A stretch of 64,000 nt of DNA from an uncultured Bacillota bacterium (GTDB lineage Bacteria; Sysuimicrobiota; Sysuimicrobiia; Sysuimicrobiales; Segetimicrobiaceae). Each line of letters begins with the position of its first letter. The stretch's first letter is position 1. The position numbers and the translations under genes are program-made. The notes beneath the pieces are model-generated. The model saw only the letters and a list, made by a program, of their open reading frames with translations. It made no database searches and was not told where the DNA came from. Below are positions 1-64,000 of this stretch, piece after piece. The stretch spans positions 320,001 to 384,000 of the forward strand of contig CAWDRG010000009.1 in assembly GCA_963804645.1 (NCBI GenBank), read 5' to 3'.

Positions 1-648
1 AACCGGATCCCGCTGGGCCGCGGGCTCGGCAGCAGCGCCGCGGCGATCGTCGCCGGCGCGGTCGCGGCGAACGCGCTGCTCGGCGATCCCCTCGACCGCC
101 AGGCGGTGCTCGATCTCGCCGCGAACCTGGAGGGCCATCCCGACAACGTGGCCGCCGCGCTCGTCGGCGGCTTCGTCGTCTGCGCCGGGACCCCGTCGGG
201 CGTCCGCTGGGTCCGCCTCGTGCCGCCGCCGCTCGGCGTGGTCGTCGCGGTGCCGGAGTTCGCGGTGTCCACCGCGGAGGCGCGGCGCCTGCTGCCGGCC
301 CAGGTTCCGTTCGGCGACGCGGTGTTCAACGTCACGCGCACCGCGCTGCTCGTCGCGGCGCTCGGCGCCGGCCGGACCGAGTTGCTGGGAGACGCGACCG
401 AGGACCGGCTGCACCAGCCGTACCGCGCCCGGTTGATCCCCGGTCTCGACGGGGCGTTCGCGGCGGCCCGCCGCGCCGGAGCGCACGGCGTGGCGCTCAG
501 CGGGTCGGGGCCGACCGTGCTCGCGTTCGGGGACGCGCCGGGGATCGGGGAGGCGATCGCGGACGCGTTCCGGCACGCCGGCGCCGCGTGCCGCACGTTC
601 GCCGTTGAGATCGACCTCGACGGCGCGGTGCAGGAGGCGGTGGCGTGA
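1..648 (+). CDS. thrB: homoserine kinase (5' truncated by window)
   Basis: Frame from base 1 reads [15 protein letters not shown] (GHMP ATP motif), plus EGHPDN and SGSGPT; overlaps the aspartokinase start. Confidence 0.95.
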
Positions 649-1859
649 GTTTGATCGTCCAGAAATTTGGCGGCAGCTCGGTCGCCGGTCCGGACCGGAT
701 CCGACACGTCGCCAAGCGCGTGGTCGCGACCCACGCCGAAGGCCACCAGGTCGTGGTCGTCGTGTCGGCGCCCGGGGACATGACCGACGACCTGATCGAG
801 ATGGCGCGCAAGATCACGCCGGAACCGCCGGCGCGCGAGATGGACATGCTGCTGGCGACGGGCGAGCAGGTGTCGATCGCGCTCCTGGCGATGGCGATCC
901 ATGCCGAGGGCCGGCACGCGATCTCGCTCACGGGGGCCCAGGCGCGCATCCGAACCGAGCGCGTGCACAGCCGCGCCCGGATCCTCGACGTCGACCGCCG
1001 GCGCATCGACCAGGAGCTCGGCGGCGGGCGGATCGTCATCGTCGCCGGCTTCCAGGGGATCACCGACGAGGATGAGATCACGACGCTCGGGCGCGGCGGC
1101 TCGGATACGACGGCGGTGGCACTCGCGTCCGCGCTCGATGCGGCGCTGTGCCAGATCTATACCGACGTGGAGGGCGTGTTCACCGCGGACCCGCGGGTCG
1201 TGCCGCAGGCCCGCAAGATCCCGGAGATCTCCTACGACGAAATGCTGGAGATGGCCAGCTCGGGGGCGCTCGTCCTGCAGACGCGCGCCGCGGAACTGGC
1301 GAAGCAGTATCGGGTGCCGCTCGAAGTGCGCAGCAGCTTCGTGGACCGGGAGGGAACCATGATCACCGATCATTCGATGGAACGCCGCCGCGTGGTCACG
1401 GGCGTCACCCACGACCGGCACGTCGCCAAGATCACGGCGACCGGGGTGGGCGACCGGCCGGGAGCCGCGCACGCGATCTTCGAGGCCGTCGCCGCGCGCC
1501 ACGTCAATGTCAACATGATCATCCAAAGCGTCCCCCGGCGCGAGCGCGCGGACATCTCGTTCACGGTGGCGGCGTCCGACATGACGGCCGCGGTCGAAGC
1601 GGTCCGCAGCGTCGCCCGCGACGTGGCCGCCGAGGAGGTCCTCGCGGACGCCGAGGTCGCGATGGTGAGCGCCGTCGGCGCCGGGATGGTCAGCAACCCC
1701 GGGGTGGCGGCGCGCATGTTCGGCGCGCTCGCCCGCGAGGGCATCAACATCGAACTGATTGCGACGTCCGAGATCAAGGTGTCGTGCGTGATCCGGGCCG
1801 TCGACGTCGAGCGCGCGGTCCGGGCCCTGCACGCCGAGTTCGCGCTCGACCGCGAGTAG
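645..1859 (+). CDS. lysC: aspartate kinase
   Basis: [20 protein letters not shown], two C-terminal ACT domains (TSEIKVS). Confidence 0.95.
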
Positions 1860-1862
1860 GCG

Positions 1863-2621
1863 ATGCGGGGCGGTCGTGGGGTGAGGCGCGCGTCCGCTCG
1901 GCTGCTGCTGGCCGGCGTCGTCTGCGCGGCGCTCGCGGCCCCGTGGCCGACCGCGGCCCGCGCGTCGGCGTACATCACCGTAACCGGCCGCGCGGACTCC
2001 GGCACGTTCACCGTCTCCCTGCGGGGCGCCGCGTCGCTCGCCGGCGCCGCGCGCCGAAGCGGCAGCGTGGTGATCGTGCCGGTGGCGGGAGACCTCGCCC
2101 AACCGCCGGGCCGGGTGGTGTTCACGCGTCCCGTGCCGGGGATCAACGACATCGTGGTCGCGCAGCATGACCCCGCGGTCGTGTGGCTGGTGGCGCACCT
2201 CGCCGGGGGTCCGGTGCCGTTCACCGTGTCCGGCACGAGCGGCGAGGTACGGGTGATCTTCGGACGTGCCGAGGCGGGAACGGCACCGCCGCCGATCGCC
2301 CACCCTCAGCCGCCGGCCCCGCCGCCGCCCGCGGCTCCGCCGCGCCCGCCGGTCGCGCACCCGCCGGCGCCGGCGAAGCCGGCTGCCGGCCCGACGATGA
2401 CCGTCTCCGTCAACTGGGCGCACACGCCCCTCAACCGGGCGCTGGCCGACCTCGAAAATGCGACCGACACCGTGATTATCGCCGACATCGGCGTCGACGG
2501 CTTCCTCACGCTGCGGATGGACAACGCGCCCCTTGACGACGTGCTCCAGGCGATCGCCAACCAGCTGCACGTCCACTTCGTCAAGAAGGACGATACGTAC
2601 TGGCTCACTCGGGGGTCCTAG
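1863..2621 (+). CDS. exported protein: AMIN-like domain, Pro-rich linker, secretin/TonB N-terminal (STN-like) domain
   Basis: Signal peptide ending AARA; PxxP linker; C-terminal 'VSVNW..TPL..AL..L.......II.D..V.G.LTL..DN.P....L..I' pattern. Confidence 0.5.
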   Translation: MRGGRGVRRASARLLLAGVVCAALAAPWPTAARASAYITVTGRADSGTFTVSLRGAASLAGAARRSGSVVIVPVAGDLAQPPGRVVFTRPVPGINDIVVAQHDPAVVWLVAHLAGGPVPFTVSGTSGEVRVIFGRAEAGTAPPPIAHPQPPAPPPPAAPPRPPVAHPPAPAKPAAGPTMTVSVNWAHTPLNRALADLENATDTVIIADIGVDGFLTLRMDNAPLDDVLQAIANQLHVHFVKKDDTYWLTRGS

Positions 2622-2725
2622 CGGCCGGACCACCCGGCTTTTGGGCATAGGGATACCGGGGCACGCGGTCCGCGGGGTCGTCGTCGGGAGGTCGCCGCTC
2701 CCGCCGGACGTCGGGAGGGACGCTC

Positions 2726-3580
2726 GTGGGAACGTTCAGCCGAACGTGGTCCTACATTCAAGTGAGCTGGCGCGTGCTCATGAAGGACACGAGCATTCTC
2801 GTCTTCCCCGTCGTGAGCATGGCCGCCGTCTTGGTGATTCTCGTGCCGTTCGCGATCGGCAACCGGGCGGCGTTTGAGGCGGCGAAGGGATCGTCCGCGA
2901 TGCTGCCCGCGTCGCTCTACGCGCAGACGTTCGTGCTGTATTTGGTGTGCTCGTTCGTCATCGTGTTCGCAAACAGCGCCATGGTCGCATGCGCGTCCCT
3001 CTGCCTGTCGGGCGGGACGGCCACGGTCGCCGACGGATGTAGCGCGGCGCTGCGCAACCTGCCCCGGATCGCGCTCTGGTCGATGATCGCGGGCACGGTC
3101 GGGTTTCTTCTGTCGATGGCCAGGCGCCGCGAAGACGGCATCGTCAATCAACTCGTCACCGCGGTCATCGGCGTGGCCTGGGCGGCCGGCACGTATTTCA
3201 TCATTCCGGTGATCATCCTCGAGGGTTGCGACATTTTTACGGCGTTCAAGCGCTCCGCCGAACTGTTCAGGCGGCAGTGGGGAGCGGCGGTGGCCGGCAA
3301 CGTCGGCTTCGGCGCAGTGTTCATGCTGTTCTGGATCGTGCCGATCGCGCTCGTGGCCGCGGCCGGAGGCCTCGGCATGCTGTCCAAGACGGCCCTCCTC
3401 ACGGCCGTCGTGATGTGCGGGATCTACTTCGTCATCCTGGGGGCGGTCCAGTCGGCGCTCGAAGAGATCTTTGTGGTCGTCGCCTATCAGCAGGCCAGCG
3501 GCACCGGGAATCCTCAGGAGATCGACCCACAGTTTGCGATGGCGGGATTTTCGCAGGGCGAGCTCAGAATCAACGACTGA
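2726..3580 (+). CDS. membrane protein (DUF6159-like)
   Basis: Multiple TM helices; SW.VL..D, 'TYFIIPVI.LE', 'AFKRS..LF...WG' pattern. Confidence 0.65.
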   Translation: MGTFSRTWSYIQVSWRVLMKDTSILVFPVVSMAAVLVILVPFAIGNRAAFEAAKGSSAMLPASLYAQTFVLYLVCSFVIVFANSAMVACASLCLSGGTATVADGCSAALRNLPRIALWSMIAGTVGFLLSMARRREDGIVNQLVTAVIGVAWAAGTYFIIPVIILEGCDIFTAFKRSAELFRRQWGAAVAGNVGFGAVFMLFWIVPIALVAAAGGLGMLSKTALLTAVVMCGIYFVILGAVQSALEEIFVVVAYQQASGTGNPQEIDPQFAMAGFSQGELRIND

Positions 3581-3663
3581 CGACCGCGCCCGTCCCGGTC
3601 AGGCCGGGCGAAGCACACCGGAATCCCGCGGCCCCGCGGGATCGATCACCGCCCCGCTCGGGT

Positions 3664-4093
3664 TCACGCGCACGAAGACGGCCGCCAGCAGGCGGGATCA
3701 CGGTTGCCAAGGAAGCCCGATCTGACCACGCCGCGTGTGCGCGCACAGATGCGGTGACGACCGGCGAGGGATGGCCGGTCGGGAGACCCCGCCACCTGCT
3801 CCAAAGGCGCCCGCAGCGTCGTCGAGACATACGTCCGCGGGCGTCCCATCCGTGCGCGCGCCCGTTTCGGCCGGCGCCGCAGCAGGCGAATGGCCACCTT
3901 GCGATCGCGCTTGGTGATGCGGCAAAACTCGTCCAAGAGGCGCCCGTTCTCACGGCGGCTGGCCAGCCGATAGTGCGGACGCACCGATGCGGCGTACTCG
4001 CGAACGCGGTGGGGACCGATGTCGCCTCCAAGCCCTGGGTAAGGGGGGTTTTGAGGCAACACCTTCCCGTTCGGTAAGGATAATTTTGAGGCA
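3664..4093 (-). pseudogene. degenerate IS transposase remnant (rve/integrase-core, IS481/ISNCY-like) with end repeats
   Basis: REYAASVRPHYRLASRRENGRLLDEFCRITKRDRKVAIRLL..GRPRTY resembles the N-terminus of these transposases; catalytic core missing; two GGTAAGG-N4-TTTTGAGGCA repeats at 4038-4058 and 4073-4093. Confidence 0.7.
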
Positions 4094-4103
4094 CTTCACC
4101 GCC

Positions 4104-4132
4104 TTGACAACCTGCCCGGGGCTCCGTAGCAT
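4104..4132 (+). promoter_or_regulatory. sigma70-type promoter of metG leader
   Basis: TTGACA (4104-4109), 17 nt spacer, TAGCAT (4127-4132). Confidence 0.8.
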
Positions 4133-4140
4133 AGGTCCAA

Positions 4141-4452
4141 AGCGATGACGGAGCGGGAGTACGCCCGCCGCCGGCCCGAAGCCGCGGAAGCGGCCCGAGA
4201 GAGCCGGGTCAGGTGCGAGCCGGTGGGAGCGGCGGGCGGAACATGGCTCCGGAGCTGCGCGCGGAAACGCGGACGGTGCGTCCGCGGAGTAGGCGGCGCC
4301 GCGGTGCCCCCGTGACGGGCGGCGTTCGGACGTGTGTCAGGCGCGGTGCGCCGGGCGCGCGCCCGGGCGATGAGGCCCGATGCCGGGCGAAGATGGGTGG
4401 TACCGCGGAGGAGTATGCCTCTCGTCCCTGAGACGAGGGGCATCATGTTTTT
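4141..4452 (+). ncRNA. T-box riboswitch (Met specifier) with terminator
   Basis: Stem I GGAGC/GCTCC with AUG specifier at 4243-4245; T-box GGTGGTACCGCG at 4396-4407; terminator hairpin 4417-4441 followed by a T run; upstream of metG. Confidence 0.9.
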
Positions 4453-4490
4453 CACACGCGCGCGGGACGCGCGGAGACGAGGGACACACG

Positions 4491-6485
4491 ATGAAGACCT
4501 ACTACATTACGACGCCGATCTACTACGTGAACGGCGAGCCGCACATCGGCCACGCGTACACGACGATCGCGGCGGACGTGGCGGCGCGGTTCAAGCGGCT
4601 CGCGGGCTACGACGTGTTCTTTCTGACGGGCACCGACGAGCACGGCATCAACATTGCCCGCGTCGCCGAGCGAAACGGCGTCCCGCCGCAGGTGTGGGCG
4701 GACCGGATCGCGGGCCAGTTCCGCCAGTTGTGGCAGATTCTCCACATCTCCAACGACGACTTCGTCCGCACGACCGAGCCGCGCCACCGCGCGGTCGCGC
4801 AGCACATATTCGAGCGGCTGTACCGTTCGGGCGATATCTACCTCGGCACCTACGAAGGGTGGTACTGCCCTTCGTGTGAGAGCTTCTACCAGGAGAACGA
4901 TCTCGGGCCCGACCACACGTGCCCCGTGCACACCGGGCGCGCGCTCGAGTGGACCGCCGAGGAAGCCTACATGTTCCGGCTCTCCGCCTACACGGACTGG
5001 CTCCTGCGGCACATCGAAGAGCACCCGGAAGCCGTCGGGCCCGACGGCCCCCGCAACGAGGTGCTCTCCCTGCTGCGCTCCGGCCTCAAGGACATCGCGG
5101 TCAGCCGCACCACGTTCACGTGGGGCGTGCCGGTCCCGTTCGACCCGAAGCACGTCATCTACGTCTGGATCGACGCGCTGACCAACTACATTACCGCCGC
5201 GGGGATCCTGGACGACCGGGAGAAGTTCGCGCGCTATTGGCCCGCGGACGTCCACCTGGTGGGGAAAGACATCGTCCGGTTCCACGCGGTGATCTGGCCG
5301 ATCGTGCTCCACGCCGCGGGGATTCCCGTGCCGAAGCGGACGTTCGCGCACGGATGGCTCACGTTCGGCGGCCAGAAATTCAGCAAGTCGCTCGGCATCA
5401 TCCTGGACCCCGCCGCGCTGTCCCGCGAGGTCGCCGCCGAGGCGGGCGCCGACGTGGACATCGCGGTGGACGCGGTGCGGTACTTCCTCCTGCGCGAGAT
5501 CCCGTTTGGGGCGAACGGAGACTTCAGCAAGGCGGCGCTGATTCACCGTTTCAACGCCGACCTCGCGAACGACTACGGCAACCTGCTGAACCGCGCGCTG
5601 CCGATCGTCGAACGCCAGCTGGGCGGCCGCATCCCCGCGCGCGGCCCGGAGGAGGGCGGCGACGCCGCGCTGCGCGAGCTCGCCGCGGCGGTCGCGGCCG
5701 CGATCGAACCGGCGATCGACCGCTTGGATTTCCGCGGCGCGCTCGAGGAGATCTGGAAGATCCTGTCCGCCGGCAACAAGTACTTCGATGAAGAGGCGCC
5801 GTGGCGGGTGTTTCAGGCGGGGCACGTGCAGCGGGGCGGCACCATCTTGTACAATACGCTCGAAGCCGTCCGCGTCGCGACCGTCCTGCTGTCGCCGTGG
5901 CTGCCGACCGCAGCCGCCCGCGTATGGGAGCAGCTGGGGATCGACGCGCCCCTCGCCGCACAGCGCCTGCCCGACGCCGCGCGATGGGGCGGGTTGCCCG
6001 AGGGGACGCGCGTGCGTCCCGGCGCGCCGATCTTTCCAAGAATCGAGACCCGGCCCGCAGCGCGGGAGCAGCCGACCGGCACGCGCGGCGCCGCGCGCGC
6101 ACCGCGCGCGCCAGAGGAAGCGGCGGCCGCCGGCACGGCGTCCAGAGGAGGCACGGGGATGGGCACGATCTCGATCGACGACTTCCGGAAGGTCGAGCTG
6201 CGGGTCGCGGAGATCCTGGAGGCGAAGCGGGTCCCCGGCGCGGACAAGATCCTGGAACTGCGCATCAAGATCGGCGACGAGACGCGCTCGCTGGCCGCCG
6301 GCATCGCCCAGCACTACGCGCCCGAGGCGCTGGTCGGGCGCAAGATCGTGGTCGTCGCGAATCTCGAACCGCGCCGCGTGCGCGGCGTGGAGTCGCAGGG
6401 CATGCTGCTCGCGGCCAGCCACGACGGCCGCGTGGTCCTGCTTGGTGTCGATGGGGACGTTCCGAGCGGCGCTCCGGTGTCGTAG
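4491..6485 (+). CDS. metG: methionine--tRNA ligase with C-terminal tRNA-binding (Trbp111-like) domain
   Basis: YYITTPIYYVN, HIGH, CPSCE knuckle, KFSKS, C-terminal OB-fold (ESQGMLLAA). Confidence 0.97.
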   Translation: MKTYYITTPIYYVNGEPHIGHAYTTIAADVAARFKRLAGYDVFFLTGTDEHGINIARVAERNGVPPQVWADRIAGQFRQLWQILHISNDDFVRTTEPRHRAVAQHIFERLYRSGDIYLGTYEGWYCPSCESFYQENDLGPDHTCPVHTGRALEWTAEEAYMFRLSAYTDWLLRHIEEHPEAVGPDGPRNEVLSLLRSGLKDIAVSRTTFTWGVPVPFDPKHVIYVWIDALTNYITAAGILDDREKFARYWPADVHLVGKDIVRFHAVIWPIVLHAAGIPVPKRTFAHGWLTFGGQKFSKSLGIILDPAALSREVAAEAGADVDIAVDAVRYFLLREIPFGANGDFSKAALIHRFNADLANDYGNLLNRALPIVERQLGGRIPARGPEEGGDAALRELAAAVAAAIEPAIDRLDFRGALEEIWKILSAGNKYFDEEAPWRVFQAGHVQRGGTILYNTLEAVRVATVLLSPWLPTAAARVWEQLGIDAPLAAQRLPDAARWGGLPEGTRVRPGAPIFPRIETRPAAREQPTGTRGAARAPRAPEEAAAAGTASRGGTGMGTISIDDFRKVELRVAEILEAKRVPGADKILELRIKIGDETRSLAAGIAQHYAPEALVGRKIVVVANLEPRRVRGVESQGMLLAASHDGRVVLLGVDGDVPSGAPVS

Positions 6486-6542
6486 AATGAAGACGTCGCG
6501 CCCGACCACCGGCGCGCGCATCCGCTCCAGGGGAGGCGACAG

Positions 6543-6959
6543 ATGCTCATGACTCGGAAGCACGTGGTACGGATGGCCGCGCTGCTCGCGGCCGCGGTGA
6601 TGCTCGGCCCGGCCCGCCCCGCGTTCGCGGACGCTCGAGACATCTCCGTCGGGGGCGTCTACATCTGCACGATCACGCATGACGCGTCCGGCTACACGTC
6701 GTACCAGCGCGCCGCGCAGTTCAACAAGCGGATCACGGATGTGCTGAGCACGCCGGCGTTCCAGCGGGGCGGCACCGTGGTTGTCAGCCAGATGGGCGGG
6801 TCGGCGACGGTCTCGGTCGGCAACATCCTCGTGTTCACGGTCACGCCGGCGGACGTCGAGCCCACGAACGAAACCACGGTCGACCTGGCCAAGACGTGGG
6901 CGCAGCGCCTCGCGCAGGGCTTGGGGGTCGCGATGCCGGGCTCGACGTTCCACTTCTAG
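6543..6959 (+). CDS. exported hypothetical protein
   Basis: GGAGG RBS; signal peptide ending AFA; codon usage typical of the host genes. Confidence 0.7.
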   Translation: MLMTRKHVVRMAALLAAAVMLGPARPAFADARDISVGGVYICTITHDASGYTSYQRAAQFNKRITDVLSTPAFQRGGTVVVSQMGGSATVSVGNILVFTVTPADVEPTNETTVDLAKTWAQRLAQGLGVAMPGSTFHF

Positions 6960-6999
6960 CGCGGCGCGCACGCCCGCAGCGCGCCGAGCCCGGCCGCGG

Positions 7000-7311
7000 T
7001 TAGGGCACCGCCTGCCTGAAGCTCTTGCCGATCGCGAACAGGATCGGGCTGGCGGACCGCCGCGCGACGACCGGGGCCTGGTGAGAGATCAGCACGACGC
7101 CGGGGTTGCCGTCCTCGCCCGGTCCGATCGTGAATTGGACGACGCCGCCCACCAGTTCCCCCCGGTGGTTGGTCCACTCCGCGGACGCGGCCGCGAGTTG
7201 CCCGTCGGGCGACGGGGCGATCCCCACCGTCTTGAAATAGAAATCGGGAGACGTCTGTTGGAATTGCTGCGTCAGGTTCAGGATGAGCTCCTCCGCGGTC
7301 ACCTGTTCCAT
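7000..7311 (-). CDS. hypothetical protein
   Basis: ATG ORF with globular-like composition filling the intergenic gap. Confidence 0.55.
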   Translation of the reverse strand: MEQVTAEELILNLTQQFQQTSPDFYFKTVGIAPSPDGQLAAASAEWTNHRGELVGGVVQFTIGPGEDGNPGVVLISHQAPVVARRSASPILFAIGKSFRQAVP

Positions 7312-7495
7312 TCAGCGTGACCAGCGGGAGCACCGCGTCGCAGGTCCCTCCATCGGGGCGTCTTGATAAAGACGGCAACCCCGTTGTCTCTCACACGCCA
7401 CGTCGACGGGTGCTTCCGAGTGCTGGGCTCGGATGTATACTGAGGGTGGAACGTCACCCGTCAACGGAGCCCCGACTTAAGGAGGCCGCGCAGGA

Positions 7496-8590
7496 ATGAG
7501 CGCGACGCCGCAGCTCGACCCATTGACCCGCGTCATGCGTCTGCTCGGCCTCGTCCTGCTCATGGTATTCCTGCTGTGGCTGGCGTACAAGGTGCGCCTT
7601 GTCCTATTGTTGCTGGTCGCCAGCATCTTGGTGGCGTATGCGCTGGAGCCGCTCGTCCGCATTTTCAGCGGGGGCCAGCCCCAGCGGCGCGGCCTTGGCA
7701 CCGCCCTCGCATTTGCGACGGTGTTCGTCGGCCTCGCGCTCGTCGGCATGGTCACCCTCGGCCCGGCGGTGGGCCAGGGCGCGGCCCTCGGGTCCGCGTT
7801 GGCCGGCTACGCGCAGCACTTCCACCCGGAGGGCGTCACCTCTCTTTCCAACCGGGTCAAGGCCGGGCTGGACCCGAACCTGCGCGCGGTCTTTGACAAC
7901 GTCGAGGCGCAGCTCGTGAAATGGCTGAGCCAGGCGGGCGGGGGCGTCGCGCAGATGGGCGTCGCGTGGGCGAGTGCGTTGCCGACCCTCCTTGCGTACG
8001 CCGCGCTGATCCTCTCGATGACCGGTCTGATCCTCGGGAGCAAGGCGTACTTCAAGCGGCAGGTGTTCGATGTCATTCCGACCGCGTGGCAGGCCGACGC
8101 CGAGACCCTGTTCGGGCAGATCGATCAGGCCCTCGCCGCGTACGTACGCGGCACCCTGGTCATCGCCGCGGGCGTGGGCCTCCTCCTCACGCTCGGCATG
8201 CTGCTCCTGGGCGTGCACTACGCGCTGCCGATCGGGCTGTTCGCCGCGGTGATGCAGTTGGTGCCAGTCGTCGGCGGCGCGCTCGGGCTCATCGGGGCCG
8301 TGACCGTCGCCGCGTTCCAGAGCGTGCCGGTGGCGATCGAAGTCCTCGTGCTCTTCTCCGTCATGTTCTTCGTCTCCGGCAACATCCTCGGCCCCAAGGT
8401 CATGGGGAGGGCGGTGGCGATTAACCCGCTCGTCATCCTGGTCGTGACGTTCGCCGGGACGCTGCTCGGAGGGTTCGTGGGTCTGCTGCTGGCCGTGCCG
8501 GTCACCGCGATCCTGCGGGTCATCATCGCGTTCTTCTATCAGCGGTACGCGGCCGCGTGGCGCCTGGGCCCGGCCGAGCCGCCAGCCTAA
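7496..8590 (+). CDS. AI-2E family transporter
   Basis: 'AYALEPLV', 'YVRG', 'GNILGPKVMG..V.INP', 'GLLLAVP'; AAGGAGG RBS. Confidence 0.9.
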   Translation: MSATPQLDPLTRVMRLLGLVLLMVFLLWLAYKVRLVLLLLVASILVAYALEPLVRIFSGGQPQRRGLGTALAFATVFVGLALVGMVTLGPAVGQGAALGSALAGYAQHFHPEGVTSLSNRVKAGLDPNLRAVFDNVEAQLVKWLSQAGGGVAQMGVAWASALPTLLAYAALILSMTGLILGSKAYFKRQVFDVIPTAWQADAETLFGQIDQALAAYVRGTLVIAAGVGLLLTLGMLLLGVHYALPIGLFAAVMQLVPVVGGALGLIGAVTVAAFQSVPVAIEVLVLFSVMFFVSGNILGPKVMGRAVAINPLVILVVTFAGTLLGGFVGLLLAVPVTAILRVIIAFFYQRYAAAWRLGPAEPPA

Positions 8591-8984
8591 CACCAAACCG
8601 GCGGGCCCTCCCCAGCGTCACACGGCGGCGGCGGACATCGTTCCCCTCCGTCAGACACGCGACGAGGTCGAGATAATCGCCGGGCACGACCGCCGCGGCC
8701 GAGTACGCCGGCAACTCGCAGGCGGCCGCAGCACCGGGCGCCCAGGCGGCCCGCCAGGGACGCAGGGCCCGCGCGACCGCGATGACCCTCCCGTCCCGCC
8801 CGCAGAACACCACGTCGATCGGCGCCCGCATCCCGGCCGTGTGCACCGCGGCGCAGGGGGTGAGCCACAGCGCGTCGCCATCGGCAGGCGGGCGGCCGAT
8901 CCACCCCCGGCACCGGCGTCCCCACGTCGCCGCCACGTCACAGCGGACCGCCAGCACGAGGCCGGACTCGCGATGCCGCAGCAT
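8523..8984 (-). CDS. DUF192 family protein (Tad locus associated)
   Basis: 'RRCRGWIGR', 'PCAAVHTAGMRAPIDVVF', 'LRPWR', 'ELPA'; coupled to tadC. Confidence 0.75.
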   Translation of the reverse strand: MLRHRESGLVLAVRCDVAATWGRRCRGWIGRPPADGDALWLTPCAAVHTAGMRAPIDVVFCGRDGRVIAVARALRPWRAAWAPGAAAACELPAYSAAAVVPGDYLDLVACLTEGNDVRRRRVTLGRARRFGVRLAARPGPGATRPRTADRRTR

Positions 8985-9883
8985 CACCGGAGGAGCCCGC
9001 CGGGTCCGAGCAGCTTCAGCGCCACCGGCCCCAACCCGATGATGAACACCTGCGGGAACACGCACACGACGAGCGGCAGCACGAGTTTCACCGCGAGCGC
9101 CCGCGCCGCTTCCTCCGCGCGCCGCAGCGCCATCCGCCTGAGGTGCGAGGCCTGCGCCTGGAGCGCGTCGGCGAGCGGCGCCCCGAGCCGGGCACTCTGG
9201 CCGAGCGTCGACGCCACGACCGAGAGCGCCTCGACGGGATAGCGCCGCAGGAGCTCGGCCATCCCCTCCTCGATCGTTCGCCCGAAGGCGAGGTCCGCGA
9301 GATAGCCGCGGAACGCCTGCCCGGCGACGCCGGGCGCCGTTCCGGCGTACTCGGCCACCGCGGCCGGGAGGCTGAGGCCGGCCCGGAGACCGACGACGAT
9401 CCCATCGAGCGCATCGGGAAGATCCCGCTCGAACTGCCGCCGCCGCGACGCGCCCCTGCGCTCCATCCATCCGCGGGGCTGGAGCCACCCGATCGCCAGC
9501 GCGCATGCGCTCCACCCGAGCGGCGGGCCCGGCAGCCCGAGCAGCCTGACCAACGTCCACGCCGCCAGCGCGGCGGCCACACCGGTCGCCAGCGCGAGCG
9601 CCTCGAACGTCTCGGGCTCCCACTCAAGCGCGGCGCGCGCCAAGCGGTCGGCCGTGCGCCGCCGCCGGCCCTCGGAACTCGCCCGGCGCAGCCACGCGGC
9701 GGTCCTGCCGCCGGTGAGCCTGGCGAACCGGCCGATCGGCGTCGGGCGCCGGCGCTCGTGCGATGCGTCCGCGGCCGCGAAGCGCCGGAGGCGGCGCAGC
9801 GCCGCGTCCGGCACGCGCGGCGGCCGAGCCGCCGCCAGCGCGAGGGCGCCGAGCACGGCGAGGAGCCACACGTCCCACCACAT
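8984..9883 (-). CDS. tadC: Tad pilus inner-membrane platform protein TadC
   Basis: T2SSF domain 'LPDALD.I...LRAGLS', 'AEE.AR...VKLVLPLV'; TGATG overlap with tadB. Confidence 0.88.
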   Translation of the reverse strand: MWWDVWLLAVLGALALAAARPPRVPDAALRRLRRFAAADASHERRRPTPIGRFARLTGGRTAAWLRRASSEGRRRRTADRLARAALEWEPETFEALALATGVAAALAAWTLVRLLGLPGPPLGWSACALAIGWLQPRGWMERRGASRRRQFERDLPDALDGIVVGLRAGLSLPAAVAEYAGTAPGVAGQAFRGYLADLAFGRTIEEGMAELLRRYPVEALSVVASTLGQSARLGAPLADALQAQASHLRRMALRRAEEAARALAVKLVLPLVVCVFPQVFIIGLGPVALKLLGPGGLLR

Positions 9884-10806
9884 CACGGAGTCACGCTCCT
9901 GATCATCGTGCGGATCATGTACCAGCCGAGCAGCTGCAGTCCCGCGGCGGTCCCGAGCAGCAGCCGCCCGGCGTCGGACTCGACCAGCGCGCGCATCGCG
10001 GCCGGATCGAGCCCGAGCATCGCGAGGCCCACCCCCACGGGCAGGAGGGTGAGAAATGCCGCGGTCGCCCGGGCGTGCGCGGTCACGGCACGGACCTCCT
10101 GCAGAAACGCGATCTGCTCCCGCACGGCCTGGGACTGCCGCGCCAGGCACTCCGCGAGATCCCCGCCGGTCCGCTCGGCGACCAGCACCGCGGTGACCGC
10201 CGCGGCGAGCGGACGGCTCGGCACCCGCCGCCGCAGGCCCTCGAGCGCCTGGCGGAGGGGCACGCCGAGCGCCATCTCCTCCACCGTCCGCGCGCACTCC
10301 GCGCGCAGCGGATCGGCAAGCCGCCGCGCGACCTCGGCGATGGCTTCGGACGCCGAACGATGCCCACGCAGCTCGCCCACCAGCAGATCGAGCGCCTCGG
10401 GCAGCTGCCCGTCGATGCGGCGGCCGCGCCGATCGCGCGAGATCCCGAGCCCGATCCACGCGAGGCCCGGCACCACCGCGCCCGCGGCCGCGCCGGCGAG
10501 CGGACCGCCCAAGACGGCCGCGACGACGGCGGCTAGGACGATGCCGCCGCACGCGGCGACCAGCGCCTCCGCAATCGAGAGCGCCACCCCGGCATGCCGG
10601 AGGGACTGCTCGACCGACGCCATCGCCCGCATCCGCACGAGGTGTCGGTCCAGGCGCCGCAGCCCCGAACGCCGCCGGCGCGGCGGGACCGCGCGGCAGG
10701 CGACGTGGCGCGCGAGCCGGCGCGACAGCGGATCGAAGGATCGCGCGGGCGCGCGGAGATCCAAGAGCAACAGGGCGACCGCCGCAACGGCCGCGAGCGC
10801 CGTCAC
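9883..10806 (-). CDS. tadB: Tad pilus inner-membrane platform protein TadB
   Basis: 'QLPEALDLL', 'ERTGGDLAE.L', 'LLPV'; GTGA overlap with tadA. Confidence 0.88.
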   Translation of the reverse strand: MTALAAVAAVALLLLDLRAPARSFDPLSRRLARHVACRAVPPRRRRSGLRRLDRHLVRMRAMASVEQSLRHAGVALSIAEALVAACGGIVLAAVVAAVLGGPLAGAAAGAVVPGLAWIGLGISRDRRGRRIDGQLPEALDLLVGELRGHRSASEAIAEVARRLADPLRAECARTVEEMALGVPLRQALEGLRRRVPSRPLAAAVTAVLVAERTGGDLAECLARQSQAVREQIAFLQEVRAVTAHARATAAFLTLLPVGVGLAMLGLDPAAMRALVESDAGRLLLGTAAGLQLLGWYMIRTMIRSVTP

Positions 10807-12068
10807 CGGACGCGCACCTCGGCGGGAGCGGGCAGCACCGGGGAGGGGACGCCGGCGCGCCGCAGCTTCTCCCACAGGCGCGGCGGGATGCCGGTCCACG
10901 CGAACGCGTTGTCCCGGCGTCCGAACCGGAAAATCGTCTGCGTCTGCACGGCGTCTCCGCCGAGACCCGTGACCTCGGTGATCTCCGAGGCCACGCGCCG
11001 GCCGTCGGGGAGCCGCTCGAGGTGCACGATCACCTCGATCGCCGCGGCGATGAGCCGCCGCACGACATCGCCCGGCAGCCCGGAGCCCCACCGCGCGAGC
11101 ACCTCCAGCCGGTCCAGGGCCTGTGCCGGACCGCTCGCGTGCAGCGTGCTCATGCTGCCGCTGTGCCCGGTGCTCATCGCCTGCAGCATGTCGAGCGCCT
11201 CCCCGCCGCGCACCTCGCCCACGATGATCCGATCGGGGTTCTGGCGGAGCGCGTTGCGCAGGAGGTGCGTCTGCGTGATCTCGCCCTTCCCCTCGACGTT
11301 CGGGGGCCGGGTCTCCCACCGCACGCAGTTCGTGACGGGGAGGCGCAGCTCGGCCGCCTCTTCGATCGTCAGGACGCGCTCGCCCGGGGGAATGGCGCCG
11401 GCGCACGCGTTCAGCAGGCTGGTCTTCCCGGCGCCGGTGCCGCCCGTGAAAATCACGTTGGCCCGGTGGCGGACCGCGGCCACAAGATAGGCGGCGATCG
11501 ATGCGCTCAGCGTCCCGCCAGCGATGAGCATCTCCACGGTGATCGGCGAGGCCGGGAACAGCCGGATCGCGAGACACGGGCCGCCGACCGCGACCGGGGG
11601 CAGCGCGGCGTGCGCGCGAAACCCCTGCGGCATCCGCGCGTCGACCATCGGGTTGGCGGCGTCGATGCGGCGTCCGGCGAGCTCCGCGATGCGCCCGATG
11701 ATGTACCGTAGGTGCGCTTCATCTCGAAACCGCACCGGGCTCTCGGTCTTGATACCGTGGCGCTGCACGTATACGAGGTCGTAGCGGTTCACCATGATGT
11801 CCGTGACGCCGGGATCGCGGAGCAGCGCCTCCAGCGGGCCGAATCCGACGATGTCGTCGCACAGCTCCCGCACGATGCGCTGGGTCTCCGCCTGCCCGAG
11901 GAACGGATAGTCGCGGAGGTACCCGGCGAGCGTGTCCTCCAGGTAGCTCCGCACGAGGCCGCGCTCCTGCCCGGCCAGCGCGTGCTTCTCGACCTCCGCC
12001 AGCAGCCGCTCGTGCAGGGCGGCGCGGATCTCCTCGGCGCGGCCGCGCCGCTCGACCGGGCTAGCCAT
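10803..12068 (-). CDS. tadA: Tad pilus assembly ATPase TadA/CpaF
   Basis: GFGPLE.LL.DP.VTDIMVN, Walker A GGTGAGKT, PDRIIVGEVRG, TGHSG..STLHA. Confidence 0.95.
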   Translation of the reverse strand: MASPVERRGRAEEIRAALHERLLAEVEKHALAGQERGLVRSYLEDTLAGYLRDYPFLGQAETQRIVRELCDDIVGFGPLEALLRDPGVTDIMVNRYDLVYVQRHGIKTESPVRFRDEAHLRYIIGRIAELAGRRIDAANPMVDARMPQGFRAHAALPPVAVGGPCLAIRLFPASPITVEMLIAGGTLSASIAAYLVAAVRHRANVIFTGGTGAGKTSLLNACAGAIPPGERVLTIEEAAELRLPVTNCVRWETRPPNVEGKGEITQTHLLRNALRQNPDRIIVGEVRGGEALDMLQAMSTGHSGSMSTLHASGPAQALDRLEVLARWGSGLPGDVVRRLIAAAIEVIVHLERLPDGRRVASEITEVTGLGGDAVQTQTIFRFGRRDNAFAWTGIPPRLWEKLRRAGVPSPVLPAPAEVRVR

Positions 12069-13212
12069 CGTCCCGCGCGCCGGCATCGCCGAGCGCGCTA
12101 CGGACCGCGTCGCGCCGACGCGCCACAATCGTCTGTGCCAGGCGGCGCACCGACGCGGACCACGGGTCCTCGGGATCCGCCGCGACGGCGAGCTCCCCGC
12201 GATCCGCGCGGCCGCGAAGCGCCGCCGCGTGCGGCAGCACCGCGGCAAACGGCCGGCCGATCGCCGCGGCCGCCTGCTCGACGGTGTACGAGGCCTCCCG
12301 ATCGGTCCGGTTCAGCACCAGCGTCGGCGGCGGCCCTCCGGCGCCGTCCGCGAGCGTGTCGATGAGCGCGCGGAGGCTTCGAAGCGCCGCGAGTTCCAGC
12401 GTCGTGACGCCGAGGACAAGCGAGGCCCGACGCACCAGCAGGCGCTGGGCGGCCAGCACCGGCCGCCCCACATCGACGACCACGAACGCCGCGATCGCGG
12501 TGCACGCGTCAACGACCGCCGCGATCATGCCCTCGACCTCGGACGGATCGTCGGGAAGCGCCCACAACGAGAGGACCGTGAACCCCGCGGGATGCGGGGC
12601 GGCGGACTGGCGCAGCACGCGGGGATCGATCGGCAGCCGCTGACGCAGGACGTCCGCGACCGTCCCTCCGATCTCGAGGTCTCCGGCGACGGCGAGCGTG
12701 CCGAACGGCGGGGCGTCGGCATCGACGACCAAGGCTCCGCCCTGCGAGGCGAGGGCCGCGCCGAGGTTGAGGGCCAGCGCCGTGCATCCGGCGCCGCCCT
12801 TTCCCGAGGTGACCGCCACCGACATCCCGCGCAGTCGATCGGGGACCGCCGCGGCCTCGGCGAGCGCCTCGCGTACCGACGCCGCGCACGCGGGCGCGTC
12901 GATCGGCACCCGCAGGACGTCGCACACGCCCGCCCGGACGAGCTCGCGCACCGCGTCGAACGGCAGGTCGCCGGCGAGCACGAACAGCTTCGTGTGCGGA
13001 TAGGCCGCGGCCGCCTGCGCTAGCGCGGCGCGGGCGCGCCGATCCTCCGGCAGATCCACGAGCACGCACGCGGCCGCGCTCAGCGCGAGCAGCTCCACCG
13101 CGTGAGGGAACGACTCCGCGTGCTCGACGCGGCCGAACTCGCCGAGTGCGCGCGCGAGCGCGTCCCGCCCGGCGGGATCGCGATGATACAGGACGATCGA
13201 CGGCCCCGTCAC
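12061..13212 (-). CDS. cpaE: CpaE/TadZ receiver-like + MinD-like ATPase
   Basis: Degenerate receiver domain plus deviant Walker A SGKGGAGCT; position in the tad locus. Confidence 0.85.
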   Translation of the reverse strand: MTGPSIVLYHRDPAGRDALARALGEFGRVEHAESFPHAVELLALSAAACVLVDLPEDRRARAALAQAAAAYPHTKLFVLAGDLPFDAVRELVRAGVCDVLRVPIDAPACAASVREALAEAAAVPDRLRGMSVAVTSGKGGAGCTALALNLGAALASQGGALVVDADAPPFGTLAVAGDLEIGGTVADVLRQRLPIDPRVLRQSAAPHPAGFTVLSLWALPDDPSEVEGMIAAVVDACTAIAAFVVVDVGRPVLAAQRLLVRRASLVLGVTTLELAALRSLRALIDTLADGAGGPPPTLVLNRTDREASYTVEQAAAAIGRPFAAVLPHAAALRGRADRGELAVAADPEDPWSASVRRLAQTIVARRRDAVRSALGDAGARDDG

Positions 13213-13224
13213 GCCGCCCTCCGG

Positions 13225-14151
13225 TCAGAAGCCATCGCCGCCGTCACCGCCGCCCGACCCGTCCCCACCGCCGTCCGAGCCGTTCCCGGAGCCGTCGCCG
13301 GCGGAGTCACCCGACGACGAATCCCCGGACGCGTCACCCGCCGACATGTCCGAGGATCCACCGGTCGCATCGGAAGACACGTCGGCCGATCCGCCGGACG
13401 CGGCCGTCGTGTCCGCTTCCGGCGAGGACTGCATCGCGCCGAAGCCCATCGCGGCCGTCAGATCCCCGGCAAACGGACCGGGGTTGGTGGGCGTCGCGCC
13501 CATGCTTTCGAGCGCCGCCGCCGCCGAGGCAGGATCGCCTGCCGCGATCGAATCGCAGTTGCAGGGCCCGACGGACTCGACCGTCTCCCCGCTGGCGGGG
13601 TCGGGCGCGTCGCCCGTCGAGTCCGGCGACGCGCCGAGATCGGCGGGCCCGTTGTCGCCGCCCGCGGTCCCGCCGGACGTGTGCGACGCGATCACCGGCG
13701 CGGTCCACCAGGGCGCATCGGCCTGTGCGACAACGGTCCAAAGCGGAATTCCGAAGACACCCAAGAAAAACGTCGGGACGCGCGCTTCGGCGGAGAGCGC
13801 CAGCCCCGCCCCGGACGGCGTCGCGGTGACGGTGGACGCGGCAAGACCGACCGACGCCAGTTCATCGTGCGCGACGACCAGCGCCTCGGAGACGGCGGCC
13901 TGCAGCACCGCGGGCGCGGAGGCGCCGGACCCGTCGGCGACCGCCGTGCTCCAGCGCTCGGCCGACAGCGCCCCGTCGTCGACCGCGTGCTGCAGCATCG
14001 AGCGAACGGTGTACGCGTTGCCCACGTCCACCGCGGCGCCGGCGAACCCGAGCACCACGGGCAGCAGCAGCGCCGTGAGGAGGACGACTCCCCCGCGCTC
14101 TCCCGCGGGCCGCCGGTGCATCCAAACCCGATCACGCCGCCATGCGCTCAT
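13225..14151 (-). CDS. TadG-like pseudopilin with acidic Gly/Ser/Asp-rich tail
   Basis: 'ERGGVVLLTALLLPVVLGFAGAAVDVG...LQHAVD.GAL' Tad N-terminal motif. Confidence 0.75.
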   Translation of the reverse strand: MSAWRRDRVWMHRRPAGERGGVVLLTALLLPVVLGFAGAAVDVGNAYTVRSMLQHAVDDGALSAERWSTAVADGSGASAPAVLQAAVSEALVVAHDELASVGLAASTVTATPSGAGLALSAEARVPTFFLGVFGIPLWTVVAQADAPWWTAPVIASHTSGGTAGGDNGPADLGASPDSTGDAPDPASGETVESVGPCNCDSIAAGDPASAAAALESMGATPTNPGPFAGDLTAAMGFGAMQSSPEADTTAASGGSADVSSDATGGSSDMSAGDASGDSSSGDSAGDGSGNGSDGGGDGSGGGDGGDGF

Positions 14152-15170
14152 CGCGTGCCTCCCAAAGGCGCGTCGACCCGGCGCGGGGCGGCCGCCCCGT
14201 TCGGCCCGGGCACGATCGCGCCGAATCGATGGTCGCCTTCAATCACATCGACGGTCCACGCGGCGGGCGGCGCTGCCGGCGCGCGTACGCCCGAGATCTG
14301 CAGCGCACGCGGCGGCGGTGACACCGCGGCCGCGCGGACCGCGCCCGGCCGGGGACCCGAAGACGCGCGAGGCACCGCCGGCGGCGCCTCGGGCATCAGA
14401 CGCAGGTAGGAACCCAGCGCCACCGGCCCGCCGTCCTGCGCCGATGGCGGTTCCGCGCCGAGCGGGTGCGCGGTGATGAAGATGCGCCCAAACGCCTCGG
14501 CCAGCACGATCTCCCGTTCGCGATCGCTTGGGATCGCGATCTCGATCTGCGCGGGCGCGCCACCACCCGAGCCCGTCGGGGCCGAAAGGACGACCCGCGA
14601 CGGGGCGGACGCGGCGGTGACCCGCAGCACCACGCCCGTGGCCAGCAGCGTCGCGACGCCCTGTCCGCGGGCCGGCTCGAACGCTCCGATCAGATCGACG
14701 CGGCTGCGGGGCGCGAGCTCGCCGGCAAACGTCGCCGCGGAGGGGACCACGAGGCTGACCGCGCGCATCCCGGACGGCACGCGGGCGGCGATCCCGTAGT
14801 ATCGAACCGCGGGGACGAGATCCTCCGGGGCGACCGGCTCGCCGGGTTCGAACGAGCGCAGCGCCACCTGTCCCACCGCGCCGGCGAGCCGCGCCGGCGG
14901 AACGGCGCGCTCGCCGGCGCCCGACCTCCACACCACCTGCAGGTCGGCCGGCGCCAGCACGCGTCCGGAGCGCACGGGCCGCCGCGCGATCAGGACGGGG
15001 GTGGCCGCGGAGCGCGCGGCGTGGCCGCGGCGGGCGTGGGAAATCGCCGACCAGCACGCGAGCGCGAGGAGCGCGATCGCGGCCCACCGCAGCCAGCGCC
15101 GGCGGCGCGCGAGAATGCGGACCGCCAGCGGCCCAAGACGAATCACCCGGTCGTCACTGTTGGGAGCCAT
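14148..15170 (-). CDS. cpaB: Flp pilus assembly protein CpaB/RcpC
   Basis: SAF domain, 'VPSGMRAVSL', 'L.P..RVDLI'. Confidence 0.85.
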   Translation of the reverse strand: MAPNSDDRVIRLGPLAVRILARRRRWLRWAAIALLALACWSAISHARRGHAARSAATPVLIARRPVRSGRVLAPADLQVVWRSGAGERAVPPARLAGAVGQVALRSFEPGEPVAPEDLVPAVRYYGIAARVPSGMRAVSLVVPSAATFAGELAPRSRVDLIGAFEPARGQGVATLLATGVVLRVTAASAPSRVVLSAPTGSGGGAPAQIEIAIPSDREREIVLAEAFGRIFITAHPLGAEPPSAQDGGPVALGSYLRLMPEAPPAVPRASSGPRPGAVRAAAVSPPPRALQISGVRAPAAPPAAWTVDVIEGDHRFGAIVPGPNGAAAPRRVDAPLGGTR

Positions 15171-15687
15171 CGGCGCCTCCCTGCGTGGTTGACGTTGACG
15201 GCGACCCGGCCGACGGCTGCCACCACGGCGGCGGCACCTCCTCGACGGCGTCGGCCGTCTGTGCGTGCAGCGTGCGCCCGTCGAGCAGCGACGCAAACCA
15301 CGGCGTGAGCGAAGTGATCGAATACCCGAGCGACACCACGACGGTGCGCATGCGCCCCACGCACGCCGGTTCGAGATAGCCGAGCGTGACCGTGAGCGCC
15401 GCCGCATTCAGGGACGGGGCGGCCGCCTCCGCCGCGGCCTGCGCAACGGTCGCGTCGGACCCGGGAGGCGCGCCCGCGCAGAGGCCGGCGCCGGTCTCCT
15501 GGATCGACACCGCGCGTGCGGCCGACTGGGCCGCGGACGCGAGCGAGGCGGCCTCGTAGAGCGCCCACCCACCGTCGATGATCGCGCTCACGATTCCGAG
15601 CAGGATCGGCAGCGCGACGGCGAGCTCGATCAACCCCTGACCGGACTCGCCCCGGCGTGGACCGCGTGAACGGCCGCGAGTGCTCAC
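15154..15687 (-). CDS. tadE: TadE-like pseudopilin
   Basis: 'GQGLIELAVALPILL' prepilin motif, 'AA..AAR'. Confidence 0.85.
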   Translation of the reverse strand: MSTRGRSRGPRRGESGQGLIELAVALPILLGIVSAIIDGGWALYEAASLASAAQSAARAVSIQETGAGLCAGAPPGSDATVAQAAAEAAAPSLNAAALTVTLGYLEPACVGRMRTVVVSLGYSITSLTPWFASLLDGRTLHAQTADAVEEVPPPWWQPSAGSPSTSTTQGGADGSQQ

Positions 15688-15696
15688 GGGCGTGCG

Positions 15697-15900
15697 TCAG
15701 TACTGCGCCAGTGTGTTGGAGATGGTCGTGAACAGATCGCCGAGATTCTTGGAGAGCACCGTGAGGACGGCGACCGCGCCGAGGATGACGATGCCGCCGA
15801 TGAGCGCGTATTCGATCATCCCCTGCCCGGCCTCATCGTTCCAGAGCGACGTGCGCTCCCGCCCGCCTTGCCCGGCCCGACCCTGCGTGTGCGCGCCCAT
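15697..15900 (-). CDS. flp: Flp family type IVc pilin
   Basis: 'DEAGQGMIEYALI' Flp motif; AAGGAGGAG RBS. Confidence 0.92.
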   Translation of the reverse strand: MGAHTQGRAGQGGRERTSLWNDEAGQGMIEYALIGGIVILGAVAVLTVLSKNLGDLFTTISNTLAQY

Positions 15901-15944
15901 TCGACTCCTCCTTCGATCTCGTAGTGTGCCGCGAGCCAATATGC

Positions 15945-17747
15945 TCAAGGGTGCGCGGCCGGCGCGTCGGTCGCGGCGACGGTCACCGGCGTGACGAAGA
16001 TCACCAACTCGGTCTCCTGATGCTGGAACTGGGTGGACCGGAAAAGCGGCCCGATGACGGGGAGATCCCCCAAGACCGGAATCTTCTGGATCAGCTCGGC
16101 GTCTTGGTGCTGAAGCAGCCCCCCGAGCACCAGCGTGTCGGACGGACGCATCGACACGACGGTCTCCACGCGCCGGACGCGCAGGGCCGGAATCGTGAAC
16201 CCGTTGACCTTGATCGCGTTGTCGTAGTCGAGCGTGCTGACCTCGGGCGCGATCCGCATGAACAGCCGGCCGTCTTCCTGCGCGTCCGGGCGCGCGTTCA
16301 GAATGACCCCGAAGTCCTTGTACTCGACGGTCACGGCGCCGTTGTCGCCGGCGACGGGAATCGGGACCTGCCCGCCGAGCAGCAGCGACGCCGAGGTCCC
16401 CGCCATCACAACGAGGTTCGGCTCGGCGAGCAGTTTCGCGCGCCCTTGCTGGGCCAGCGCCTGCAGCTGCGCGATCAGCAGGTCCAGCCCCGCCGTGCCC
16501 AGCCCGGGGGTCGTGATGATCTGGAGATTGTACACGCCGCCGTTCAGCGACGGCGGGAAGCCCGGCGTCTGCTCGCCGCCGCCCCACGTCACCCCCAGGT
16601 TGCGGAGGGCGTTGCGATCGATCTCCACGACCTCCACCTGCAGTTGGAACTGCACCGGTCTGCGCACGGTCAGCAAATTGACGACCGTCGGCGCGAACGC
16701 GCGGGCGATTGCCTCGATCTTCTCACGATCGGCCTGCGTCTCGACCGATCCGCTCAAGACGATCCCGCCGGAGCCCTCCGGTCCGCGCGCCGGGACCGCT
16801 CCGGGCCCGGGCGCCTCCGCCGGAGATCGCGCGGCATCCCGCGATGGCGCCGCGATGGGCGAGGAGAGCGCCGGCGCGTTTGAGTCGAGCGCCGGGGGCG
16901 CGGGCGCGGCGGACGGCGCGGTGAGGGTCGCCCCCTCCGGGCCTCCGCCCGGCACCGCCGTCACCGTCACGGCCGCGGTCGGAACCGTCGTCGAGATGAG
17001 GCGCCGGAGCGCGTCCACGAGTCCCGAGGCCGGCGCGACCTCGACCGCGTACGTCCAGATCCGGCCGGTGCGGTCCCACACGTACATCGTGGTGCGGCCC
17101 TGCGACCGCGCGGTCACCAACAGCTGCTCGGCGCTCACGGGCACGACCCCGAGCACCTGCGGGTCGGCGACGGCCACCCGCACCAGGCCGGCGACGTCGA
17201 GGAGCCGTCCGGCGCCCTCCTCGAGCGTGAGCGCCAGCGCGACGTCCGGCGGCGCCGCGTTCCCGCCGGCCGGCGGCCCGGGCACAGACGCGGCGGGCGC
17301 GACCCGAACGGGCGGCGCGGGGACGTGCGCCGCCGCACGGGGTGCCAGGCGAACCACCAGGTTCGGCCCGTCGAAGGATGCCGCGGTCACCGTCATCGCG
17401 GCCCGCGTCGTGACGTCGATCAGGACGTGGCCGCCGAGCGCGCGCACGCCGACGCCGGTCACCAGCCCGACGTTTATCCGGTGCGACGCGGGTGTCGCGG
17501 CGACCCCATCAAGCGTGATGACGACCCGGTTCCCGCTCGCCGACGTCGCGTAGCGCACCGGAGCGGGCAGCACGACGTGCACGCGGATGCCGTCTCCGTC
17601 CGGCTCCACAATCACGCCGCCGAGCGCCGGGACCGACGCCGCGCGGGCCCGATCCGCCACCGGGGCGGCGCCGGCCACGACCGCCGCGGCCGCCACCGAC
17701 GCGAGGACCGCCCGGAGCACCGAGTTCCGTGAGGGGTGAATAGACAT
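15945..17747 (-). CDS. cpaC: Tad secretin RcpA/CpaC (AMIN-like + N-domain + BON + secretin)
   Basis: 'LAEPNL', 'GGQVPIP', 'EYKDFG', 'KIPVLGDLPVIGPLFRS', 'ETELVIFVTP'; start could alternatively be 17771. Confidence 0.9.
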   Translation of the reverse strand: MSIHPSRNSVLRAVLASVAAAAVVAGAAPVADRARAASVPALGGVIVEPDGDGIRVHVVLPAPVRYATSASGNRVVITLDGVAATPASHRINVGLVTGVGVRALGGHVLIDVTTRAAMTVTAASFDGPNLVVRLAPRAAAHVPAPPVRVAPAASVPGPPAGGNAAPPDVALALTLEEGAGRLLDVAGLVRVAVADPQVLGVVPVSAEQLLVTARSQGRTTMYVWDRTGRIWTYAVEVAPASGLVDALRRLISTTVPTAAVTVTAVPGGGPEGATLTAPSAAPAPPALDSNAPALSSPIAAPSRDAARSPAEAPGPGAVPARGPEGSGGIVLSGSVETQADREKIEAIARAFAPTVVNLLTVRRPVQFQLQVEVVEIDRNALRNLGVTWGGGEQTPGFPPSLNGGVYNLQIITTPGLGTAGLDLLIAQLQALAQQGRAKLLAEPNLVVMAGTSASLLLGGQVPIPVAGDNGAVTVEYKDFGVILNARPDAQEDGRLFMRIAPEVSTLDYDNAIKVNGFTIPALRVRRVETVVSMRPSDTLVLGGLLQHQDAELIQKIPVLGDLPVIGPLFRSTQFQHQETELVIFVTPVTVAATDAPAAHP

Positions 17748-17886
17748 CTGACTATGTATACTTATAGACATCACTCTTCGTTCCGTCAATCCCGAACGTG
17801 CGTCTGCGCCGTGCGCGGCGCGCTCGAAGGGAATGGGTCCGCGCATCACGAAAGGCATCGCCCGACGTCCTCGGAGGGAGGATCTG

Positions 17887-18345
17887 GTGCCGAGCACCTT
17901 CGAGGCCCAGCCCCAAACGATCGTCCTCGCGCTCGCGGTCGCCTGCGTGGTGTTGCTCGCGGCGGTCGTCGCGCTTGTGCTCCGCGACCGCCGCCGCAGA
18001 TCGCCCGTGGTGTCGGCGGACGAAGCACTCCGCGCCGCGTTCGCGGAGATCAACCGCCGGCTTGAGGCGCTCGAGGGGGGCGTGGCCAAGATCACGGCGC
18101 ATCTCCCAAAAACCGTTCAGGGCGTCGGCGTCGTCCGCTACAATCCGTTTCCCGACATGGGCGGCGCGATGAGCTTCAGCCTCGCGCTGCTGGACGGCCG
18201 CGCCAACGGCATCGTGGTGAGCGTGCTGAACAACCGCGACAGCGCGAGGGTCTACGGCAAACCGGTGGAAGCCGGCGAGTCGAGCTACACGCTCTCGGAT
18301 GAAGAGCGGCAGGCACTGGCGCTGGCGCGCGGCCAGCGGCGGTAG
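17887..18345 (+). CDS. DUF4446 family protein
   Basis: N-terminal TM; 'VGVVRYNPFPDMGG.MSFSLALLD..NG.V', 'RVYGKP', 'LS.EE..AL'. Confidence 0.85.
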   Translation: MPSTFEAQPQTIVLALAVACVVLLAAVVALVLRDRRRRSPVVSADEALRAAFAEINRRLEALEGGVAKITAHLPKTVQGVGVVRYNPFPDMGGAMSFSLALLDGRANGIVVSVLNNRDSARVYGKPVEAGESSYTLSDEERQALALARGQRR

Positions 18346-18372
18346 CCGGCGGGCGTCCGGCCGGGGGGATCG

Positions 18373-19026
18373 ATGCGGTTTCGAGATCGACGGGAAGCCG
18401 GCGCACGTCTCGCCGCAGAGCTCGCAGACCTCGGATTGAGCGATCCTCTCGTGGTGGCGATCCCGCGCGGCGGGGTGATCGTCGCCGAGGAGATCGCCCG
18501 GGCGCTCGGGTGGCCTCTCGATATCGTCCTGCCGCGGAAGCTGCGGGCGCCGGGACAGCCCGAGCTCGCGTTTGGCGCGGTCGCCGGCGACGGCTTCGTG
18601 TATCTGGACGCGCGCCTCGCACGTACGCTGCGCGTCAGCGACGCCTATCTCAAGGCCGAAATCGGCGCGCAGCTCGAAGAGATCCGGCGGCGGCGCGCGG
18701 CCTATCGCGGCGACCGCCCGCCCTTGCGCGTGCGGGGACGCACGGTCGTGCTCGTGGACGACGGTCTCGCGACGGGCGCGACGGCGATCGCCGCCGTGCG
18801 CATGCTGCGCCACGAGCTGCCGCGCGAGATCGTGGTCGCCGCGCCCGTCGGCTCCGCGGACGCGGTGCACCGGATCGCGCAGGAGGCCGACCGCGTCGTC
18901 TGCACGCGGCGTCCCGAAGGATTCGCGGCGGTGGGCGCGTTCTACGAAGACTTCAGACAGGTGACGGACGACGAGGTGGTGGCCTGCCTCGAGCGCGCCT
19001 GGGCGCAGAAAGTGAGTGAACGATGA
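18373..19026 (+). CDS. phosphoribosyltransferase family protein
   Basis: MRFRDRREAG, PRGGV, VDDGLATG PRPP loop, VGAFYEDF. Confidence 0.9.
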   Translation: MRFRDRREAGARLAAELADLGLSDPLVVAIPRGGVIVAEEIARALGWPLDIVLPRKLRAPGQPELAFGAVAGDGFVYLDARLARTLRVSDAYLKAEIGAQLEEIRRRRAAYRGDRPPLRVRGRTVVLVDDGLATGATAIAAVRMLRHELPREIVVAAPVGSADAVHRIAQEADRVVCTRRPEGFAAVGAFYEDFRQVTDDEVVACLERAWAQKVSER

Positions 19027-20123
19027 CCGACACGCTGAAGCGCACGCCGCTGTTCGAAGTGCACGTCGCCGCCGGGGCCAGAATGGTGCCGTTCAGCGGA
19101 TGGGAGATGCCCGTCCAGTACGTCGGCATCATCGAGGAGCACCGCGCGGTGCGGACGCGCGCCGGGTTGTTCGACGTCTCGCACATGGGCGAGGTCGACG
19201 TCCAGGGGCCGGGCGCGATTCCGTTCGTGCAGAGCCTCGTGACGAACGACGTCTCGAAGCTCGCGATCGGCCAGGCCCTGTATACGCCGATGTGCACGCC
19301 GGACGCCGGGGTCATCGATGACCTGCTGGTCTACCGGATGAGCGACACCGACCTGATGCTCGTCGTCAACGCCGGGAACACGCCGGAGGATCTCGCCTGG
19401 ATCCGCGGGCACGCCGCGCCAGGCGTCCGGATCACCGACCGGTCTGCGGAGATCGCGCTGCTCGCGTTCCAGGGGCCGCGCGCGCCGGCGATTCTCCAGA
19501 CGCTGACCGCGGTGCCCCTCGCCGAGATCACGTACTATTGGTTCCGGCCGAACAGCACGGTCGCCGGCCGATCCGTGATCTTGTCCCGCACCGGGTACAC
19601 GGGCGAGGACGGATTCGAGCTCTACGCCCGCGCCGAAGACGCCGTGCATCTGTGGGCGGCGATCCTCGACGCCGGCTCCTCCGACGGCGTCATGCCGGCG
19701 GGACTCGGCGCGCGCGACACGCTGCGGCTCGAAGCCGGCTATCTCCTGCACGGCAACGACATGGACAAGACGACGAGCCCGCTTGAGGTCGGACTCAGCT
19801 GGACGGTCAAGCTGCAGAAGGGCGAGTTCATCGGCGCGGACGTGCTGCGGCGGCAGAAGGCCGAGGGGGTCCGGCGGCGGCTCGTCGGCTTCACGCTGGA
19901 GGGACGTGCGATCGCGCGGCACGGCTTCCCCATCCACGCGGGCGGGACGGCGGACGGGCGCGTGACGAGCGGGAGCTTCGGCCCCACCGTGGAGAAGAGT
20001 ATTGGGCTGGGCCTGGTACCGGTTGAAGGTGCGGAGGCCGGACGGCCGCTCGCCGTGGAGATCCGGGGGCGTGCCGTGCCGGGTGCCGTGACGAAGCTGC
20101 CGTTCTACAGCCGGAGCAAGTAG
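19023..20123 (+). CDS. gcvT: glycine cleavage aminomethyltransferase
   Basis: GWEMPVQY, FDVSHMG, TGYTGEDGFE, GLGARDTLRLEAG. Confidence 0.97.
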   Translation: MTDTLKRTPLFEVHVAAGARMVPFSGWEMPVQYVGIIEEHRAVRTRAGLFDVSHMGEVDVQGPGAIPFVQSLVTNDVSKLAIGQALYTPMCTPDAGVIDDLLVYRMSDTDLMLVVNAGNTPEDLAWIRGHAAPGVRITDRSAEIALLAFQGPRAPAILQTLTAVPLAEITYYWFRPNSTVAGRSVILSRTGYTGEDGFELYARAEDAVHLWAAILDAGSSDGVMPAGLGARDTLRLEAGYLLHGNDMDKTTSPLEVGLSWTVKLQKGEFIGADVLRRQKAEGVRRRLVGFTLEGRAIARHGFPIHAGGTADGRVTSGSFGPTVEKSIGLGLVPVEGAEAGRPLAVEIRGRAVPGAVTKLPFYSRSK

Positions 20124-20186
20124 GCCGCGGGATGAACCGGCGGCCCGCCGGCGCGTAGGCGAGCGGCACACAGGGAGGGAGACCGC

Positions 20187-20573
20187 GTGTATCCCAAAGA
20201 GCTGCGGTATTCGACGGAGCACGAGTGGGCCAAGACGGAGGGCAAGCGCGTGCGGATCGGCATCACCAAATTCGCCGCCGACCATCTGTCGGATGTCGTA
20301 TACATCGAGCTGCCCGCCGTGGGCACCGAGATCAAGTTCATGGAGACGTTCGGCGTCGTGGAGTCGGTCAAGGCCGTGAGTGACCTGTACGCGCCGGTCT
20401 CCGGCAAGGTCGTCGAGATCAACAAGGCCCTCGTCGAGAAGCCGGAGGTGCTCAACACGGATCCGTACGGCGAAGGCTGGATGATCCTCGTGGAACCCAC
20501 GTCGCCGGGCGAGATGGACAAGCTGCTGGACGCGGCCGCCTACGCCGCGCACCTCGGGGAGGCACAGTCATGA
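20187..20573 (+). CDS. gcvH: glycine cleavage H protein
   Basis: [12 protein letters not shown] lipoyl-lysine motif, DPYGEGW. Confidence 0.97.
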
Positions 20574-21913
20574 AGTACATCCCCGCGACCCCGGCGGAGC
20601 GCGAGCGGATGCTCGCGGCGGTCGGGGTGGGGACGGTCGAGGACCTGTTCCAGGACATTCCCGCAGAGGTGCGGCTCAAGCGCCCGCTCGACCTTCCGGC
20701 GCCGGCACCCGATCCCGACCTGCTCGCGCATATGCGGCAGCTCGCCGCGCGCAACGTGGACTGCGACCGTCTGGCGTGCTTTCTCGGCGCGGGGGCGTAC
20801 GATCATTTCGTGCCGAGTACGGTCCCGCACCTGGCGCTCCGCCCGGAGTTCCTGACCGCGTACACGCCGTACCAGGCGGAGATCATGCAGGGCGAGCTCC
20901 AAGCGATCTACGAGTACCAGAGCATGATGTGCGAGCTGACCGGCATGGACGTCGCGAACGCGTCGATGTACGACGGGGCGAGCGCCACCGGCGAGGCGGC
21001 GAGCATGGCCGCCGACCTCACGAAGCGCGCCGAGATCCTCATCAGCGCCGCGGTGCATCCCGAGTACCGGCAGGTGCTGCGGACCTACACCAGCCACCTT
21101 CCGATCACCGTGCGCGAGCTGCCCGCGGTGGACGGCGTCACCCCGGTCGAGGCCGCGCGCGCGGCGATCACCGACGCGACTGCGGCGCTGATCATCCAGT
21201 CGCCGAACTTCTTCGGATCGATCGAGGACGGGGACGCGCTCGCCGAGGCGGCGCACGCGCACGGCGCCCTGCTGGTCGTCGCGGTCGCCGAGCCGATCAG
21301 CCTCGGACTGCTGCGCCCCCCCGGCGACTACGGCGCGGATATCGTCACCGGCGAGGGCCAGCCGCTCGGGAACGCGCTGAACTTTGGGGGACCCTACCTC
21401 GGCATGATCGCGACCCGCGAGCAGTTCGTGCGCCGGATCCCCGGCCGCCTCGTGGGCCGGACCGTCGACACCGAGGGCCGCCCCGGGTACGTGCTGACAC
21501 TGCAGACGCGCGAGCAGCATATCCGGAGGGCCAAGGCCACCAGCAACATCTGCACGAACGAGTCCCTGAACGCCCTCATCGCCGCGGTGTATCTCTCGAC
21601 ACTCGGGCGCCAGGGGATCCAGGACGTCGCCGAGCTGTGCGCGCGCAAGGCGCACTACGCGCGCGAGCGGATCGCGGCGCTCCCCGGCTACGCCCTCGCG
21701 TTCGACGCGCCGACGTTCAACGAATTCGTGGTGCGGTGCCCCGTGCCGCCGGCCGAGATCAACCGCAAGCTGCTCGCGCACGGGATCCTCGGCGGGCTCC
21801 CGCTCGGACGGTTCTACCCCGAGTACGAAAACGGGTGGCTCGTCTGCGTCACCGAGCAGCGCACGCGCGAGGAGATCGACCGGCTGGTCGACCACCTGGA
21901 GACGGTGCGATGA
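20570..21913 (+). CDS. gcvPA: glycine dehydrogenase subunit 1
   Basis: [34 protein letters not shown]. Confidence 0.97.
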
Positions 21914-23409
21914 GCGCCCCCGAGACTCCCACGCGCAAGCCCTCCCTGTTCAAGCGGCCGGTGCCGGTGATCTTCGAGCGCGGCACCCCGGGGCGGATCG
22001 GCTACAGCCTGCCGGCAAGCGACGTCCCGGAGGCGCCGTTCGACGCGGTCGTCCCGGCCGCCCACCGCCGGGCGCATCCCGCGGCGCTCCCGGAGGTCAG
22101 CGAGCTGGACGTCGTGCGGCACTACACCGCCCTCAGTCAGCGCAACTTCTCGATCGACGAAGGGTTTTACCCGCTCGGCTCGTGCACGATGAAATACAAT
22201 CCCAAGATCAACGAAGACGCGGCGCGGCAGGCAGGGTTCGCGCGCATCCACCCCTACGCCCCGGAGGAACTGGTGCAGGGCGCGCTCGAGCTGCTGTGGG
22301 AGCTCGAGCACGCGATGGCCGAGATCACCGGGATGGACCGGGTGACGTTCCAGCCGGCCGCGGGCGCCCACGGGGAGCTGACCGCCCTCCTGATGATCGG
22401 CAAGTACTTCGAGGAGAAGGGCGAGCGGCGGGCCACCGTCATCGTGCCCGACTCGGCGCACGGGACCAATCCGGCGTCCGCGACGTTCGCCGGGTACAAG
22501 GTGGTCGAGGTTAAGAGCGATCGCCGCGGCAACATCGACCTGGATGCGCTGAAGGCCGCGCTCACCCGGGACGTCGCCGCGCTGATGTTCACGAACCCCA
22601 ACACGCTCGGCTTGTTCGAAGAGCAGATTCTCGAGGTCGCGCGCGCGGTCCACAACGTCGGCGCGCAGCTCTACCTCGACGGCGCCAACTTCAACGCGAT
22701 CCTCGGCATCACGCGGCCCGGGGATCAGGGGTTCGACGTGATGCACCTGAATCTGCACAAGACGTTCACGACCCCGCACGGCGGCGGCGGACCGGGGGCC
22801 GGGGCCGTCGGCGTGCGCTCGCACCTCGCCCCGTTTCTGCCCATCCCCACGGTGGAGCGCGACGGCGAGCGGTTCGCGCTCGATTACGATCGGCCGAAGA
22901 CCATCGGCAAGATGCGCGCGTTCTACGGCAACTTCGGCAACCTGGTGCGCGCCTACACCTACATCCGGACGATGGGGGCGTCGGGGCTGCGCGAAGCGTC
23001 GGAGATGGCGGTGCTCAACGCCAACTACCTGCTGAGCCGCCTGCGGCGCGACTTCGACCTCCCGTACGACCGCGTGTGCAAGCACGAGTTCGTGCTGTCG
23101 GGCCGCAGGCAGCGGGACGAATACCACGTCACGACCCGCGACATGGCGAAGCGCCTGCTCGATTACGGCTTCCACTCGCCGACGATCTACTTCCCCCTGA
23201 TCGTCGAGGAAGCGATCATGATCGAGCCGACGGAGACCGAGAGCCTGCAGACTCTCGACGGGTTCGTCGACGCGATGCTCGCGATCGCACGGGAGGCGGA
23301 GACGGATCCCGACCTCGTCCGCACCGCCCCGCACGAAGCGCGCGTCACGCGCCTGGACGAGGTGACAGCCGCCCGGAAGCCCAACCTGCGGTGGCGGCCT
23401 GAGGCGTAG
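21910..23409 (+). CDS. gcvPB: glycine dehydrogenase subunit 2
   Basis: [36 protein letters not shown]. Confidence 0.97.
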
Positions 23410-23478
23410 CGTCGCCGTGCCGGTACCCCGCCGGCCGGCGCGACGCCGGGGCGTCCTCCCACCCGCCGCTCCCCGCCG

Positions 23479-24321
23479 ATGAGCCAGTCCGAGTGGGCGG
23501 TCGCCGCCTTCGGGCTGGCGGCCGCCGTCTCTTGGGGCGGCGGCGACTTCAGCGGCGGTATTGCCTCCCGCCGCGTCGACGCGTTCGCCGTGGCCGGGGT
23601 GTCCCGTGCGATCGGCGTCTCGACGCAGATCATCCTGGCCCTCGCGTTGGGCGAGCCGGCACCGGGCCTGCGGGCCCTGACCTGGGCGGTCGCGGCCGGG
23701 GTCTGCGGCGGGATGGGGCTCGCCGCCCTGTACCGGGCGCTCGCTGTCGGCAGCATGGGCGTGAACGCGCCGATCACGGCCGTCGTCGCCGCGGCGTTCC
23801 CGGTGCTGTTCGAGACGCTCGCGCAGGGACCGCCGACCGTCCTGCACGCGGTGGGGTTCGCGCTCGCGTTGTGGGGGGTGTGGCGGCTCGCGCGCCCCGA
23901 CGGCGTTGAGGGCCGGCCGCGGGGGGTTGGGTTGGCGTTGCTCGCGGGACTCGCATTCGGCGGCTTCTACATACTGATCACCCGAGCCGGGGGCCCGTCG
24001 GTATTCTGGCCGCTCGCCGCGGCGACCGGCACGTCATCCGTCATGCTGTTCGCGCTCGCCGCGGCGAGCAACCCGCGCCTGATCCTCATGGCCGCGGCGC
24101 TGCCGATCACGTATGCCTGTGGGGTCCTCGACGCCGGCGGCAACATCTTCTTCGTCCTCGCGGCGCACGCCGGCCGCCTGGACGTCGCGGCGGTGCTGTC
24201 CTCACTGTATCCGCTGGTCACGGTGCTCGCGGCCTGGCTGATCTTGAAGGAACGGGTGTCGCGGGGGCAGGCCGCCGGCATTGCCGCGGCGCTCGCCGCC
24301 ATTCCGCTGATCGCGGCGTAG
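23479..24321 (+). CDS. DMT/EamA family transporter
   Basis: About 10 TM helices, 'WG..DF.GG', 'SSLYP.VTV..A..ILKER'. Confidence 0.88.
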   Translation: MSQSEWAVAAFGLAAAVSWGGGDFSGGIASRRVDAFAVAGVSRAIGVSTQIILALALGEPAPGLRALTWAVAAGVCGGMGLAALYRALAVGSMGVNAPITAVVAAAFPVLFETLAQGPPTVLHAVGFALALWGVWRLARPDGVEGRPRGVGLALLAGLAFGGFYILITRAGGPSVFWPLAAATGTSSVMLFALAAASNPRLILMAAALPITYACGVLDAGGNIFFVLAAHAGRLDVAAVLSSLYPLVTVLAAWLILKERVSRGQAAGIAAALAAIPLIAA

Positions 24322-24353
24322 TCGCCGGCCGCCGGCGCCGAACGGGCGCGGCG

Positions 24354-25175
24354 CTACCCGTCGGGCGGCGCCGCCTTGGGATACGACCCGAGCACGCGCA
24401 GGAACGTCGTCTGCGCGCGAAACTCCTCGAGCGCGGTGCGCAGCGGGTCCATGTCGGCGTGTCCCTCGACGTCGACGTAGAACGTATAGTCCCACGGCCG
24501 CTCGCGTGCCGGCCGCGACTCGATCTTGACCAGGTTGATCCGCCGGCGCGCGAGGGCGCCGAGCACCGCGTAGAGCGTGCCCACCTCATTCGTCACCACG
24601 AAGACGATCGAGGTCTTGCTCGCCGCGCCCGCAGGCACCGCGGTCTGGCTCAACTGCAGAAAGCGCGTGTAGTTGTTGGGCATCGCCTCGATCCCCTCCG
24701 CGAGCACGTCGAGCTCGTACAGGGTCGCCGCCCGCCGGCTCGCGATCGCGGCGCAGCCGGCGAGCGCCTGCTCGCGGATCGCCTTGGCGCTCCCCGCGGT
24801 GTTGTAGTAGGGGACCAACTCCGCGCCCAGCCGCTTCAGGTAGGCGTCGCACTGCGCGAGCGCCTGCGGGTGCGAGTACACGCGGCGGATGTCCTGCAGG
24901 GACTGTCCGGGCAGCGCCATGAGGCAGTGCCGCACCCGAAGGTCGAGTTCGCCGATGATCACCAGGTCGTGTGCGAGCAGGAGGTCGTACGTCTCGTTGA
25001 TGCTGCCGGCGAGGGAGTTTTCCACGGGGACCACACCCCGGTCCGCCCGGCCGCCCTGCACCGCCTCGAACACCCCCGCGAACGACGAGCACTGCACCGT
25101 GTCGACGGCCCCGAACGACCGCAGCGCCGCCTCCTCGCCATACGCCCCGGGCTCCCCTTGATACGCGACGCGCAT
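24354..25175 (-). CDS. pheA: prephenate dehydratase
   Basis: VAYQGEPGAY, PVENS, SHPQALAQC, NYTRF, KIESRP. Confidence 0.95.
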   Translation of the reverse strand: MRVAYQGEPGAYGEEAALRSFGAVDTVQCSSFAGVFEAVQGGRADRGVVPVENSLAGSINETYDLLLAHDLVIIGELDLRVRHCLMALPGQSLQDIRRVYSHPQALAQCDAYLKRLGAELVPYYNTAGSAKAIREQALAGCAAIASRRAATLYELDVLAEGIEAMPNNYTRFLQLSQTAVPAGAASKTSIVFVVTNEVGTLYAVLGALARRRINLVKIESRPARERPWDYTFYVDVEGHADMDPLRTALEEFRAQTTFLRVLGSYPKAAPPDG

Positions 25176-25180
25176 GTCCC

Positions 25181-26242
25181 TCACCCCGCCGTGTGAAAGA
25201 CTTCGGCCATGCGAGCCCACTGCGCCCGCTCGGCCACGGTGAAGGGCCAGTAGGAGAAGACGCGGTCCGCCAGGCCGGTATAGCGGTCGCGGAGCTCGCG
25301 GCCGACCTCCTCGTACGAGCCTCGGATGACGATCGCGTCGAGGACCGCATCGGGAACTTGGGACGCGATCTCGTTCATCCGCCGTTCCGCGACCATCCGC
25401 CGCAGCCGGTCCGCCAGCTCACCGTGTCCGAGCAGCTCGAGCACCACCCGGTAGGTCGGCGTGGACCCATAAAATGCGATGCGGGCCCGCGCCCGGTCGA
25501 CGGCCGCGCGGAGCTCGTCGGGGGTATCGCCCGCCGCGAGCATGACCGGGACCACAATCGCGACCTCGCCGCGCTGCCGCCCGGCGCGCGCCAGTCCTTC
25601 GGCGATATGCGGCAACACGAACTCTTTCAAATACGGGATTGAATGCATCGGGTGCACGATGAATCCGTCGGCCGCCTCACCGGCCAGGCGGCACAACCCC
25701 TCGTTCACGCCTGCGATCAGAACGGGAATGCGCGGGTGCGCGTTCGGACCCGGGTTGAAGAACGGACCCATCAGGTTGATGTTGTAGTGGACGCCCGAGA
25801 CCCGAAGCGGCGCGCCGTCCTGCCAGGTGCGCCAGATCGCCCGGAGCGCCTGGATGTACTCGCGGAGCTTCGGGACCGGCGGGTCCCACGGCATGCCGAA
25901 GCGGCGCTCGATATGGGCGCGGACCTGGGTGCCGAGCCCGAGCAGGAACCGCCCCCCCGAGAGCCGGCTCAGGTCCCACGCCGTCTGCGCCGTGATCATC
26001 GGACTCCGCGCGAACGCGACGGCGATGCCCGTGCCGAGCTCGAGGCGGGTCGTCGCCTGCGCGGCGATCGCGAGCGCCACGAACGGGTTGTGCTGGGTGT
26101 CATTGGCCCACAGCCCGCGGAACCCCGTCTCCTCGGCGATGCGCGCGGTCGCGGGCGCCTCCTCCAGCGCCTCCATCGCGAGCGCGCAGTCCAGAACCGG
26201 CGGCCGCGCGCCGGCGGGCGGCACGCGACTCGCTACGTCCAT
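25181..26242 (-). CDS. LLM-class (probably F420-dependent) oxidoreductase
   Basis: 'GTGIAVAFARSPM..A..AWDL..LSGGRF.LGLGTQV..HI.RRF', 'FYGSTP.Y'. Confidence 0.88.
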   Translation of the reverse strand: MDVASRVPPAGARPPVLDCALAMEALEEAPATARIAEETGFRGLWANDTQHNPFVALAIAAQATTRLELGTGIAVAFARSPMITAQTAWDLSRLSGGRFLLGLGTQVRAHIERRFGMPWDPPVPKLREYIQALRAIWRTWQDGAPLRVSGVHYNINLMGPFFNPGPNAHPRIPVLIAGVNEGLCRLAGEAADGFIVHPMHSIPYLKEFVLPHIAEGLARAGRQRGEVAIVVPVMLAAGDTPDELRAAVDRARARIAFYGSTPTYRVVLELLGHGELADRLRRMVAERRMNEIASQVPDAVLDAIVIRGSYEEVGRELRDRYTGLADRVFSYWPFTVAERAQWARMAEVFHTAG

Positions 26243-26356
26243 GTCATGACCCAAACCGCGGGCCTCGACGGCGCCGCGCGCGTGCGCCCCGCTCCCCGGG
26301 AGACACGTCGCGCGTCCGAGATACGTGATCCTTCATCCCCGCTCCCCTCCCTCGAT

Positions 26357-27136
26357 CTACGCACGCCGGCCCGCAGTCATCCCGCCGTCAATGACAAACG
26401 GCGCCCCGGTCACAAACGCGGCATCGTCCGACGCAAGGTACAGCGCCGCCGCCGCGATCTCCTCGGGGCGGCCCAGGCGGCCGGCGAGTTGCCGCTCCTT
26501 GATCCGCTCGAGCGCCGCGTCCGGATCCGCGTACGATGTCTTGAGGTACCGCTCGACAAACGGCGTGTACACCGTGCCCGGGCACAGCGCGTTCACGCGG
26601 ATCTGCTGCGGCACATAGTCCACCGCCATCGCGCGCGTCAGCGCGAGCACGGCGCCCTTCGTGGCGGAGTACGCCGCGCGCCGTTCCAGGCCGAACAGCG
26701 CGGCGCCCGAGGACATGTTGATGATGCATCCACCGCCCCGCGCGAGCATGTGCGGCAGCACGTACTTCGCCATGAGGAACACTCCGCGCAGGTTCACGGC
26801 GACGACGCGGTCCCACTCGTCCTCCGGGACCTCGTGGAGCATCCCGACGTGGCTCACGCCGGCGTTGTTGAAGAGGATATCGATGCGCCCGTGCCACGCG
26901 GCGACGGCATCGGCGGCGCGCCGCGCGTCGCGGGACACGGACACGTCGGCGTGGACCCAGAGGGCGTCCCCGCCCCCTTGCACGATCTCGCGAACGGTCT
27001 CTCGCGCCCCGGCCTCGTCCACGTCAACCACACCGACCGAGGCGCCCTCACGGGCGAACAGCGCGGCCGTCGCCCGTCCGATGCCGGAGCCCGCCCCGGT
27101 AATCAACGCCACCCGTCCAGCCAGCCGCGTCATCAC
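26357..27136 (-). CDS. short-chain dehydrogenase/reductase
   Basis: TGAGSGIG, NNAG, YSATK. Confidence 0.93.
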   Translation of the reverse strand: MMTRLAGRVALITGAGSGIGRATAALFAREGASVGVVDVDEAGARETVREIVQGGGDALWVHADVSVSRDARRAADAVAAWHGRIDILFNNAGVSHVGMLHEVPEDEWDRVVAVNLRGVFLMAKYVLPHMLARGGGCIINMSSGAALFGLERRAAYSATKGAVLALTRAMAVDYVPQQIRVNALCPGTVYTPFVERYLKTSYADPDAALERIKERQLAGRLGRPEEIAAAALYLASDDAAFVTGAPFVIDGGMTAGRRA

Positions 27137-27363
27137 GCCTCCTTAGATTCTCTGGCCGCCCGACCCCTCGGCGCGCAAATGGTGCCGTGGGGTGGGGATC
27201 GTCGGAAGTTCTGCCACGGATAGCCGCTGGCCTGCGTCTCCACGCTCCACCCCCCCGCTTCCGGAGAATTGCTCCGCAATTGGCATCGAAAATTCACGTC
27301 CGGAAGAGAAAAACGTCGCCCGAATGACTACAAATGCAAAATTGGATGATTTGGGTGCTATCA

Positions 27364-27410
27364 GTACATACGTTCGTATTTATCGGTTTTGATATACCGT
27401 ACATAAGTTC
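27364..27410. promoter_or_regulatory. two LexA (SOS) box-like sites upstream of lexA
   Basis: GTACATACGTTC (27364-27375) and GTACATAAGTTC (27399-27410), one mismatch each to GAAC-N4-GTTC. Confidence 0.75.
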
Positions 27411-27465
27411 GATATCATAGGGTTGGGAAACAAAACAGCAAGAGATGCGATTCGGGAGGTCAGGG

Positions 27466-28101
27466 ATGGCAAAGGCTCGCGCCCTCACTCGCAGACAGCG
27501 GCAGATCCTGGACTACCTGTGCAAGGAAGTTCAGGGCAAGGGCTTCGCGCCGTCTGTCCGAGAGATCGGAGAAGCGCTCGGGATGAGGTCTCCATCGACG
27601 GTGCATCAGCATCTCGTCGCGCTCGAGCAGAAGGGCTGCGTGAGACGGCACGGAGAGCGGATGCGCGCCCTGGAGGTCGTGGACAAGGCGCTGATCCAAT
27701 CGGGCGACAGCGTCTCCCTCCCCCTGGTCGGCCGTGTGTCCGCCGGCACGCCGATCCTGGCCGAGGAACACATCGAGGAACACATCGAGGTGCCGCGCCG
27801 TTTCTTAGGGGACGTCCGCGGGTGCTTTCTGCTTCGAGTGCGCGGCGACAGCATGGTCGGAGCCGGCATCATGCCGAACGACGTAGTGGTCGTCAGGCGA
27901 CAGGCCGTCGCCTCTCCCGGGGAGATCATCGTGGCGCTCCTGGAAGACGAGGCGACCGTCAAGACGCTCGCGCTCAACGAAGGCACTCCGGTGCTCATGC
28001 CGGCCAACCCAGCGTACCAGCCGATTCGAAAGGAGTTCCAGATCGTCGGTCGGGTCGTCGGGCTCATCCGGGCCTATCAGGGAGGACTGACATGGTCGTA
28101 A
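27466..28101 (+). CDS. lexA: SOS repressor LexA
   Basis: 'PSVREI...G..S.STV..HL..LE.KG' wHTH, Ala-Gly cleavage site VSAG, GDSM, ATVK. Confidence 0.96.
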   Translation: MAKARALTRRQRQILDYLCKEVQGKGFAPSVREIGEALGMRSPSTVHQHLVALEQKGCVRRHGERMRALEVVDKALIQSGDSVSLPLVGRVSAGTPILAEEHIEEHIEVPRRFLGDVRGCFLLRVRGDSMVGAGIMPNDVVVVRRQAVASPGEIIVALLEDEATVKTLALNEGTPVLMPANPAYQPIRKEFQIVGRVVGLIRAYQGGLTWS

Positions 28102-28367
28102 GCACAGCACACTGGACACGTTCGACAGCGGTCCGGCAGGTGGGTACGCCACGCCGTCGGAGACCGGTTCGGCGCCACCTCGCGGTCGTGCGACCCGTCC
28201 ACGCCGCCTCCAGCAGTGCCGCGTGGGTGCCGGCGCAGCCCTCCGGCGAGATGACGGTCGCGCGGTTCCTGCGGCTGTTCGCGGACGACCAAAAGCTCAC
28301 GCGATTCAAGCTCTTGATGCTGGCCGCGCTGGTCATCGCGGCCGCGGTGCTCGATCGGGCGGTGTAG
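28092..28367 (+). CDS. small membrane protein in lexA operon
   Basis: GGAGG RBS at 28081, ATG overlapping the lexA 3' end, C-terminal hydrophobic helix. Confidence 0.65.
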   Translation: MVVSTAHWTRSTAVRQVGTPRRRRPVRRHLAVVRPVHAASSSAAWVPAQPSGEMTVARFLRLFADDQKLTRFKLLMLAALVIAAAVLDRAV

Positions 28368-28369
28368 CC

Positions 28370-28861
28370 ATGGCGAACGGGACGTCGAGATCCTCCAAGA
28401 CTCTGCACGCGTACGTCGCGGCCGCGCCGCTGTCCAGCGGGCGGGCCGGGATGGGAGTCGTGTTCGTGGACGCCCAGGGGCGCGTCCTGCGGCGGATCGG
28501 CCGCACGCTTGCGGGGGTCGAGAACCAGGATCTTGCGGCGTTTCGAGGGATTCTCTACGCGCTGTGGAACTCGCGCCGCCTCGGCCCGCGGTCGGTCGTC
28601 GTGCACAGCGACGCCCCGGACGTCGTGGAGCAGATCAACGGGACCCGGGAGGTCGACACGGCGCTGATCGGGCCGTATCTCGAAGTGCGGGCGCTGCTCC
28701 ACGCATACCGTGGGGCGCGCGTCAAAGCCGACCGGGCCGCGTGGGGGCACGAGGCCGCCGCGGTGGCCGAGGCGGCCCGCGATCACGACACCGACGATAC
28801 GATCGAAGATCTGCCGCTGTGGGCCGGACGCACGACCACGCTGGAGCGCTCGAGCGCGTGA
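28370..28861 (+). CDS. RNase H-fold protein, probably inactive
   Basis: 'AGMGVVFVD..G', 'LG...VVVHSD...VVEQING...V' RNase HI-like pattern, but most catalytic carboxylates are missing. Confidence 0.7.
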   Translation: MANGTSRSSKTLHAYVAAAPLSSGRAGMGVVFVDAQGRVLRRIGRTLAGVENQDLAAFRGILYALWNSRRLGPRSVVVHSDAPDVVEQINGTREVDTALIGPYLEVRALLHAYRGARVKADRAAWGHEAAAVAEAARDHDTDDTIEDLPLWAGRTTTLERSSA

Positions 28862-28972
28862 CCGCCGCAGGTCCGGGAATCCGAAGGAACCACCCCTCCC
28901 CGCTGCGAACCACCTAGCCATCACGCGGCGCCGGGCCGCGTTCAGGCCCGCGCGCCCTTGTCATCGGAGAAG

Positions 28973-29518
28973 ATGAGCAAGCCACCGAGCGCGTCTCCAT
29001 TGCTTGACGAGGGTGAGGAACGGCTGGCGGCGGAAGACTGGGACGGGGCGGTCGCCGCGTTCCAGAAGGCGTGTACGGCCGCGCCGTCGTCCGCATTGGC
29101 CCACAGCAAGCTCGGCGTCGCCTACGTGCACGGCCAACGGTGGGACGACGCCCACGCGGCCTTTACCAAGGCCGTCCAGCTGGATCCCCGGTACGCCCCG
29201 GCGCACAGCAACCTCGGCAACGTCTACCGTGAGCGCGGGCGCTTCGACGAGGCGATCGCGTGCTACCAGAAGGCGATCGCGATGGACCCCGACTACTGGA
29301 TCGCGCACCAAAACCTGGGGGTCGTGTACAAGCAGCAGGGGCGGATCGGCGAAGCCGTGCGGGAGTTCAAGACCGCCACGCGTCTCTCGCTCCGCGCGGG
29401 GGCCCGGAGCCCGTCGACCGCCGCGACAGGGGGCCGCGCGGGCCGTATGGGCTGCATGGGCGCCGGGGGCATGTCGGTCCTCCTGCTGGTCGCGCTGGCT
29501 ACGCTCGTCCTGCATTGA
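28973..29518 (+). CDS. TPR repeat protein
   Basis: About four TPR motifs (AHSNLG, AHQNLG); C-terminal hydrophobic tail. Confidence 0.85.
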   Translation: MSKPPSASPLLDEGEERLAAEDWDGAVAAFQKACTAAPSSALAHSKLGVAYVHGQRWDDAHAAFTKAVQLDPRYAPAHSNLGNVYRERGRFDEAIACYQKAIAMDPDYWIAHQNLGVVYKQQGRIGEAVREFKTATRLSLRAGARSPSTAATGGRAGRMGCMGAGGMSVLLLVALATLVLH

Positions 29519-29602
29519 GCTCAGACGCACGGGAATAAACCGGGAGCGGGATAGGTTGAGACGAACGGGTGCATTTATCGGGAAGAGGAAGGGAGCCAGG
29601 CG

Positions 29603-29932
29603 ATGGGAGCCAAGCCGGAGAGCGTGACGGAGAAGACGTTCGACGCCGACGTGCTGAAGTCGGGCACGCCGGTCCTGGTTGACTTCTGGGCGACGTGGTG
29701 CGGGCCGTGCAAGATGATCGCACCAATCGTCGAGGAGCTGGCAGGTGAGTACGAGGGGAAGCTGCGCGTGATGAAGCTCGACGTGGACGAGAACGGCGGG
29801 GTGGCCGCCAAGTACAGCATCATGAGCATTCCGACCCTCGGCGTCTTCCGCGGGGGCGAGCTCGTGGAGCGGATCGTCGGCTTCATGCCGAAGGAAGCGC
29901 TGAAGAAGCGCATCGACGCGGCGCTGACGTAA
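29603..29932 (+). CDS. trxA: thioredoxin
   Basis: WCGPCK. Confidence 0.97.
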   Translation: MGAKPESVTEKTFDADVLKSGTPVLVDFWATWCGPCKMIAPIVEELAGEYEGKLRVMKLDVDENGGVAAKYSIMSIPTLGVFRGGELVERIVGFMPKEALKKRIDAALT

Positions 29933-30225
29933 CAGAGTCTCGGGCGGCCGGGCGCGCCCTCGGCGGGAAGCCGGGAGGACGCGCCGGGACACCGGCCGAC
30001 TGTTCGACTGCGGCGCCGGCGTTCGGTCGGCGCCGCGGGCGTTTACCCACGAGGGGGCTGGGTAAGAGCATCCTGGGCCTTTGTGTGCCCAAAACGCCAT
30101 GCCCCGGCCGCGACGACGCGCCGGAAGCGAGCTCATCCAATCCTCCCTGACACGACAGCTCACGGCCGTCCGACCCGCAGACGCCTTCGCCCACGGGATC
30201 GCCCCCCGACACGGCCTCCAGCATA

Positions 30226-30279
30226 CTTGACATAGATATTGTCATGTCTCTTGACATGATCTGCCATAAATGTTATAGT
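30226..30279 (+). promoter_or_regulatory. heat-shock operon promoter with HAIR-like inverted repeat
   Basis: CTTGACA-N7-TGTCATG (30226-30246); -35 TTGACA 30251-30256, 17 nt spacer, extended -10 TGnTATAGT 30271-30279. Confidence 0.75.
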
Positions 30280-30322
30280 GATGTTGCTACAGCGAGGCTA
30301 GGCTGGGCGAAGGGGTAGGTCA

Positions 30323-30703
30323 GTGAAGGAACGCACACCGGACACGCCGGTCTACGTGATCAGCATTGCCGCGGATCTTACCGGATGCCACCCGCGAACG
30401 CTCCGGATCTACGAGGAGCGCGGCCTGGTGGCCCCCACCCGCCGTCACCGAATCCGTCTGTACTCGGAACTGGATATTCAGCGCGTGAGACTGATCCGGT
30501 TCCTCACGGAGGAGCGAGGATTGAACCTCGCCGGCGTTCGCCTGCTGCTCGAGATCCAGGAACACTACCATGAGGAGTTGACCTGGGTCTACGACGGCGG
30601 GCAGCCCGACAGGGAGACGCGGAGACCGGCACACGAGCCACAGGCAACGAGCACGTCAGCACGCGAGAAGAACCATAGACCACAAGGAGGACGAGGACGA
30701 TGA
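30323..30703 (+). CDS. hspR: HspR-like MerR-family heat-shock repressor
   Basis: 'PVYVISIAADL.G.HP.TLR.YE..GL..P.R', 'GLNLAGV'; heads the chaperone operon. Confidence 0.85.
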   Translation: MKERTPDTPVYVISIAADLTGCHPRTLRIYEERGLVAPTRRHRIRLYSELDIQRVRLIRFLTEERGLNLAGVRLLLEIQEHYHEELTWVYDGGQPDRETRRPAHEPQATSTSAREKNHRPQGGRGR

Positions 30704-31158
30704 GTAGCATCATGGTTTGGGATCCGTTCAATGAGGTCATGACCCTGCGGCGCTCGATGGAGCGCCTGATCGAAGATGTCGTCACGCCGGGGCCCGCAGC
30801 CACGGCGCGCGACGGCAACGGACTCGCCGTGTGGGCACCCGCGGTCGAGATGTACGAGACCGACAGCGAGGTGATCGTGCGGGCAGAGCTGCCCAACATC
30901 GACCCCGCGCAGGTCGACATCACCGTCGCGCACGACGCGGTCACCCTGAAGGGTGAGACCAAGCGCGAGACCGAGCAGAAGGGCCGGAACTACTACCGGC
31001 GCGAGCTTCGGTACGGCACGTTCACGCGGACGCTGCCGCTGGCCACCGAGGTGAACAACGCGGACGCGCAGGCGACCTATAAGGACGGGGTGCTGGAGAT
31101 CAAGATTCCGAAGTCGGAGCGGATGAAGCCGACGTCGGTGAAGGTGCAAGCCAGCTAA
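30700..31158 (+). CDS. Hsp20/alpha-crystallin small heat shock protein
   Basis: WDPF, 'P.VEMYET', 'YG.F.R...L', 'A.YKDGVLEI.IPK'. Confidence 0.95.
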   Translation: MSSIMVWDPFNEVMTLRRSMERLIEDVVTPGPAATARDGNGLAVWAPAVEMYETDSEVIVRAELPNIDPAQVDITVAHDAVTLKGETKRETEQKGRNYYRRELRYGTFTRTLPLATEVNNADAQATYKDGVLEIKIPKSERMKPTSVKVQAS

Positions 31159-31242
31159 CGAAGGTGTGCCGGCGCCCGGCCGCGGGTCGGGCGCCGGCCG
31201 ATACCCACACGCGGCGCGAGGCGCCGCCGGGAGGAGTTCGGT

Positions 31243-33168
31243 ATGGCAAAAGTAGTGGGCATAGATCTCGGTACGACGAACTCGGTGATTGCGGTGATGA
31301 TCGGCGGCGAGCCGACCGTCATCCCCAACGCCGAAGGAAGCCGGCTCACGCCGTCCGTCGTCGGCTTCACGAAGACGGGAGAGCGGCTGGTCGGCCAGAT
31401 GGCCCGGCGGCAGGGAATCCTCAACCCCGAGAACACCGTGTACTCGATCAAGCGCTTCATGGGCCGACGCTTCAGCGAGGTGGCGGCGGAGCGCGCGATC
31501 GTGCCGTATAAGGTGGAAGAGGGCAAGAACGGCGCCGCGGTCGTCAGCATCCCAGCGGCGGGCAAGACCTTCACGCCGGAAGAGATCTCGGCGATGATCC
31601 TCCAGAAGCTCAAGACCGACGCCGAAGCCTACCTGGGCGAGAAGGTCGACCAGGCGGTGATCACGGTCCCCGCGTACTTCAACGATGCGCAGCGCACGGC
31701 GACGCGCACCGCGGGCGAGATCGCGGGCCTGAAAGTCCTGCGGATCATCAACGAGCCGACGGCGTCCGCCCTCGCGTACGGCCGGCAGCTCGAGCAGAAG
31801 CATGCCAAGACGATCCTGGTCTTCGACCTCGGCGGCGGCACGTTCGACGTCTCGATCCTGGAGATCGGCGAGGGCGTCTACGAGGTGAAGTCGACGAACG
31901 GGGACACGCACCTCGGCGGCGATGACTTCGACGAGCGGATCGTCAACTGGCTGGCCGACGAGTTCAAGAAGCAGCAGGGCATCGACCTGCGGGCGGACCG
32001 CCAGGCGCTGCAGCGGCTGCGTGAAGCGGCGGAGCGCGCGAAGATCGAGCTCAGCACGGTGGTGCAGACGTCGATCAACCTGCCGTTCATCACGGCGGAT
32101 GCGACCGGCCCCAAGCACCTCGACATGGTGCTCAGCCGGGCGAAGTTCGACGAGCTGACCGCGGATCTCGTGGAGCGGTGCATCGGGCCGTTCAAGCAGG
32201 CGCTGAGCGACGCGAAGCTCACCGAGAAGGATCTCAACGAGGTCATCCTCGTCGGAGGCTCGACGCGGATGCCGAGCGTACAGGAGCTCGTCCGGCGCCT
32301 GACCGGCCGCGAGCCGAACAAAGAGGTGCATCCGGACGAGGTCGTGGCGATCGGCGCGGCGATCCAGGCGGGCGTGCTCGCCGGCGACGTGCGGGAGGTC
32401 GTGCTGCTTGACGTCACCCCGCTGTCTCTCGGCATCGAGACGCTCGGCGGGGTCGACACGGTCCTGATCTCGCGGAACACGACGATTCCGACCCGCAAGA
32501 CGGAGACGTTCAGCACCGCGGAGGACGGGCAGACGGCCGTGGATATCCACGTGCTCCAGGGCGAGCGCCCGATGGCCCGGGACAACCGGACCCTCGGAAA
32601 GTTCCAGCTCACCGGGATCCCGGCGGCCCCGAGGGGGATTCCGCAGGTCGAGGTCACGTTCGACATCGACGCCAACGGAATCCTGAACGTGTCCGCGAAG
32701 GACAAGGCGACGAACCGGGAGCAGTCGATCAAGATTACCGGCACCGGCACCCTGGATAAGGGTGAGGTGGACCGCCTGGTGAAAGAGGCCGAGGCGCACG
32801 CCACGGAGGACCAGACGATCCGCGACGCCGCGGAGATCAAGAACCAAGGCGACAGCCTCGCGTACCAGACCGAGCGGATGCTCAAGGAAGTCGGCGACAA
32901 GGTGTCCGCGGAGGATCGGAGCAAGGTCGAAGCCGCGCTCGCCGAAGTCAAGGAGGCCGTGAAGGGCACCGACGGCGCCCGCATCAAGCAGGCGACCGAA
33001 GCCCTCCAGCAGGCCAGCTACAAGCTCGGCGAGGAGATGTACAAGCGGACGACCGCCGGCGCGGGAGCGCAGGCCGGCGCCGCGGGCGCTGCCGGTGGAC
33101 AGCCGAGCGGCGGCAGCGGCGGCGACGATGTCATCGACGCCGAGTTCAAACCGTCCGACAAACCGTAA
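31243..33168 (+). CDS. dnaK: chaperone DnaK
   Basis: [26 protein letters not shown]-terminal IDAEF. Confidence 0.98.
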
Positions 33169-33184
33169 TCACCGTACCGGATCC

Positions 33185-33210
33185 GGGGGCCGGCGGGAAC
33201 GCCGGCCCCC
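33185..33210 (+). terminator. GC-rich hairpin between dnaK and grpE
   Basis: GGGGGCCGGCG-GGAA-CGCCGGCCCCC; no U-tract, so it may be an mRNA stabiliser. Confidence 0.55.
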
Positions 33211-33234
33211 AAGAATGATGCTCGACCGATTGAG

Positions 33235-33888
33235 GTGTCGGCAATGACGACAGGACACAGGGGCGGTCATCCCGGGCCCGGCCCCGCGCCGGAGTCCTCC
33301 GGCGAGGGGCCGGCGGACGCCGAAGGGCAGGGACCACAGACCCAAGGGTTGGAGATGCTCTCGATGGACGAACTCAAGGCGAAGGTCGTGGAGGCGCGGG
33401 AGGACGCGCAGCGCAACTGGCAGCACTTCCTCCACTCGGCGGCCGACTTGGAGAACTACAAGAAGCACGCGCTCCGCGAGCGGCAGGACGCGGTCGAGCG
33501 TACGCGCCGCCAGACGCTCAGCGTGGGGCTCGGCGTGGTCGACAATCTGGATCGCGCGGTCTCCTTCGGGGGCGCGCACGAAGACACGAGCAAGGCGCTG
33601 CTGGACGGTCTCCGGATGGCGCAGCGGCAGGCGCTGGATCAGCTCGCGTCCATCGGAGTGCGCCCGATCGACGCGGTCGGCAAGCCGTTCGATCCGCGCC
33701 TGCACGAGGCGGTCGGGGTGGTGCCGCCGCAGTCGGCGAGCCAGCGCCCGGGGACGATCGTCAACGAGGTGCAGCGCGGCTACATGCTGAACGATGACGT
33801 GCTGCGACCGGCGAAGGTCATGGTGGCGGAGGAACGAGGCAGCGGAGAGCGGATGGAAGGGAGCAACGTGGGGCCCGGTTCGGCCTGA
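33235..33888 (+). CDS. grpE: nucleotide exchange factor GrpE
   Basis: [26 protein letters not shown]...VLRPA.V.V. Confidence 0.95.
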
Positions 33889-33910
33889 TCCGCGGGGCCC
33901 GCTCAGGATC

Positions 33911-34911
33911 ATGGAGTTCAAAGACTACTACAAGGTTCTTGGGGTCGAGCGGAGCGCCGACCAGAAGGCAATCAGCCAGGCCTTCCGGAAGCTCGCGCGC
34001 CAGCACCATCCGGACGTGAACCGCGGGAAGCCCCAGGCCGAAGAGCGCTTCAAGGAGATCAACGAGGCGTACCAGGTCCTCAACGATCCCGAGCGGCGTG
34101 CGAAGTATAACCAGGTACTCGACCTCCGTCAGCACGGCGGCGGCTGGGAGGACCTGATGCGGGGCGGAGCCCAGCCCGGCGGGGACGGGACGTTCACCGT
34201 GTACGGGCAGGGAATGAACCCCGAGGACCTCGGCCAGTTCAGCGACTTCTTCCAGCAGCTGTTCAGCGGGTTCGGCGCCGCGGGCTCGGCGGGCAGTACC
34301 AGGACGGGCGGGCGGCGGCGGCGCGGCGGCCGCGGGAGCGCCTCCACCATCGAGGATCTCCTGCGACAGCACGAGGCCGAATCCGCGCCCGCGGGCGCCG
34401 ACGTCGAGGGCCCTGTCGAGATCACGCTCGAGGAAGCCTACCGGGGCACCACCCGATCGGTGACCGTACCGGCGACGGCGGCGCCTCGCGCACGATCGAC
34501 GTGACCATTCCGAAAGGCGTCCGGAGCGGCCAGCGGATCAGGGCCGCCGGCCAGGGGCCCGGCGGCGGAGACCTCTATCTCGTCGTGCAGATTAGCCCCC
34601 ATTCGATCTTTACGCGGCAGGGCGACGACATCGTGTGCGAGGTCGCGATCCCGGCGTGGACCGCGGCGCTCGGCGGCGTGGCCCACGTCCCGACGCTCGG
34701 CGGCCAGATGACCATGACGATCCCCGCCGGCTCGCGCGACGGACGGACGTTCCGGCTGCGCGGCCAGGGGATGCCCCACGTCCGCGGGGAGGCCGCCGGA
34801 GACGAGCTCGTCAAGATACGGCTCGCGCTGCCCGACCCGCTGACCGCGCGCGACCGGGAGCTGTTCGAGGAGATGCGCAAACTGCACGAAGGCACGAACA
34901 CGACAACCTAA
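33911..34911 (+). pseudogene. dnaJ: DnaJ/CbpA-type co-chaperone (no Zn finger), frameshifted near 34470
   Basis: J domain (DYY..LGV, HPD) lies in one frame and the C-terminal domain (VTIPKGV..GQ.IR..GQG, GDLYL) in another. Confidence 0.85.
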
Positions 34912-34929
34912 AACAAAAGGACGACGACC

Positions 34930-37539
34930 ATGGCGACACGATTTGATCGATTCACCGAAAAAGCGCAGGAGGCGCTGATCGCAGCGCAGACGCTCGGCCG
35001 GGACGCCCAGCACGCGCAGATCGACACGGACCACCTCCTGCTCGCACTGCTGGAGCCGCAGGACGGGATTCCCGCCGCGGTCTTGGGCCGCATGGGAGTC
35101 AACGTGGGAGCGCTCCGGGCAAAGATGGAGCAGGAGCTCGCGCGGCGTCCCAACGTCCAGGGCGGAGCGGACCCGGGCATCGGGCCGGATCTCCGGCGGG
35201 CCCTTGAGGTCGCGCAGGCGGAGGCGCAGCGCCTCAAGGACGAGTACGTCAGCACGGAACATCTATTGCTCGGCATCGCCGCGGACACGAACAGCGCGGC
35301 GGGACGGGCGCTGCGCGAGGCCGGCGTGGACCGGGAGAAGATCTACACGGCGCTCCAGCAGGTCCGGGGCGGACAGCGCGTCACCGACGCGAGCCCGGAG
35401 TCGAAGTATCAGGCGCTCGAGCGGTACGGACGCGACCTGACGAAGATGGCCCGCGAGGGCAAGCTCGACCCCGTGATCGGCCGCGACGAGGAGATCCGCC
35501 GCGTGGTGCAGGTCCTGGCCCGCCGGACGAAAAACAACCCCGTCCTCATCGGCGATCCGGGGGTCGGCAAGACGGCGATCGTCGAGGGCCTCGCCCAGCG
35601 CATCGTCCGGGGCGACGTTCCGGAGACCCTCAAGCACAAGCGCGTGATCCAGCTCGACCTCGGCGCCATGATCGCGGGCGCGAAGTATCGGGGTGAGTTC
35701 GAGGACCGGCTGAAGGCGGTCCTGCGCGAGGTCACGGAGTCGGCGGGAGAGATCATCCTCTTCATCGACGAGCTGCACACCGTCGTCGGCGCCGGCGCGG
35801 CCGAGGGCGCCATGGACGCGAGCAACATGCTGAAGCCGATGCTCGCCCGCGGCGAGCTGCACACGATCGGCGCGACGACGCTCGACGAGTACCGGAAACA
35901 CATCGAGAAGGACCCGGCGCTCGAGCGGCGGTTCCAGCCGGTGCTCGTCGGCGAGCCCTCGGTCGAGGAGACGATCTCGATCCTGCGGGGATTGAAGGAG
36001 AAGTACGAGGTGCACCACGGGGTGCGCATCACGGACAGCGCGGTGATCGCCGCGGCCACGCTCTCCGACCGGTACATCAGCGACCGGTTCCTGCCGGACA
36101 AGGCGATCGACCTGATCGATGAGGCGGCGAGCCGGCTGCGGATGGAGATCGACAGCAAGCCCGCGGCGCTCGACGAGGCCGATCGCAAGGTGATGCAGCT
36201 CGAGATCGAGCGCGCGGCGCTGCGCAAGGAGACCGACCCAGCGGCGCGGGAGCGGCTCGAGCGCATCGAGCGCGAGATCGCGGAGCTGCAGGAGCAGAGC
36301 CGCGCACTGCGCACGCGCTGGGAGCGGGAGAAGGCCGCGATCGCCGAGCTCAGGTCGACGAAGGCCAAGATCGACGAAGTGCGGGTCCAGATCGAGCAGG
36401 CCGAGCACGCCCAGAACCTGGAACTGGCCGCGCGGCTGCGCTACGGCACCCTCCGGGAGCTGGAGCAGCAGCTCAAGGAGAAGGAGCAGGCGTTGGCGGC
36501 CCTCGGGGACAGCCGCCTCTTAAAGGAAGAGGTCGGCCCCGAGGACGTGGCCGACGTCGTGGCGCGGTGGACCGGCATCCCGGTGACGCGCCTGATGGAA
36601 GGTGAAATGGCCAAGCTGCTTCAGCTTGAGGACCGCCTCCACGCCCGGGTCGTGGGGCAGGAGGACGCGGTGCGCGCCGTATCCGACGCGATCCGGCGGT
36701 CGCGCGCGGGGCTGTCGGACCCGAAGCGCCCGGTCGGCTCGTTCCTGTTCCTCGGCCCGACCGGCGTGGGCAAGACCGAGCTCGCCCGCGCGCTGGCCGC
36801 GCTCCTGTTCGACGACGAGGATGCGATGGTGCGCATCGACATGTCCGAGTACATGGAGAAGCACGCGGTGAGCCGCCTGATCGGGGCGCCGCCGGGGTAC
36901 GTCGGCTACGACGAGGGCGGCCAGCTCACCGAGGCCGTGCGGCGCCGGCCGTACCGGGTGATCCTGTTCGACGAGATCGAGAAGGCGCACCCGGACGTGT
37001 TCAACATCCTCCTGCAGATCCTGGAGGACGGGCGCCTCACGGACGGGCACGGCCGGACGGTAGATTTCCGGCACGCGATTATTATCATGACAAGCAACCT
37101 GGGAAGCCAGTATCTGAGAAACCTGGATCCCGACGACCAGCCCTCGTTCGAGCTGGTCCGCGTGCAGATTCAGGAGGAGCTGCGGCGCACGCTGCGTCCG
37201 GAGTTCCTGAACCGGATCGACGAGGTGATCGTATTCCATCCGCTGACCAAGACGAACCTGGAGGCGATCGTCGACCTGCAGATGCAGACGCTGGTCTCGC
37301 GCCTCGGCGGCCTCAAGATCCGGCTCGAGGTGACGTCCGCGGCGAAGGCGCTGCTGGCCCGCGAAGGCTACAGCCCCGACTTCGGCGCCCGGCCGCTCAG
37401 GCGGCTGATCCAGCGCGTCGTGGAGAACCCGCTGAGCCGGGGGCTGCTCTCCGGCGAGTTCCGCGAGGGCGACAGCGTCGTGGTCGACGCCCAAGGCGGC
37501 GAGATCACTCTCAAGAAGGCGGCGCCGGCGAGGGTCTAA
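34930..37539 (+). CDS. clpB: disaggregase ClpB
   Basis: Two AAA+ modules ([16 protein letters not shown]), long coiled-coil M domain. Confidence 0.97.
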
Positions 37540-37563
37540 CACCGGCCGGGCGCACGCGAGATT

Positions 37564-37599
37564 CGGCACGCCCCCTGCCGCGCGGCAGGGGGCGTGCCG
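37564..37599 (+). terminator. long hairpin after clpB
   Basis: CGGCACGCCCCCTGCCG..CGGCAGGGGGCGTGCCG perfect inverted repeat. Confidence 0.65.
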
Positions 37600-37615
37600 C
37601 GTCCAGGGGAACTGT

Positions 37616-39133
37616 GTGCCAGCACGATCACAGGAGGGACCGGCCATTCTGGAGCTGATCGTCTTCATCAGCGGCGGCGTCCTGCTCGCGCTCGAGATCG
37701 TCGCGAGCCGGGTCGTGGCGCCGTACTTCGGCAACTCCGTCTACGTATGGGGGAGCCTGATCGGCGTCTTCCTGGCGGCGCTCAGCCTCGGCTACTTCCT
37801 CGGGGGCCGCATCGCCACCCGGTGGCCGTCGTGGGGCCCGTTCCTCGCGTTCGTCCTCGCGGCGGGCGCATGCATCTACCCGATTCCGCACGTGGCAAGC
37901 GGCGTGCTGGGCGCGATCGCGGACCGGGACTACGGCCCGCGTGCCAATCCCCTGATCGGCGCCACGGTGCTGTTCTTCCTCCCGAGCGTGCTGCTCGGCA
38001 CGATCTCACCCTACGCGGTGCGCCTCCGCGCACGCTCGGTCGAAGGCATCGGGAGCGTCGCGGGCGCCCTCTACGCGCTCAGCACGCTCGGCAGCATCGT
38101 CGGGACGCTGCTCGCCGCGTTTGTCCTGATCTCGTCAGTCGGGGTGCATTCGATCATTCAGATCCTGGGCGGCACGGAGATGGGCCTCGCCGTCATCGGC
38201 TTTCTGTGGATGCGGCGGATGCGCGGGGCCGCCGCCGCCGCGGCCGTCATCGCGATCGTGCTCGCGGCCGGGACGAGCGTGCCCCCGGACGGCCCGGGGG
38301 TGGTCTACGCCCGCGACACGGTGTACCATCGCATCTCCGTGACGGACGACGGCGACTACCGGTATCTCAGGCTCGATCAGTATTGGCAGAGTGGCCGCGA
38401 CCTGACGGCTCCGCTCCGCACCGTGTTCCCGTACACCGACTACCTGCACCTCGCGACGCTCTTCGCTCCGCCCCTCCGGCACGTGCTGTTCGTCGGCTTG
38501 GGGGGCGGCACGGTCCAGAGCCGGTTTTTCCACGACTATCCCAACGCGCAGATCGACGTGGTGGAGATCGACCCCGCGGTCGTCGACACGGCGCGCCGCT
38601 ACTTCGCGCTGCCGAGCTCGCCTCGGCTCGCGGTACATGTCCAGGACGGCCGGCTGTGGATCCGCCGCACGCCCGAGCGGTACGATCTCATCGTGCTGGA
38701 CGCGTACCTCATCGACACGATCCCATTCCATCTGGCGACGCGCGAGTTCTACGAAAACGCCGCCGCGCACCTCACCCCCGGCGGCGTCGTCGAGAGCAAC
38801 GTCATCGGCGCCACGCTCGGTCCCGAGAGCCGGCTGTTCCGGGCGTTCTACAAGACGTTTCGATCGGTGTTCCCGGCGGTGTACGTGTTTCCCGTCGACG
38901 GCGCGTCACAGTCCCTCCAGAACATCATCATGATCGGCGGAGCCCGTCCCGAACTCTCCCCCGCGGAGGTCCGCGCCCGGGCCGACCGCGCCGCGGCCCA
39001 AGGCCGTGTCCACATCGACGGGTTCGTCCGCGACGCCGGCGAGCTGTACACCGGATCGATCGAGACGCGGGACATACCGCTCCTGACCGACGACTACGCG
39101 CCGACCGACGCGCTGCTCGCCTCGGAGCGGTGA
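37616..39133 (+). CDS. fused membrane domain / spermidine synthase-like methyltransferase
   Basis: 'E....R...PYFG.S.YVW', 'STLGSIVG', SAM motif GLGGG, VEIDP, LTDDYAP; start codon uncertain. Confidence 0.88.
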
Positions 39134-39137
39134 CGCG

Positions 39138-39395
39138 GTGCCGGTGCTCAAGCTCGCGCTCGGCGACGTCGTGCGCACCCGCAAGCCCCATCCCTGCGGC
39201 AGCGACTCGTGGGAGATCGTGCGGCTCGGCGCGGACATCGGCCTGCGCTGCACGGGCTGCGGACGGCACGTGCTGATGCCGCGCGTGAAGCTGGAGCGGC
39301 GCATCAAGGAGTTTCTGACGCGGGGTCCCGGCGCGGCGCCGGCCCCGGCCGAAGGGCGGGGGTCCCCCGGGGAATCACCCCCCGGCGAAACGTGA
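39138..39395 (+). CDS. DUF951 family protein
   Basis: GDVV..RKPHPCG...WEI.R.GADI...C.GCG. Confidence 0.9.
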
Positions 39396-39496
39396 TACAA
39401 TGACCGAAATTCCGCACACGGGGCATACCACGGTGGGGGGGCGCGAGCATTGGTGCGCCCACCGGCGCGGGATCTAAAAAACGCCCGGGAGTTCGC

Positions 39497-42400
39497 ATGA
39501 CGAATCGGCTCCACCAGCGTTGGGAGTGGCTCGCCACGTTTGGGCCGCCGATCGGGGCGGTCATCGCGCTCGTCGTGCTCAGCCGCACGCTCGAGGTAGT
39601 GTACCCTCCCATCTCTCCGGAGCCGCCGGGCGGCAGCCTGCCCCACTTGCTCGCGTGGTTCATCAGCCTACCGCACTATCTGGGACTGTTTTTTACGCTG
39701 CCCGACCTCCTGGTGCTGTTCATCATCCTGGCCACGGCCGCCGAGTTTTGCCAGATCTCGCTCACCCACGGCGGCGCCACGACCTTTGGCCCGTGCATCA
39801 CGATTCCCGCGATCGTCATCATCGGCCCCGTCCCGGCGGCGGTCGTGGGCATGTTCGCTATGGCGCTCGGGAACGGCCTCTTCCGACGTCGGCCGATCAA
39901 GACCAGCATCTTCAACGTCGGGCAGCGTACGGTGTCGCTCCTGCTCGCCGGCGCGGCGTGGACGCTGCTGCTGCCGAACCATCCGGGGTTCGGGTATCCG
40001 AGCGTGGACCTCCTCGGGGACAATTTCATCATCATCCCGGTCCTCGGGATGCTCGTCGTGTACGCGCTCGCCACCGCGCTCCAGGTCAACCTGTGGCTGT
40101 CGGCGATCCGCCGGGAGCGGTTCGCCACCGTGTTCTGGGCCAACGCGGCGTGGCAGTTCCCGATCAGCACCACGTTCGGGGCGTCAGGACTCGCGGTGGC
40201 GCTGTTCCTGGCGGGGCGCCCGGCGACTCCGGTCGTGCCGTTCGTGATCGCGAGCTTCCCGCTCCTCGTGTTGACGGCGCGGCGGCAGGCGCTGCTGGAG
40301 GCCGAGAAGATCCACCGCGCGGTCAGCGACGTCCTGAAGACCCTGAATCTCGACGATCTGCTCGTCAAGCTCGGCGAGGAGGTCCGCCGCCTCGCCAACC
40401 CCGATGTCGTCTGCATCCTGCTGCAGGAGCCGGACGGCAGCAGCCGGGTCGGATTGATCAAGGGCGCCGAGCCGGCCGCCGTCGAGGCGCTGTGGACCGG
40501 AGACGGCAGCAGCCCGGTGGCGCAGGCCGCCGCCAGCGGCCAGACCGTGCGCATCGCCGACTACGCCAAATACGTGCGCCGGCGTCCCAAGGACCAGCGG
40601 CACTCCGCGCCCGCCTCGGTGTGCTCGGTGATCATCGCGCCGCTGTTCGCCGGCGAGACGCTGCTCGGGACGCTGATCGTCACCAAGGCCGTCCCGGGGT
40701 ACTTCACGGCATACCAGGAGCGCGTGGTCACGACGCTGGCCGCGCAGGGCGCGCTCGCCATCCACAACGCCCGCCTCTACCTGGCCTCGCAGCGCAACCT
40801 GGCGCGGGTGGCCGCGCTCCAGCAGGTCGCGCGGGCCGCCGTCGGCGGCGACCAGCTGCACGCGGTCGAGCAGACCATGGTCGACAGCGCCGTCGGGACC
40901 CTCGGGGCGAGCTGTGGCGTCGTCGCGCTCTACGACGCGGAAGCCGAGGCGCTCACCGGCGTCGCATTCCACAACGTGCCCCCCGAGGAAGTGGCCGGGT
41001 GGCGCGCGTCGGGCGCGCCGACGCTGTGGCAGGCGCGCCATGCGCAGGCGGCGCTGCGCCAGATGGGTCCGGTGGTGGTCGATGACCGCCGGGCGTCCGC
41101 GGACAACGGGTCCGCCGCCGCTCCCGGCCAGCCGATCGCGCTGGTGGCGGTACCCATGTCGTTCCAGGGACGGCCGATCGGCACCGTCGCCATCGGCCGC
41201 TCGGAGCCGCACCACTGGACCCCTGAAGAGATCGAACTGCTGCAGGCGCTCGCGAACGAAGGCGCCGTGACGATCGAGAGCGCCCGGCTCTCCCACGCCA
41301 CCGCGCGCCAGCTGCAGCAGATGCGCGCCCTGGAGCAGATCTCCGAGCGGATCAACACGGAGCACGACCTCGACGCGATCTTCAAACTGATCGAAGAGAG
41401 CGCGCACGACGTCCTTGGCGTCCACCGCTGCGTGATTTACCTCATCGACGGCGACGGCGGCACCACCATGCAGACCTACGGCAACGGCGTCCCCGACGAG
41501 TACCTGAAACTGCTCCACGCCCGCATCCGGCAGGGGGTCTCGATCGCCAACCGGGCGATGGACGAGCGCGAACCGGTGATCATCACCGACGCCCTCCAGG
41601 ACCCGAGAATTCCTCCGGAACTCCAGCGCTACGGCTTCCGCACGATCGCCACGTTCCCGCTGTCGTTTCACGACACCGCGATCGGGCTGCTCGCGTTCTA
41701 TCACGACACGGTGCACCGGTACACCGCAGGGGACGTGATGCTGGGCGGGGCGTTCGCCAACCAGGCGGCGATCGCCGTGCAGAACGCGCGCCTGCTGCAG
41801 GCGGCGGAGGCGCGCGCGCACCAGCTCGGACTGCTCCACCGGACGGTCACGCGCGTCGGCGCGTCGCTCAAGCCGGAAGAACTGTGCGAGACGCTCGTCG
41901 ACGAGCTGCACACGGCGCTCGGCTACCCTTTCGCGGCGATCTACCTGGTGCGCGACGACCGCATGGTCGTGATGTCCCACCGCGGGTACTCGCGCATCCC
42001 CAACGGGGACGAGGTCCTCAACGGCGTGATCGGCCGGACGATGAAAACAGGGCAGGCGCAGCTTGTCGAGGACGTCGCGCGCGATCCCGACTACGTCGCC
42101 GGCGATCCCGGCATCACCCAGGAGGCGGCGGTCCCGATCCTGCTCGAGGGTCGGGTGATCGGCGTGCTCAACGTCGAAACGGTCGACCCGGTGCTGACGC
42201 GTGCCGATGTCGATCTGCTCACCACCGTCGCGAGCGAGCTGGCCGCGGCATTCCGGAACGCCGAGCTCTTCAGCCAGGCGCAGCAGCGCCGGGACGACCT
42301 GCAGGCCCTGTACGAGATCGCACAGGAGCTCGGCACATCGCTGGAGGTGACCAAGATCGCCGATGCGCTCGCGTCGGCGACGTGCCAGCGCTTCGGCTAT

Positions 42401-43273
42401 GCGTACGGCACCATCCTGCTCATCGATGACGCGCTCGGCGACCTCACGGTCCGCGCGGCGTACGGCGCCCCCGAGCGCGTCGGGCAGCGCATCGCGCTCG
42501 GGCAGGGCGCAGAGGGCCGCGCCGCCCAGACCGGCCGTCCCGAGCTCATCCCTGACGCCTCGATGACGCCGCCGGACGGCACGCAGCGGCAGACCGCGGG
42601 TGCGATTCTCGCCGTGCCGCTGACTTGGGAAGGCCGGGTCGCCGCGGTGTTCAGCGTCGGCTCCACTACGGCCGGCGCGCTCGGCGACCGCGACCGGCAG
42701 CTGCTGACGACCCTCGCGGCGTACGGCGCGGTCGCGATCGAGAACGCCAGGCGATACGAGCAGGCGCGCCATCTCGCGGTCACCGACGGTCTGACCGGCC
42801 TGCTCAACCACCGGGCGTTCCGTCAGGCGCTCGAGCACGAGATGGAGCGGGCGAAGCGCTACGGTCTGCCGCTCTCCCTTCTGATGGTCGAGATCGACCG
42901 GTTCAAGCGGTACAACGACGCGTACGGGCATCTCCGCGGGGACGAGGTGCTGCGCAAGATCGCGGGGATCCTCGAGCGTGAACACCGGCGGCAGGTGGAC
43001 ATCGTCGCACGGTACGGCGGCGACGAGTTCATCGTCTGTCTGCCCCATACAACGAAGAAGGCGGCGGCCGAGGTCGCCGAGCGCATCCGCAACGCGGTCG
43101 AATCCACCCCGTTCATCCTCGATGCCGACGTGGCCTCGGTGACGTTGAGCCTCGGCGTGGCCGCGTACCCGGAGGACGGGCACAACGGCAATGAACTGGT
43201 CGATGCGGCGGACCGGAGGATGTACACCGCCAAGCAGGGCGGCGGCAACGCCGTCGTGCTGGCGACTCTTTGA
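39497..43273 (+). CDS. membrane-anchored diguanylate cyclase with five GAF domains
   Basis: N-terminal TM bundle; five repeats ending A.A..NA.L; TDGLTGL.N, RxxD I-site (RQVD), RYGGDEF. Confidence 0.92.
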   Translation: MTNRLHQRWEWLATFGPPIGAVIALVVLSRTLEVVYPPISPEPPGGSLPHLLAWFISLPHYLGLFFTLPDLLVLFIILATAAEFCQISLTHGGATTFGPCITIPAIVIIGPVPAAVVGMFAMALGNGLFRRRPIKTSIFNVGQRTVSLLLAGAAWTLLLPNHPGFGYPSVDLLGDNFIIIPVLGMLVVYALATALQVNLWLSAIRRERFATVFWANAAWQFPISTTFGASGLAVALFLAGRPATPVVPFVIASFPLLVLTARRQALLEAEKIHRAVSDVLKTLNLDDLLVKLGEEVRRLANPDVVCILLQEPDGSSRVGLIKGAEPAAVEALWTGDGSSPVAQAAASGQTVRIADYAKYVRRRPKDQRHSAPASVCSVIIAPLFAGETLLGTLIVTKAVPGYFTAYQERVVTTLAAQGALAIHNARLYLASQRNLARVAALQQVARAAVGGDQLHAVEQTMVDSAVGTLGASCGVVALYDAEAEALTGVAFHNVPPEEVAGWRASGAPTLWQARHAQAALRQMGPVVVDDRRASADNGSAAAPGQPIALVAVPMSFQGRPIGTVAIGRSEPHHWTPEEIELLQALANEGAVTIESARLSHATARQLQQMRALEQISERINTEHDLDAIFKLIEESAHDVLGVHRCVIYLIDGDGGTTMQTYGNGVPDEYLKLLHARIRQGVSIANRAMDEREPVIITDALQDPRIPPELQRYGFRTIATFPLSFHDTAIGLLAFYHDTVHRYTAGDVMLGGAFANQAAIAVQNARLLQAAEARAHQLGLLHRTVTRVGASLKPEELCETLVDELHTALGYPFAAIYLVRDDRMVVMSHRGYSRIPNGDEVLNGVIGRTMKTGQAQLVEDVARDPDYVAGDPGITQEAAVPILLEGRVIGVLNVETVDPVLTRADVDLLTTVASELAAAFRNAELFSQAQQRRDDLQALYEIAQELGTSLEVTKIADALASATCQRFGYAYGTILLIDDALGDLTVRAAYGAPERVGQRIALGQGAEGRAAQTGRPELIPDASMTPPDGTQRQTAGAILAVPLTWEGRVAAVFSVGSTTAGALGDRDRQLLTTLAAYGAVAIENARRYEQARHLAVTDGLTGLLNHRAFRQALEHEMERAKRYGLPLSLLMVEIDRFKRYNDAYGHLRGDEVLRKIAGILEREHRRQVDIVARYGGDEFIVCLPHTTKKAAAEVAERIRNAVESTPFILDADVASVTLSLGVAAYPEDGHNGNELVDAADRRMYTAKQGGGNAVVLATL

Positions 43274-43292
43274 CCGCAGGCACTGACCGCTC

Positions 43293-44390
43293 ATGCCGCT
43301 GACCTGCGGCCTCATTGGCCTTCCCAACGCCGGCAAGTCCACGCTGTTTCGCGCGGTCACGGCGGCGCACGCCGACATCGCCTCGTACGCGTTTACGACC
43401 ATCGCGCCGAACCTCGGGGTCGTCCGCATCCCGGACCCCCGGCTTGAGGTCCTCGCGGCGATCTTTCGGCCCGAACGGGTGGTCCAGGAGACTCTTGAAG
43501 TGGTGGATATCGCCGGGCTCGTGCGCGGCGCCCACGAGGGGGAGGGCCTCGGCAACCAGTTCTTGGGACACATCCGCGAGGTGGATGCGCTCCTGCACGT
43601 CGTCCGCTGCTTCGGCGGCCCGATCGATCACGCCGAGGGCAGCGTCGACGCCGTGCGCGACGCGGAGATCGTCGACGCCGAGCTGCTGCTCGCGGACCTC
43701 GACACGGTCGCGCGCGCGCGCGCCCAGGTCATCCCGAAGGCTCGGACAGGGGACCGCGCGGCCCGGGAGCGGGACGCCGTCCTCGCCGCGCTCGAAGCGC
43801 ATCTGGGAGCGGCACTGCCGGCGCGGACGTTCGTGCCCGCGGGGAACGCCTCGGATGCCGCGCAGATCGTCGCGCTGCTCCACCTGTTGACCGCCCACCC
43901 GGTGCTGTACGTCGCCAATCTCGACGACGCCGGCCCGGAATCCGCCGCTTGCCTGGCCGCGGTCGAGCGGTACGCGGCCCGCTCGGGCGCGGCCGCGCTC
44001 AGCGTGTTCGGCAAGCTCGAGCTGGAGCTGTCCGAGCTCTCGGATGAAGAGGCGGTGCAGTTCCTTGCGTCACTGGGGCTCCGCGAACGGAGCCTGCCGC
44101 GGCTCGTCCGTGCGTGCAACGCGCTGCTCGGCCTCCGGTCGTTCTTCACGGTCGGGTCCGATGAGGTCCGCGCGTGGAACATCACGGCGGGCACGCGCGC
44201 CCCGCGGGCCGCGGGAAAGGTCCATACCGACATGGAACGGGGGTTCATCCGCGCCGAAGTGATCGCGTACGAGGATCTGATCGCCTGCGGGTCCCTCGCC
44301 GCCGCCCGCGAGCGGGGCCTGCTGCGCCTCGAAGGGCGCGACTACGAGGTCCAGGATGGCGATGTCATCAGTTTCCGGTTCGCGGTCTAG
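43293..44390 (+). CDS. ychF: ribosome-binding ATPase YchF
   Basis: [31 protein letters not shown] domain ([13 protein letters not shown]). Confidence 0.96.
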
Positions 44391-44435
44391 CGGCTCGCGC
44401 GCGGCAGCCGATCGCGCCGCGGGGGTCCGCCGGCG

Positions 44436-44933
44436 TCAGTGGACCGAAGAGCCGAGCGACTGCGCCGGCAGCGGGTCCAGAAACCTGCGCGCGAGGATGC
44501 CGTCCACGATGAACAATGCGCGCAGCACCTGGAAGAGGCGGTGCACGAACAGATCTTTCGTCAGCGCGTCGTAGTAGATGTGCTGCAGCACGACGACGCG
44601 CTCCAGCGGGTCTCTGATCCCATCGAACATCACGCCCACGTGCAGCAGCTGCAGCTGGATGTCGCGCAGCAGCGCGATGCGCTCCGGTACGGCCAGCTGC
44701 CGCACGCGCTGCTGGCTGGGTCCGTCGAACGCGAGCGCGGCTTCGATGACGATCAGGTCATGCTTGTCCGCCCGCTGCGAGACGGCGATGATCGTGCCCT
44801 TCGGGTTCGTGGCCCGCAAGCCCCACACTAAGTGCGGCAGCACGATCGGATCGACCGTCCACTCCGCGTCGAGGAGCCATGATCGCACCCGGGACGCGAT
44901 CTCCGGGAGTGCGGGAGTTCCGGTTCCGTCCAT
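44436..44933 (-). CDS. DUF2299-like protein
   Basis: 'VRSWL..', C-terminal 'IYYDALTKD.F' pattern. Confidence 0.5.
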   Translation of the reverse strand: MDGTGTPALPEIASRVRSWLLDAEWTVDPIVLPHLVWGLRATNPKGTIIAVSQRADKHDLIVIEAALAFDGPSQQRVRQLAVPERIALLRDIQLQLLHVGVMFDGIRDPLERVVVLQHIYYDALTKDLFVHRLFQVLRALFIVDGILARRFLDPLPAQSLGSSVH

Positions 44934-45117
44934 CAACCCATCCTCCCAAGCGAAGGCATCGAGCGCCGGCCGTCCGCGTGAGCTCCGCGGTGTGTGGGTC
45001 CAGTATACCGCTCGAGTTCGCGGGTCAAGGACGCCGCCGCCTACCGCACCCTGCCAGGGACGGAGGCGGCCCGTCCCCTGAGCGGCTTAGGGGTGCTGCG
45101 AGGAGAGACAAGCACCG

Positions 45118-46411
45118 GGTAGTGTCAAGTGTTTTGTGTAAATTCCCGTGAGAGAGAGCGCCTCGCCTGCCGGACATTCAGAGCCTGAACGATCGCATAG
45201 ATAATCCGATCACAGCTGGCCACGTTCGTGAAGCACGTCATGGGGCGCGTGCGCCGGCGGACTTCGCGAAACACCCGTTCAATCGCGTTCGTCGTGCGCA
45301 CCCGGCGCCAGTCCGCCTCGTTGACGGCATAGAAGCTGAGCAGAGCGTCCTCCTCGCGCGTCAGACAGGCGACCGCCGCGGGGGCGGTGGCCTGCCAGGC
45401 CTGGACCCACTGGCGCAGGAGGCGGCGCGCGGCGTGGGCGGTCGGCGCCTGATAGATTCGGCGCGCCATGCGCAGACACGCGTCCCGGTCCTTGACCCGC
45501 AGCCGATTGGCCACGTTGCGGAGGACATGGACCCAGCACGCTTGGCGCGGGACGTCCGAATAGACCAAATCGAGGGCGGCATGGAGGCCCCGCTGGCCGT
45601 CCGTCGTAATCAGCTGCAACTGCTTCCCGACTAACCCGCGGCAGGCCAGCGTCGTGAGAAAGGCTTCCCAGGTGGTTTGGGTCTCGTAGCGGGCCAGCCG
45701 GAAGTCGATCAGGTCCCGCTGCCCGGTCGGCCGAATGCCGTAGGCCACGAGAATCAAGCGGCGCTTGCTCCCCGCGAGCCCTTTCACCCGGAGGCTGACG
45801 GCGTCGAGGAACAGATACTGATAGTGATCGTCCAGCGTCCGGTGGTGGAAGGCCGCCGCGGCTTGATCCAAGGCCCGGGTGATCGTCGAGACGGTCGTGG
45901 GGCTCACGACATCGTCGAGGAGCTTGGCGAGGACGGGCCCGACCTGGCGGGTGGAGAGGCCGCCGAGGAAGACCGCGCGGACGAGCGCGTTGACGTCACT
46001 GGTGCGGCGCTGATAGCGGCCGAGCACCGAGGGCTGGAACCCACTCTGGCGGGCCCGGGGAAGATGGAGATCGGGGATGGTGCCCCACGTCGTCACCAAG
46101 CGGCGGCGGTAGACGCCATTCCGATACCCCTGCCGGTCCGGATTCCGAGTGTACCGGCCGGCATTCAGATGGTTGATCAACTCGTCATGCATCCGGTTCT
46201 CCAGCAAGAGCTTGACCGTGCGGAGCGTCTCTCGGGAGACATCCCCCCACAGGGTCGCTTCATCCTTGACCTCCTTCCAGAGATCGGCTACGGTGAGATC
46301 GGTCAGTGGTCGCACACTGGCCATGGGCGTATCCCTCCTTATGGTTGGTCAGGTCGGGGTACGCCCTCTCTTTTCGGGCTCCTGCTTTTACACACAATAC
46401 CGTACACTACC
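45118..46411 (-). mobile_element. IS256-family insertion sequence
   Basis: Imperfect TIRs GGTAGTGTCAAGTGTTTTGTGTAAA and (revcomp) GGTAGTGTACGGTATTGTGTGTAAA; flanking direct repeat GCACCG(G) at 45112 and 46412. Confidence 0.92.
45125..46324 (-). CDS. IS256-family (Mutator-like) DDE transposase
   Basis: YRNG, PR.R..F, GLSTR, YLFLDA, TTDG..GL, QACWVH..RN, RTTNAIER.FRE.RRR. Confidence 0.95.
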   Translation of the reverse strand: MASVRPLTDLTVADLWKEVKDEATLWGDVSRETLRTVKLLLENRMHDELINHLNAGRYTRNPDRQGYRNGVYRRRLVTTWGTIPDLHLPRARQSGFQPSVLGRYQRRTSDVNALVRAVFLGGLSTRQVGPVLAKLLDDVVSPTTVSTITRALDQAAAAFHHRTLDDHYQYLFLDAVSLRVKGLAGSKRRLILVAYGIRPTGQRDLIDFRLARYETQTTWEAFLTTLACRGLVGKQLQLITTDGQRGLHAALDLVYSDVPRQACWVHVLRNVANRLRVKDRDACLRMARRIYQAPTAHAARRLLRQWVQAWQATAPAAVACLTREEDALLSFYAVNEADWRRVRTTNAIERVFREVRRRTRPMTCFTNVASCDRIIYAIVQALNVRQARRSLSREFTQNT

Positions 46412-46439
46412 GCACCGGCTGGCGTTGTAGTACCGCGCG

Positions 46440-46448
46440 TGGTATAAT
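46440..46448 (+). promoter_or_regulatory. extended -10 promoter of rpsF operon
   Basis: TGgTATAAT. Confidence 0.65.
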
Positions 46449-46483
46449 ACGGCGCGGTCAGATCAGCCTCTTACAATTGCATA

Positions 46484-46612
46484 GCGGACGGCCGCGCAAA
46501 GCGCGGCCGCTGCCTTCCTGCCCTATCCGCCCGCGGGCGCATTTCGCCGCGGACGCTCGTGTAGGGCCGCCGGGAGCTCATCAGACCCGATCAGTCCAGA
46601 GGAAGGAGAGTG
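46484..46612 (+). promoter_or_regulatory. structured rpsF leader (candidate S6:S18 autoregulatory RNA)
   Basis: CCTTCCT can pair with the SD AGGAAGG; GCCCTAT/GTAGGGC stem; CCG motifs. Confidence 0.55.
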
Positions 46613-46615
46613 CCA

Positions 46616-47098
46616 GTGAGTATTTATGAGATCGTCGTTGTCGTGCGCCCGGATCTTGACGAAGAGGCGCTGAACGCCGTACTCGAGCGTGTGCACCAGC
46701 GGATCGTCGAGGTCGGTGGTGAAGTGACGTCCACCGATCGTTGGGGCAAGCGCCGGATCGCCTACCCGATCCGAAAGTACCGCGACGGATTCTACGTCAT
46801 GAGCGTGTTTTCGCTTGCCTCGGACCACGTCGCACGCCTGCGCCAGACACTCGAGCTGAACGAGGACCTCCTGCGGTTTGTGGTGGCTACCCATCGGGTC
46901 GCGCCGAAGCCCGTGGTCGCGGCACCCGCAGCCACACCCACACCCGCTGCCGCATCAGCGCCCGCGGCCACACCTGTAGCCGCCGCGGCACCCGTCGCGG
47001 CCGCGCCCGCGGCGCAGCCCGTTGGCCAGACCCCCGCCGCGGCACCCGCAGCAGAAGGGCCCGCGGCTCCCGGATCCTCGGGGACCGCCGATGTATAA
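46616..47098 (+). CDS. rpsF: 30S ribosomal protein S6 with Ala/Pro-rich tail
   Basis: YE.....RPDL, WG.R..AYPI.K...G.Y. Confidence 0.95.
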   Translation: MSIYEIVVVVRPDLDEEALNAVLERVHQRIVEVGGEVTSTDRWGKRRIAYPIRKYRDGFYVMSVFSLASDHVARLRQTLELNEDLLRFVVATHRVAPKPVVAAPAATPTPAAASAPAATPVAAAAPVAAAPAAQPVGQTPAAAPAAEGPAAPGSSGTADV

Positions 47099-47498
47099 CC
47101 GGATTATCCTGATCGGGCGGCTCACCCGAGATCCTGAGCTCAGGTACGTGCCGAGCGGCGCGCCCGTCGCGTCGTTTACGCTCGCGGTGGATCGGCCGTT
47201 CCGGGACCAGCAGGGCAACCGGGAGACGGACTTCATCGACATCGTCGCCTGGCGCAAACTCGCCGAGCAGGTCAGCCAGTACATGACCAAGGGCCGGATG
47301 GTCGCGGTCGAAGGCCGCCTGCAGATTCGGTCCTACGAAACCCAGGACGGCCAGAAGCGGAAGGTCGCCGAGGTGGTCGCGGACGGCGTCCGCTTCCTGG
47401 ATCGCGGCGACCGCGCACGTGCGGGGACAGGCACCGGGGAGGCCGCGCCGGCCGACGAACCGGCGGCGACCGGTCAGGACGAGGACGTCCCGTTCTGA
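47091..47498 (+). CDS. ssb: single-stranded DNA-binding protein
   Basis: NR..LIGRLT.DPELRY, C-terminal DVPF. Confidence 0.97.
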   Translation: MYNRIILIGRLTRDPELRYVPSGAPVASFTLAVDRPFRDQQGNRETDFIDIVAWRKLAEQVSQYMTKGRMVAVEGRLQIRSYETQDGQKRKVAEVVADGVRFLDRGDRARAGTGTGEAAPADEPAATGQDEDVPF

Positions 47499-47564
47499 GC
47501 GCCGCGGCTGACGTCCGGCGCGCAGCGTCCATCACAACCCTAAGTTGACGCGAGGAGGAGAGTC

Positions 47565-47831
47565 ATGCCACCCGAGGGCAGGGATCGAGGAGAAGCACGG
47601 CCGCGCCGGGATTACCGGCGCCGCCCCAAGCGCAAGGTCTGTTCGTTCTGCACGGAGAAGGCGACGTTCATCGACTACAAGGATGTGAACCGGCTGCGTC
47701 GGTTCGTGACCGAACGCGGGAAGATTCTGCCCCGTCGGGTGTCGGGCAACTGCGCCAAACACCAGCGTGCGCTCGCGGTCGCCGTCAAGCGCGCCCGAGA
47801 ACTGGCCATGCTGCCCTACGCGGGAGAGTAA
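47565..47831 (+). CDS. rpsR: 30S ribosomal protein S18 (Zn-binding type)
   Basis: CSFC, IDYKD, GKILPRR, C.KHQR. Confidence 0.97.
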
Positions 47832-47876
47832 GCGAGGCGCTGGCCGGCCGTGTGTCCGGTCGGCACCGCTCTGCCA

Positions 47877-49136
47877 ATGGTGAAGAAGGCGCAGCGACAC
47901 CCCACGCGCGGGCTGACCGAAGGGGCGATCCTCGCCGCGCTCACTGTGCTCGTCGCCGCAGTCGGCCTCGTCGCGCCATTTGTCGGCACCCTGCTCGCCC
48001 CACTCCCGATCATGCTCTTGGTCATCCGCTGGGGGCTGCGCGTGGGCGCGCTGGCGGCGTTGGTCGCGGCGCTGATTTTCCTGCAGTTCTTCGGCCCCGT
48101 CAACGCGCTGTCCGTCACGGCACTCTTCGCCCCGCTCGGGCTCGGCCTCGGGTGGGGAGTCTGGCGCGGTATCGGCGCCACGCTGACCGTACTGGTGGGT
48201 GCGTGCGCGCTCGTGATCGCGACGATCGCCAGCTTCGCGATCGCGACCGTCATGCTGCATCAGGACCTCCTCGGCCAGTTCGTCAAGGGCCTGGTGGCGA
48301 GTCAGGTGGAGGGCCTGAAGGCACTGCTGGCCTCGACGCTCTGGGCGGTCACGTTCGCCAAGCGCAATCTGCCTCCGGACGTCTTGGCCTCATTGCGTCA
48401 CAACCCGCTGCTGGTCAGCCAGTTCCACCAGCAGGAAGACCAAACCCGCAGCATGATCGAATTCACGCAGAAGTTCGCCCCAGCGTTCATTTATCACGCG
48501 CTGCCAATCATGCTCTGCGTCGGCGGGCTGATCTGGGCGTATCTCTGTTACACGCTGGCCCGTGTCGTACTCCGCCGTGTTGGGCACGAGCCGCCGGGAT
48601 TCGCTCCGATTCTCACCTGGCGCCTCCCGCCGGCGCTCGCCACCCTGATCCTGTGGGTCTTCGCCGGCGTGACGTTCCTGAGTCCGCGAATCCCGTGGCT
48701 CGCGACCACGTGGGTGAGCGTGCTCCTGCTCACCCTGTTTGTCTTTGGTTTCCAGGGCACGCTCGTCGCGCTCGCGTGGATGAAGCGGAGGCGACTGTCG
48801 CGGGCCGTTCAGATCATCGTGATTGCCCTGTTGATCACATCGGGGCTCTATCCGATCCTCGCGGCCGTGATCCTCGGGCTACTTGACGGCTGGTTCGATT
48901 TTCGCAAGCTGTCGGTCCCGGCACCGCCTGCTGACCACGCGCAGGCGCCCGCAGCCGTGATTGACCCGAGCGCGGACAGCGCCGGGCAGGTGGGTGGTAC
49001 CCACCCCCTCGGCGACAGTCTCCGCACCGCCGGCCAGAAGCCGGACCGCCAACATCGTCACAGCACAAGATCCGGACGATCCAAGACCGGACGCCGCGCG
49101 ATGCGGCGTCCACGCGAAGGTGGTGCATCCTCGTGA
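47877..49136 (+). CDS. YybS/DUF2232 family membrane protein
   Basis: 'LTEGAILAAL', 'FQG', 'LGLLD.WFDFRK'; conserved position between rpsR and rplI. Confidence 0.8.
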   Translation: MVKKAQRHPTRGLTEGAILAALTVLVAAVGLVAPFVGTLLAPLPIMLLVIRWGLRVGALAALVAALIFLQFFGPVNALSVTALFAPLGLGLGWGVWRGIGATLTVLVGACALVIATIASFAIATVMLHQDLLGQFVKGLVASQVEGLKALLASTLWAVTFAKRNLPPDVLASLRHNPLLVSQFHQQEDQTRSMIEFTQKFAPAFIYHALPIMLCVGGLIWAYLCYTLARVVLRRVGHEPPGFAPILTWRLPPALATLILWVFAGVTFLSPRIPWLATTWVSVLLLTLFVFGFQGTLVALAWMKRRRLSRAVQIIVIALLITSGLYPILAAVILGLLDGWFDFRKLSVPAPPADHAQAPAAVIDPSADSAGQVGGTHPLGDSLRTAGQKPDRQHRHSTRSGRSKTGRRAMRRPREGGASS

Positions 49137-49579
49137 AGGTGATTTTGCTGAAGGACGTCCCCTCGATCGGGCAGCGCGGCGAGGTCCGCGAGGTGAAGGA
49201 CGGCTACGCCCGCAACTTCCTGCTGCCTCGGGGGCTCGCGGCGCCGGCGACCGCGACCAACCTCCAGAGCCTGGCGCAGAGCCAGGAGGCCGTCAAACAG
49301 CGTGAGACCAAAGCTGCGCAGGAGGCCGCCGCGCTCAAGTCCCGCCTCGAATCACTCGTCATCGAGGTGCGGGCCCGCGCGGGAGAAGAAGGACGCCTGT
49401 TCGGGTCGATCACCGCGCAGGACATCGCCGATGCGATCGCGCGCAAAGGCGTCTCGGTCAGCAAGAAGCAGATTGAGATCGCGGAGCCGATTAAGACGGC
49501 CGGGTTTTACAAGATCCCGATTCGAATCCACCAGCAGCACACCGCCATGGTGGAAGTCAACGTCGTGGGGGAGACGTAG
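49133..49579 (+). CDS. rplI: 50S ribosomal protein L9
   Basis: MKVILLKDV, VKDGYARNFLLP, GRLFGSIT. Confidence 0.97.
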   Translation: MKVILLKDVPSIGQRGEVREVKDGYARNFLLPRGLAAPATATNLQSLAQSQEAVKQRETKAAQEAAALKSRLESLVIEVRARAGEEGRLFGSITAQDIADAIARKGVSVSKKQIEIAEPIKTAGFYKIPIRIHQQHTAMVEVNVVGET

Positions 49580-49963
49580 TCCGCGACCACACGGGCGAAC
49601 GTGGTTCGCGTCGTCGCCCCAGGGAGACCGCCGCCCCGGCTTCCACCAACTGAGTACGGGACCTGTCCACGGAGAGTCTGGCTCACTCCATCCGGGCACG
49701 CTAACCTATCTCTTGAACGCGTACGGAGACGCTCCTCGGGTCTGAGGCCGCGGTTGACTCCCATCCACAAGGTATCAACAGGTCGTCAGGAGTTCAGGCG
49801 GCATAAGCCAACAACTCTTCCCCATGAACAGCCCTGTTATGCACAGCAACTTCGTAGGAAACTCCCAACCCACACACAAGGTATGACACCGCGTTTCATA
49901 GGATTACAGTCACAGGCCTAACTGCTCCCCGATGAGCACATCTGGCGCGGGCGCCAGTGGATG

Positions 49964-49993
49964 TAGACACGCCACGAACATATGTTCTATAAT
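49964..49993 (+). promoter_or_regulatory. dnaB promoter with LexA box in the spacer
   Basis: TAGACA (49964-49969); GAACATATGTTC perfect palindrome (49976-49987); TATAAT (49988-49993). Confidence 0.8.
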
Positions 49994-50025
49994 TCGAAAA
50001 AGCCCGCTTCAGGAGGCACGGCAAC

Positions 50026-52869
50026 GTGAGCATTGCCCAGCAGCTAGAACGCATCCCGCCCCAAAACCTCGAAGCGGAACAGGGCGTGCTGGGATCGATG
50101 CTGCTCGACCGCGACGCCATCGCCCGCGTTATCGAATCGCTGCGCGCGGAAGATTTCTATCGCGACGCCCACCGTGTGATTTACATGGCGATGACCGAAC
50201 TGTTCGAGCGCGGAGAGCCCGTGGATCTGATCACGGTTACAAACCGCCTCACCGTACAGGGCAAGATCGATGACATCGGCGGCGCCACATACCTTGCGTC
50301 GCTCCCGAACGTCGTCCCCACTGCCGCAAACGTGGACTTCTACGGCAGCATCGTGATGGAAAAATCCATGCTGCGCCAGCTGATCAGTGCCGGCACGCAC
50401 ATCGCCGCGCTTGGGTACGACGCCGCAGACGACGTCGCCGCCCTGATTGACCAGGCCGAAAAGATGGTGTTCGGCATCGCCGCCCGCCGGAATGTTCAAG
50501 ACTTCCAGGCGATCAAGGAGATCCTTAAGGAGAGCTTCGATAAGATCGACAAGCGCTATCAGGAAAAGGGCACCGTCACGGGGGTCGCGACCGGATTCAC
50601 CGACCTCGACATGCTTACCTCCGGTCTCCAAGACTCCGACATGGTGATCGTCGCAGCCCGGCCATCGGTCGGCAAGTGTTTGACCGCCGACGCCGAGATC
50701 CTCCTGGCGGACGGCAGCATCGTCACCATCGGCGAGATCTACCGGCGGCGGCAAGGACGGCTGATGACGCTCGGGAACGACTGGCGATTCCGGTTCACGG
50801 AACCGTCGGCGTTCGTGGACGACGGCCTGAAGCCCGCGTTCCGCGTCACCACCCGGCTCGGACGCCGGGTCGAGACGACGGCGAGCCATCCGTTTCTGAC
50901 GCTCGACGGCTGGCTGCCGCTTGCCGCGCTCCGCACCGGAGACCGCATTGCAGTGCCGCGCCGTCTCAGTGTATTCGGCAACAAACCCATGCGCGAGTGC
51001 GAGGTGAAGCTCCTCGCGTACTTCATCGGAGATGGCTCACTGACAGGCGGCAAGGCCGCATTCACGAACACAGATCCCACCATGCTGCGCGATTTCTCGG
51101 CAGCCGTGCGCGCGTTTGGCGGCGTGCGCTGCCGTCGTGAGCGTGATTGTAGTGGCCGGCGCGCGCCGACGCTCGCCGTCGCAGGGAATCCGATGTTCCG
51201 CCGACAGCAACGCCGCGAGTTCGCCGGGCAGCTTCGTGCGGCGCTGGGGACAGCCCGCGGTGCCCGGGCCAGCCTGGCGCGAGCGCTCGACGTCACCCCG
51301 GCGGCCGTGCTCGGCTGGTGTCGAGGCGAGCAGGTCCCGAAGGCACACCGGTTTGCGCAGTTGTGCGGGGTGGTCGGCGTACCACCCGACCGCCTCGCGC
51401 CGCACGGTTTTCCGCCTGTGAGCCGCAGCAGCCAGAACCCCGTCGTCCTCTGGCTGCAGGCCCTCGGACTCTGGGAAAAGAAGGCGGCGGAGAAGCGGCT
51501 GCCGGCGGCGGTCTTTACACTGCCGAAGGCGCAATCCGCCCTCTTTCTGAACCGGCTGTTCGCAACGGACGGATGGGCCGCGGCGAACGCAGTGACCCGT
51601 TTGGCGCACGTTGGATACGCGTCGAGCAGCGAACATCTCGTGCGGCAGATCCAACATCTGCTGCTTCGCTTTGGGATCGTCGCTTCCGTTCGGAGGCGCA
51701 GTGTCCGCTATCTTCGCGAACTACGCACAGCGTGGGAGCTGTGCATCACGGATCCCGCCTCGATTCGCACGTTTGCCGAGGAGATCGGGATCTTCCGCAA
51801 GGAGCGCAAACTACAGCAGGCGCTCACGGTCGTCGCCCGGCGGGGTCGTATCCCGAATCGCGACACCATCCCGCGAGCGGTATGGCGCACGATGGCTGAC
51901 GCGAAGGGCGCCGAGTCGTGGGCGTCGCTTGCACGGCGCGCTGGCTGGGCGAATACCGGAAACGTCCACGTCGGAGTACGCGCACCGTCGCGAGATCGCC
52001 TCTTGACGTTCGCAACAGCTCTCGCCCACGACGGCTTGCGGCAGCTCGCCCACAGCGACGTGTACTGGGACGAGATCGTGGCGATCGAACCGACGGGCGA
52101 GAAACAAGTCTATGATCTTACGATTCCGGAGACCCACAACTTTGTCGCCAACGACATCTGCGTACACAACACGACCTTTGCGCTCAACATCGCGCAGCAC
52201 GCCGCACTCACCCGCAAGATCCCGGTGGCGATCTTCAGCCTTGAGACGAGCAAGGAGCAGCTGGTCCAGCGCATCCTCTGCTCGGAAGCACAGGTGGACA
52301 ACAGCAAACTCCGCACCGGGTTCCTGGCGGACGAGGACTGGCGCAAACTGGCCCGCGCGATGGGAGGACTCAGCGAAGCCCCCATCTTCATCGATGATTC
52401 GGCGACGCTCTCCGTCATCGAGATGCGGGCAAAAGCCCGGAAGCTCAAGGCCGAGCATGGGCTCGGGCTGATCGTGATCGATTACATCCAGCTCATTCAA
52501 TCGTACCGGCGTACCGAGAACCGCACCCAGGAGCTCAGCGAGATCGCCCGCAACATCAAGTCGCTCGCCAAGGAGCTCGCTATTCCGATCATTGCGATCT
52601 CACAGCTCAGCCGCGCCGTCGAGGCGCTCGGGCAGAAGCGCCCGATGCTGAGCCACCTGCGCGAGAGCGGCGAGATCGAACAGGTGAGCGACCTCGTGCT
52701 GTTTCTCTATCGTGAGGATTACTACGATCAGGAGAAGGCGCACAAGGAGAACAAGGAAAATATCTGCGAGATCATCATCGCCAAGCACCGCAACGGTCCG
52801 ATCGGCACCGTGGAACTGTACTTCCACAAGGAGCACAGTCGGTTCGACAATCTGTCAAAACAACGATAA
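50026..52869 (+). CDS. dnaB: replicative DNA helicase DnaB (intein-containing)
   Basis: PPQNLEAEQ.VLG, AARPSVGK|T Walker A split by the intein, IDYIQL, SQLSR, LRESG.IEQ, AKHRNGP.G. Confidence 0.97.
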   Translation: MSIAQQLERIPPQNLEAEQGVLGSMLLDRDAIARVIESLRAEDFYRDAHRVIYMAMTELFERGEPVDLITVTNRLTVQGKIDDIGGATYLASLPNVVPTAANVDFYGSIVMEKSMLRQLISAGTHIAALGYDAADDVAALIDQAEKMVFGIAARRNVQDFQAIKEILKESFDKIDKRYQEKGTVTGVATGFTDLDMLTSGLQDSDMVIVAARPSVGKCLTADAEILLADGSIVTIGEIYRRRQGRLMTLGNDWRFRFTEPSAFVDDGLKPAFRVTTRLGRRVETTASHPFLTLDGWLPLAALRTGDRIAVPRRLSVFGNKPMRECEVKLLAYFIGDGSLTGGKAAFTNTDPTMLRDFSAAVRAFGGVRCRRERDCSGRRAPTLAVAGNPMFRRQQRREFAGQLRAALGTARGARASLARALDVTPAAVLGWCRGEQVPKAHRFAQLCGVVGVPPDRLAPHGFPPVSRSSQNPVVLWLQALGLWEKKAAEKRLPAAVFTLPKAQSALFLNRLFATDGWAAANAVTRLAHVGYASSSEHLVRQIQHLLLRFGIVASVRRRSVRYLRELRTAWELCITDPASIRTFAEEIGIFRKERKLQQALTVVARRGRIPNRDTIPRAVWRTMADAKGAESWASLARRAGWANTGNVHVGVRAPSRDRLLTFATALAHDGLRQLAHSDVYWDEIVAIEPTGEKQVYDLTIPETHNFVANDICVHNTTFALNIAQHAALTRKIPVAIFSLETSKEQLVQRILCSEAQVDNSKLRTGFLADEDWRKLARAMGGLSEAPIFIDDSATLSVIEMRAKARKLKAEHGLGLIVIDYIQLIQSYRRTENRTQELSEIARNIKSLAKELAIPIIAISQLSRAVEALGQKRPMLSHLRESGEIEQVSDLVLFLYREDYYDQEKAHKENKENICEIIIAKHRNGPIGTVELYFHKEHSRFDNLSKQR
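50677..52170 (+). mobile_element. intein with LAGLIDADG homing endonuclease (498 aa) in the DnaB P-loop
   Basis: CLTAD N-terminus, block B TASHPF, LAYFIGDG and FLNRLFATDG motifs, VYDLTI..THNFVAN...VHN|T C-terminus. Confidence 0.95.
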
Positions 52870-52893
52870 CTACTGCGGCGGCGGAGTAGTAGT

Positions 52894-55121
52894 TGTAGGA
52901 TTCGATCCTATCTTGGCAATATCGAAGATATCTCGACATGGCAATTGTGAGGATATCGTGTGCCAGCGGGTGTTGATCCCAGCGAACGTATTGTGTCGCT
53001 ATCGCGCGCGCTGCGCTGTGGATGGGCGGGCGGCCCGTACGGGCCGCCCGCCCGGTTGACGCTTCGACTACTGTCCGTGCTTTGCCATGGCTTCCTCGAT
53101 CTTCGCTTTCACCGCATCGAGGTTGAAGCTCGCGCCCTTCTGCGCCGGCGGGAACTCGATAGCCGTCATGGCCAGCTTCGCCACTCGCTGTTGGACGAAC
53201 ACGAAGCGCCAGAACTCGAATCTGAACCAGTCGAAGTATTGGTAGGATCCGAGATTTCCGTTCCCTTGTGGCCACGTCGTCTTCTCGAAGGGATCGAGGC
53301 GCAGGTTCACGAGCAGCGGCACGTCCGGGTGGTCCTTGGTACCAATCCAGCCGCCGGGCTGCACGATGAAAGTATATTTGAAGTCGTCGATCCGTACCGC
53401 GGCGAGGTTGCTCTCAGTAAAGTAGAAGATCTCGTTGCGGGCGGATGGCCCCTTGCCGGTGATCAGATCCATCTGATTGTAGCCGTCCAGATGCGTCTTG
53501 TACGTCGTTCCGCCGAGTTGTTTCCCCTTCTTGAGCTCATCGGCGATGTTCGGGTTGCCGGCCGCGGCCACGAAGGTCGCAAACCAATCCTGGCCCGAGA
53601 TGATGCCAGGCTCCACCACGCCGGCGGGGACCTTACCGGGCCAGCGAATCATCGCGGGACAACGGAACCCGCCTTCATAGCCCGTACCTTTGGCACCGTA
53701 AAACGGCGTCTGTCCGCCGTCGGGCCAGGTGAAGCTTTCCGTGCCGTTGTCGGTGGTGAACATGACGATGGTGTTGTCGTCCAGCTCGTTGTCTTTCAAG
53801 TACTGCATGAGCGCGCCGACGCTGTCGTCGAGCTGGGCCATGCCGGCTTCGTGAATGGTCCAGCCGTTCTTCGAATTCTGCAGGGCTTCGTACTTCGGCG
53901 ACAGATGGGTGACGATGTGCATGCGGGTCGGGTTGAACCAGAGGAAAAACGGTTTGCCGGCCGCCTTAGCCTTGTCGACGAACTTGAGGCTGGCCGCGAG
54001 AATTTCGTCGTCCACGGTCTCCATCCGCTTGGGATACAGCGTGCCGGCGTCCTCGATCTTCTGCTTGCCGACCTTGCCCCAGCGCGGCATCACCGTCGGG
54101 TCGTCCGTGTCCGTGGCCCACGAATGGACCATGTTGCGCGGGCCGACCGTGTTCAATAACTCCTGCGGATAGGCGGGGTGGGCGGGGTCCTCCATGGCGT
54201 CGAGGTGGTAGAGATAGCCGAAGAACTCGTCAAAGCCGTGGACCGTGGGCAGGTACTTATTCATGTCGCCCAAGTGGTTCTTCCCGAACTGCCCGGTCGC
54301 GTAGCCCATCTCTTTGAGGGCCGTCGCGATCGTCGGCGCAGAATCCGGCATCCCGACATCCGCCCCCGCCTGGCCGACGGTCGTGAGACCCGTGCGCATC
54401 GGGAGCTGGCCGGTGATGAACGCCGCCCGCCCCGCCGTGCAGCTTGCCTCCCCGTAGTAATCGGTGAACAGCATGCCTTCGCCGGCGAGCTTGTCGAGGT
54501 GCGGCGTCCGCCCGGCCATCATACCTCGATGGTACGCCCCGATATTCCAGATGCCGATGTCATCGGCCATGATCACGACGATGTTTGGTTGTTTTGTCGC
54601 CAACTTCGACCTCCGCAGTCAATTTTGAACCCTCTCCGAGTGAGCGTGATCCCTCGTCGACTGACGGGCACCCTGCTCAGAGCCGTCCGGAACTGCAGTC
54701 ACCCCCTACGGATTCCGTCGTCGGTACGCTAGATCCGTGTGGCTCATGACATGGGCCGTCACGCCACTCGGACGGCCCAACCTGACCGAAAGACACTTGA
54801 AGATCGCTCGAGGGGGAATGACAACACCAAGAAGCACGTGGTGTTGCGTATTTGCATTCCCGATCTGTGCCCGTCGGAGGGGAGCCGGAATTTCCGAGAG
54901 TCTACGGGGAGATTAATGCGGCGGCCGTAGTCCGCCGGACCGAGCGAAGATGCCGGACTGTATGCGCCGATCGCCCTCCGCCAGTTCCCCCCAAGTCTAG
55001 CACTTGGGAAAGCGAATGGCCCATAGGAATTGCTAAGATATCCCGTCTCGAAGGTGCTCTGACGGGCGACTTTTGCCAAGATCTCCCCGGCCGGATTGCT
55101 AAGATAGGATCAAATCCTACA
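52894..55121. mobile_element. cassette 1: TIR-bounded non-autonomous element carrying a sulfatase
   Basis: Left end TGTAGGATTCGATCCTATCTTGGCAAT; right end revcomp TGTAGGATTTGATCCTATCTTAGCAAT; internal 11-bp repeats. Confidence 0.8.
53068..54603 (-). CDS. arylsulfatase (Cys-type, FGly-dependent)
   Basis: PNIVVIMADD, SCTAGRAAFITG, GKNHLG, TTDNG; TTG start with GGAGG RBS. Confidence 0.93.
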   Translation of the reverse strand: MATKQPNIVVIMADDIGIWNIGAYHRGMMAGRTPHLDKLAGEGMLFTDYYGEASCTAGRAAFITGQLPMRTGLTTVGQAGADVGMPDSAPTIATALKEMGYATGQFGKNHLGDMNKYLPTVHGFDEFFGYLYHLDAMEDPAHPAYPQELLNTVGPRNMVHSWATDTDDPTVMPRWGKVGKQKIEDAGTLYPKRMETVDDEILAASLKFVDKAKAAGKPFFLWFNPTRMHIVTHLSPKYEALQNSKNGWTIHEAGMAQLDDSVGALMQYLKDNELDDNTIVMFTTDNGTESFTWPDGGQTPFYGAKGTGYEGGFRCPAMIRWPGKVPAGVVEPGIISGQDWFATFVAAAGNPNIADELKKGKQLGGTTYKTHLDGYNQMDLITGKGPSARNEIFYFTESNLAAVRIDDFKYTFIVQPGGWIGTKDHPDVPLLVNLRLDPFEKTTWPQGNGNLGSYQYFDWFRFEFWRFVFVQQRVAKLAMTAIEFPPAQKGASFNLDAVKAKIEEAMAKHGQ

Positions 55122-55129
55122 CGACGACT

Positions 55130-57122
55130 TGTAGGATGCGATCCTATCTTGACAAAGTCGAAGATATCTCGGTAATGCGTTAGCAATTGCCAAGATATCC
55201 ACGCAGACCTCAATGCGGATCTACGGAATGGGGAGGACGAGAAGAATCGGAAGCGAGGACGGACATAACGAAGAAGAAGGGGGAGCGACCGCCGACATCC
55301 AACGAAATGACGGCCCGGCACCTGGACGTACTCCAGGCGAATCTACCACGGCCGAGAACGGGCGAGTCCCCCGATGAGTGAAGGAAGTGGCTCGATTCCT
55401 ATCGAACGCGAGGCGAACAGAGACAAGACGACTTAAATTAGGCCCCAGCGCCACGAGACTGCCTGATCGGCCCTCACATCGCAGCGCCAGCACGCACTAT
55501 CCGGAGGATCGCGCGATGGATATCACCGTCCAGAACGGCTTGAGCGTTCCCGTGTACAGCTCCGTGGGCCACAGCGACGGCTGGCAGGTGGCCGACCTCC
55601 TGGGGAACACGGCGGGCTTGGTCACGGGCGTTACCGCCTTCGCAGAGGTCTCGGGGTTGGTTACGGTCATCAACGCGATCCAATTGGGAAACGCCGGCTT
55701 GGCCGCGGCGCAGCGGATCCCCGGCATTCTTCAGAAGTTCTGCTTCACCGTGCAGCCGGGCATGAGCCAATCGGCACGCGAGGCCATCGGGATCGCCGAT
55801 CAGTTCCGCGCGAGCTACTGGAACGATCTGTTCGGCGGCAAGAGCCTAGGCGTGTTCATGTCTAATACCGAACACGCCGTGCTGGTCAACGCCAGCACCA
55901 TCACGCCCCGCACGTACCGCGTCGAGGCCAAGGGGGCGCGGGAGGGCGGGTTTCTTCACCGCTGGGGCGAGCCTGGCTACTACTCCACGATGAATACGTC
56001 GGCACCGCCGTCCGTCGTCGCGTTCGGAGGCAAGTATCACATGTTCTTCCGCGACGGCAGCGGCAACGGCATCTTGCACGCCACCTCCGACGAGGGGATC
56101 TACTGGAAGGGCGCGGACCCATTCTATATCGGCGTCAACACCAGCTCCGCGCCGGCACCGGTGGTGTACAACAACCAGGTCTACATCTTCTTCCGCGACG
56201 GAGCGGGCAACGGCATCCTGTATGTCGTCTCCAAGGACGGCTACACGTTTACGGCACCGCAGAACTGGTACATCGGTCTGAATTGTGACGCGCAACCCTC
56301 GGTGACCGTCCACAACGGAGCGCTCCACCTGGTCGCGCGCGACCACGGGGGGGCCGGCGTCATGTACGCGTATCAAACCGCCACGGGATGGCAGCACGGG
56401 TACACGGGAGAGAACACGTCCGCGCCGCCGGCGGTCATCTCGTTCGCGAATCGCCTGCATGTCTTCTATAAGGACGGCGGCGCCAACAACGGCGTATTGC
56501 ACATGGTGTCCGACGACGGCGTCCACTACCGGCGCGCCGACGTCTACCACCCCGACATCACGACAAGCGCGGGACCCTGCCCGTTAGTCTATCGCGGAAA
56601 CCTGCTGCTGCTGTTTCGCGACGGGACGGGAAACGGCGTGCTCTACAGTATCTCCGCCGACGGCACCCAGTTTACCAACCCGCCCGATTGGTACCTGGGA
56701 CTGAACATCGACAACGAACCGTCGGCCGCCGTGCTGGGCGACCACCTCTGCATTCTGGGAAGGGACCCGGGCGGCAACGGGGTAATGTCGCAGGTCCCGG
56801 ACCTCAGTCCTTAGTCCGAGGGGGATCGGATGTGTTCAACACGCCCCGCGCAGACGCTGTTCGTCTGCGCGGGGCGCTGGTTGATCACCACGTCCTACTT
56901 ACAAAAAGAGCTAGACTATCGGCATCCGGAAGAGAGGCTATATCAGCGCGCGCTGCAAACCTGCGGATAACCACGTAATCCCTCGACTTTTATAGGAGCC
57001 CATTATCATGGGCGCGACGATCCGTAGGAATTGCTAAGATATCGCCCCTCCAACGGTCTTTGCCAGGCTACTTTTGCTAAGATATCCCCGGCCAAATTGC
57101 TAAGATAAGATCAAATCCTACA
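55130..57122. mobile_element. cassette 2: TIR-bounded element carrying a beta-propeller protein
   Basis: TGTAGGATGCGATCCTATCTTGACAA ... TTGCTAAGATAAGATCAAATCCTACA; same site spacing as cassette 1. Confidence 0.8.
55516..56814 (+). CDS. hypothetical protein with six ~47-aa repeats (probable beta-propeller)
   Basis: GGAGG RBS; repeats 'NTS.PP.V..F......FFRDG.GNG.L...S.DG..F'. Confidence 0.8.
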   Translation: MDITVQNGLSVPVYSSVGHSDGWQVADLLGNTAGLVTGVTAFAEVSGLVTVINAIQLGNAGLAAAQRIPGILQKFCFTVQPGMSQSAREAIGIADQFRASYWNDLFGGKSLGVFMSNTEHAVLVNASTITPRTYRVEAKGAREGGFLHRWGEPGYYSTMNTSAPPSVVAFGGKYHMFFRDGSGNGILHATSDEGIYWKGADPFYIGVNTSSAPAPVVYNNQVYIFFRDGAGNGILYVVSKDGYTFTAPQNWYIGLNCDAQPSVTVHNGALHLVARDHGGAGVMYAYQTATGWQHGYTGENTSAPPAVISFANRLHVFYKDGGANNGVLHMVSDDGVHYRRADVYHPDITTSAGPCPLVYRGNLLLLFRDGTGNGVLYSISADGTQFTNPPDWYLGLNIDNEPSAAVLGDHLCILGRDPGGNGVMSQVPDLSP

Positions 57123-57131
57123 CTACATGTA

Positions 57132-57213
57132 CGCAGGATCGATCCGATCTTGGCAATTTCAAAGATATCTCGGCAACGTGTTGGCAGTAGCCGAGATACG
57201 ATCAAATCCTGCA
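57132..57213. repeat. empty mini-unit (left end fused to a right terminus)
   Basis: CGCAGGATCGATCCGATCTTGGCAA...TATCTCGGCAA...TAGCCGAGATACGATCAAATCCTGCA. Confidence 0.65.
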
Positions 57214-57348
57214 ACACCCCCCACAGCAGACCGGTTGCTGTGTGTGAACAGCAGATCCTAATAGGTCTTTCCCCCCGTCACTTTGATGCCGGACGCCGAC
57301 ATCGCCATCGACGGCGGGCAGACACCCAGCGTGCGGAGCGGACCGAGA

Positions 57349-59379
57349 ATGGCAGATAAGCACGTGCATCTCACCCAGCGCTTCGCGATAAAGACGACGC
57401 CGGTCTTGCAGGCGCTGTTGATCGTCGCCGCGGGAGTGTGGGTCTTCTATCCTGCTATCCATGGCCAGTGGCTCTGGGATGATGACGTCCTCATTACAAA
57501 CAATCTACTGATCCACGATCCGGCGGGACTCTGGAAGACCTGGTTCGCCCCGACCATGAGTTTGATCGACTACTTCCCGATCACGGTCAGCGTGGAATGG
57601 CTGGCGTGGCGTGCGTGGGGACTGAACACGTTTGGCTACCATCTCACGAGTATCGTGCTGCACCTCACCAGCGCGCTGCTGGTGTGGCGTCTGTTGAGCA
57701 AACTGGGAATCCGGCTGGCGTGGCTGGGCGGACTCCTGTTTGCCATTCACCCGGTGATGGTGGAATCGGTGGCCTGGATCGCAGAACTCAAGAACACCCT
57801 CTCCCTACCTCCATTCCTGATCGCGATGTGCGCGTGGATCGACTACGAGGAACACGGGAAATGGACACACTACTGGCTGGCTCTCGGCCTGTTTCTCGTC
57901 GCGATGCTCTGCAAGACCACGATGGTGATGTTCCCGTTCGTGATCCTGCTCTATGCCTGGTGGAAGCGAGGGCGGATACGGGTCCGGGATCTGACAGGGA
58001 GCGCGCCCTTCTTCGTTGTGTCGCTCGTGCTGGGGCTCACCACGATGTGGTTCTTGCATCATGCGATGGCTCCCCAGGCCGTCCAACTCGGCGGCTTTCT
58101 CTCTCGCGTGGCATGCGCGGGTCTGTCGCTCGCGTTTTATTTCTCCAAGTCCGTGCTGCCCATTGGACTACTCCCGACGTATCCTCAATGGGCGGTCGGT
58201 CGCCCATCGCTGGTACAGTTTCTGCCGTGGCCGATTCTCGGTGGCGTGCTCTACCTATGCTGGGCCAACCGCGCCAGCTGGGGCCGGCATGCATTGCTCG
58301 GGCTCGGCTTCTTTCTCATCAACCTGGCACCTTTTGTGGGATTCACCGCGGCTGCGTACATGGACTTTACCTGGGTCATGGACCACACCCTGTACATTCC
58401 CTTGATTGGCTTAATTGGACTGGCGACGGCGGGGCTGGGCTGGCTCGACGATCGGGTGCCCGCGTCTACCCGGCCCTACGGCATCGGGATGGTCACGGTG
58501 GTGCTGGTCCTCTTGGCCGTCAGCAGCCGTGCGTACGCCGGACTCTACGTCAACCCAGAGACGCTGTGGACGTATACCGTTGAACGCAACTCCGACGCGT
58601 GGCTGGCTTACGATAACCTCGGCTATACGCTCACCAAGGCCGGAAAGTTTACGGAAGCAATCGGAGAATTTGAGCAGGCCCTCCGCATTAATCCCAATTA
58701 TGCCTCCACGCATGACGACCTCGGCACCGCCTTGTTCCGCGTCGGCCGGCTTCGGGAAGCGCAGCGTGAAGTCGAACAGGCCTTGCGGATCGACCCTGAT
58801 TCCGCCACCGCCCACAACAACCTGGCGACCATTCTGGTGCACCTCGGACGAATCCCAGAAGCCATTCAACAATTTCAGGCCGCCGTGCGGATCAATCCCA
58901 ATGATGCCGAGGCGCACAACGGCATGGGTACTGCCCTGGTCCAGAACGGTCAGTATGCGGATGCGGTGGAAGAATTCGAAGCGGCCTTGCAAATCAATCC
59001 TGATTTTTCCGAGGTCCACGACAACCTGGGGGCCATGCTCGCCCACTTCGGACAAATCCCCGAGGCCATTGAACAATTTCAGGCCGCCGTGCGGATCAAT
59101 CCCAATGATGCCGAGGCGCACTACGACATGGGGTTCGCCTTGACCCAGACCGGCCGGGATGAGGACGCCTTGGAAGAATTCGAAGCGGCCGTGCGGATCA
59201 ATCCCGATTTTGCCGAGGCTCACAACAATCTGGGGGTCATTCTGGCACGCCGCGGACGTATCCCAGAGGCCATTCAGCAATTTCAGGCCGCTGTGCAGAT
59301 CAATCCCAATTACACTGAGGCGCGACGTAATCTGACCCGCGTGCTCAATCGCGAGAAGACCTCTCCGCCCAGGCGCTAA
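57349..59379 (+). CDS. TMTC-like membrane protein (GT-C-like domain + about 8 TPRs)
   Basis: WLWDDD motif, 'GYHLTS..LH', 'LFAIHP..VESVAWI.E.K', C-terminal TPR array with DNA-level repeats. Confidence 0.85.
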   Translation: MADKHVHLTQRFAIKTTPVLQALLIVAAGVWVFYPAIHGQWLWDDDVLITNNLLIHDPAGLWKTWFAPTMSLIDYFPITVSVEWLAWRAWGLNTFGYHLTSIVLHLTSALLVWRLLSKLGIRLAWLGGLLFAIHPVMVESVAWIAELKNTLSLPPFLIAMCAWIDYEEHGKWTHYWLALGLFLVAMLCKTTMVMFPFVILLYAWWKRGRIRVRDLTGSAPFFVVSLVLGLTTMWFLHHAMAPQAVQLGGFLSRVACAGLSLAFYFSKSVLPIGLLPTYPQWAVGRPSLVQFLPWPILGGVLYLCWANRASWGRHALLGLGFFLINLAPFVGFTAAAYMDFTWVMDHTLYIPLIGLIGLATAGLGWLDDRVPASTRPYGIGMVTVVLVLLAVSSRAYAGLYVNPETLWTYTVERNSDAWLAYDNLGYTLTKAGKFTEAIGEFEQALRINPNYASTHDDLGTALFRVGRLREAQREVEQALRIDPDSATAHNNLATILVHLGRIPEAIQQFQAAVRINPNDAEAHNGMGTALVQNGQYADAVEEFEAALQINPDFSEVHDNLGAMLAHFGQIPEAIEQFQAAVRINPNDAEAHYDMGFALTQTGRDEDALEEFEAAVRINPDFAEAHNNLGVILARRGRIPEAIQQFQAAVQINPNYTEARRNLTRVLNREKTSPPRR

Positions 59380-59720
59380 GGCCTCTCAGATGTGGAGATA
59401 CGCCCGCTGAAACGGTGGGGCCAGAGGCCCGACAAGCGAGTGAATTCCCAGATCACTGAGGCCAGGCGACGCCCCGTAGGAATCGTTGAGATAGCCCCCG
59501 TGCCCCGCGAAGTTGCGTGGCGCGTCACAACGCGCAAGCAAGGGCAGAATGCCCGAATTCGCGCGAGAAAAGTGGGCCAAAGTATGAGTGATCGTTGAGG
59601 TCATTTGGCCCGCGTTGGCACCGCCGGGTGTGCGGGCTTTCTCGCTCCGCTCGGGGCGCTGGCCCGTTGAGCACGTCCGAAGCTCGATTCCACTGATAGA
59701 TGGGGGCGTGGGACACCCCG

Positions 59721-59845
59721 AAGGAATTGCTAGGATAGGCCCCGTTCGAAGACACCGCGTCGGACGCTCTTGCCAAGTTACGATCAGATCCTACAGCTAT
59801 AGTAGCAATACCGAAACAATGTCATGGCAACCGCCAACATATCCT
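59721..59845. repeat. degenerate cassette junction (right end at 59795 + remnant left end)
   Basis: TTGCTAGGATA (59727), TTGCCAAGTTA (59770), CGATCAGATCCTACA ending 59795, then TATAGTAGCAATACCGAA...CATGGCAACCGCCAACATATCC. Confidence 0.7.
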
Positions 59846-59999
59846 GAGCAAACAGGACCTAGCGCGAGCGACCAGAAAGACGGACGGTCACCGCGCCGCG
59901 GCACAATCATCGCAATCGTCTTCGCCGTCCGACGACAGCGCGCGTCGACGACAATGCGTGTCGCCCCCCGAACTAGACGCATAGGCGGCCGCTCGCCCC

Positions 60000-62000
60000 T
60001 TAAACCGACGATTCGCGTGGATCGACCGATGTGGTGTGCACCGGCAGGTCTTTGCGCCACCGCCGCTGGAACACCTGCCGACCGTCAAGGTCCGCTTCCA
60101 CGTCGACATGGATCACAAACGGCGTGGCCAACAGATTGGCTCGGATCGACACGCTGCCCGCGGAGCGGCGGTGCTGCACCAGGACCTCCGCGCGCAGGTT
60201 CGCCGTCCACGGACGATCGGCATCGGTGGTCACGATGCCGTGGTAATCCAGTCCCGTAATCGTGTGCGCGTCGAACCCCTGCTCGTAGTGGAACGTGGCT
60301 TCGTAGCTGACCGTCTTGCCGATAAGATCTCGGTGCACGACATGCGTTTCATCCGACCGCACGCCCGCGGAGAGACGCAGGAGACCGTCAGCATCGGCGG
60401 CCGGAAGCGACGGCGCGGGCAGCCCGGCGCCCCGGTCCGAGATGATCGGCAACTCGACCAGCGACGCCCTGGCGCCACCATAGTGAATCTGGAGTTCGTA
60501 CGGTTCGGGCGTGGGCCAGATCTCGGGGAAATCGGCGCCCGCGAGACACAGGCGCAAGCGGTGGCCCGCCGGTACCACCCGGCAGACCGGTGAGAGCGCC
60601 AGTGAGATCTGGCGGACTTCGTCGCGTGCCAGCGGGCGACGTGGATCGTGGGCGCTCTGCTGGCTGACGTTGGTCCATTCACGTGCGATGACGATGGAGC
60701 CGCCCCGGGGATCGACCTCGCAGAGCTTTACCGCAAGGGAGGGTGCTGGTGTGGTCGCAGACAGTACGACGTGGGCGATTGGTGTGCCACCCAGCTCGAG
60801 GTCCGAGGCGAGCGGCGGAGTCGTGTAGGAGAGTGAGCGATGGTCGTCCGCACTTTGATCGCTCGGCAATGGGATGCCGGCGATGCCGCCGTGCAGGGCC
60901 ACCGATTCGATGCCGACGCGCGAGTCATATACCCAGGTGTCCGACCCCGCGCGCTGCTCGTCCTCCCCGCGCGACAGTCGACCATCCGGGCCAACACGGA
61001 ACGCGACGCGCTCGGCGCGCGCGAGCGGCCAGTCAGCTTCGTACCGCCAGTAACCAGCGCCGAGGACATACACCGTCACCGGGGGCTCGCGATCCACGCC
61101 ATTCTCTATTCCCTTGAGCCAGCGATCCCACCACCGGTCCATTTCACGGAGCGCGCCGATCGGGTGCACGGGAGAGAAATCCGGGAATGCATGCTTCCAC
61201 GGTCCCATCAGGATGCGTTTCGGTCCGTGAAGGGCTTCGTAGACCATGAAGCTGGGTCCCGCGTACTTGTCGTGCCAACCCGAGATAAGAAACGTCGGGA
61301 CCGCAATGCGCTCGTACGGAACGCGGCGGCGAAGCCAGAAGTCGGGATCCGGAGGCTCGCCGTGCCATGAGAGGAGCCACGGCATGTTGGCCTCGAGCCG
61401 TTCGCGCCAAATCTCCAGCCACCGGTCGCCGTCCTCTTGGATGAGGGGCGGGGCCAGGTTCGTGGCCACCAGGCGGGGGGCCCAACTTACCTCGTTGTAC
61501 ATCAGCCCCTGGCATCCGTGGGGACGCAGGTACCAGTCGTAGTTGTCGAAGGTCCCGTGGATCGGGACGATCGCCTTCAAGTGCTGCGGGCGCGTCGAGG
61601 CGATGCTAAGGGACGTGCATCCACCGTAGGAAGTGCCCCACAAGCCGACGGCCCCGGTACACCAGGGCTGCACTGCGATCCACTCCACGACGGCATGTCC
61701 ATCCGCCCGCTCCTGAGGATCAAACGGAAATGGGTTCGTGCCTTCGGAGCAGCCCACGCCGCGAAAGTCCACGTCCAGGGTGGCGTAACCGCGGCTCGCG
61801 AAGTGCTGGTGCGCCGCCGCGCGTATCGCGGCACTTCGCGTGCCGTCCTTATGGTACGGCGTAAAGGAGAACACCGCAGGAAACGGCCCCCCGGTATCGG
61901 GCAGCAGCAGATTCGCCGCCAGCTGCACACCATCTGGCATGGGGATCCGGATGTTGCGCGCCGCCTTCAGACCCGAAGCCGCGGTGTTTGACGATGGCAT
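60000..62000 (-). CDS. CocE/NonD family hydrolase (peptidase S15-like)
   Basis: IPMPDGV.LAA, TPYHKD, D.RG.G.SEG, GTSYGG nucleophile, GW.D, GPW.H. Confidence 0.9.
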   Translation of the reverse strand: MPSSNTAASGLKAARNIRIPMPDGVQLAANLLLPDTGGPFPAVFSFTPYHKDGTRSAAIRAAAHQHFASRGYATLDVDFRGVGCSEGTNPFPFDPQERADGHAVVEWIAVQPWCTGAVGLWGTSYGGCTSLSIASTRPQHLKAIVPIHGTFDNYDWYLRPHGCQGLMYNEVSWAPRLVATNLAPPLIQEDGDRWLEIWRERLEANMPWLLSWHGEPPDPDFWLRRRVPYERIAVPTFLISGWHDKYAGPSFMVYEALHGPKRILMGPWKHAFPDFSPVHPIGALREMDRWWDRWLKGIENGVDREPPVTVYVLGAGYWRYEADWPLARAERVAFRVGPDGRLSRGEDEQRAGSDTWVYDSRVGIESVALHGGIAGIPLPSDQSADDHRSLSYTTPPLASDLELGGTPIAHVVLSATTPAPSLAVKLCEVDPRGGSIVIAREWTNVSQQSAHDPRRPLARDEVRQISLALSPVCRVVPAGHRLRLCLAGADFPEIWPTPEPYELQIHYGGARASLVELPIISDRGAGLPAPSLPAADADGLLRLSAGVRSDETHVVHRDLIGKTVSYEATFHYEQGFDAHTITGLDYHGIVTTDADRPWTANLRAEVLVQHRRSAGSVSIRANLLATPFVIHVDVEADLDGRQVFQRRWRKDLPVHTTSVDPRESSV

Positions 62001-62255
62001 CTCTCGCCCCCTACATACCACGTGATCGCGTAGGTGCTGGTCTCGAGACGCCTGGGCATCGGGTCACCGGTGGCCCGCCGACGACTCAAGACCCTCGTCG
62101 CAATCACCGAACCGCTCGTCCAGGAATCCCATCCCGTCGGAGCCACCGACGTCGGGTGCGCCGCGCGTCGATGGCCGACGCACGGATCCGTCCAATGGGG
62201 ACCGTAGAGAGAACCGACGTACTCGCCGAATCCGCGCAGAGAATGGGTACGTCCA

Positions 62256-63203
62256 TCAATCGAACGCAAACACCCGCTTCCAATCACGCTTCATGTCAAC
62301 GACGGTCCAGCCGTGCGCGTGGGCTTCGTCGAGCGCCTTGTTGAGGGTTCCGAGGACGGCGCGCTCGTACGCGTATTCGCGCTCGGCGTCGGTGTGGTGA
62401 ATGAGTCCCATGAAGCGGGCGCCGGCACCTGCCGCCGTCCACTGCAACATCGGCAGATCGCCGTCGCTGTTGCCGAAAGCAAGAATCGGGCGGCGCCCGA
62501 TATACCGATAGATCGCGACCGGTTTGCCTGAGCCGTCGTCTACGAAGTTGATCTTGGCCTCTCGCATGAGCACGGGCTTGCCGTCCGGCCCCATCATAAA
62601 CTGGGTGACGCAGGACGAGCCGACCACTTGCTCGGGGGGAATGCCGTAGACGCGCTCGGCGAACGCGTACATGAACTCGATGCCGCCGCCCGACACGATG
62701 AAAGTCTTGAACCCATTGGCACGTAGATAGGTGAGCAGTTCAATCATCGGTTGGTAGACCACTGCACTGTACTCGCACTTGAATCTCAGATCACGCGCAC
62801 TGGCGAACCAATCTTTGACGATGCGCTGGAACTCCTCCGTGGTCATGCCGGCATGGGTGGCCCCGACCACATCAACGAGCCCGCGCTCACCCGACTGCGC
62901 GAGCGTCTTCAGATCCCCTTCGAGCGCCGCCTTGAATGGTTGCGTCTCCTTCCACTCGGGGTGCGCAGAGGCGAGCGCCTTCAGCCGGTCGAGCGCAAAC
63001 GCGAACTGGACCGGCACCGGCTGCTCGCACCAGAGCGTGCCGTCGTTGTCGAACGTGGCGATGCGTTCCTCGGGCCGCATGAAGTCCGGTCCGCCCTCAT
63101 GGGTCACCTTGGCGACATACTCGATGATGGCCTGTTTGCTCGCGCCATTGTTCCATGACGGAAGCGGATCGGACTGCGCCGGCGAACCGGCATTAGGACT
63201 CAT
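62256..63203 (-). CDS. HAD-family hydrolase (acid phosphatase-like)
   Basis: FDNDGTLWCEQP, IVSGGG, GNSDGD. Confidence 0.9.
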   Translation of the reverse strand: MSPNAGSPAQSDPLPSWNNGASKQAIIEYVAKVTHEGGPDFMRPEERIATFDNDGTLWCEQPVPVQFAFALDRLKALASAHPEWKETQPFKAALEGDLKTLAQSGERGLVDVVGATHAGMTTEEFQRIVKDWFASARDLRFKCEYSAVVYQPMIELLTYLRANGFKTFIVSGGGIEFMYAFAERVYGIPPEQVVGSSCVTQFMMGPDGKPVLMREAKINFVDDGSGKPVAIYRYIGRRPILAFGNSDGDLPMLQWTAAGAGARFMGLIHHTDAEREYAYERAVLGTLNKALDEAHAHGWTVVDMKRDWKRVFAFD

Positions 63204-63260
63204 CGCATCCCCAGGTGACGTGATGACCACCCCGCATAGTATGCCCCGCGCCCGCTGCAG

Positions 63261-63623
63261 TCACTCGCGCCAACCCTCTCGGTGTCGGAAGAAACCCGTG
63301 TTGCCGATCCTAAATACGTGCTCTTCCTGATAGGCTGGACACTGTTCCGCCTGGGCGGCGGAAATGCTCAACTGGACCGCGTGCTCGGTGATCCGCGCGA
63401 CCAACGCCGCCGACGCCATCCGGGGCGATGACCACAGACGATGTCGAAACCCGACGCCGTGGAAGATGTCCCGCTCGGGATCGCCGAGCGCGTGTGTCAC
63501 GTGGCCGATCGAGGTGCCGTCCGCCGCGAAGACCGGCATCCCGGTGGCAATCATCCGCCACGAAACGACGTCGTCGCTGTTGTCGCTGTTTGCAGGAGGC
63601 TCGTAGGAATCCGTCATATCCAC
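63261..63623 (-). CDS. PRC-barrel-like hypothetical protein
   Basis: 'GMPVFAADG..IG.V..' PRC-type motif. Confidence 0.55.
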   Translation of the reverse strand: MDMTDSYEPPANSDNSDDVVSWRMIATGMPVFAADGTSIGHVTHALGDPERDIFHGVGFRHRLWSSPRMASAALVARITEHAVQLSISAAQAEQCPAYQEEHVFRIGNTGFFRHREGWRE

Positions 63624-63691
63624 CGCTTCGCACGCGGCGTGTCATCGCCCTTCCACACCAGGCGCCCCGACTCCGGTGGGACCCGCGTCCC

Positions 63692-64000
63692 CTACCGCAG
63701 CGTGCTTGCAAATAACCCCGTCAGTTTCTCGAATGCACGCTCCGCCTGTGGTCGGTTGTACACAGGGCTGTCCGGCACTGTCCAACCGTGACGCGCACCC
63801 TCGTAGACCTCGCTCTCATACCGCCCGCCCCACGCTGCGAGCGCGCCGTCGAACTTCTTGATCGCCTCTTCAGGCATGCTGCGATCCTCAACCGCGTGGC
63901 CGAAATAGAGCCGGGCGCGGATGCGCGGCAACGCAAGATGCGGGCTGTCCGGGCTGTCGGTATAGAGCCCGCCGCCGTGAAAGGACGCGGCCGCGGTGAC
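63692..64000 (-). CDS. dienelactone hydrolase family protein (5' truncated by window)
   Basis: AAASFHGGGL.TD.PDSPH, YFGHA..D, YEGA.HGW. Confidence 0.85.
   Translation of the reverse strand, partial: VTAAASFHGGGLYTDSPDSPHLALPRIRARLYFGHAVEDRSMPEEAIKKFDGALAAWGGRYESEVYEGARHGWTVPDSPVYNRPQAERAFEKLTGLFASTLR

Follow-up and report, generated by a model that had tools for sequence, protein, structure and literature searches.

Transposon Tn7 inserts at attTn7, the 3' coding end of glmS being recognised there by TnsD, a protein of the TniQ family. Tn7-like transposons carry arrays of transposase-binding sites of about 20 nt in both ends, produce a 5-bp target-site duplication and encode TnsB, TnsC and a protein of the TniQ family. 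Mobile insertion cassettes (MICs) and MITEs are non-autonomous elements in which IS ends surround a passenger gene without any transposase, the miniature version being devoid of the gene. The MICs that are known go back to simple IS families (IS231, Tn3-like); their inverted repeats are plain and their insertion sites scattered. Integron cassettes build up head to tail at a fixed site, the newest one being the nearest to the entry point.

In the description given for the ends of Tn7, the sites are closely packed in the right end, on the side of the att gene, and spaced in the left end (PMC11406308). Target immunity of the Tn7 type is reported to block strongly any further insertion next to a resident whose binding sites are the same (PMC11014353). 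Furthermore, Tn7-like elements with intact ends have been described as mobilised in trans (PMC11837452), and tandem insertions of Tn7-like elements have been found to disrupt the residents (bioRxiv 10.1101/2024.11.13.623437).

The locus addressed here begins directly behind dnaB, in a window of 64 kb (the whole stretch of DNA that was analysed, to which all positions refer). According to a reading to which we give about an even chance, a TGT at position 52894 forms the outer limit of an array in which non-autonomous mobile cassettes of the Tn7/Mu type, carrying cargo only, are lined up head to tail. The coordinates of the features are collected in Table 1.

dnaB and the first terminus

The ORF identified as dnaB has Pfam matches to the N- and C-terminal domains of DnaB, which are separated by an intein at about residues 226-715, and reaches 843 bits with NF005852, the NCBIfam model for the replicative DNA helicase (cutoff 780). 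As the DnaB_C match extends to residue 942 of 947, the gene is considered intact. It is the last gene of an rpsF-ssb-rpsR-DUF2232-rplI-dnaB cluster. As to the lineage, the protein atlas yielded only generic DUF2232 clusters. The C-terminal tail of DnaB is kept in 39 of the 40 closest relatives listed, the remaining one carrying a divergent extension. For the C-terminal extein, at least 17 clusters, among 120 listed, reach 90% identity or more over 99% or more of its length, on contigs of up to 229 kb.

The original prediction had located a TGT terminus 24 nt past the dnaB stop codon, and this proved exact: the TAA codon occupies 52867-52869 and the first TGT 52894-52896. The gap between them includes most of a small stem-loop (52869-52890), an inverted repeat with a DNA fold of -7.1 kcal/mol (z -3.7). 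Judged from its sequence, this TGT is supported as a genuine transposon-type terminus with a Tn7-like end architecture. As for Tn7 at attTn7, the insertion would have occurred just past the stop codon of an essential conserved gene that is left intact, the target being here dnaB. P1, the end that starts with this terminus, is flanked by a gene 3' end on either side, the two genes being convergent.

Table 1. Features of the dnaB locus and of the array that follows it
Feature	Position	Strand	Basis or remarks
dnaB, replicative helicase gene with intein	50026..52869	+	Pfam and NCBIfam matches; start codon predicted
Gap from dnaB stop to first terminus, 24 nt	52870..52893	+	Sequence
Unit 1, 2228 bp	52894..55121		Inverted termini P1 and D1
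P1, dnaB-proximal end of unit 1	52894..52957	+	Starts TGTAGGAT; 3 site copies in 64 nt
Arylsulfatase-family protein, 511 aa, sole cargo gene of unit 1	53068..54603	-	Pfam Sulfatase 5e-51; NCBIfam
D1, dnaB-distal end of unit 1	55025..55121	+	3 site copies across 97 nt; ends ...CCTACA
Spacer between D1 and P2, 8 nt, CGACGACT	55122..55129		Sequence
Unit 2, 1993 bp	55130..57122		P2 55130-55199; D2 57026-57122
Sole cargo gene of unit 2, 478 aa, unknown family	55378..56814	+	Internal 58-nt repeats; BNR_2 match sub-threshold
Mini-element, 82 nt, P3 and D3	57132..57213		End pattern, profile
TPR-repeat protein with N-terminal PMT_2 glycosyltransferase-like region, 698 aa	57283..59379	+	Between mini-element and D4
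D4, distal-type end, 74 nt, without middle site copy	59722..59795	+	End pattern, profile
Truncated, diverged proximal-type end (fifth), abutting D4	59796..59850	+	Local alignment
DNA beyond the array: CocE/NonD hydrolase and HAD hydrolase genes (-)	59851..64000		GC lower than core

Organization of the array and of its ends

Behind the gap, units that carry only cargo (0.08-2.7 kb) follow each other head to tail, all of them in one orientation. The earlier claim that only a left end is present holds for the interval 52860-52960 but not beyond it, as a partner end lies 2.2 kb downstream and closes unit 1 at 55121. In the mini-element, both ends carry GCAGGAT instead of GTAGGAT, and the terminal T of P3 is replaced by C. 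For D4, an intact proximal partner is missing unless P3 plays that part. The fifth proximal end lacks its first 13 nt: its alignment to P1 and P2 begins at end position 14 and extends inward, with a score that was reached by 7 of 500 shuffles for P1 and 4 of 500 for P2, but by 154 of 500 for P3. Two site-like matches, at 59796 and 59830, lie in this remnant.

The ends of the units display TGT/ACA termini and two or three copies of a 14-nt subterminal site, ATTGCYAAGATATC. The termini are exactly TGT/ACA in P1, P2, D1, D2 and D4, and CGC/GCA in P3 and D3. The proximal ends, which face dnaB, are compact (three sites within 64-70 nt, the innermost in the opposite orientation), whereas the distal ends are spaced (sites at 14-27, 37-50 and 80-93, over 97 nt). 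The distal ends D1 and D2 are identical at 83 of 98 positions. The same combination of TGT/ACA termini, subterminal arrays of sites, a compact end toward the target gene and a single orientation is described for Tn7 (PMC11406308). Unlike Tn7, however, the units neither contain nor adjoin tns genes and lack a 5-bp duplication, and several of them form a stack although the sites that they share would be expected to confer target immunity.

These ends are far more frequent than expected by chance. A 20-nt end pattern with 16 specified positions, searched in the whole window with at most three mismatches, gave 7 matches for 0.16 expected, one of the seven being a shifted overlap of another, and 7 matches were reached in none of 100 shuffles. 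All seven lie within 52894-59795, in strict alternation of proximal and distal ends. A profile built from six ends recovered the seventh, untrained end at 57133-57176 (E 2e-7) and gave no further match below E 0.03 in the window. The motif of the 14-nt site gave 20 matches for 1.5 expected, 17 of which belong to the ends and lie between 52907 and 59843.

The ends decay as the distance from dnaB grows. Over the terminal 27 nt, the mismatches to the consensus amount to 1 in P1, 1 in D1, 4 in P2, 2 in D2, 5 in D3 and 4 in D4, and the fifth proximal end is truncated. Where two units meet, the junctions are imperfect palindromes with arms of about 27 nt around 8-9 nt, and their single-strand folds reach -16.4 and -14.6 kcal/mol (z -6.3 and -5.2). 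The spacers of 8-9 nt between the units, CGACGACT and CTACATGTA, are unrelated to each other. As the ends are conserved between units and the spacers are not, the junctions are not simple duplications. Indeed, no target-site duplication was found for any pairing of ends, the best agreements being 3/5 and 5/8.

Cargo genes and base composition

Like the MICs and MITEs, the array contains units with one ordinary gene each (units 1 and 2), an element of 82 nt devoid of any gene, and no transposase inside. Unlike those of the MICs, however, the ends of the array are multi-site and asymmetric, and its units are stacked at one site.

The sulfatase encoded by unit 1 has relatives in at least 120 clusters, with 78-100% identity among those listed, the window's own sulfatase being encoded on a contig of 1,404,627 nt. 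It shares 80.8% identity at the protein level and 77.6% at the DNA level with genes of rhizobial plasmids. The homology does not extend past the coding region, and around these rhizobial plasmid genes ends of the array type are absent. A rhizobial donor of the sulfatase gene was considered and rejected, because homologues at about 80% identity come from MAGs named from several phyla (Terriglobales, Thermoguttaceae, Myxococcota, Deltaproteobacteria, Pseudomonadales). For the other proteins of the island, the identity to plasmid-encoded proteins is 37% at most and is uninformative.

The DNA past dnaB had been thought to be less GC-rich than the core genes, and the measured values bear this out: the GC content is 0.605 in unit 1, 0.609 in unit 2, 0.598 in 57128-59795 and 0.647 in 59796-64000, compared with 0.703 in 1-47000, with the caveat that dnaB, at 0.635, is itself below the core. 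The DNA that extends from 59851 to the end of the window is probably older island DNA, the far boundary of which would lie past the window.

Search for transposition machinery and for related elements

No TnsA, TnsB, TnsC, TniQ, integrase or recombinase was found among the 59 ORFs of the window, in which the sole transposase is encoded by an unrelated gene of the IS256 family. The end motif, which has about 19.5 specified positions, was also searched in 185,579 species representatives, flanks of 10 kb being included. It matched a single locus, L001, in a gammaproteobacterial MAG; this match is attributed to chance, as it falls within an ORF and the DNA there is AT-rich and has no subterminal repeats, and no relative of the array ends was found in this collection.

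The junction region 55015-55205 gave no match in plasmids and phages (distant blastn). When the ORF that spans this junction, 54902..55321 (-), served as a protein query for further occurrences of the repeat, 68 candidates were obtained, none of them significant. In 52700-60100, the search against Rfam gave a single match, with an E-value of 0.69 and far under the gathering score. The promoter and terminator scan gave nothing above shuffles, with 0 sigma-70-like promoters in 52700-60100 for 2.5 expected. A guide-RNA-like copy of the dnaB 3' end was also looked for, and only chance matches of 10-15 nt were found, none of them in 52.9-64 kb. No mention of dnaB as an att site or as a Tn7-like target was found in the papers and supplements searched.

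Possible origins of the array

If the array consists of non-autonomous cassettes of the Tn7/Mu type, the putative 14-nt sites would bind a DDE transposase of the TnsB/MuA type encoded elsewhere in the genome, and the cassettes would be moved in trans. New cassettes would enter on the dnaB side and older ones would be pushed outward, which would account for the decay of the ends with distance from dnaB. Islands built by repeated insertion at or beside one site, which sometimes disrupts the resident, are likewise described for Tn6022/AbaR in comM and for telomeric Tn7-like transposons (PMC11014353, bioRxiv 10.1101/2024.11.13.623437). However, Tn6022/AbaR and the telomeric elements have their own tnsABC/tniQ genes and traceable 5-bp duplications, whereas the units of the array carry cargo only and display no duplication. 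The reading as cassettes of the Tn7/Mu type is favoured by the excess and the alternation of the ends, by their geometry and decay, by the position of P1, by the low GC content of the cargo, by the sharing of the sulfatase family among MAGs named from several phyla, by the conserved DnaB tail and by the precedents for trans-mobilisation and tandem insertion. Against it stand the lack of matching transposition genes in the 64 kb, the lack of duplications, the expected immunity, the scan of the genome collection and the fact that the locus is a single one.

A TniQ/TnsD-like selector might read the conserved last codons of dnaB and direct insertion about 24 nt past the stop codon. By analogy with Tn7, recognition of the dnaB 3' end by such a factor, as put forward in the original prediction, can be proposed tentatively for this one locus, with a likelihood well below even. 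The proposal gains from the Tn7-like terminus, from the intact dnaB, from the single orientation of the units and from the geometry of the offset: given the 24 nt, the conserved dnaB codons ...SRFDNL... fall where TnsD would read glmS. Moreover, repeated entry beside dnaB would yield several units in the same orientation with ends decaying outward. The offset alone says little, however, as an intergenic insertion is always near some gene end. The window contains no TniQ, TnsB or TnsC and no 5-bp duplication, and target immunity would oppose the stacking, so that the part of the claim that is specific to dnaB rests on a single locus. Furthermore, one fixed entry point would lead to identical 5-mer spacers, whereas the spacers are unrelated and of 8-9 nt. 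The stacking of units that share a site motif would argue against strong target immunity.

Alternatively, the same cassettes may lie next to dnaB incidentally, this gene not being recognised at all, which we regard as rather unlikely. A resident unit could have attracted new ones to its end, a composite could have been preassembled elsewhere and have arrived once, or deletions that spread outward from an end could have halted at the essential gene. The absence of duplications and the spacers that vary in both length and sequence are unlike repeated insertion at one point defined by dnaB, and only one locus is available. In addition, D4 abuts a truncated proximal end, which shows that the ends themselves were hit or eroded, and tandem Tn7-like insertions that disrupt a resident are documented (bioRxiv 10.1101/2024.11.13.623437). 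Nevertheless, the earliest insertion would still have had to occur 24 nt past an intact, conserved and essential gene, with the compact end facing this gene as in Tn7, and an insertion targeted to a resident end should also leave a duplication, none of which was found.

The abutted ends and their spacer could also be a site-specific recombination site, the array then being an integron-like or tandem stack of integrative elements that a recombinase built from circular cassettes, with the variable spacer as coupling sequence. The islands of tycheposons grow at a fixed place in the chromosome by head-to-tail addition of small cargo units, the newest nearest to the entry (bioRxiv 10.1101/2020.12.28.424599), and the array would resemble them in this. 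The head-to-tail order of the one-gene cassettes, in which the older ones are distal, the absence of duplications, the short variable spacers and the palindromic junctions with their strong single-strand folds are all consistent with such a site. However, integrons and tycheposons rely on tyrosine recombinases and att/attC sites, whereas no integrase or recombinase gene is present in the 64 kb or at the flank of the array. An integron would have an integrase gene and attI beside its first cassette, and the array is preceded by dnaB. The would-be crossover regions also differ between sites, and the chromosome side of P1 is unlike a distal half-site. In the remnant past D4, the inner part of a proximal end is retained and the core-proximal part is missing, whereas an attB half-site would show the reverse. 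Finally, TGT/ACA termini with subterminal site arrays are the signature of DDE transposons in the descriptions available (PMC11014353, PMC11406308). Site-specific recombination is a quite improbable origin of the array.

That the repeats are immobile operator or promoter modules of a regulator of the neighbouring genes is hardly credible: two junctions do lie upstream of + strand genes (55378.. and 57283..) and the 14-nt site does recur in the fashion of an operator, but a promoter or operator has no role at P1, given the convergent 3' ends around it, D4 lies downstream of its gene, the repeats are arranged as inverted termini with exact TGT/ACA boundaries, and the scans for sigma-70-like promoters and Rfam families speak against it.

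Implications

The reading of the array as cargo-only cassettes of the Tn7/Mu type can be extended. In its widest form, which we consider unlikely, the dnaB 3' end would be a dedicated landing site for an undescribed lineage of the Tn7 superfamily in soil bacteria similar to Gaiellales, and single-gene cassettes devoid of transposase would stack there like integron cassettes because immunity is weak or absent. If so, the locus would be a transposase-driven platform for gene cassettes anchored on the replicative helicase gene. If, on the other hand, relatives carry such ends scattered at other loci, the units would belong to an ordinary family of decayed non-autonomous elements. Were the landing site confirmed, dnaB would join the short list of safe-harbour sites of Tn7-type elements, and cargo-only cassettes would accumulate at such a site without the usual rule of one insertion. 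Such a confirmation would bear on target immunity and on trans-mobilisation in nature, and on the formation of islands in poorly studied high-GC soil lineages.

An array of units downstream of dnaB

A conserved group of housekeeping genes, rpsF-ssb-rpsR-DUF2232-rplI-dnaB, ends with dnaB. The latter exceeds the cutoff of the NCBIfam replicative-helicase model NF005852 and is whole, since its DnaB_C match reaches residue 942 of 947. As originally noted, a TGT (52894-52896) follows its TAA (52867-52869) after a gap of exactly 24 nt, and the GC content falls from 0.703 (1-47000) to about 0.60 beyond dnaB, which is itself already at 0.635, and remains below that of the core up to the window end. 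The observation is therefore confirmed and enlarged. The left end noted at this position is the first boundary (P1) of an array in which at least three units follow one another head to tail. D1 closes the first of them, and the far edge of the island lies beyond the window.

Features of the dnaB region (window positions). P, dnaB-proximal and D, dnaB-distal ends of units; unit 1, P1 to D1; unit 2, P2 to D2; mini-element, P3 and D3
Feature	Position	Strand	Remarks
IS256-family transposase gene	45125..46324	-	just upstream of the rpsF-dnaB cluster
dnaB	50026..52869	+	DnaB N- and C-terminal domain matches split by an intein with a LAGLIDADG domain
P1	from 52894		first 27 nt TGTAGGATTCGATCCTATCTTGGCAAT, recurring downstream as inverted copies
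Sulfatase gene, unit 1	53068..54603	-	
D1	closes at 55121		
D1/P2 spacer			8 nt, CGACGACT
P2	from 55130		
Unit 2 gene	55378..56814	+	478 aa, no known family
D2	closes at 57122		then 9-nt spacer
Mini-element	57132-57213		82 nt; both ends GCAGGAT in place of GTAGGAT
TPR/PMT_2 gene	57283..59379	+	
D4	closes at 59795		after TPR/PMT_2 gene
Fifth, proximal-type end	directly abuts D4		diverged, first 13 nt missing

The hairpin fold of the mini-element scores -17.8 kcal/mol (z -4.3). This element may be a MITE belonging to a sister subfamily, or it may instead provide the TPR unit with its true proximal end. For the fifth end, which carries two site-like matches at the expected positions, the observed local alignment score was reached by 7, 4 and 154 of 500 shuffles against P1, P2 and P3, respectively. 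Unit 1 also contains a perfect GC-rich palindrome of 15+15 nt (53024-53053), located between P1 and the stop codon of the sulfatase gene and probably a terminator; its sole Rfam match (Transposase-2 RNA, E 0.69) is not credible.

The dnaB intein (about aa 226-715) contains a homing-endonuclease domain (LAGLIDADG_3) and matches HTH_31 weakly, and the lengths of DnaB relatives, 584 to 1379 aa among the matches listed, suggest variable or multiple inteins.

Ends and subterminal sites

The 20-nt end pattern, searched with up to 3 mismatches, gives 7 matches in the window for 0.16 expected, all within 52894-59795, one of the seven being a shifted overlap of another. The 14-nt subterminal site ATTGCYAAGATATC is found 20 times for 1.5 expected, 17 of these within 52907-59843. 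Furthermore, a profile built from six ends picks up a seventh outside the training set (57133-57176, E 2e-7) and nothing further below E 0.03 across the 64 kb.

Proximal ends carry three site copies in 64-70 nt, the innermost reversed and the middle one, built around a GATATC palindrome, reading on both strands, and distal ends carry three over 97 nt (positions 14-27, 37-50 and 80-93 from the tip). Such TGT/ACA tips, combined with asymmetric arrays whose sites span roughly 20 nt, are the hallmark of TnsB/MuA-type DDE transposons; the ends of the IS256-family element are unrelated to them. The right end of Tn7 is the one facing glmS. In Tn7, according to extracts of PMC11406308, closely packed sites belong to the right end.

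The ends are conserved between units (D1 and D2 identical at 83 of 98 positions) and the spacers are unrelated, so the junctions arose independently and not by duplication. Mismatches in the terminal 27 nt number 1 in P1, 1 in D1, 4 in P2, 2 in D2, 5 in D3 and 4 in D4, the fifth end being truncated: end quality drops with distance from dnaB, as entry on the dnaB side would give.

Cargo genes

The cargo, with a GC content of 0.60-0.61, looks foreign in origin. The sulfatase family shows about 80% identity among MAGs named from at least five lineages and rhizobial plasmids, whose copies have flanks without such ends. On a Bradyrhizobium plasmid (locus L002, 3812-5527), an 80.8%-identical arylsulfatase directly follows a formylglycine-generating enzyme gene; the unit 1 cassette contains no such partner. 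For the unit 2 protein, no Pfam or NCBIfam model scores above threshold, the sole match, to BNR_2, being weak, and its best plasmid matches are GH18-annotated Tolypothrix proteins (26.6% identity); its gene includes a 58-nt repeat present three times (56039, 56183 and 56606). In the TPR gene, three tandem 204-nt repeats (58610-59317), 69-70% identical, correspond to repeated TPR modules.

The dnaB 3' end as a candidate target

TnsD reads the 3'-end coding sequence of glmS (extracts of PMC11406308). By analogy, the 24-nt offset would place the last dnaB codons in a TnsD-like reading zone. Among the matches listed, the closest DnaB relatives conserve this tail (...HKEHSRFDNL...), and 17 of the 120 DnaB clusters listed share 90% identity or more across at least 99% of the C-terminal extein. 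By eye only, the last dnaB codons (52851-52870) contain TGTCAA and GATAAC, 6 nt apart, loosely resembling the end-site core TTGYCAAGATA, with 23 nt to P1, close to the 21 nt that separate P2 from the terminal site of D1; this resemblance may be a coincidence.

At the scan stringency, no relative of the ends was found across 185,579 species representatives; the sole end-motif locus, which falls within an ORF of a gammaproteobacterial MAG with AT-rich DNA, was rejected as a chance match. Nothing similar to the junction was found in the plasmid and phage collections, nor any guide-like copy of the dnaB end inside the island. The closest named DnaB relative among the matches listed is an actinobacterial (Gaiellales) MAG, and the window contains a Tad/Flp pilus cluster (8500-18100) with a secretin (15945..18095, minus strand), unexpected for a single-membrane lineage, which puts the lineage assignment or the type of envelope in some doubt.

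That dnaB is not a described target is borne out within the literature searched, where no dnaB attachment site was found. No article combined "Tn7-like", "dnaB" and "attachment site", bioRxiv supplements, which could carry att-site tables, being outside the scope; the one listed article combining Tn7, dnaB and TniQ uses DnaB as a negative control only; and "dnaB" is absent from the main text and searched supplements of two large Tn7 surveys (PMC10293859, PMC8649781). Judging by titles and abstracts, none of the articles on "downstream of dnaB" concerned mobile elements, and a broader search likewise turned up nothing pertinent.

Origin of the array

Recognition of the dnaB 3' end by a TniQ-like factor is plausible but tentative, being proposed from one locus and weakened by the missing duplications. 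Target-site duplications of 3-9 nt are absent for every end pairing (best 3/5 and 5/8), and Tn7 and its relatives all characteristically produce a 5-bp duplication (extracts of PMC11406308 and PMC11014353). A fixed entry point defined by dnaB predicts identical 5-mer spacers, a poor fit to the actual unrelated spacers of 8-9 nt. It is rather unlikely that placement was directed by the ends themselves or incidental to dnaB. In favour of directed accretion at dnaB, the units abut within 8-9 nt, in one orientation, right behind an intact essential gene.

A recombinase-based cassette system is improbable; a scan of 59 ORFs covering the window yielded neither a recombinase nor TnsA, TnsB, TnsC or TniQ, and the only transposase is the unrelated IS256-family one. 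That the repeats are non-mobile regulatory modules is very improbable, because P1 lies between two convergent 3' ends, D4 is downstream of its gene, and searches found no promoter-like sites and no Rfam family match.

Tn7-type target immunity would oppose the stacking of units sharing binding sites; extracts of PMC11014353 describe natural exceptions in Tn6022. The most likely reading, to which we give about an even chance, is that the array consists of stacked cassettes of the Tn7/Mu type, non-autonomous, which would have been mobilised in trans and have accreted next to dnaB.

Follow-up and report, generated by a model that had tools for sequence, protein, structure and literature searches.

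Introduction

The terminal repeats of IS21-family elements, in the account given in a passage of PMC10122671, contain two or more direct repeats (L1/L2 and R1/R2), both of them required, and finish with a terminal CA. The direct repeats tabulated for members of the family in part of PMC3281130 measure 8, 8 and 7 bp. For mobile insertion cassettes (MICs) and MITEs the cognate transposase is thought to act in trans, as outlined in sections of PMC3129680 and PMC3281130.

In the genome of an uncultured peat bacterium, a row of small cassettes without a transposase follows dnaB, and relatives hold different cassettes at this position. The window analysed here is a stretch of 64,000 nucleotides from this assembly (G000; 5.3 Mb), in which the array occupies 52894-59845. 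Whether the array consists of three or four non-autonomous transposable cassettes, stacked head-to-tail and moved in trans, we regard as about evenly balanced. An undescribed gene-capture system at the dnaB 3′ end is possible.

Results

Ends and sites of the array

The features from dnaB to the distal edge of the array are the following.

50026..52869, plus strand: dnaB, 947 aa (Pfam DnaB, DnaB_C, Intein_splicing and LAGLIDADG_3, the LAGLIDADG domain lying in the intein)
52870..52893, plus strand: flank from the dnaB stop to the first end, with the inverted repeat AACTACT...AGTAGTT
52886-52893, plus strand: GTAGTAGT, candidate target sequence, the last 8 nt of the flank before L1
52894..52961, plus strand: compact (left) end L1, with the terminus TGTAGGATT, a pair of direct sites (52909, 52929) and, near 52945, an inverted site in degenerate form
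53068..54603, minus strand: cargo 1, sulfatase (Pfam Sulfatase, E 5e-51)
55017..55121, plus strand: extended (right) end R1, with site C (55030), site B (55073), site A (55096) and the terminus ...ATCCTACA; 88.5 bits with profile R1
55122..55129, no strand: spacer CGACGACT from R1 to L2, 8 bp
55130..55200, plus strand: left end L2, with a pair of sites (55145, 55165) and an inverted one (55187)
55378..56814, plus strand: cargo 2, BNR-like propeller protein (weak BNR_2 match), the gene with internal repeats D5 and D15
57018..57122, plus strand: right end R2, with three sites (57031, 57074, 57097); 88.8 bits with profile R1
57123..57131, no strand: spacer CTACATGTA, 8-9 bp, its length uncertain because the next terminus is degenerate
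57132..57213, plus strand: left end L3, degenerate, CGCAGGAT..., with a pair of sites (57146, 57166) and an inverted one (57188); repeat families D4 and D8
57283..59379, plus strand: cargo 3, PMT_2 glycosyltransferase-like N-terminus and TPR repeats
59466..59525, plus strand: relic right-end site C (third site at 59466-59499); repeat family D6; profile E 0.0012
59715..59795, plus strand: right end R4, in which site C (59727) and site A (59770) are present but site B is missing
59796..59845, plus strand: 8-bp flank GCTATAGT and truncated left-end relic (59804-59845) in which only inner sites remain, the distal edge of the array

Past the array lie an S15 peptidase and a HAD hydrolase. Pfam matches bore out the cargo previously proposed for the locus, namely a sulfatase, a propeller protein, a TPR protein and hydrolases.

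All intact ends in G000 read TGTAGGA...TCCTACA, i.e. they have 5′-TG...CA-3′ termini, and the unit boundaries are 5′-TGTAGGATT...AATCCTACA-3′. An earlier note on this DNA had described 27-bp inverted ends and 11-bp sites with spacings of 43/23 and 20, and all of its coordinates hold. It did not mention the relic third site at 59466-59499, the truncated left-end relic at 59804-59845 or the IS256-family transposase described below. The sequence TGTAGGATTYGATCCTATCTTRGCAAT was matched at 52894(+), 55095-55121(-), 55130(+) and 57096-57122(-) with 0, 0, 3 and 1 mismatches, respectively, and in none of 100 shuffled sequences. A looser 26-mer also matched at 59770-59795(-), and all five of its matches across the 5.3-Mb assembly were inside the array downstream of dnaB. 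The exact site TTGCYAAGATA occurred seven times genome-wide, each time in the array locus, and allowing one mismatch gave 36 genome matches, 13 of them in the locus. The end motif is confined to this locus and is therefore not a generic scattered repeat.

At the extended ends, sites begin approximately 16, 39 and 82 bp from the tip, with spacings of 43 and 23 in R1 and R2, and the final site stops 15 nt short of the terminal A. At the compact ends, sites begin approximately 16 and 36 bp from the tip, the spacing being 20 in all three left ends, and one inverted site follows the direct pair. The ends decay with growing distance from dnaB: the mismatches relative to the end consensus are 0/0 in the unit nearest to the gene and 3/1 in the second, followed by mutated termini and finally by 2 mismatches and a lost site. 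L3 continues into its inverted site and a terminus-like ...ATCCTGCA, and 57132..57213 may represent either the TPR unit's left end or an empty miniature element of 82 bp. In a variant from a peat metagenome, the DNA between the relic site C and the next site C (59461-59702) is missing. The spacers between units measure 8, 8-9, 8 and 7 bp. No unit had an identical flanking duplication, spacers and flanks agreeing at 2-5 of 8 positions, and 5-bp direct repeats were found at none of the ends. The GC content of the cassettes is 0.58-0.64 compared to 0.687 for the contig.

The locus in related genomes

A profile of the three-site end detected related ends in 8 of the 23 genomes of the same family, and in none of 71 genomes from other families of the order. 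The 14 extended ends of these eight genomes gave a nearly gap-free alignment with three conserved blocks at the fixed 43/23 spacing and divergent DNA between the blocks, a pattern already claimed from the window. The tip ATCCTACA was near-invariant, with a CCTACA finish in 10 of the 14 and degenerate finishes in the rest. Sites A and B were 23 bp apart in 13 ends, the exception being R4, which has no B. Two site dialects, TTGCYAAGATA and TGGCCAA[CG]TA, were present, and in every end (14/14) the dialect was concordant over all sites. Unit-to-unit junctions consisted of a right end and then a left end, i.e. head-to-tail, in seven of seven cases, and empty miniature forms of approximately 82 bp in G000 and 117 bp in G006 were seen.

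The dnaB 3′ end is an insertion hot spot, several relatives having element ends past its stop codon. The first gene 3′ of dnaB was different in almost every one of 15 relatives, confirming that cargo at this site differs among them, and end-like sequence was located there in 8 of 17 readable genomes. The compact end was directed towards dnaB in G000, G006, G015 and G021, and the insertion point lay 4-38 bp past the stop codon. Array-type ends were also present at loci away from dnaB in genomes of the family, and the 8-mer GTAGTAGT or its complement adjoined ends in G010, G001:C69 and G007:C189. Cargo was unrelated among units and among genomes, no protein recurred alongside the ends across the units and genomes compared, and cargo orientation relative to the ends was variable, the sulfatase gene being on the opposite strand. 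The cassettes carry ordinary accessory genes, and the locus thus appears to act as a family-wide variable gene-accretion site.

Search for a mobilising enzyme

No cognate transposase was found in the window, the G000 assembly or the family relatives searched, and no recombinase among the window ORFs, in agreement with the earlier statement that the window holds no such enzyme for these ends. Transposase and recombinase domains were likewise absent from 138 ORFs (66 + 49 + 15 + 8) near ends or 3′ of dnaB in relatives. No copy of the site motif lies elsewhere in G000, and hence there is no master copy in this 96.8%-complete assembly. Neither istA nor istB was located near any array end, and tblastn searches of fragmented MAGs with IstA and IstB from G000 returned only IS21 copies with unrelated sites. 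TniB matches proved to be Clp-type ATPases. An Rfam scan gave nothing relevant to the array, and no described element in the collections searched matched the ends. The window does contain an IS256-family transposase (45128-46324), which has its own GGTAGTG inverted repeats and is unrelated to the array ends.

Discussion

A possible mechanism

The formation of the array may be depicted as follows: each end would present repeated putative binding sites for a single transposase, and the mover would be an RNase-H-fold (DDE, rve-type) transposase acting in trans and encoded outside the G000 assembly. It would most likely be IS21-like, in which case IstA would work with an ATPase of the IstB type, or else a related enzyme of Mu/Tn7 type. 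Insertion would be site- and orientation-specific, at a GTAGTAGT-like target right after the dnaB stop and with the compact end facing dnaB. The newest unit would land beside dnaB, the older units would be displaced outward and decay there, and the 7-9-bp spacers would be target duplications that have since drifted. Of the 108 copies of GTAGTAGT in G000 only one is occupied, and this 8-mer can therefore not be the sole target determinant.

Alternative explanations

Site-specific recombination that tolerates unlike overlaps is known from Tn916 and CTnDOT. It is somewhat unlikely that the junctions are attP-like, with inverted core sites round an overlap or coupling sequence and arm-type sites on either side, and that a tyrosine recombinase integrates circular cassettes beside dnaB with unlike overlaps tolerated. 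The seven head-to-tail junctions would be the outcome of such accretion, and the spacers have a typical overlap length, are bordered by perfect inverted 7-mers and differ from one another as coupling sequences do; the asymmetry of the site arrays between the two arms and the missing target duplication also agree with it. However, no integrase is found in or adjoining any unit in G000 or the relatives, and none of the 11 Phage_integrase matches in G000 is on the contig carrying the array. Also, no core half-site precedes the first spacer, and the arm sites and the terminal-repeat site are alike in sequence, which is a pattern of transposase ends. The TGT...ACA tips agree with those of the resident IS21 of G000, as does the 16/39-bp geometry, and two-ended miniature forms are typical of DDE families. 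CIME-like tandem islands were considered as well and rejected, as the borders are inverted and not direct repeats and no integrase is in or near any unit.

We regard it as quite unlikely that the units are miniature TnsB/TnsC/TniQ derivatives, stacked in attTn7 style by a TniQ- or TnsD-type selector that reads the dnaB 3′ end. Like Tn7, the array is inserted in one orientation just 3′ of a conserved essential gene, with the compact end gene-ward and islands accreting there, and it has TGT/ACA tips with several asymmetric sites. For Tn7-like elements, part of PMC11014353 describes tandem islands at att sites and also reports strong target immunity against a second copy, whereas the units here abut directly. 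The spacers are 7-9 bp long compared to the 5 bp of the Tn7 family, copies exist away from dnaB, and each unit holds one gene, with tnsA, tnsB, tnsC and tniQ neither inside nor near any copy. TniQ was detected in 0 of 23 family genomes, although the control genomes likewise gave nothing, and Mu-transpos_C was not found in G000 (0/1) in a search that had no control hit either; all rve ORFs across the family were at most 555 aa. The word dnaB is absent from the text of a target-selector survey (PMC10293859), and our literature search found no paper joining Tn7-like elements, an attachment site and dnaB. The array is not a classical Tn7, contrary to the membership first suggested for it, and its end geometry fits the ends of the IS21 family no less well than those of TnsB type.

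Highly improbable is the view that the repeats serve a DNA-binding regulator as arrays of operators or insulators and sit by chance between accessory genes: although TTGACA/TTGGCA-like hexamers are present in the sites, L2 has TTGACA, 17 nt and GGTAAT directed into its cassette, and no enzyme was found for the ends, the motif is nowhere else in the genome, the ends are paired and inverted round unrelated genes and round nothing, the same ends occur with different cargo at different loci in eight genomes, cargo orientation relative to the ends is not fixed, and gene content 3′ of dnaB turns over between species.

Comparison with known systems

The reading of the earlier note thus stands in part. 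Non-autonomous cassettes with TGT...ACA transposon-type ends and site arrays, stacked behind dnaB, are supported, while Tn7 membership and the integron-like array are not. An integron is likewise a chromosomal array of single-gene cassettes, and the decay gradient suggests that here too the newest is nearest to the fixed site. It is ruled out by the lack of an adjacent integrase (intI), by two inverted transposon-type ends per cassette in place of one attC and by cargo on both strands, which means that the cassettes, unlike those of integrons, need promoters of their own. A dedicated gene-accretion platform conserved across this uncultured family, which would be a functional analogue of the integron driven by a transposase, is unlikely. 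If it existed, a DDE transposase (IS21- or Tn7-like, chromosomal or episomal) with its own target selector would insert single-gene cassettes one way round at the dnaB 3′ end, and every internal junction, with its right end, 7-9 bp and left end, would resemble that of a minicircle and could serve again when cassettes are excised or shuffled.

The tips of the resident IS21 of G000 and of its copy in G006 are TGTTGATT / TGTAGATTC, and inward of them lie two direct repeats at a distance of 23 bp, which start approximately 15 and 38 bp from the tip. The array ends share this geometry (sites approximately 15-16 and 38-39 bp from the TGTAG tip), the TG...CA tips, a terminal repeat of approximately 50 bp with two direct repeats of a putative transposase-binding site, and an almost identical tip, TGTAG(G)ATTC. 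The spacers of 7-9 bp are also close to the 7-8-bp duplications recorded for members of the family in part of PMC3281130. The array units differ from IS21 in having cargo genes instead of istA/istB, and their site sequence is unrelated to the one in the resident IS21. They also differ by a third site, 43 bp inward, and by an inverted third site at the opposite end. The likeness to IS21 is one of geometry and of a 9-10-nt tip, not of site sequence. The units also have no identical flanking duplication, the target duplication of the IS21 family being 4-8 bp, and the resident IS21 copy in G006 likewise shows no clear one. They are inserted strictly head-to-tail at a single chromosomal position, while IS21-family insertion is not known to be orientation-specific.

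In the best reading of its make-up, the array would consist of MICs and one miniature relic. Its units, as those of MICs and MITEs, have IS-type inverted ends round passenger genes or nothing and no transposase, also in relatives. They differ from these in that no cognate IS was found in the genome of the array, and in that they are stacked in a single orientation at one att-like site that is conserved across a bacterial family.

Cassette ends and their sites

The units stacked 3′ of dnaB belong to a real, apparently undescribed family of transposase-less cassettes with three-site ends in the style of IS21 and Tn7. In the array (52894-59845) each unit lies between a compact left end (L) and an extended right end (R), and the ends carry 11-bp sites named A, B and C, with A nearest the tip. 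The earlier note had placed these ends and sites accurately, as found by re-matching its 27-bp end pattern in the locus. Two relics were absent from its list and are included below.

Features of the cassette array (mismatches refer to the 27-bp end pattern)
52894 (+), left end L1, 0 mismatches
Cargo 1, minus strand, sulfatase
55121 (−), tip of right end R1, 0 mismatches
55130 (+), left end L2, 3 mismatches
Cargo 2, BNR-like propeller
57122 (−), tip of right end R2, 1 mismatch
57132-57213, unit described as empty, tips mutated
Cargo 3, PMT_2 and TPR protein
59466-59499, relic of site C (newly listed)
59795 (−), tip of right end R4, matched by a looser 26-mer
59804-45, truncated left-end relic, 8 bases past the last right end (newly listed)

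None of 100 shuffled controls matched the 27-bp pattern. With the 26-mer included, 5/5 matches in the whole assembly of this genome (G000; 5.3 Mb, 22 contigs, 96.8% complete) were in the array locus. The 11-mer TTGCYAAGATA occurred exactly seven times in the genome, every time within the locus, and 13 of the 36 genomic matches obtained by allowing one mismatch were also located there. Read from the tip inward, the extended end consists of TGTAGGATT, site A, site B 23 bp further on and site C after another 43 bp. The compact end has site A, a direct second site at +20 bp and then an inverted third site. The unit at 57132-57213, previously described as empty, is reinterpreted here as a unit with tips mutated to CGC and TGC. 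The GC content of the cassettes was 0.58-0.64 versus 0.687 for the contig.

A GC-rich hairpin 3′ of the sulfatase gene (53025-53065) matched 'Transposase-2 RNA' of Rfam below the threshold (21 bits against 42.7) and is probably no more than a terminator. When folded as single strands, the junctions also produced hairpins (z about −4), as is inevitable for any inverted repeat, a result that does not separate the models of mechanism.

Order, spacers and decay of the units

At the junctions of neighbouring units a right end was followed by a left end in 7/7 cases, three in G000 and one each in the relatives' contigs G007:C189, G010:C148, G002:C105 and G010:C58. The spacers between the two tips measured 8, 8-9, 8 and 7 bp in four junctions and 30-50 bp in two; in the seventh, in G000, 8 bp were followed by a truncated left end. 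Counted outward from dnaB, the ends had 0+0 mismatches in unit 1 and 3+1 in unit 2, the next unit had mutated tips, and the last had 2 mismatches, one site lost and a truncated partner end, the quality of the ends dropping as the distance from dnaB grew. This gradient and the uniform order fit successive insertions next to dnaB in a fixed orientation, each of which would push the older units outward.

No unit was flanked by an identical duplication. Of 8 positions, spacers and flanks had 2-5 in common, a level compatible with drifted duplications and with unrelated coupling sequences alike. When the spacers next to the S15 peptidase gene were compared between G000 and G006, no shared relic was seen. 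The strict head-to-tail order, together with spacers of 7-9 bp flanked by perfect inverted 7-mers, also fits an array built by a tyrosine recombinase tolerant of heterology, an explanation that we consider improbable though worth naming.

Parts of the array were found at or near identity in peat metagenomes of two studies and in a bioreactor study, and one metagenome contig covered R2, the spacer and the degenerate unit, all unchanged. A peat variant (run X4) was without 59461-59702, the DNA between two right-end copies of site C; the difference seems to be a polymorphism caused by deletion or duplication between these repeats. In run X1, one low-depth contig joined the R1 tip at 55121 to position 57070, midway in R2, with 11 unrelated letters at the join; it skips cassette 2 and is not a precise excision. 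Excision or circle junctions were not seen in the aligned metagenome contigs, but at about 400 bp and a depth of 3-5 these lack the length and coverage to inform on circles or empty sites.

Distribution and dialects of the ends

A sequence profile made from five extended ends had matches in 8 of the family's 23 genomes (G000 counted) and in none of 71 genomes, the unpublished G034 included, from the other families of the order. Alignment of 14 extended ends from 8 genomes was nearly free of gaps. The three conserved blocks were site C, site B, and site A together with ATCCTACA, with the spacing fixed at 43/23 and the intervening DNA not conserved. Two dialects of the site were discerned: TTGCYAAGATA in G000, G011, one end of G007 and a relic in G003, and TGGCCAA[CG]TA in G001, G002, G006, G007 and G010. 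A single dialect was used throughout all sites of an end in 14/14 extended ends, as would be expected if the predicted binding sites co-evolved with one protein.

Miniature forms free of cargo were present in G000 and G006. Two right ends in G010 (L087:1-233 and L088:8780-9121) shared 236 bp at 91% identity, far past the conserved end of 105 bp, and the assembly breaks at this shared stretch.

An exact-pattern scan for the G000-type end gave 0 matches in genome_contigs, 0 in viral contigs and 5 in metagenome contigs; the latter were single sites in DNA of 42-50% GC and, lacking a site array, were regarded as chance. The commoner dialect matched twice in Chloroflexota MAGs and twice in viral sequences, again as single sites missing the three-site architecture and hence by chance. 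A BLAST search of two junctions against plasmids returned nothing.

The dnaB hot spot

The cassettes are stacked one way round behind dnaB and are turned over between species. Mobility of the units, and dnaB as a hot spot for them, are supported by the gene content and end sequences described in this section, by the GC content of the cassettes and by the miniature forms. The first genes 3′ of dnaB were different in almost each of 15 relatives and included the following.

Genes found 3′ of dnaB among relatives
Arginase, creatininase, PIN toxin, permease, DUF1801, Crp
RibD_C, LigD, luciferase-like enzyme, AHSA1, Ysc84

The cassette directly 3′ of dnaB in G001 (L056:563-982) carries a gene for a PIN-domain (VapC-like) protein, so that toxin-antitoxin modules are among the cargo. 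End-like sequence 3′ of the dnaB stop was found in 8 of 17 readable genomes, clearly in G000, G006, G015 and G021 and partially or close by in G001, G002, G003 and G010; nine had none, and the dnaB contig of G007 breaks 4 bp past the stop. In the genus of G015, sites that seem to be empty read TAATTAGTAGCGG in G017 and TAACGTAGTCC in G013. The 8-mer GTAGTAGT or its complement adjoins ends in G000, G010, G001:C69 and G007:C189; it cannot be the whole target because it occurs 108 times in G000. Copies of the ends are also found away from dnaB, likewise with ordinary cargo.

DnaB itself (50026-52869) owes its length of 947 aa to an intein that contains a homing-endonuclease domain of the LAGLIDADG type and weakly matches HTH_31. 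The open frames of dnaB in relatives range from about 460 to about 1490 aa, from which it follows that the intein content varies. Elsewhere in the window, a secretin gene of the type II/III secretion family (15948-18095) adjoins many ORFs without a Pfam family; its presence makes an outer membrane probable in this organism.

Search for the cognate enzyme

The cognate enzyme was not found, and outside the locus G000 lacks the end motif. IstA or IstB was not located near any end, transposase and recombinase domains were missing from 138 ORFs near ends or 3′ of dnaB, and an all-against-all BLASTP of 283 ORFs near ends revealed no recurrent unknown protein. TniQ was detected in 0/23 genomes by a family search run without a positive control; those for Mu-transpos_C and TniB gave no usable result.

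ORFs with the DDE transposase domain rve were all at most 555 aa long in the family and belonged to other IS types. The rve matches in G000 were rejected as the cognate enzyme, being IS21, IS481-like and multi-copy IS elements, all with other ends. Also discarded was GATCCTACA adjoining an integrase on contig C2, merely the start-codon region of the integrase, and contig walking from assembly-broken ends in G010 and G006 met only further ordinary cargo. An IS256-family element in the window (45118-46411, between ychF and rpsF; Transposase_mut transposase at 45128-46324, minus strand) is bounded by inverted repeats of 25 bp that begin GGTAGTG and bear no relation to the cassette ends. Another IS, 1.42 kb long and encoding a weak-rve transposase of 451 aa, has five near-identical copies, one of them about 5 kb upstream of the window (G000:C9:313229-315981); each end of this IS has two repeats of about 23 bp finishing TCTTAC.

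The 5.6-kb contig G021:C28 (L128) encodes, in its whole length, an rve transposase (486 aa), an AAA_22 ATPase (281 aa) and an AAA_25 protein, a gene set similar to that of Tn552/Tn5053. No cassette ends are on this contig, and its rve and AAA_22 module is an unlinked candidate for the trans-acting enzyme.

Comparison with known systems

If the reading given below holds, the cassettes form a compact, orientation-specific system that has a defined safe harbour 3′ of an essential gene and a simple end code, written as three sites at set distances in two or more dialects. Systems of this sort are sought after because uncultured soil bacteria may gain genes through them in nature, and also because they can supply tools for site-specific insertion. 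The array further shows that cassettes devoid of a transposase can be dominant at a hot spot through long evolutionary times, which genome annotation pipelines overlook completely.

Tips of the form TGT...ACA, combined with a single site repeated several times at intervals, are the hallmark of RNase-H-fold transposases (Mu, Tn7 TnsB, IS21 IstA). IS21 was the closest match in end geometry among the element types tested. The resident IS21 (G000 contig C22) and a copy in G006 have the tips TGTTGATT / TGTAGATTC and two direct repeats, 23 bp apart, that begin at about 15 and 38 bp inward of the tip, as against 16-17 and 39-40 in the cassette ends. IS21 terminal repeats are described as at least two direct repeats, both needed, with a terminal CA (PMC10122671), and members of the family are tabulated with direct repeats of 8, 8 and 7 bp (PMC3281130). 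Mobile insertion cassettes (MICs) are transposase-less cassettes moved in trans (PMC3129680, PMC3281130). From the tips and site arrays, the IS21 geometry and the MIC concept, the units are read as derived, in the manner of MICs and MITEs, from an element resembling IS21 or else Mu/Tn7.

Of the affiliations raised by the earlier note, classical Tn7 fails on the 5-bp duplication and the gene set, and the integron on intI, attC and cassette orientation. Strong target immunity has been reported for a Tn7-like element (PMC11014353), the text of a target-selector survey does not contain 'dnaB' (PMC10293859), and our searches found neither literature linking Tn7-like elements, attachment site and dnaB nor a published description of these cassette ends. 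The kind of element, non-autonomous transposon cassettes with accretion at an att site, is already known; the novelty lies in the combination and in the end family.

Follow-up and report, generated by a model that had tools for sequence, protein, structure and literature searches.

Gene cassettes stacked end to end behind dnaB, with short set gaps and no target-site duplications

Mobile elements are often recognized by the structure of their ends and by the traces that joining leaves beside them. A combination of TGT...ACA termini and neighbouring repeated sites is the usual design of DDE transposons such as Tn7, Mu and IS21, and is not typical of tyrosine elements. MICs and MITEs are non-autonomous derivatives of insertion sequences (IS), and MICs carry passenger genes. 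For Tn7, target immunity would discourage near-identical ends from lying next to each other. Target immunity is among the subjects treated in PMC11014353. Other systems bring two ends together. According to a passage of PMC3299598, abutted ends are the insertion substrate in the IS3, IS30, IS21 and IS256 families, while tandem dimers of IS30 are described in part of PMC9333248 as forming by the joining of ends of two copies. Among tyrosine-recombinase elements, Tn6283 is presented in sections of PMC5991714 as a strand-biased circularising element whose joint consists of motif C, a 6-bp spacer and C', shows no direct repeat and has a spacer that moves with the element; heterology is tolerated by IntDOT, as stated in an excerpt of PMC2817482.

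Here we describe small mobile gene cassettes stacked end to end directly 3' of the essential helicase gene dnaB, in a stretch of 64,000 nt (the window) from a bacterial genome of 5.3 Mb. Because the cassettes are separated by a fixed 8-base gap and no target is duplicated, they do not look like ordinary transposon insertions.

Layout of the array

The array starts 24 nt past the dnaB stop codon, and the S15 peptidase gene is its conserved right neighbour. The features of the locus, in window coordinates, are the following.

50026..52869, + strand: dnaB, replicative helicase with intein (Pfam DnaB_C, DnaB, Intein_splicing, LAGLIDADG_3)
52870..52893, + strand: chromosomal left flank, ctactg cggcggcgg a gtagtagt, a period-3 tract
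52894..55121, + strand: cassette A, 2228 bp; 27-nt terminal inverted repeats matching at 25/27; 72.3 bits with model R1
52894-52957: left end of cassette A
53068..54603, - strand: sulfatase gene of cassette A (Pfam Sulfatase, E 5e-51)
55017-55121: right end of cassette A, three direct sites
55122..55129: spacer of junction 1, cgacgact, 8 nt
55130..57122, + strand: cassette B, 1993 bp; 74.4 bits with R1
55130-55199: left end of cassette B
55378(55516)..56814: beta-propeller/BNR-like ORF of cassette B
56842-56876: hairpin in cassette B
57018-57122: right end of cassette B
57123..57131: spacer of junction 2, ctacatgt+a, 9 nt
57132..57213, + strand: empty mini-element of 82 bp, GCAGGAT variant at both ends (CGCAGGAT... 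/ ...ATCCTGCA); weak R1 match at 57162-57213
57214..59795, + strand: older, eroded cassette material
57283..59379: PMT_2/TPR (TPR/glycosyltransferase) gene in the eroded material
around 59466-59499: right-end remnant in the eroded material
59710-59795: eroded right end without the middle site
59796..59809, + strand: chromosomal right flank, gctatagtagcaat
60000..62021, - strand: S15 peptidase gene

A cassette consists of a left end, cargo and a right end. The cargo of the array comprises a sulfatase, a beta-propeller protein, a TPR/glycosyltransferase gene and, in the 82-bp unit, nothing; the genes are oriented both ways, and no cassette of the array contains a transposase or recombinase gene. 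At its edges the array shows half-sites, a lone left end at dnaB and a lone right end at the far side. A 6-bp direct repeat, TAGTAG, is present in both flanks, 1 nt and 4 nt from the outer termini.

Ends, junctions and flanks

The cassette ends are 27-bp TGT...ACA inverted repeats combined with subterminal ATTGCYAAGATATC sites. Each end begins with a conserved 13-nt tip (TGTAGGAT...), followed by repeated sites that are predicted to bind protein; three direct sites, spaced by 23 and 43 nt, make up the right end, and two sites plus a flipped one the left end. Counts in the window are 15 for the site motif (0.55 expected from shuffles) and 6 for the terminal motif (1.29 expected), and all matches with 0-1 mismatch across the 5.3-Mb genome lie at the dnaB locus. 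Sequence variants are shared by the two ends of one element and not by the ends that face each other at a junction: in cassette A the left and right end (LE_A/RE_A) agree at 25/27 positions versus 22/27 for RE_A/LE_B, and the GCAGGAT variant is common to the two ends of the mini-element and missing from its junction partner.

Both junctions lie between two cassettes, where a right end is followed by the left end of its neighbour. Junction 1 consists of GATCAAATCCTACA (55108-55121), cgacgact (55122-55129) and TGTAGGATGCGATC (55130-55143), and junction 2 of TCCTACA (57116-57122), ctacatgt+a (57123-57131) and CGCAGGA (57132-57138). The innermost site-to-site span is 60 nt in both cases, so that 38 nt separate the 11-bp sites, and the offsets from RE_A to RE_B and from LE_B to LE_C are each exactly 2001. 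An earlier note, made from this sequence alone, had reported the same junction sequences and inner distance, which we confirm. Its notation for junction 2 has the right letters and hides a refinement: the left-end tip there is 1 nt shorter owing to a 1-nt deletion, offset by the extra base of the 9-nt spacer, a compensation represented by one case only.

The junction palindromes fold as single-stranded DNA with -16.6, -14.6 and -23.6 kcal/mol (z -5.7 to -8.1). The strength of every palindrome, together with an array of single-gene cassettes without enzymes, would suit a model of integron-like or dif-like recombination sites, one per junction, with the cassettes as the DNA in between. We regard this as most improbable: half-sites bound the array, end variants pair within the element, cargo genes lie in both orientations, no integrase gene adjoins the array, and solitary ends and minis occur in the family. 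The earlier note had likewise compared the junctions to a recombination site; that each is a single site of one unit does not survive the distribution of GCAGGAT, which identifies two ends of two elements.

Model R1 detects the element family, with diverged site motifs, in 10 of the 94 genomes searched from this small phylum, and family ends lie behind dnaB in six of the eight relatives fetched. Distances from the dnaB stop codon vary (4, 4, 8 and 24 nt, the last being that of the present array). The alignment indicates that the right-end architecture is kept between genomes while the site motif differs; in some left ends (genomes G001, G006 and G002) a site is flipped and nearer the tip. Five tight junctions from four genomes of three genera have spacers of 8, 8+1, 7, 8 and 8 nt, three of them (8, 8 and 7 nt) stemming from the comparison with relatives that the earlier note had suggested. 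Genome G010 has one junction with a 7-nt spacer and one gap of ~50 nt, and the 8-mer gtagtagt, the chromosomal flank of the present array, also serves as a junction spacer in G007. MITE-like empty versions measure 82 bp here, 101 bp in G001 and 119 bp in G006; in G006, dnaB is followed by other small genes and then the S15 peptidase. Across nine genomes the family cargo includes sulfatase, beta-propellers, SDR, arginase, EEP nuclease, PEMT, hydrolases and, by eye, a reductase-like gene, and the cassettes examined in them contain no transposase or recombinase. When the right flank and the junction were used as DNA queries, relatives yielded neither an empty site nor a close copy. No circle junction or bridged empty site was seen in the contigs of four public runs, which are short and of low depth and whose uncovered parts are uninformative.

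No direct repeat of 3-9 nt abuts cassette A, cassette B or the 82-bp mini, whose flanks agree at 1/5, 3/5 and 1/5 positions as 5-mers and at 3/8, 4/8 and 0/8 as 8-mers. With the minis of G001 and G006 included, abutting direct repeats are absent at all five complete units (5-mer identities 1/5, 3/5, 1/5, 2/5 and 0/5), and the flank pairs are unmatched although the adjoining 27-nt ends are conserved at 21-26 of 27 positions. Other ways of reading the flanks were rejected. Duplications of 3 bp or 8 bp fail for every single cassette; splitting the 8-nt spacer into 4+4 nt from a 5-bp duplication (GTAG+TAGT, CGAC+GACT) works for 2/5 spacers only; and a target consensus, GTAGTAGT, has weak backing from the sequences taken as a group (mean pairwise identity 2.38 versus 2.20, a value reached by 7% of random sets). 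Because the fixed geometry recurs in relatives and the minis are free of duplications, the end-to-end geometry is a family trait rather than a product of erosion. The absence of 5-bp duplications claimed by the earlier note stands. That note had also proposed that fresher copies with such duplications and variable spacers would reveal eroded junctions; instead, the minis of two relatives lack duplications and the geometry recurs in three other genomes.

These flanks also bear on Tn7-like stacking, that is, successive TnsD/TniQ-guided insertions at an attachment site behind dnaB whose 5-bp duplications and spacing have since eroded. Ends of Tn7-like appearance, with TGT...ACA termini and three right-end sites spaced by 23 and 43 nt, and insertions a short distance downstream of an essential gene in several genomes, would be expected from it. 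Nonetheless, this history is very unlikely, given that each junction has a different spacer, of 8 nt instead of 5, that the flank pairs fail to match beside conserved ends, and that the same spacing is found in three other genomes. The distance to the dnaB stop is not fixed, near-identical ends lie side by side despite the expected target immunity, and TniQ is absent from the own genome and present in only one of the 94 phylum genomes, on a Tn5053-like contig. Mu-transpos_C in five cassette-bearing relatives and TnsA_N in the own genome gave no match either, results that are weak because the controls of both searches were silent too. The poor fit to Tn7 noted earlier is thus borne out by the missing 5-bp duplications, the 8-nt gap and a genome and relatives without Tn7 targeting genes.

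Enzyme search and proposed mode of joining

Neither the own genome nor the 94 phylum genomes yielded an autonomous parent bearing these ends, and exact-pattern scans of genome and metagenome collections found none either. The exact end-pattern matches in these collections (1 in genome_contigs, 21 in metagenome_contigs) represent a single low-GC (0.39-0.44), apparently protein-coding stretch and were judged to be chance. The title of the genome record names Clostridium, and several of the metagenome records name the human gut.

Several candidate enzymes were considered and set aside. The own genome has 11 Phage_integrase matches, all on other contigs and none linked to the ends; the only integrase near a family end, in G001, is a frameshifted fragment beside a stretch that resembles, by eye, a tRNA 3' half. 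An IS256-family gene in the window (45125..46324) is without matching ends, a multi-copy 1.4-kb IS of the own genome has 4-bp duplications and unrelated ends, and an IS21-family copy on its contig C22 shares the end design with other sequences. A 543-aa ORF that lies immediately internal to a right end of G002 looks like a secreted repeat protein and has no Pfam match, and weak TniB-like matches in open frames of ~830-970 aa were taken for generic ATPases. As the enzyme was not found, tyrosine recombinase and DDE transposase are both kept as its possible class.

A DDE enzyme could act by copy-out/paste-in joining, in which the 3'-OH of one end becomes linked to flanking DNA at a set distance outside a neighbouring end, as in tandem IS dimers. 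The TGT...ACA termini and the bipartite ends, each a tip with subterminal sites, agree with such an event, as do the abutted ends known from these IS families; the position of joining seems to be set by the distance from the subterminal site, which parts of PMC7780238 report for IS911 and IS2, and IS21-family copies are present in 9 of 23 genomes of the bacterial family. Paste-in leaves target duplications, however, and these are missing from all five complete units. None of the 20 IS21 loci of relatives matches the cassette-end model, no IstB match at E<=1e-10 occurs in G010 or G001, both of which carry cassettes, and the flipped subterminal site of some left ends should not be tolerated by a rigid bipartite DDE contact. 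No cognate DDE transposase with the same ends was found, the other IS of the own genome having unrelated ends. We consider this route possible, if rather doubtful.

We give about an even chance to a conservative alternative: cassettes mobilised in trans are joined at a distance measured from the subterminal sites, leaving a travelling coupling spacer and no duplication. Under conservative joining, an enzyme encoded elsewhere would move the cassettes and connect right ends with left ends at a spacing that the subterminal sites set. Joining would leave a spacer of 8 nt (7-9) of arbitrary sequence, without duplicating the target, and the spacer would then travel with the cassette. A putative circular cassette (right end, spacer, left end) would be exchanged into the boundary beside the resident left end behind dnaB; because the exchange takes place next to that end, the chromosomal flank gtagtagt would stay outermost and each newcomer would bring its own spacer.

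In favour of conservative joining we count the equal 60-nt span, the offset of the tip deletion, the five tight junctions and the lack of repeats at five units, as well as end pairing within elements, enzyme-less cassettes, the conserved right-end architecture and the gtagtagt shared with G007. The flipped, tip-closer site of some left ends can be compatible with arm-type sites. Against it we count the fruitless search for the enzyme and for circle junctions or empty sites, the single case of tip compensation, the DDE-typical TGT...ACA ends with adjacent sites, a design shared by the IS21-family copy of the own genome, and the 7-nt junction and ~50-nt gap in G010; the model also leaves the period-3 composition of the flanks unexplained. 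Of the two descriptions offered by the earlier note, a coupling sequence with arm sites or end-targeted joining at a fixed distance, the functional content remains the best available, while the junction as one recombination site of one unit does not hold. Its suggestion that the mechanism may be new is unproven, as Tn916, CTnDOT, Tn6283 and copy-out/paste-in IS junctions already display the logic. More tentatively, and in our view improbable as a whole, the locus may represent a way of exchanging gene cassettes that has so far not been described, in a small and uncultured phylum. It would be an integron analogue in role, assembled from other components: a host-encoded trans enzyme would capture single-gene cassettes with transposon-type ends by ruler joining, at dnaB and a few further places, with a travelling 8-nt coupling spacer, no target duplication and the period-3 flank tracts as its footprint.

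If the reading as conservative joining is right, a poorly known peat-soil phylum keeps a gene-capture site behind an essential gene, filled by swappable single-gene cassettes (sulfatase, lectin-like propellers, glycosyltransferases, reductases) that move without an enzyme of their own. The geometry, with a travelling spacer and no duplication, would link the coupling sequences of tyrosine recombinases and the end-to-end junctions of IS, which are usually kept apart. The tip, the sites and the 8-nt gap provide a concrete sequence signature for finding the missing enzyme, and annotators may take from this locus that transposon-like ends without target duplications need not be eroded.

Comparison with known systems

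Integrons resemble the array as chromosomal sites that collect swappable single-gene cassettes lacking their own enzyme. The array differs from them in having no adjacent integrase, no attI/attC organisation, two inverted ends per cassette and genes in either orientation. MICs and MITEs share terminal inverted repeats, the lack of a transposase and a content of one or few passenger genes or none, whereas the array has no parent IS with matching ends in the genomes searched, no duplications and a concentration of arrays at one hot spot.

Tn7-like transposons have TGT...ACA termini, several subterminal sites and asymmetric left and right ends, and they insert preferentially just 3' of an essential gene, where they accumulate. 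Unlike them, the array shows no 5-bp duplication, has 8-nt gaps of variable sequence and a variable distance from the gene, and lacks tnsABC/tniQ.

In copy-out/paste-in IS (IS30, IS21, IS3/IS911/IS2, IS256/ISCth4), as in the array, a right end abuts a left end across a short set spacer, which in the IS derives from flanking DNA (passages of PMC9333248 and PMC3299598). Bipartite ends are also shared, with the join position set by a subterminal binding site (PMC7780238, in part), for which one case is available here. The IS junctions, in contrast, are short-lived, promote expression of the transposase and go on to give insertions with duplications, whereas those of the array are stable, lie between cassettes of different cargo and are without duplications.

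Tyrosine-recombinase elements (Tn916, CTnDOT, Tn6283) share with the array imperfect inverted-repeat termini, the absence of target duplication, separate repeated arm sites near both ends and a fixed-length arbitrary spacer between abutted ends, although for the array the travel of the spacer is conjectural. The array departs from them in a spacer of 8 nt rather than 5-7, in TGT...ACA termini, in cassettes none of which contains a recombinase gene and in tiny single-gene units stacked behind dnaB, known here without an observed circle. The best reading is that the joining logic resembles either the joints of Tn916 and Tn6283 or the end-to-end junctions of IS30, IS3 and IS256.

Anatomy of the cassette array behind dnaB

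The array begins 24 nt past the stop codon of an intein-bearing dnaB gene (50026..52869) and is followed by an S15 peptidase gene. Its cargo genes lie in mixed orientation, on either strand, and no transposase or recombinase was found in any of its cassettes.

Units of the array, in window coordinates
52894-55121, cassette A: sulfatase gene on the minus strand
55130-57122, cassette B: beta-propeller/BNR-like protein, for which protein atlas leads are weak
57132-57213, 82-bp unit: two ends and no other content
Older stretch, closing at 59795 with an eroded right end: PMT_2/TPR gene, with a right-end remnant near 59466

The left (LE) and right (RE) ends of each unit form a 27-nt inverted repeat (25/27 for LE_A against RE_A). 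Right ends carry three direct sites, spaced 23 and 43 nt, and left ends carry two sites together with one flipped site. Shuffles predict 0.55 copies of the repeated site, ATTGCYAAGATATC, and 1.29 of the terminal motif, and the window has 15 and 6; copies with 0 or 1 mismatch were confined to the array locus when the whole 5.3-Mb genome was searched. Within the surrounding region, DnaB (50026-52869) has an intein that includes a LAGLIDADG endonuclease and an HTH region, and the relatives' DnaB proteins carry one or two inteins, judged from open-frame lengths between 450 and 1300 aa. In the last cassette, the TPR gene contains three 204-bp tandem repeats (58610-59317), 69-70% alike, which correspond to repeated TPR modules. 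At 45125-46324 (minus strand), 6.5 kb upstream of the array, is a gene for an IS256-family (Mutator-type) transposase, with ends unrelated to the cassette ends.

Junction geometry and absence of target duplications

At each junction, the right end of one cassette stands beside the left end of the next, and reading the coordinates confirmed the junction sequences of the earlier note.

Sequences at the two junctions
Junction 1: GATCAAATCCTACA (55108-55121), spacer cgacgact (55122-55129), TGTAGGATGCGATC (55130-55143)
Junction 2: ...TCCTACA (to 57122), spacer ctacatgt plus one a (57123-57131), CGCAGGAT... (from 57132)

The fixed geometry claimed there was borne out: the innermost site on the left and that on the right are 60 nt apart at both junctions, and the offset from RE_A to RE_B equals that from LE_B to LE_C, the left end of the 82-bp unit, at exactly 2001. 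At junction 2 the left-end tip is one base shorter (CGCAGGAT-CGATCC vs TGTAGGATGCGATCC) and the spacer one base longer, and the distance is preserved despite both changes. Read as single strands, the junctions are strong palindromes (z -5.7 to -8.1) because two inverted ends stand side by side. The proposal of a single recombination site was not supported: the array is limited by half-sites, an unpaired left end on the dnaB side and an unpaired right end on the other, and the sequence variants pair within elements. GCAGGAT is shared by both ends of the 82-bp unit, whereas its neighbour over junction 2, the B right end, reads GTAGGAT; end pairs within an element are at least as alike as those across a junction (LE_A/RE_A 25/27 vs RE_A/LE_B 22/27). 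Each junction is made up of two ends of separate units, not one site.

The reported lack of target-site duplications was upheld for the three window units (cassettes A and B and the 82-bp unit) and extends to a MITE-like mini in each of two relatives (G001, 101 bp; G006, 119 bp). No direct repeat of 3-9 nt was found in the abutting flanks of these five units, nor any exact repeat of at least 4 nt within 4 nt of their termini. Only the complete array is bracketed by TAGTAG, at distances of 1 nt and 4 nt from its outermost ends; this repeat may be a mark of the original target tract.

A family of ends in related genomes

Exact-pattern scans of genome and metagenome collections returned only one low-GC stretch, in records titled Clostridium and human-gut, which was judged a chance match. 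Related ends were present in the DNA behind dnaB in six of eight relatives (G006, G003, G015, G010, G002 and G001), and none was found there in G011 and G013. Comparing the locus of one relative with the rest by BLAST revealed a common 88-nt end, from which six right ends were aligned: all share the tip TGTAGGATT.GAT, a CCGGGGATA stretch ahead of the second site and an identical three-site layout. The site itself varies by genome, being ATCTTAGCAAT in the window's genome and AGTTGGCCATTT in G010, G007, G001 and G003. R1, a sequence-only model of the family right end, matched 10 of the 94 genomes of the phylum set (phylum, class and order are the same set): the window's own genome, eight of the other 22 in its family and, with a weak match (E 0.008), one elsewhere. 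The strict end pattern was found in 5/94. The observation is thereby confirmed and widened to a family, whose ends also occur away from dnaB, often at contig ends. G010 has two right-end copies that match at 94-100% across some 150 nt, and this likeness suggests that the family was recently copied or active in that genome. Also in G010, an 11-kb family member (L112 on C58, 11484 bp, with L103 on C16) holds about ten cargo genes, with TetR, PCMT, GntR-aminotransferase, ADH, patatin and PEMT plus an IS630-type fragment, and is followed by about 50 AT-rich nt and another right-type end.

A scan for ...CCTRCA, 3-14 nt, YGYAGG... over 249,977 nt returned six matches, where shuffles averaged 2.3 (maximum 6); five of the six are flanked by family sites.

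Spacer lengths at the five junctions
Window junction 1: 8 nt
Window junction 2: 8+1 nt
G010 junction behind dnaB: 7 nt
G007 junction: 8 nt (gtagtagt)
G002 junction: 8 nt

The remaining match, at window 62010 with a 13-nt gap, has no sites and was taken as chance; elsewhere in G010, about 50 AT-rich nt separate one right end from the next left-end-like sequence. On these lengths, the 8-nt gap is a family trait across three genera. The outcome that the earlier note named as counting against its reading, fresher copies with 5-bp duplications and variable gaps, did not appear.

The 7-12 nt outside the termini are rich in period-3 repeats (cggcggcgg-agtagtagt in the window; gcggcggcggtggtg, cttcatcatcaa and atagtaatagtagtag in relatives), with cggcggcgg, agtagtagt, gcggcggcg and catcatca among the triplet tracts. 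Scored over window 52870-52893 and loci L098, L099, L100, L102/L112, L022 and L105, 87 of 195 flank positions match at an offset of 3 nt, compared with 58.9 +/- 6.8 in random windows of the same loci; only one of 20,000 random sets reached 87, and no such excess is seen at periods 2, 4 or 5. In the window gtagtagt flanks LE_A, and the identical 8-mer is the G007 spacer; gtagtaga follows a right end in G001, and the dnaB flank of G010 holds TGTAGTAGTAGT and TGTAGTAGT. As a group the flanks are weakly alike, with 7% of random sets equally alike. Such tracts may be preferred targets mimicking the tip TGTAGGA, or may be footprints of repeated events.

Contigs from public sequencing runs point to strain-level variation in the array. 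In a contig of run X1, the last base of RE_A (55121) is linked to 57070, midway through RE_B, by 11 foreign letters, of which the first eight are identical to the right-hand flank of the 82-bp unit in reverse complement. Runs X2 and X4 have contigs that skip 59461-59702, the 242 bp between two right-end remnants of the last cassette.

Candidate enzymes and comparison with known reactions

No transposase or recombinase gene was found inside the cassettes of nine genomes; because these hold ordinary cargo alone, the cassette-moving enzyme must act in trans or is no longer present. TniQ is absent from the window's genome and occurs in one of the 94 phylum genomes, at a Tn5053/Tn402-like locus (L055, G041:C23, 3987 bp) that also encodes a serine resolvase, a tniB-like ORF and an incomplete tniA. 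Searches for TnsA_N in the window's genome and for Mu-transpos_C in five relatives came back empty, weak results given that control genomes gave no signal either, and weak TniB-like matches, in open frames of roughly 830-970 aa, were taken as generic ATPases. Classic Tn7 stacking at dnaB is unlikely: the gap is wrong, Tn7 genes are missing, and no flank pairs match though the adjoining ends are conserved at 21-26/27. The earlier reading of a coupling-spacer geometry that is not classic Tn7 is supported. The literature searched yielded no papers on Tn7-like elements at dnaB or on this end family.

The 18 rve matches in the window's genome include IS481-type, IS21-type and other weakly rve-like copies. 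Among them, a multi-copy 1.4-kb IS was rejected as the source on its unrelated ends and 4-bp duplications. The genome holds two IS of this kind, related to each other, each roughly 1.4 kb long and present in several copies; their transposases are weakly rve-like, and they show multiple ATCTTACC-type repeats near the ends as well as 4-bp duplications. Copies lie at C6:45263-46685, C9:313876-315298 and elsewhere, one of them 5 kb before the window. An IS21 copy was also set aside: its end design is alike (TGT tip, two sites 22 nt apart) and its sequences are different. Of the 23 genomes in the bacterial family, 9 have IS21 helpers; R1 matched none of 20 IS21 loci, and G010 and G001 have cassettes and lack IstB at E<=1e-10. 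Phage_integrase gave 11 matches in the window's genome, none on the window's contig; the only integrase fragment near a family end, in G001, is frameshifted and lies beside a stretch resembling, by eye, a tRNA 3' half, and was treated as part of another element.

Any mechanism has to account for a fixed gap from subterminal sites, arbitrary spacers, no duplications, ends of separate units and hot-spot stacking beside resident ends. By our analysis, two known reaction kinds would fit all of these facts, a tyrosine recombinase with a coupling spacer and copy-out/paste-in IS transposition, and the new mechanism envisaged earlier was not substantiated. In the proposed route, a cassette circle whose right end and left end are joined through 8 nt would recombine into the boundary next to a left end already in place, so that the chromosomal flank gtagtagt would remain outermost and each newcomer would carry its own spacer on its right side. 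The Tn6283 joint is described as motif C, a 6-bp spacer and C', with no flanking direct repeat and a spacer that travels with the element, and its authors liken it to Tn916 and CTnDOT (PMC5991714); IntDOT is reported to tolerate overlap heterology (PMC2817482). A tyrosine recombinase is slightly favoured by the lack of duplications and by the flipped site lying nearer the tip in some left ends (G001, G006, G002). Pointing the opposite way are the TGT...ACA tips and the ruler-like spacing. In copy-out/paste-in IS, abutted ends are described as the reactive intermediate (PMC3299598, PMC9333248), and in IS911 and IS2 a truncated tip is reported to lengthen the spacer in step (PMC7780238), the same change of shorter tip and longer spacer that junction 2 shows.
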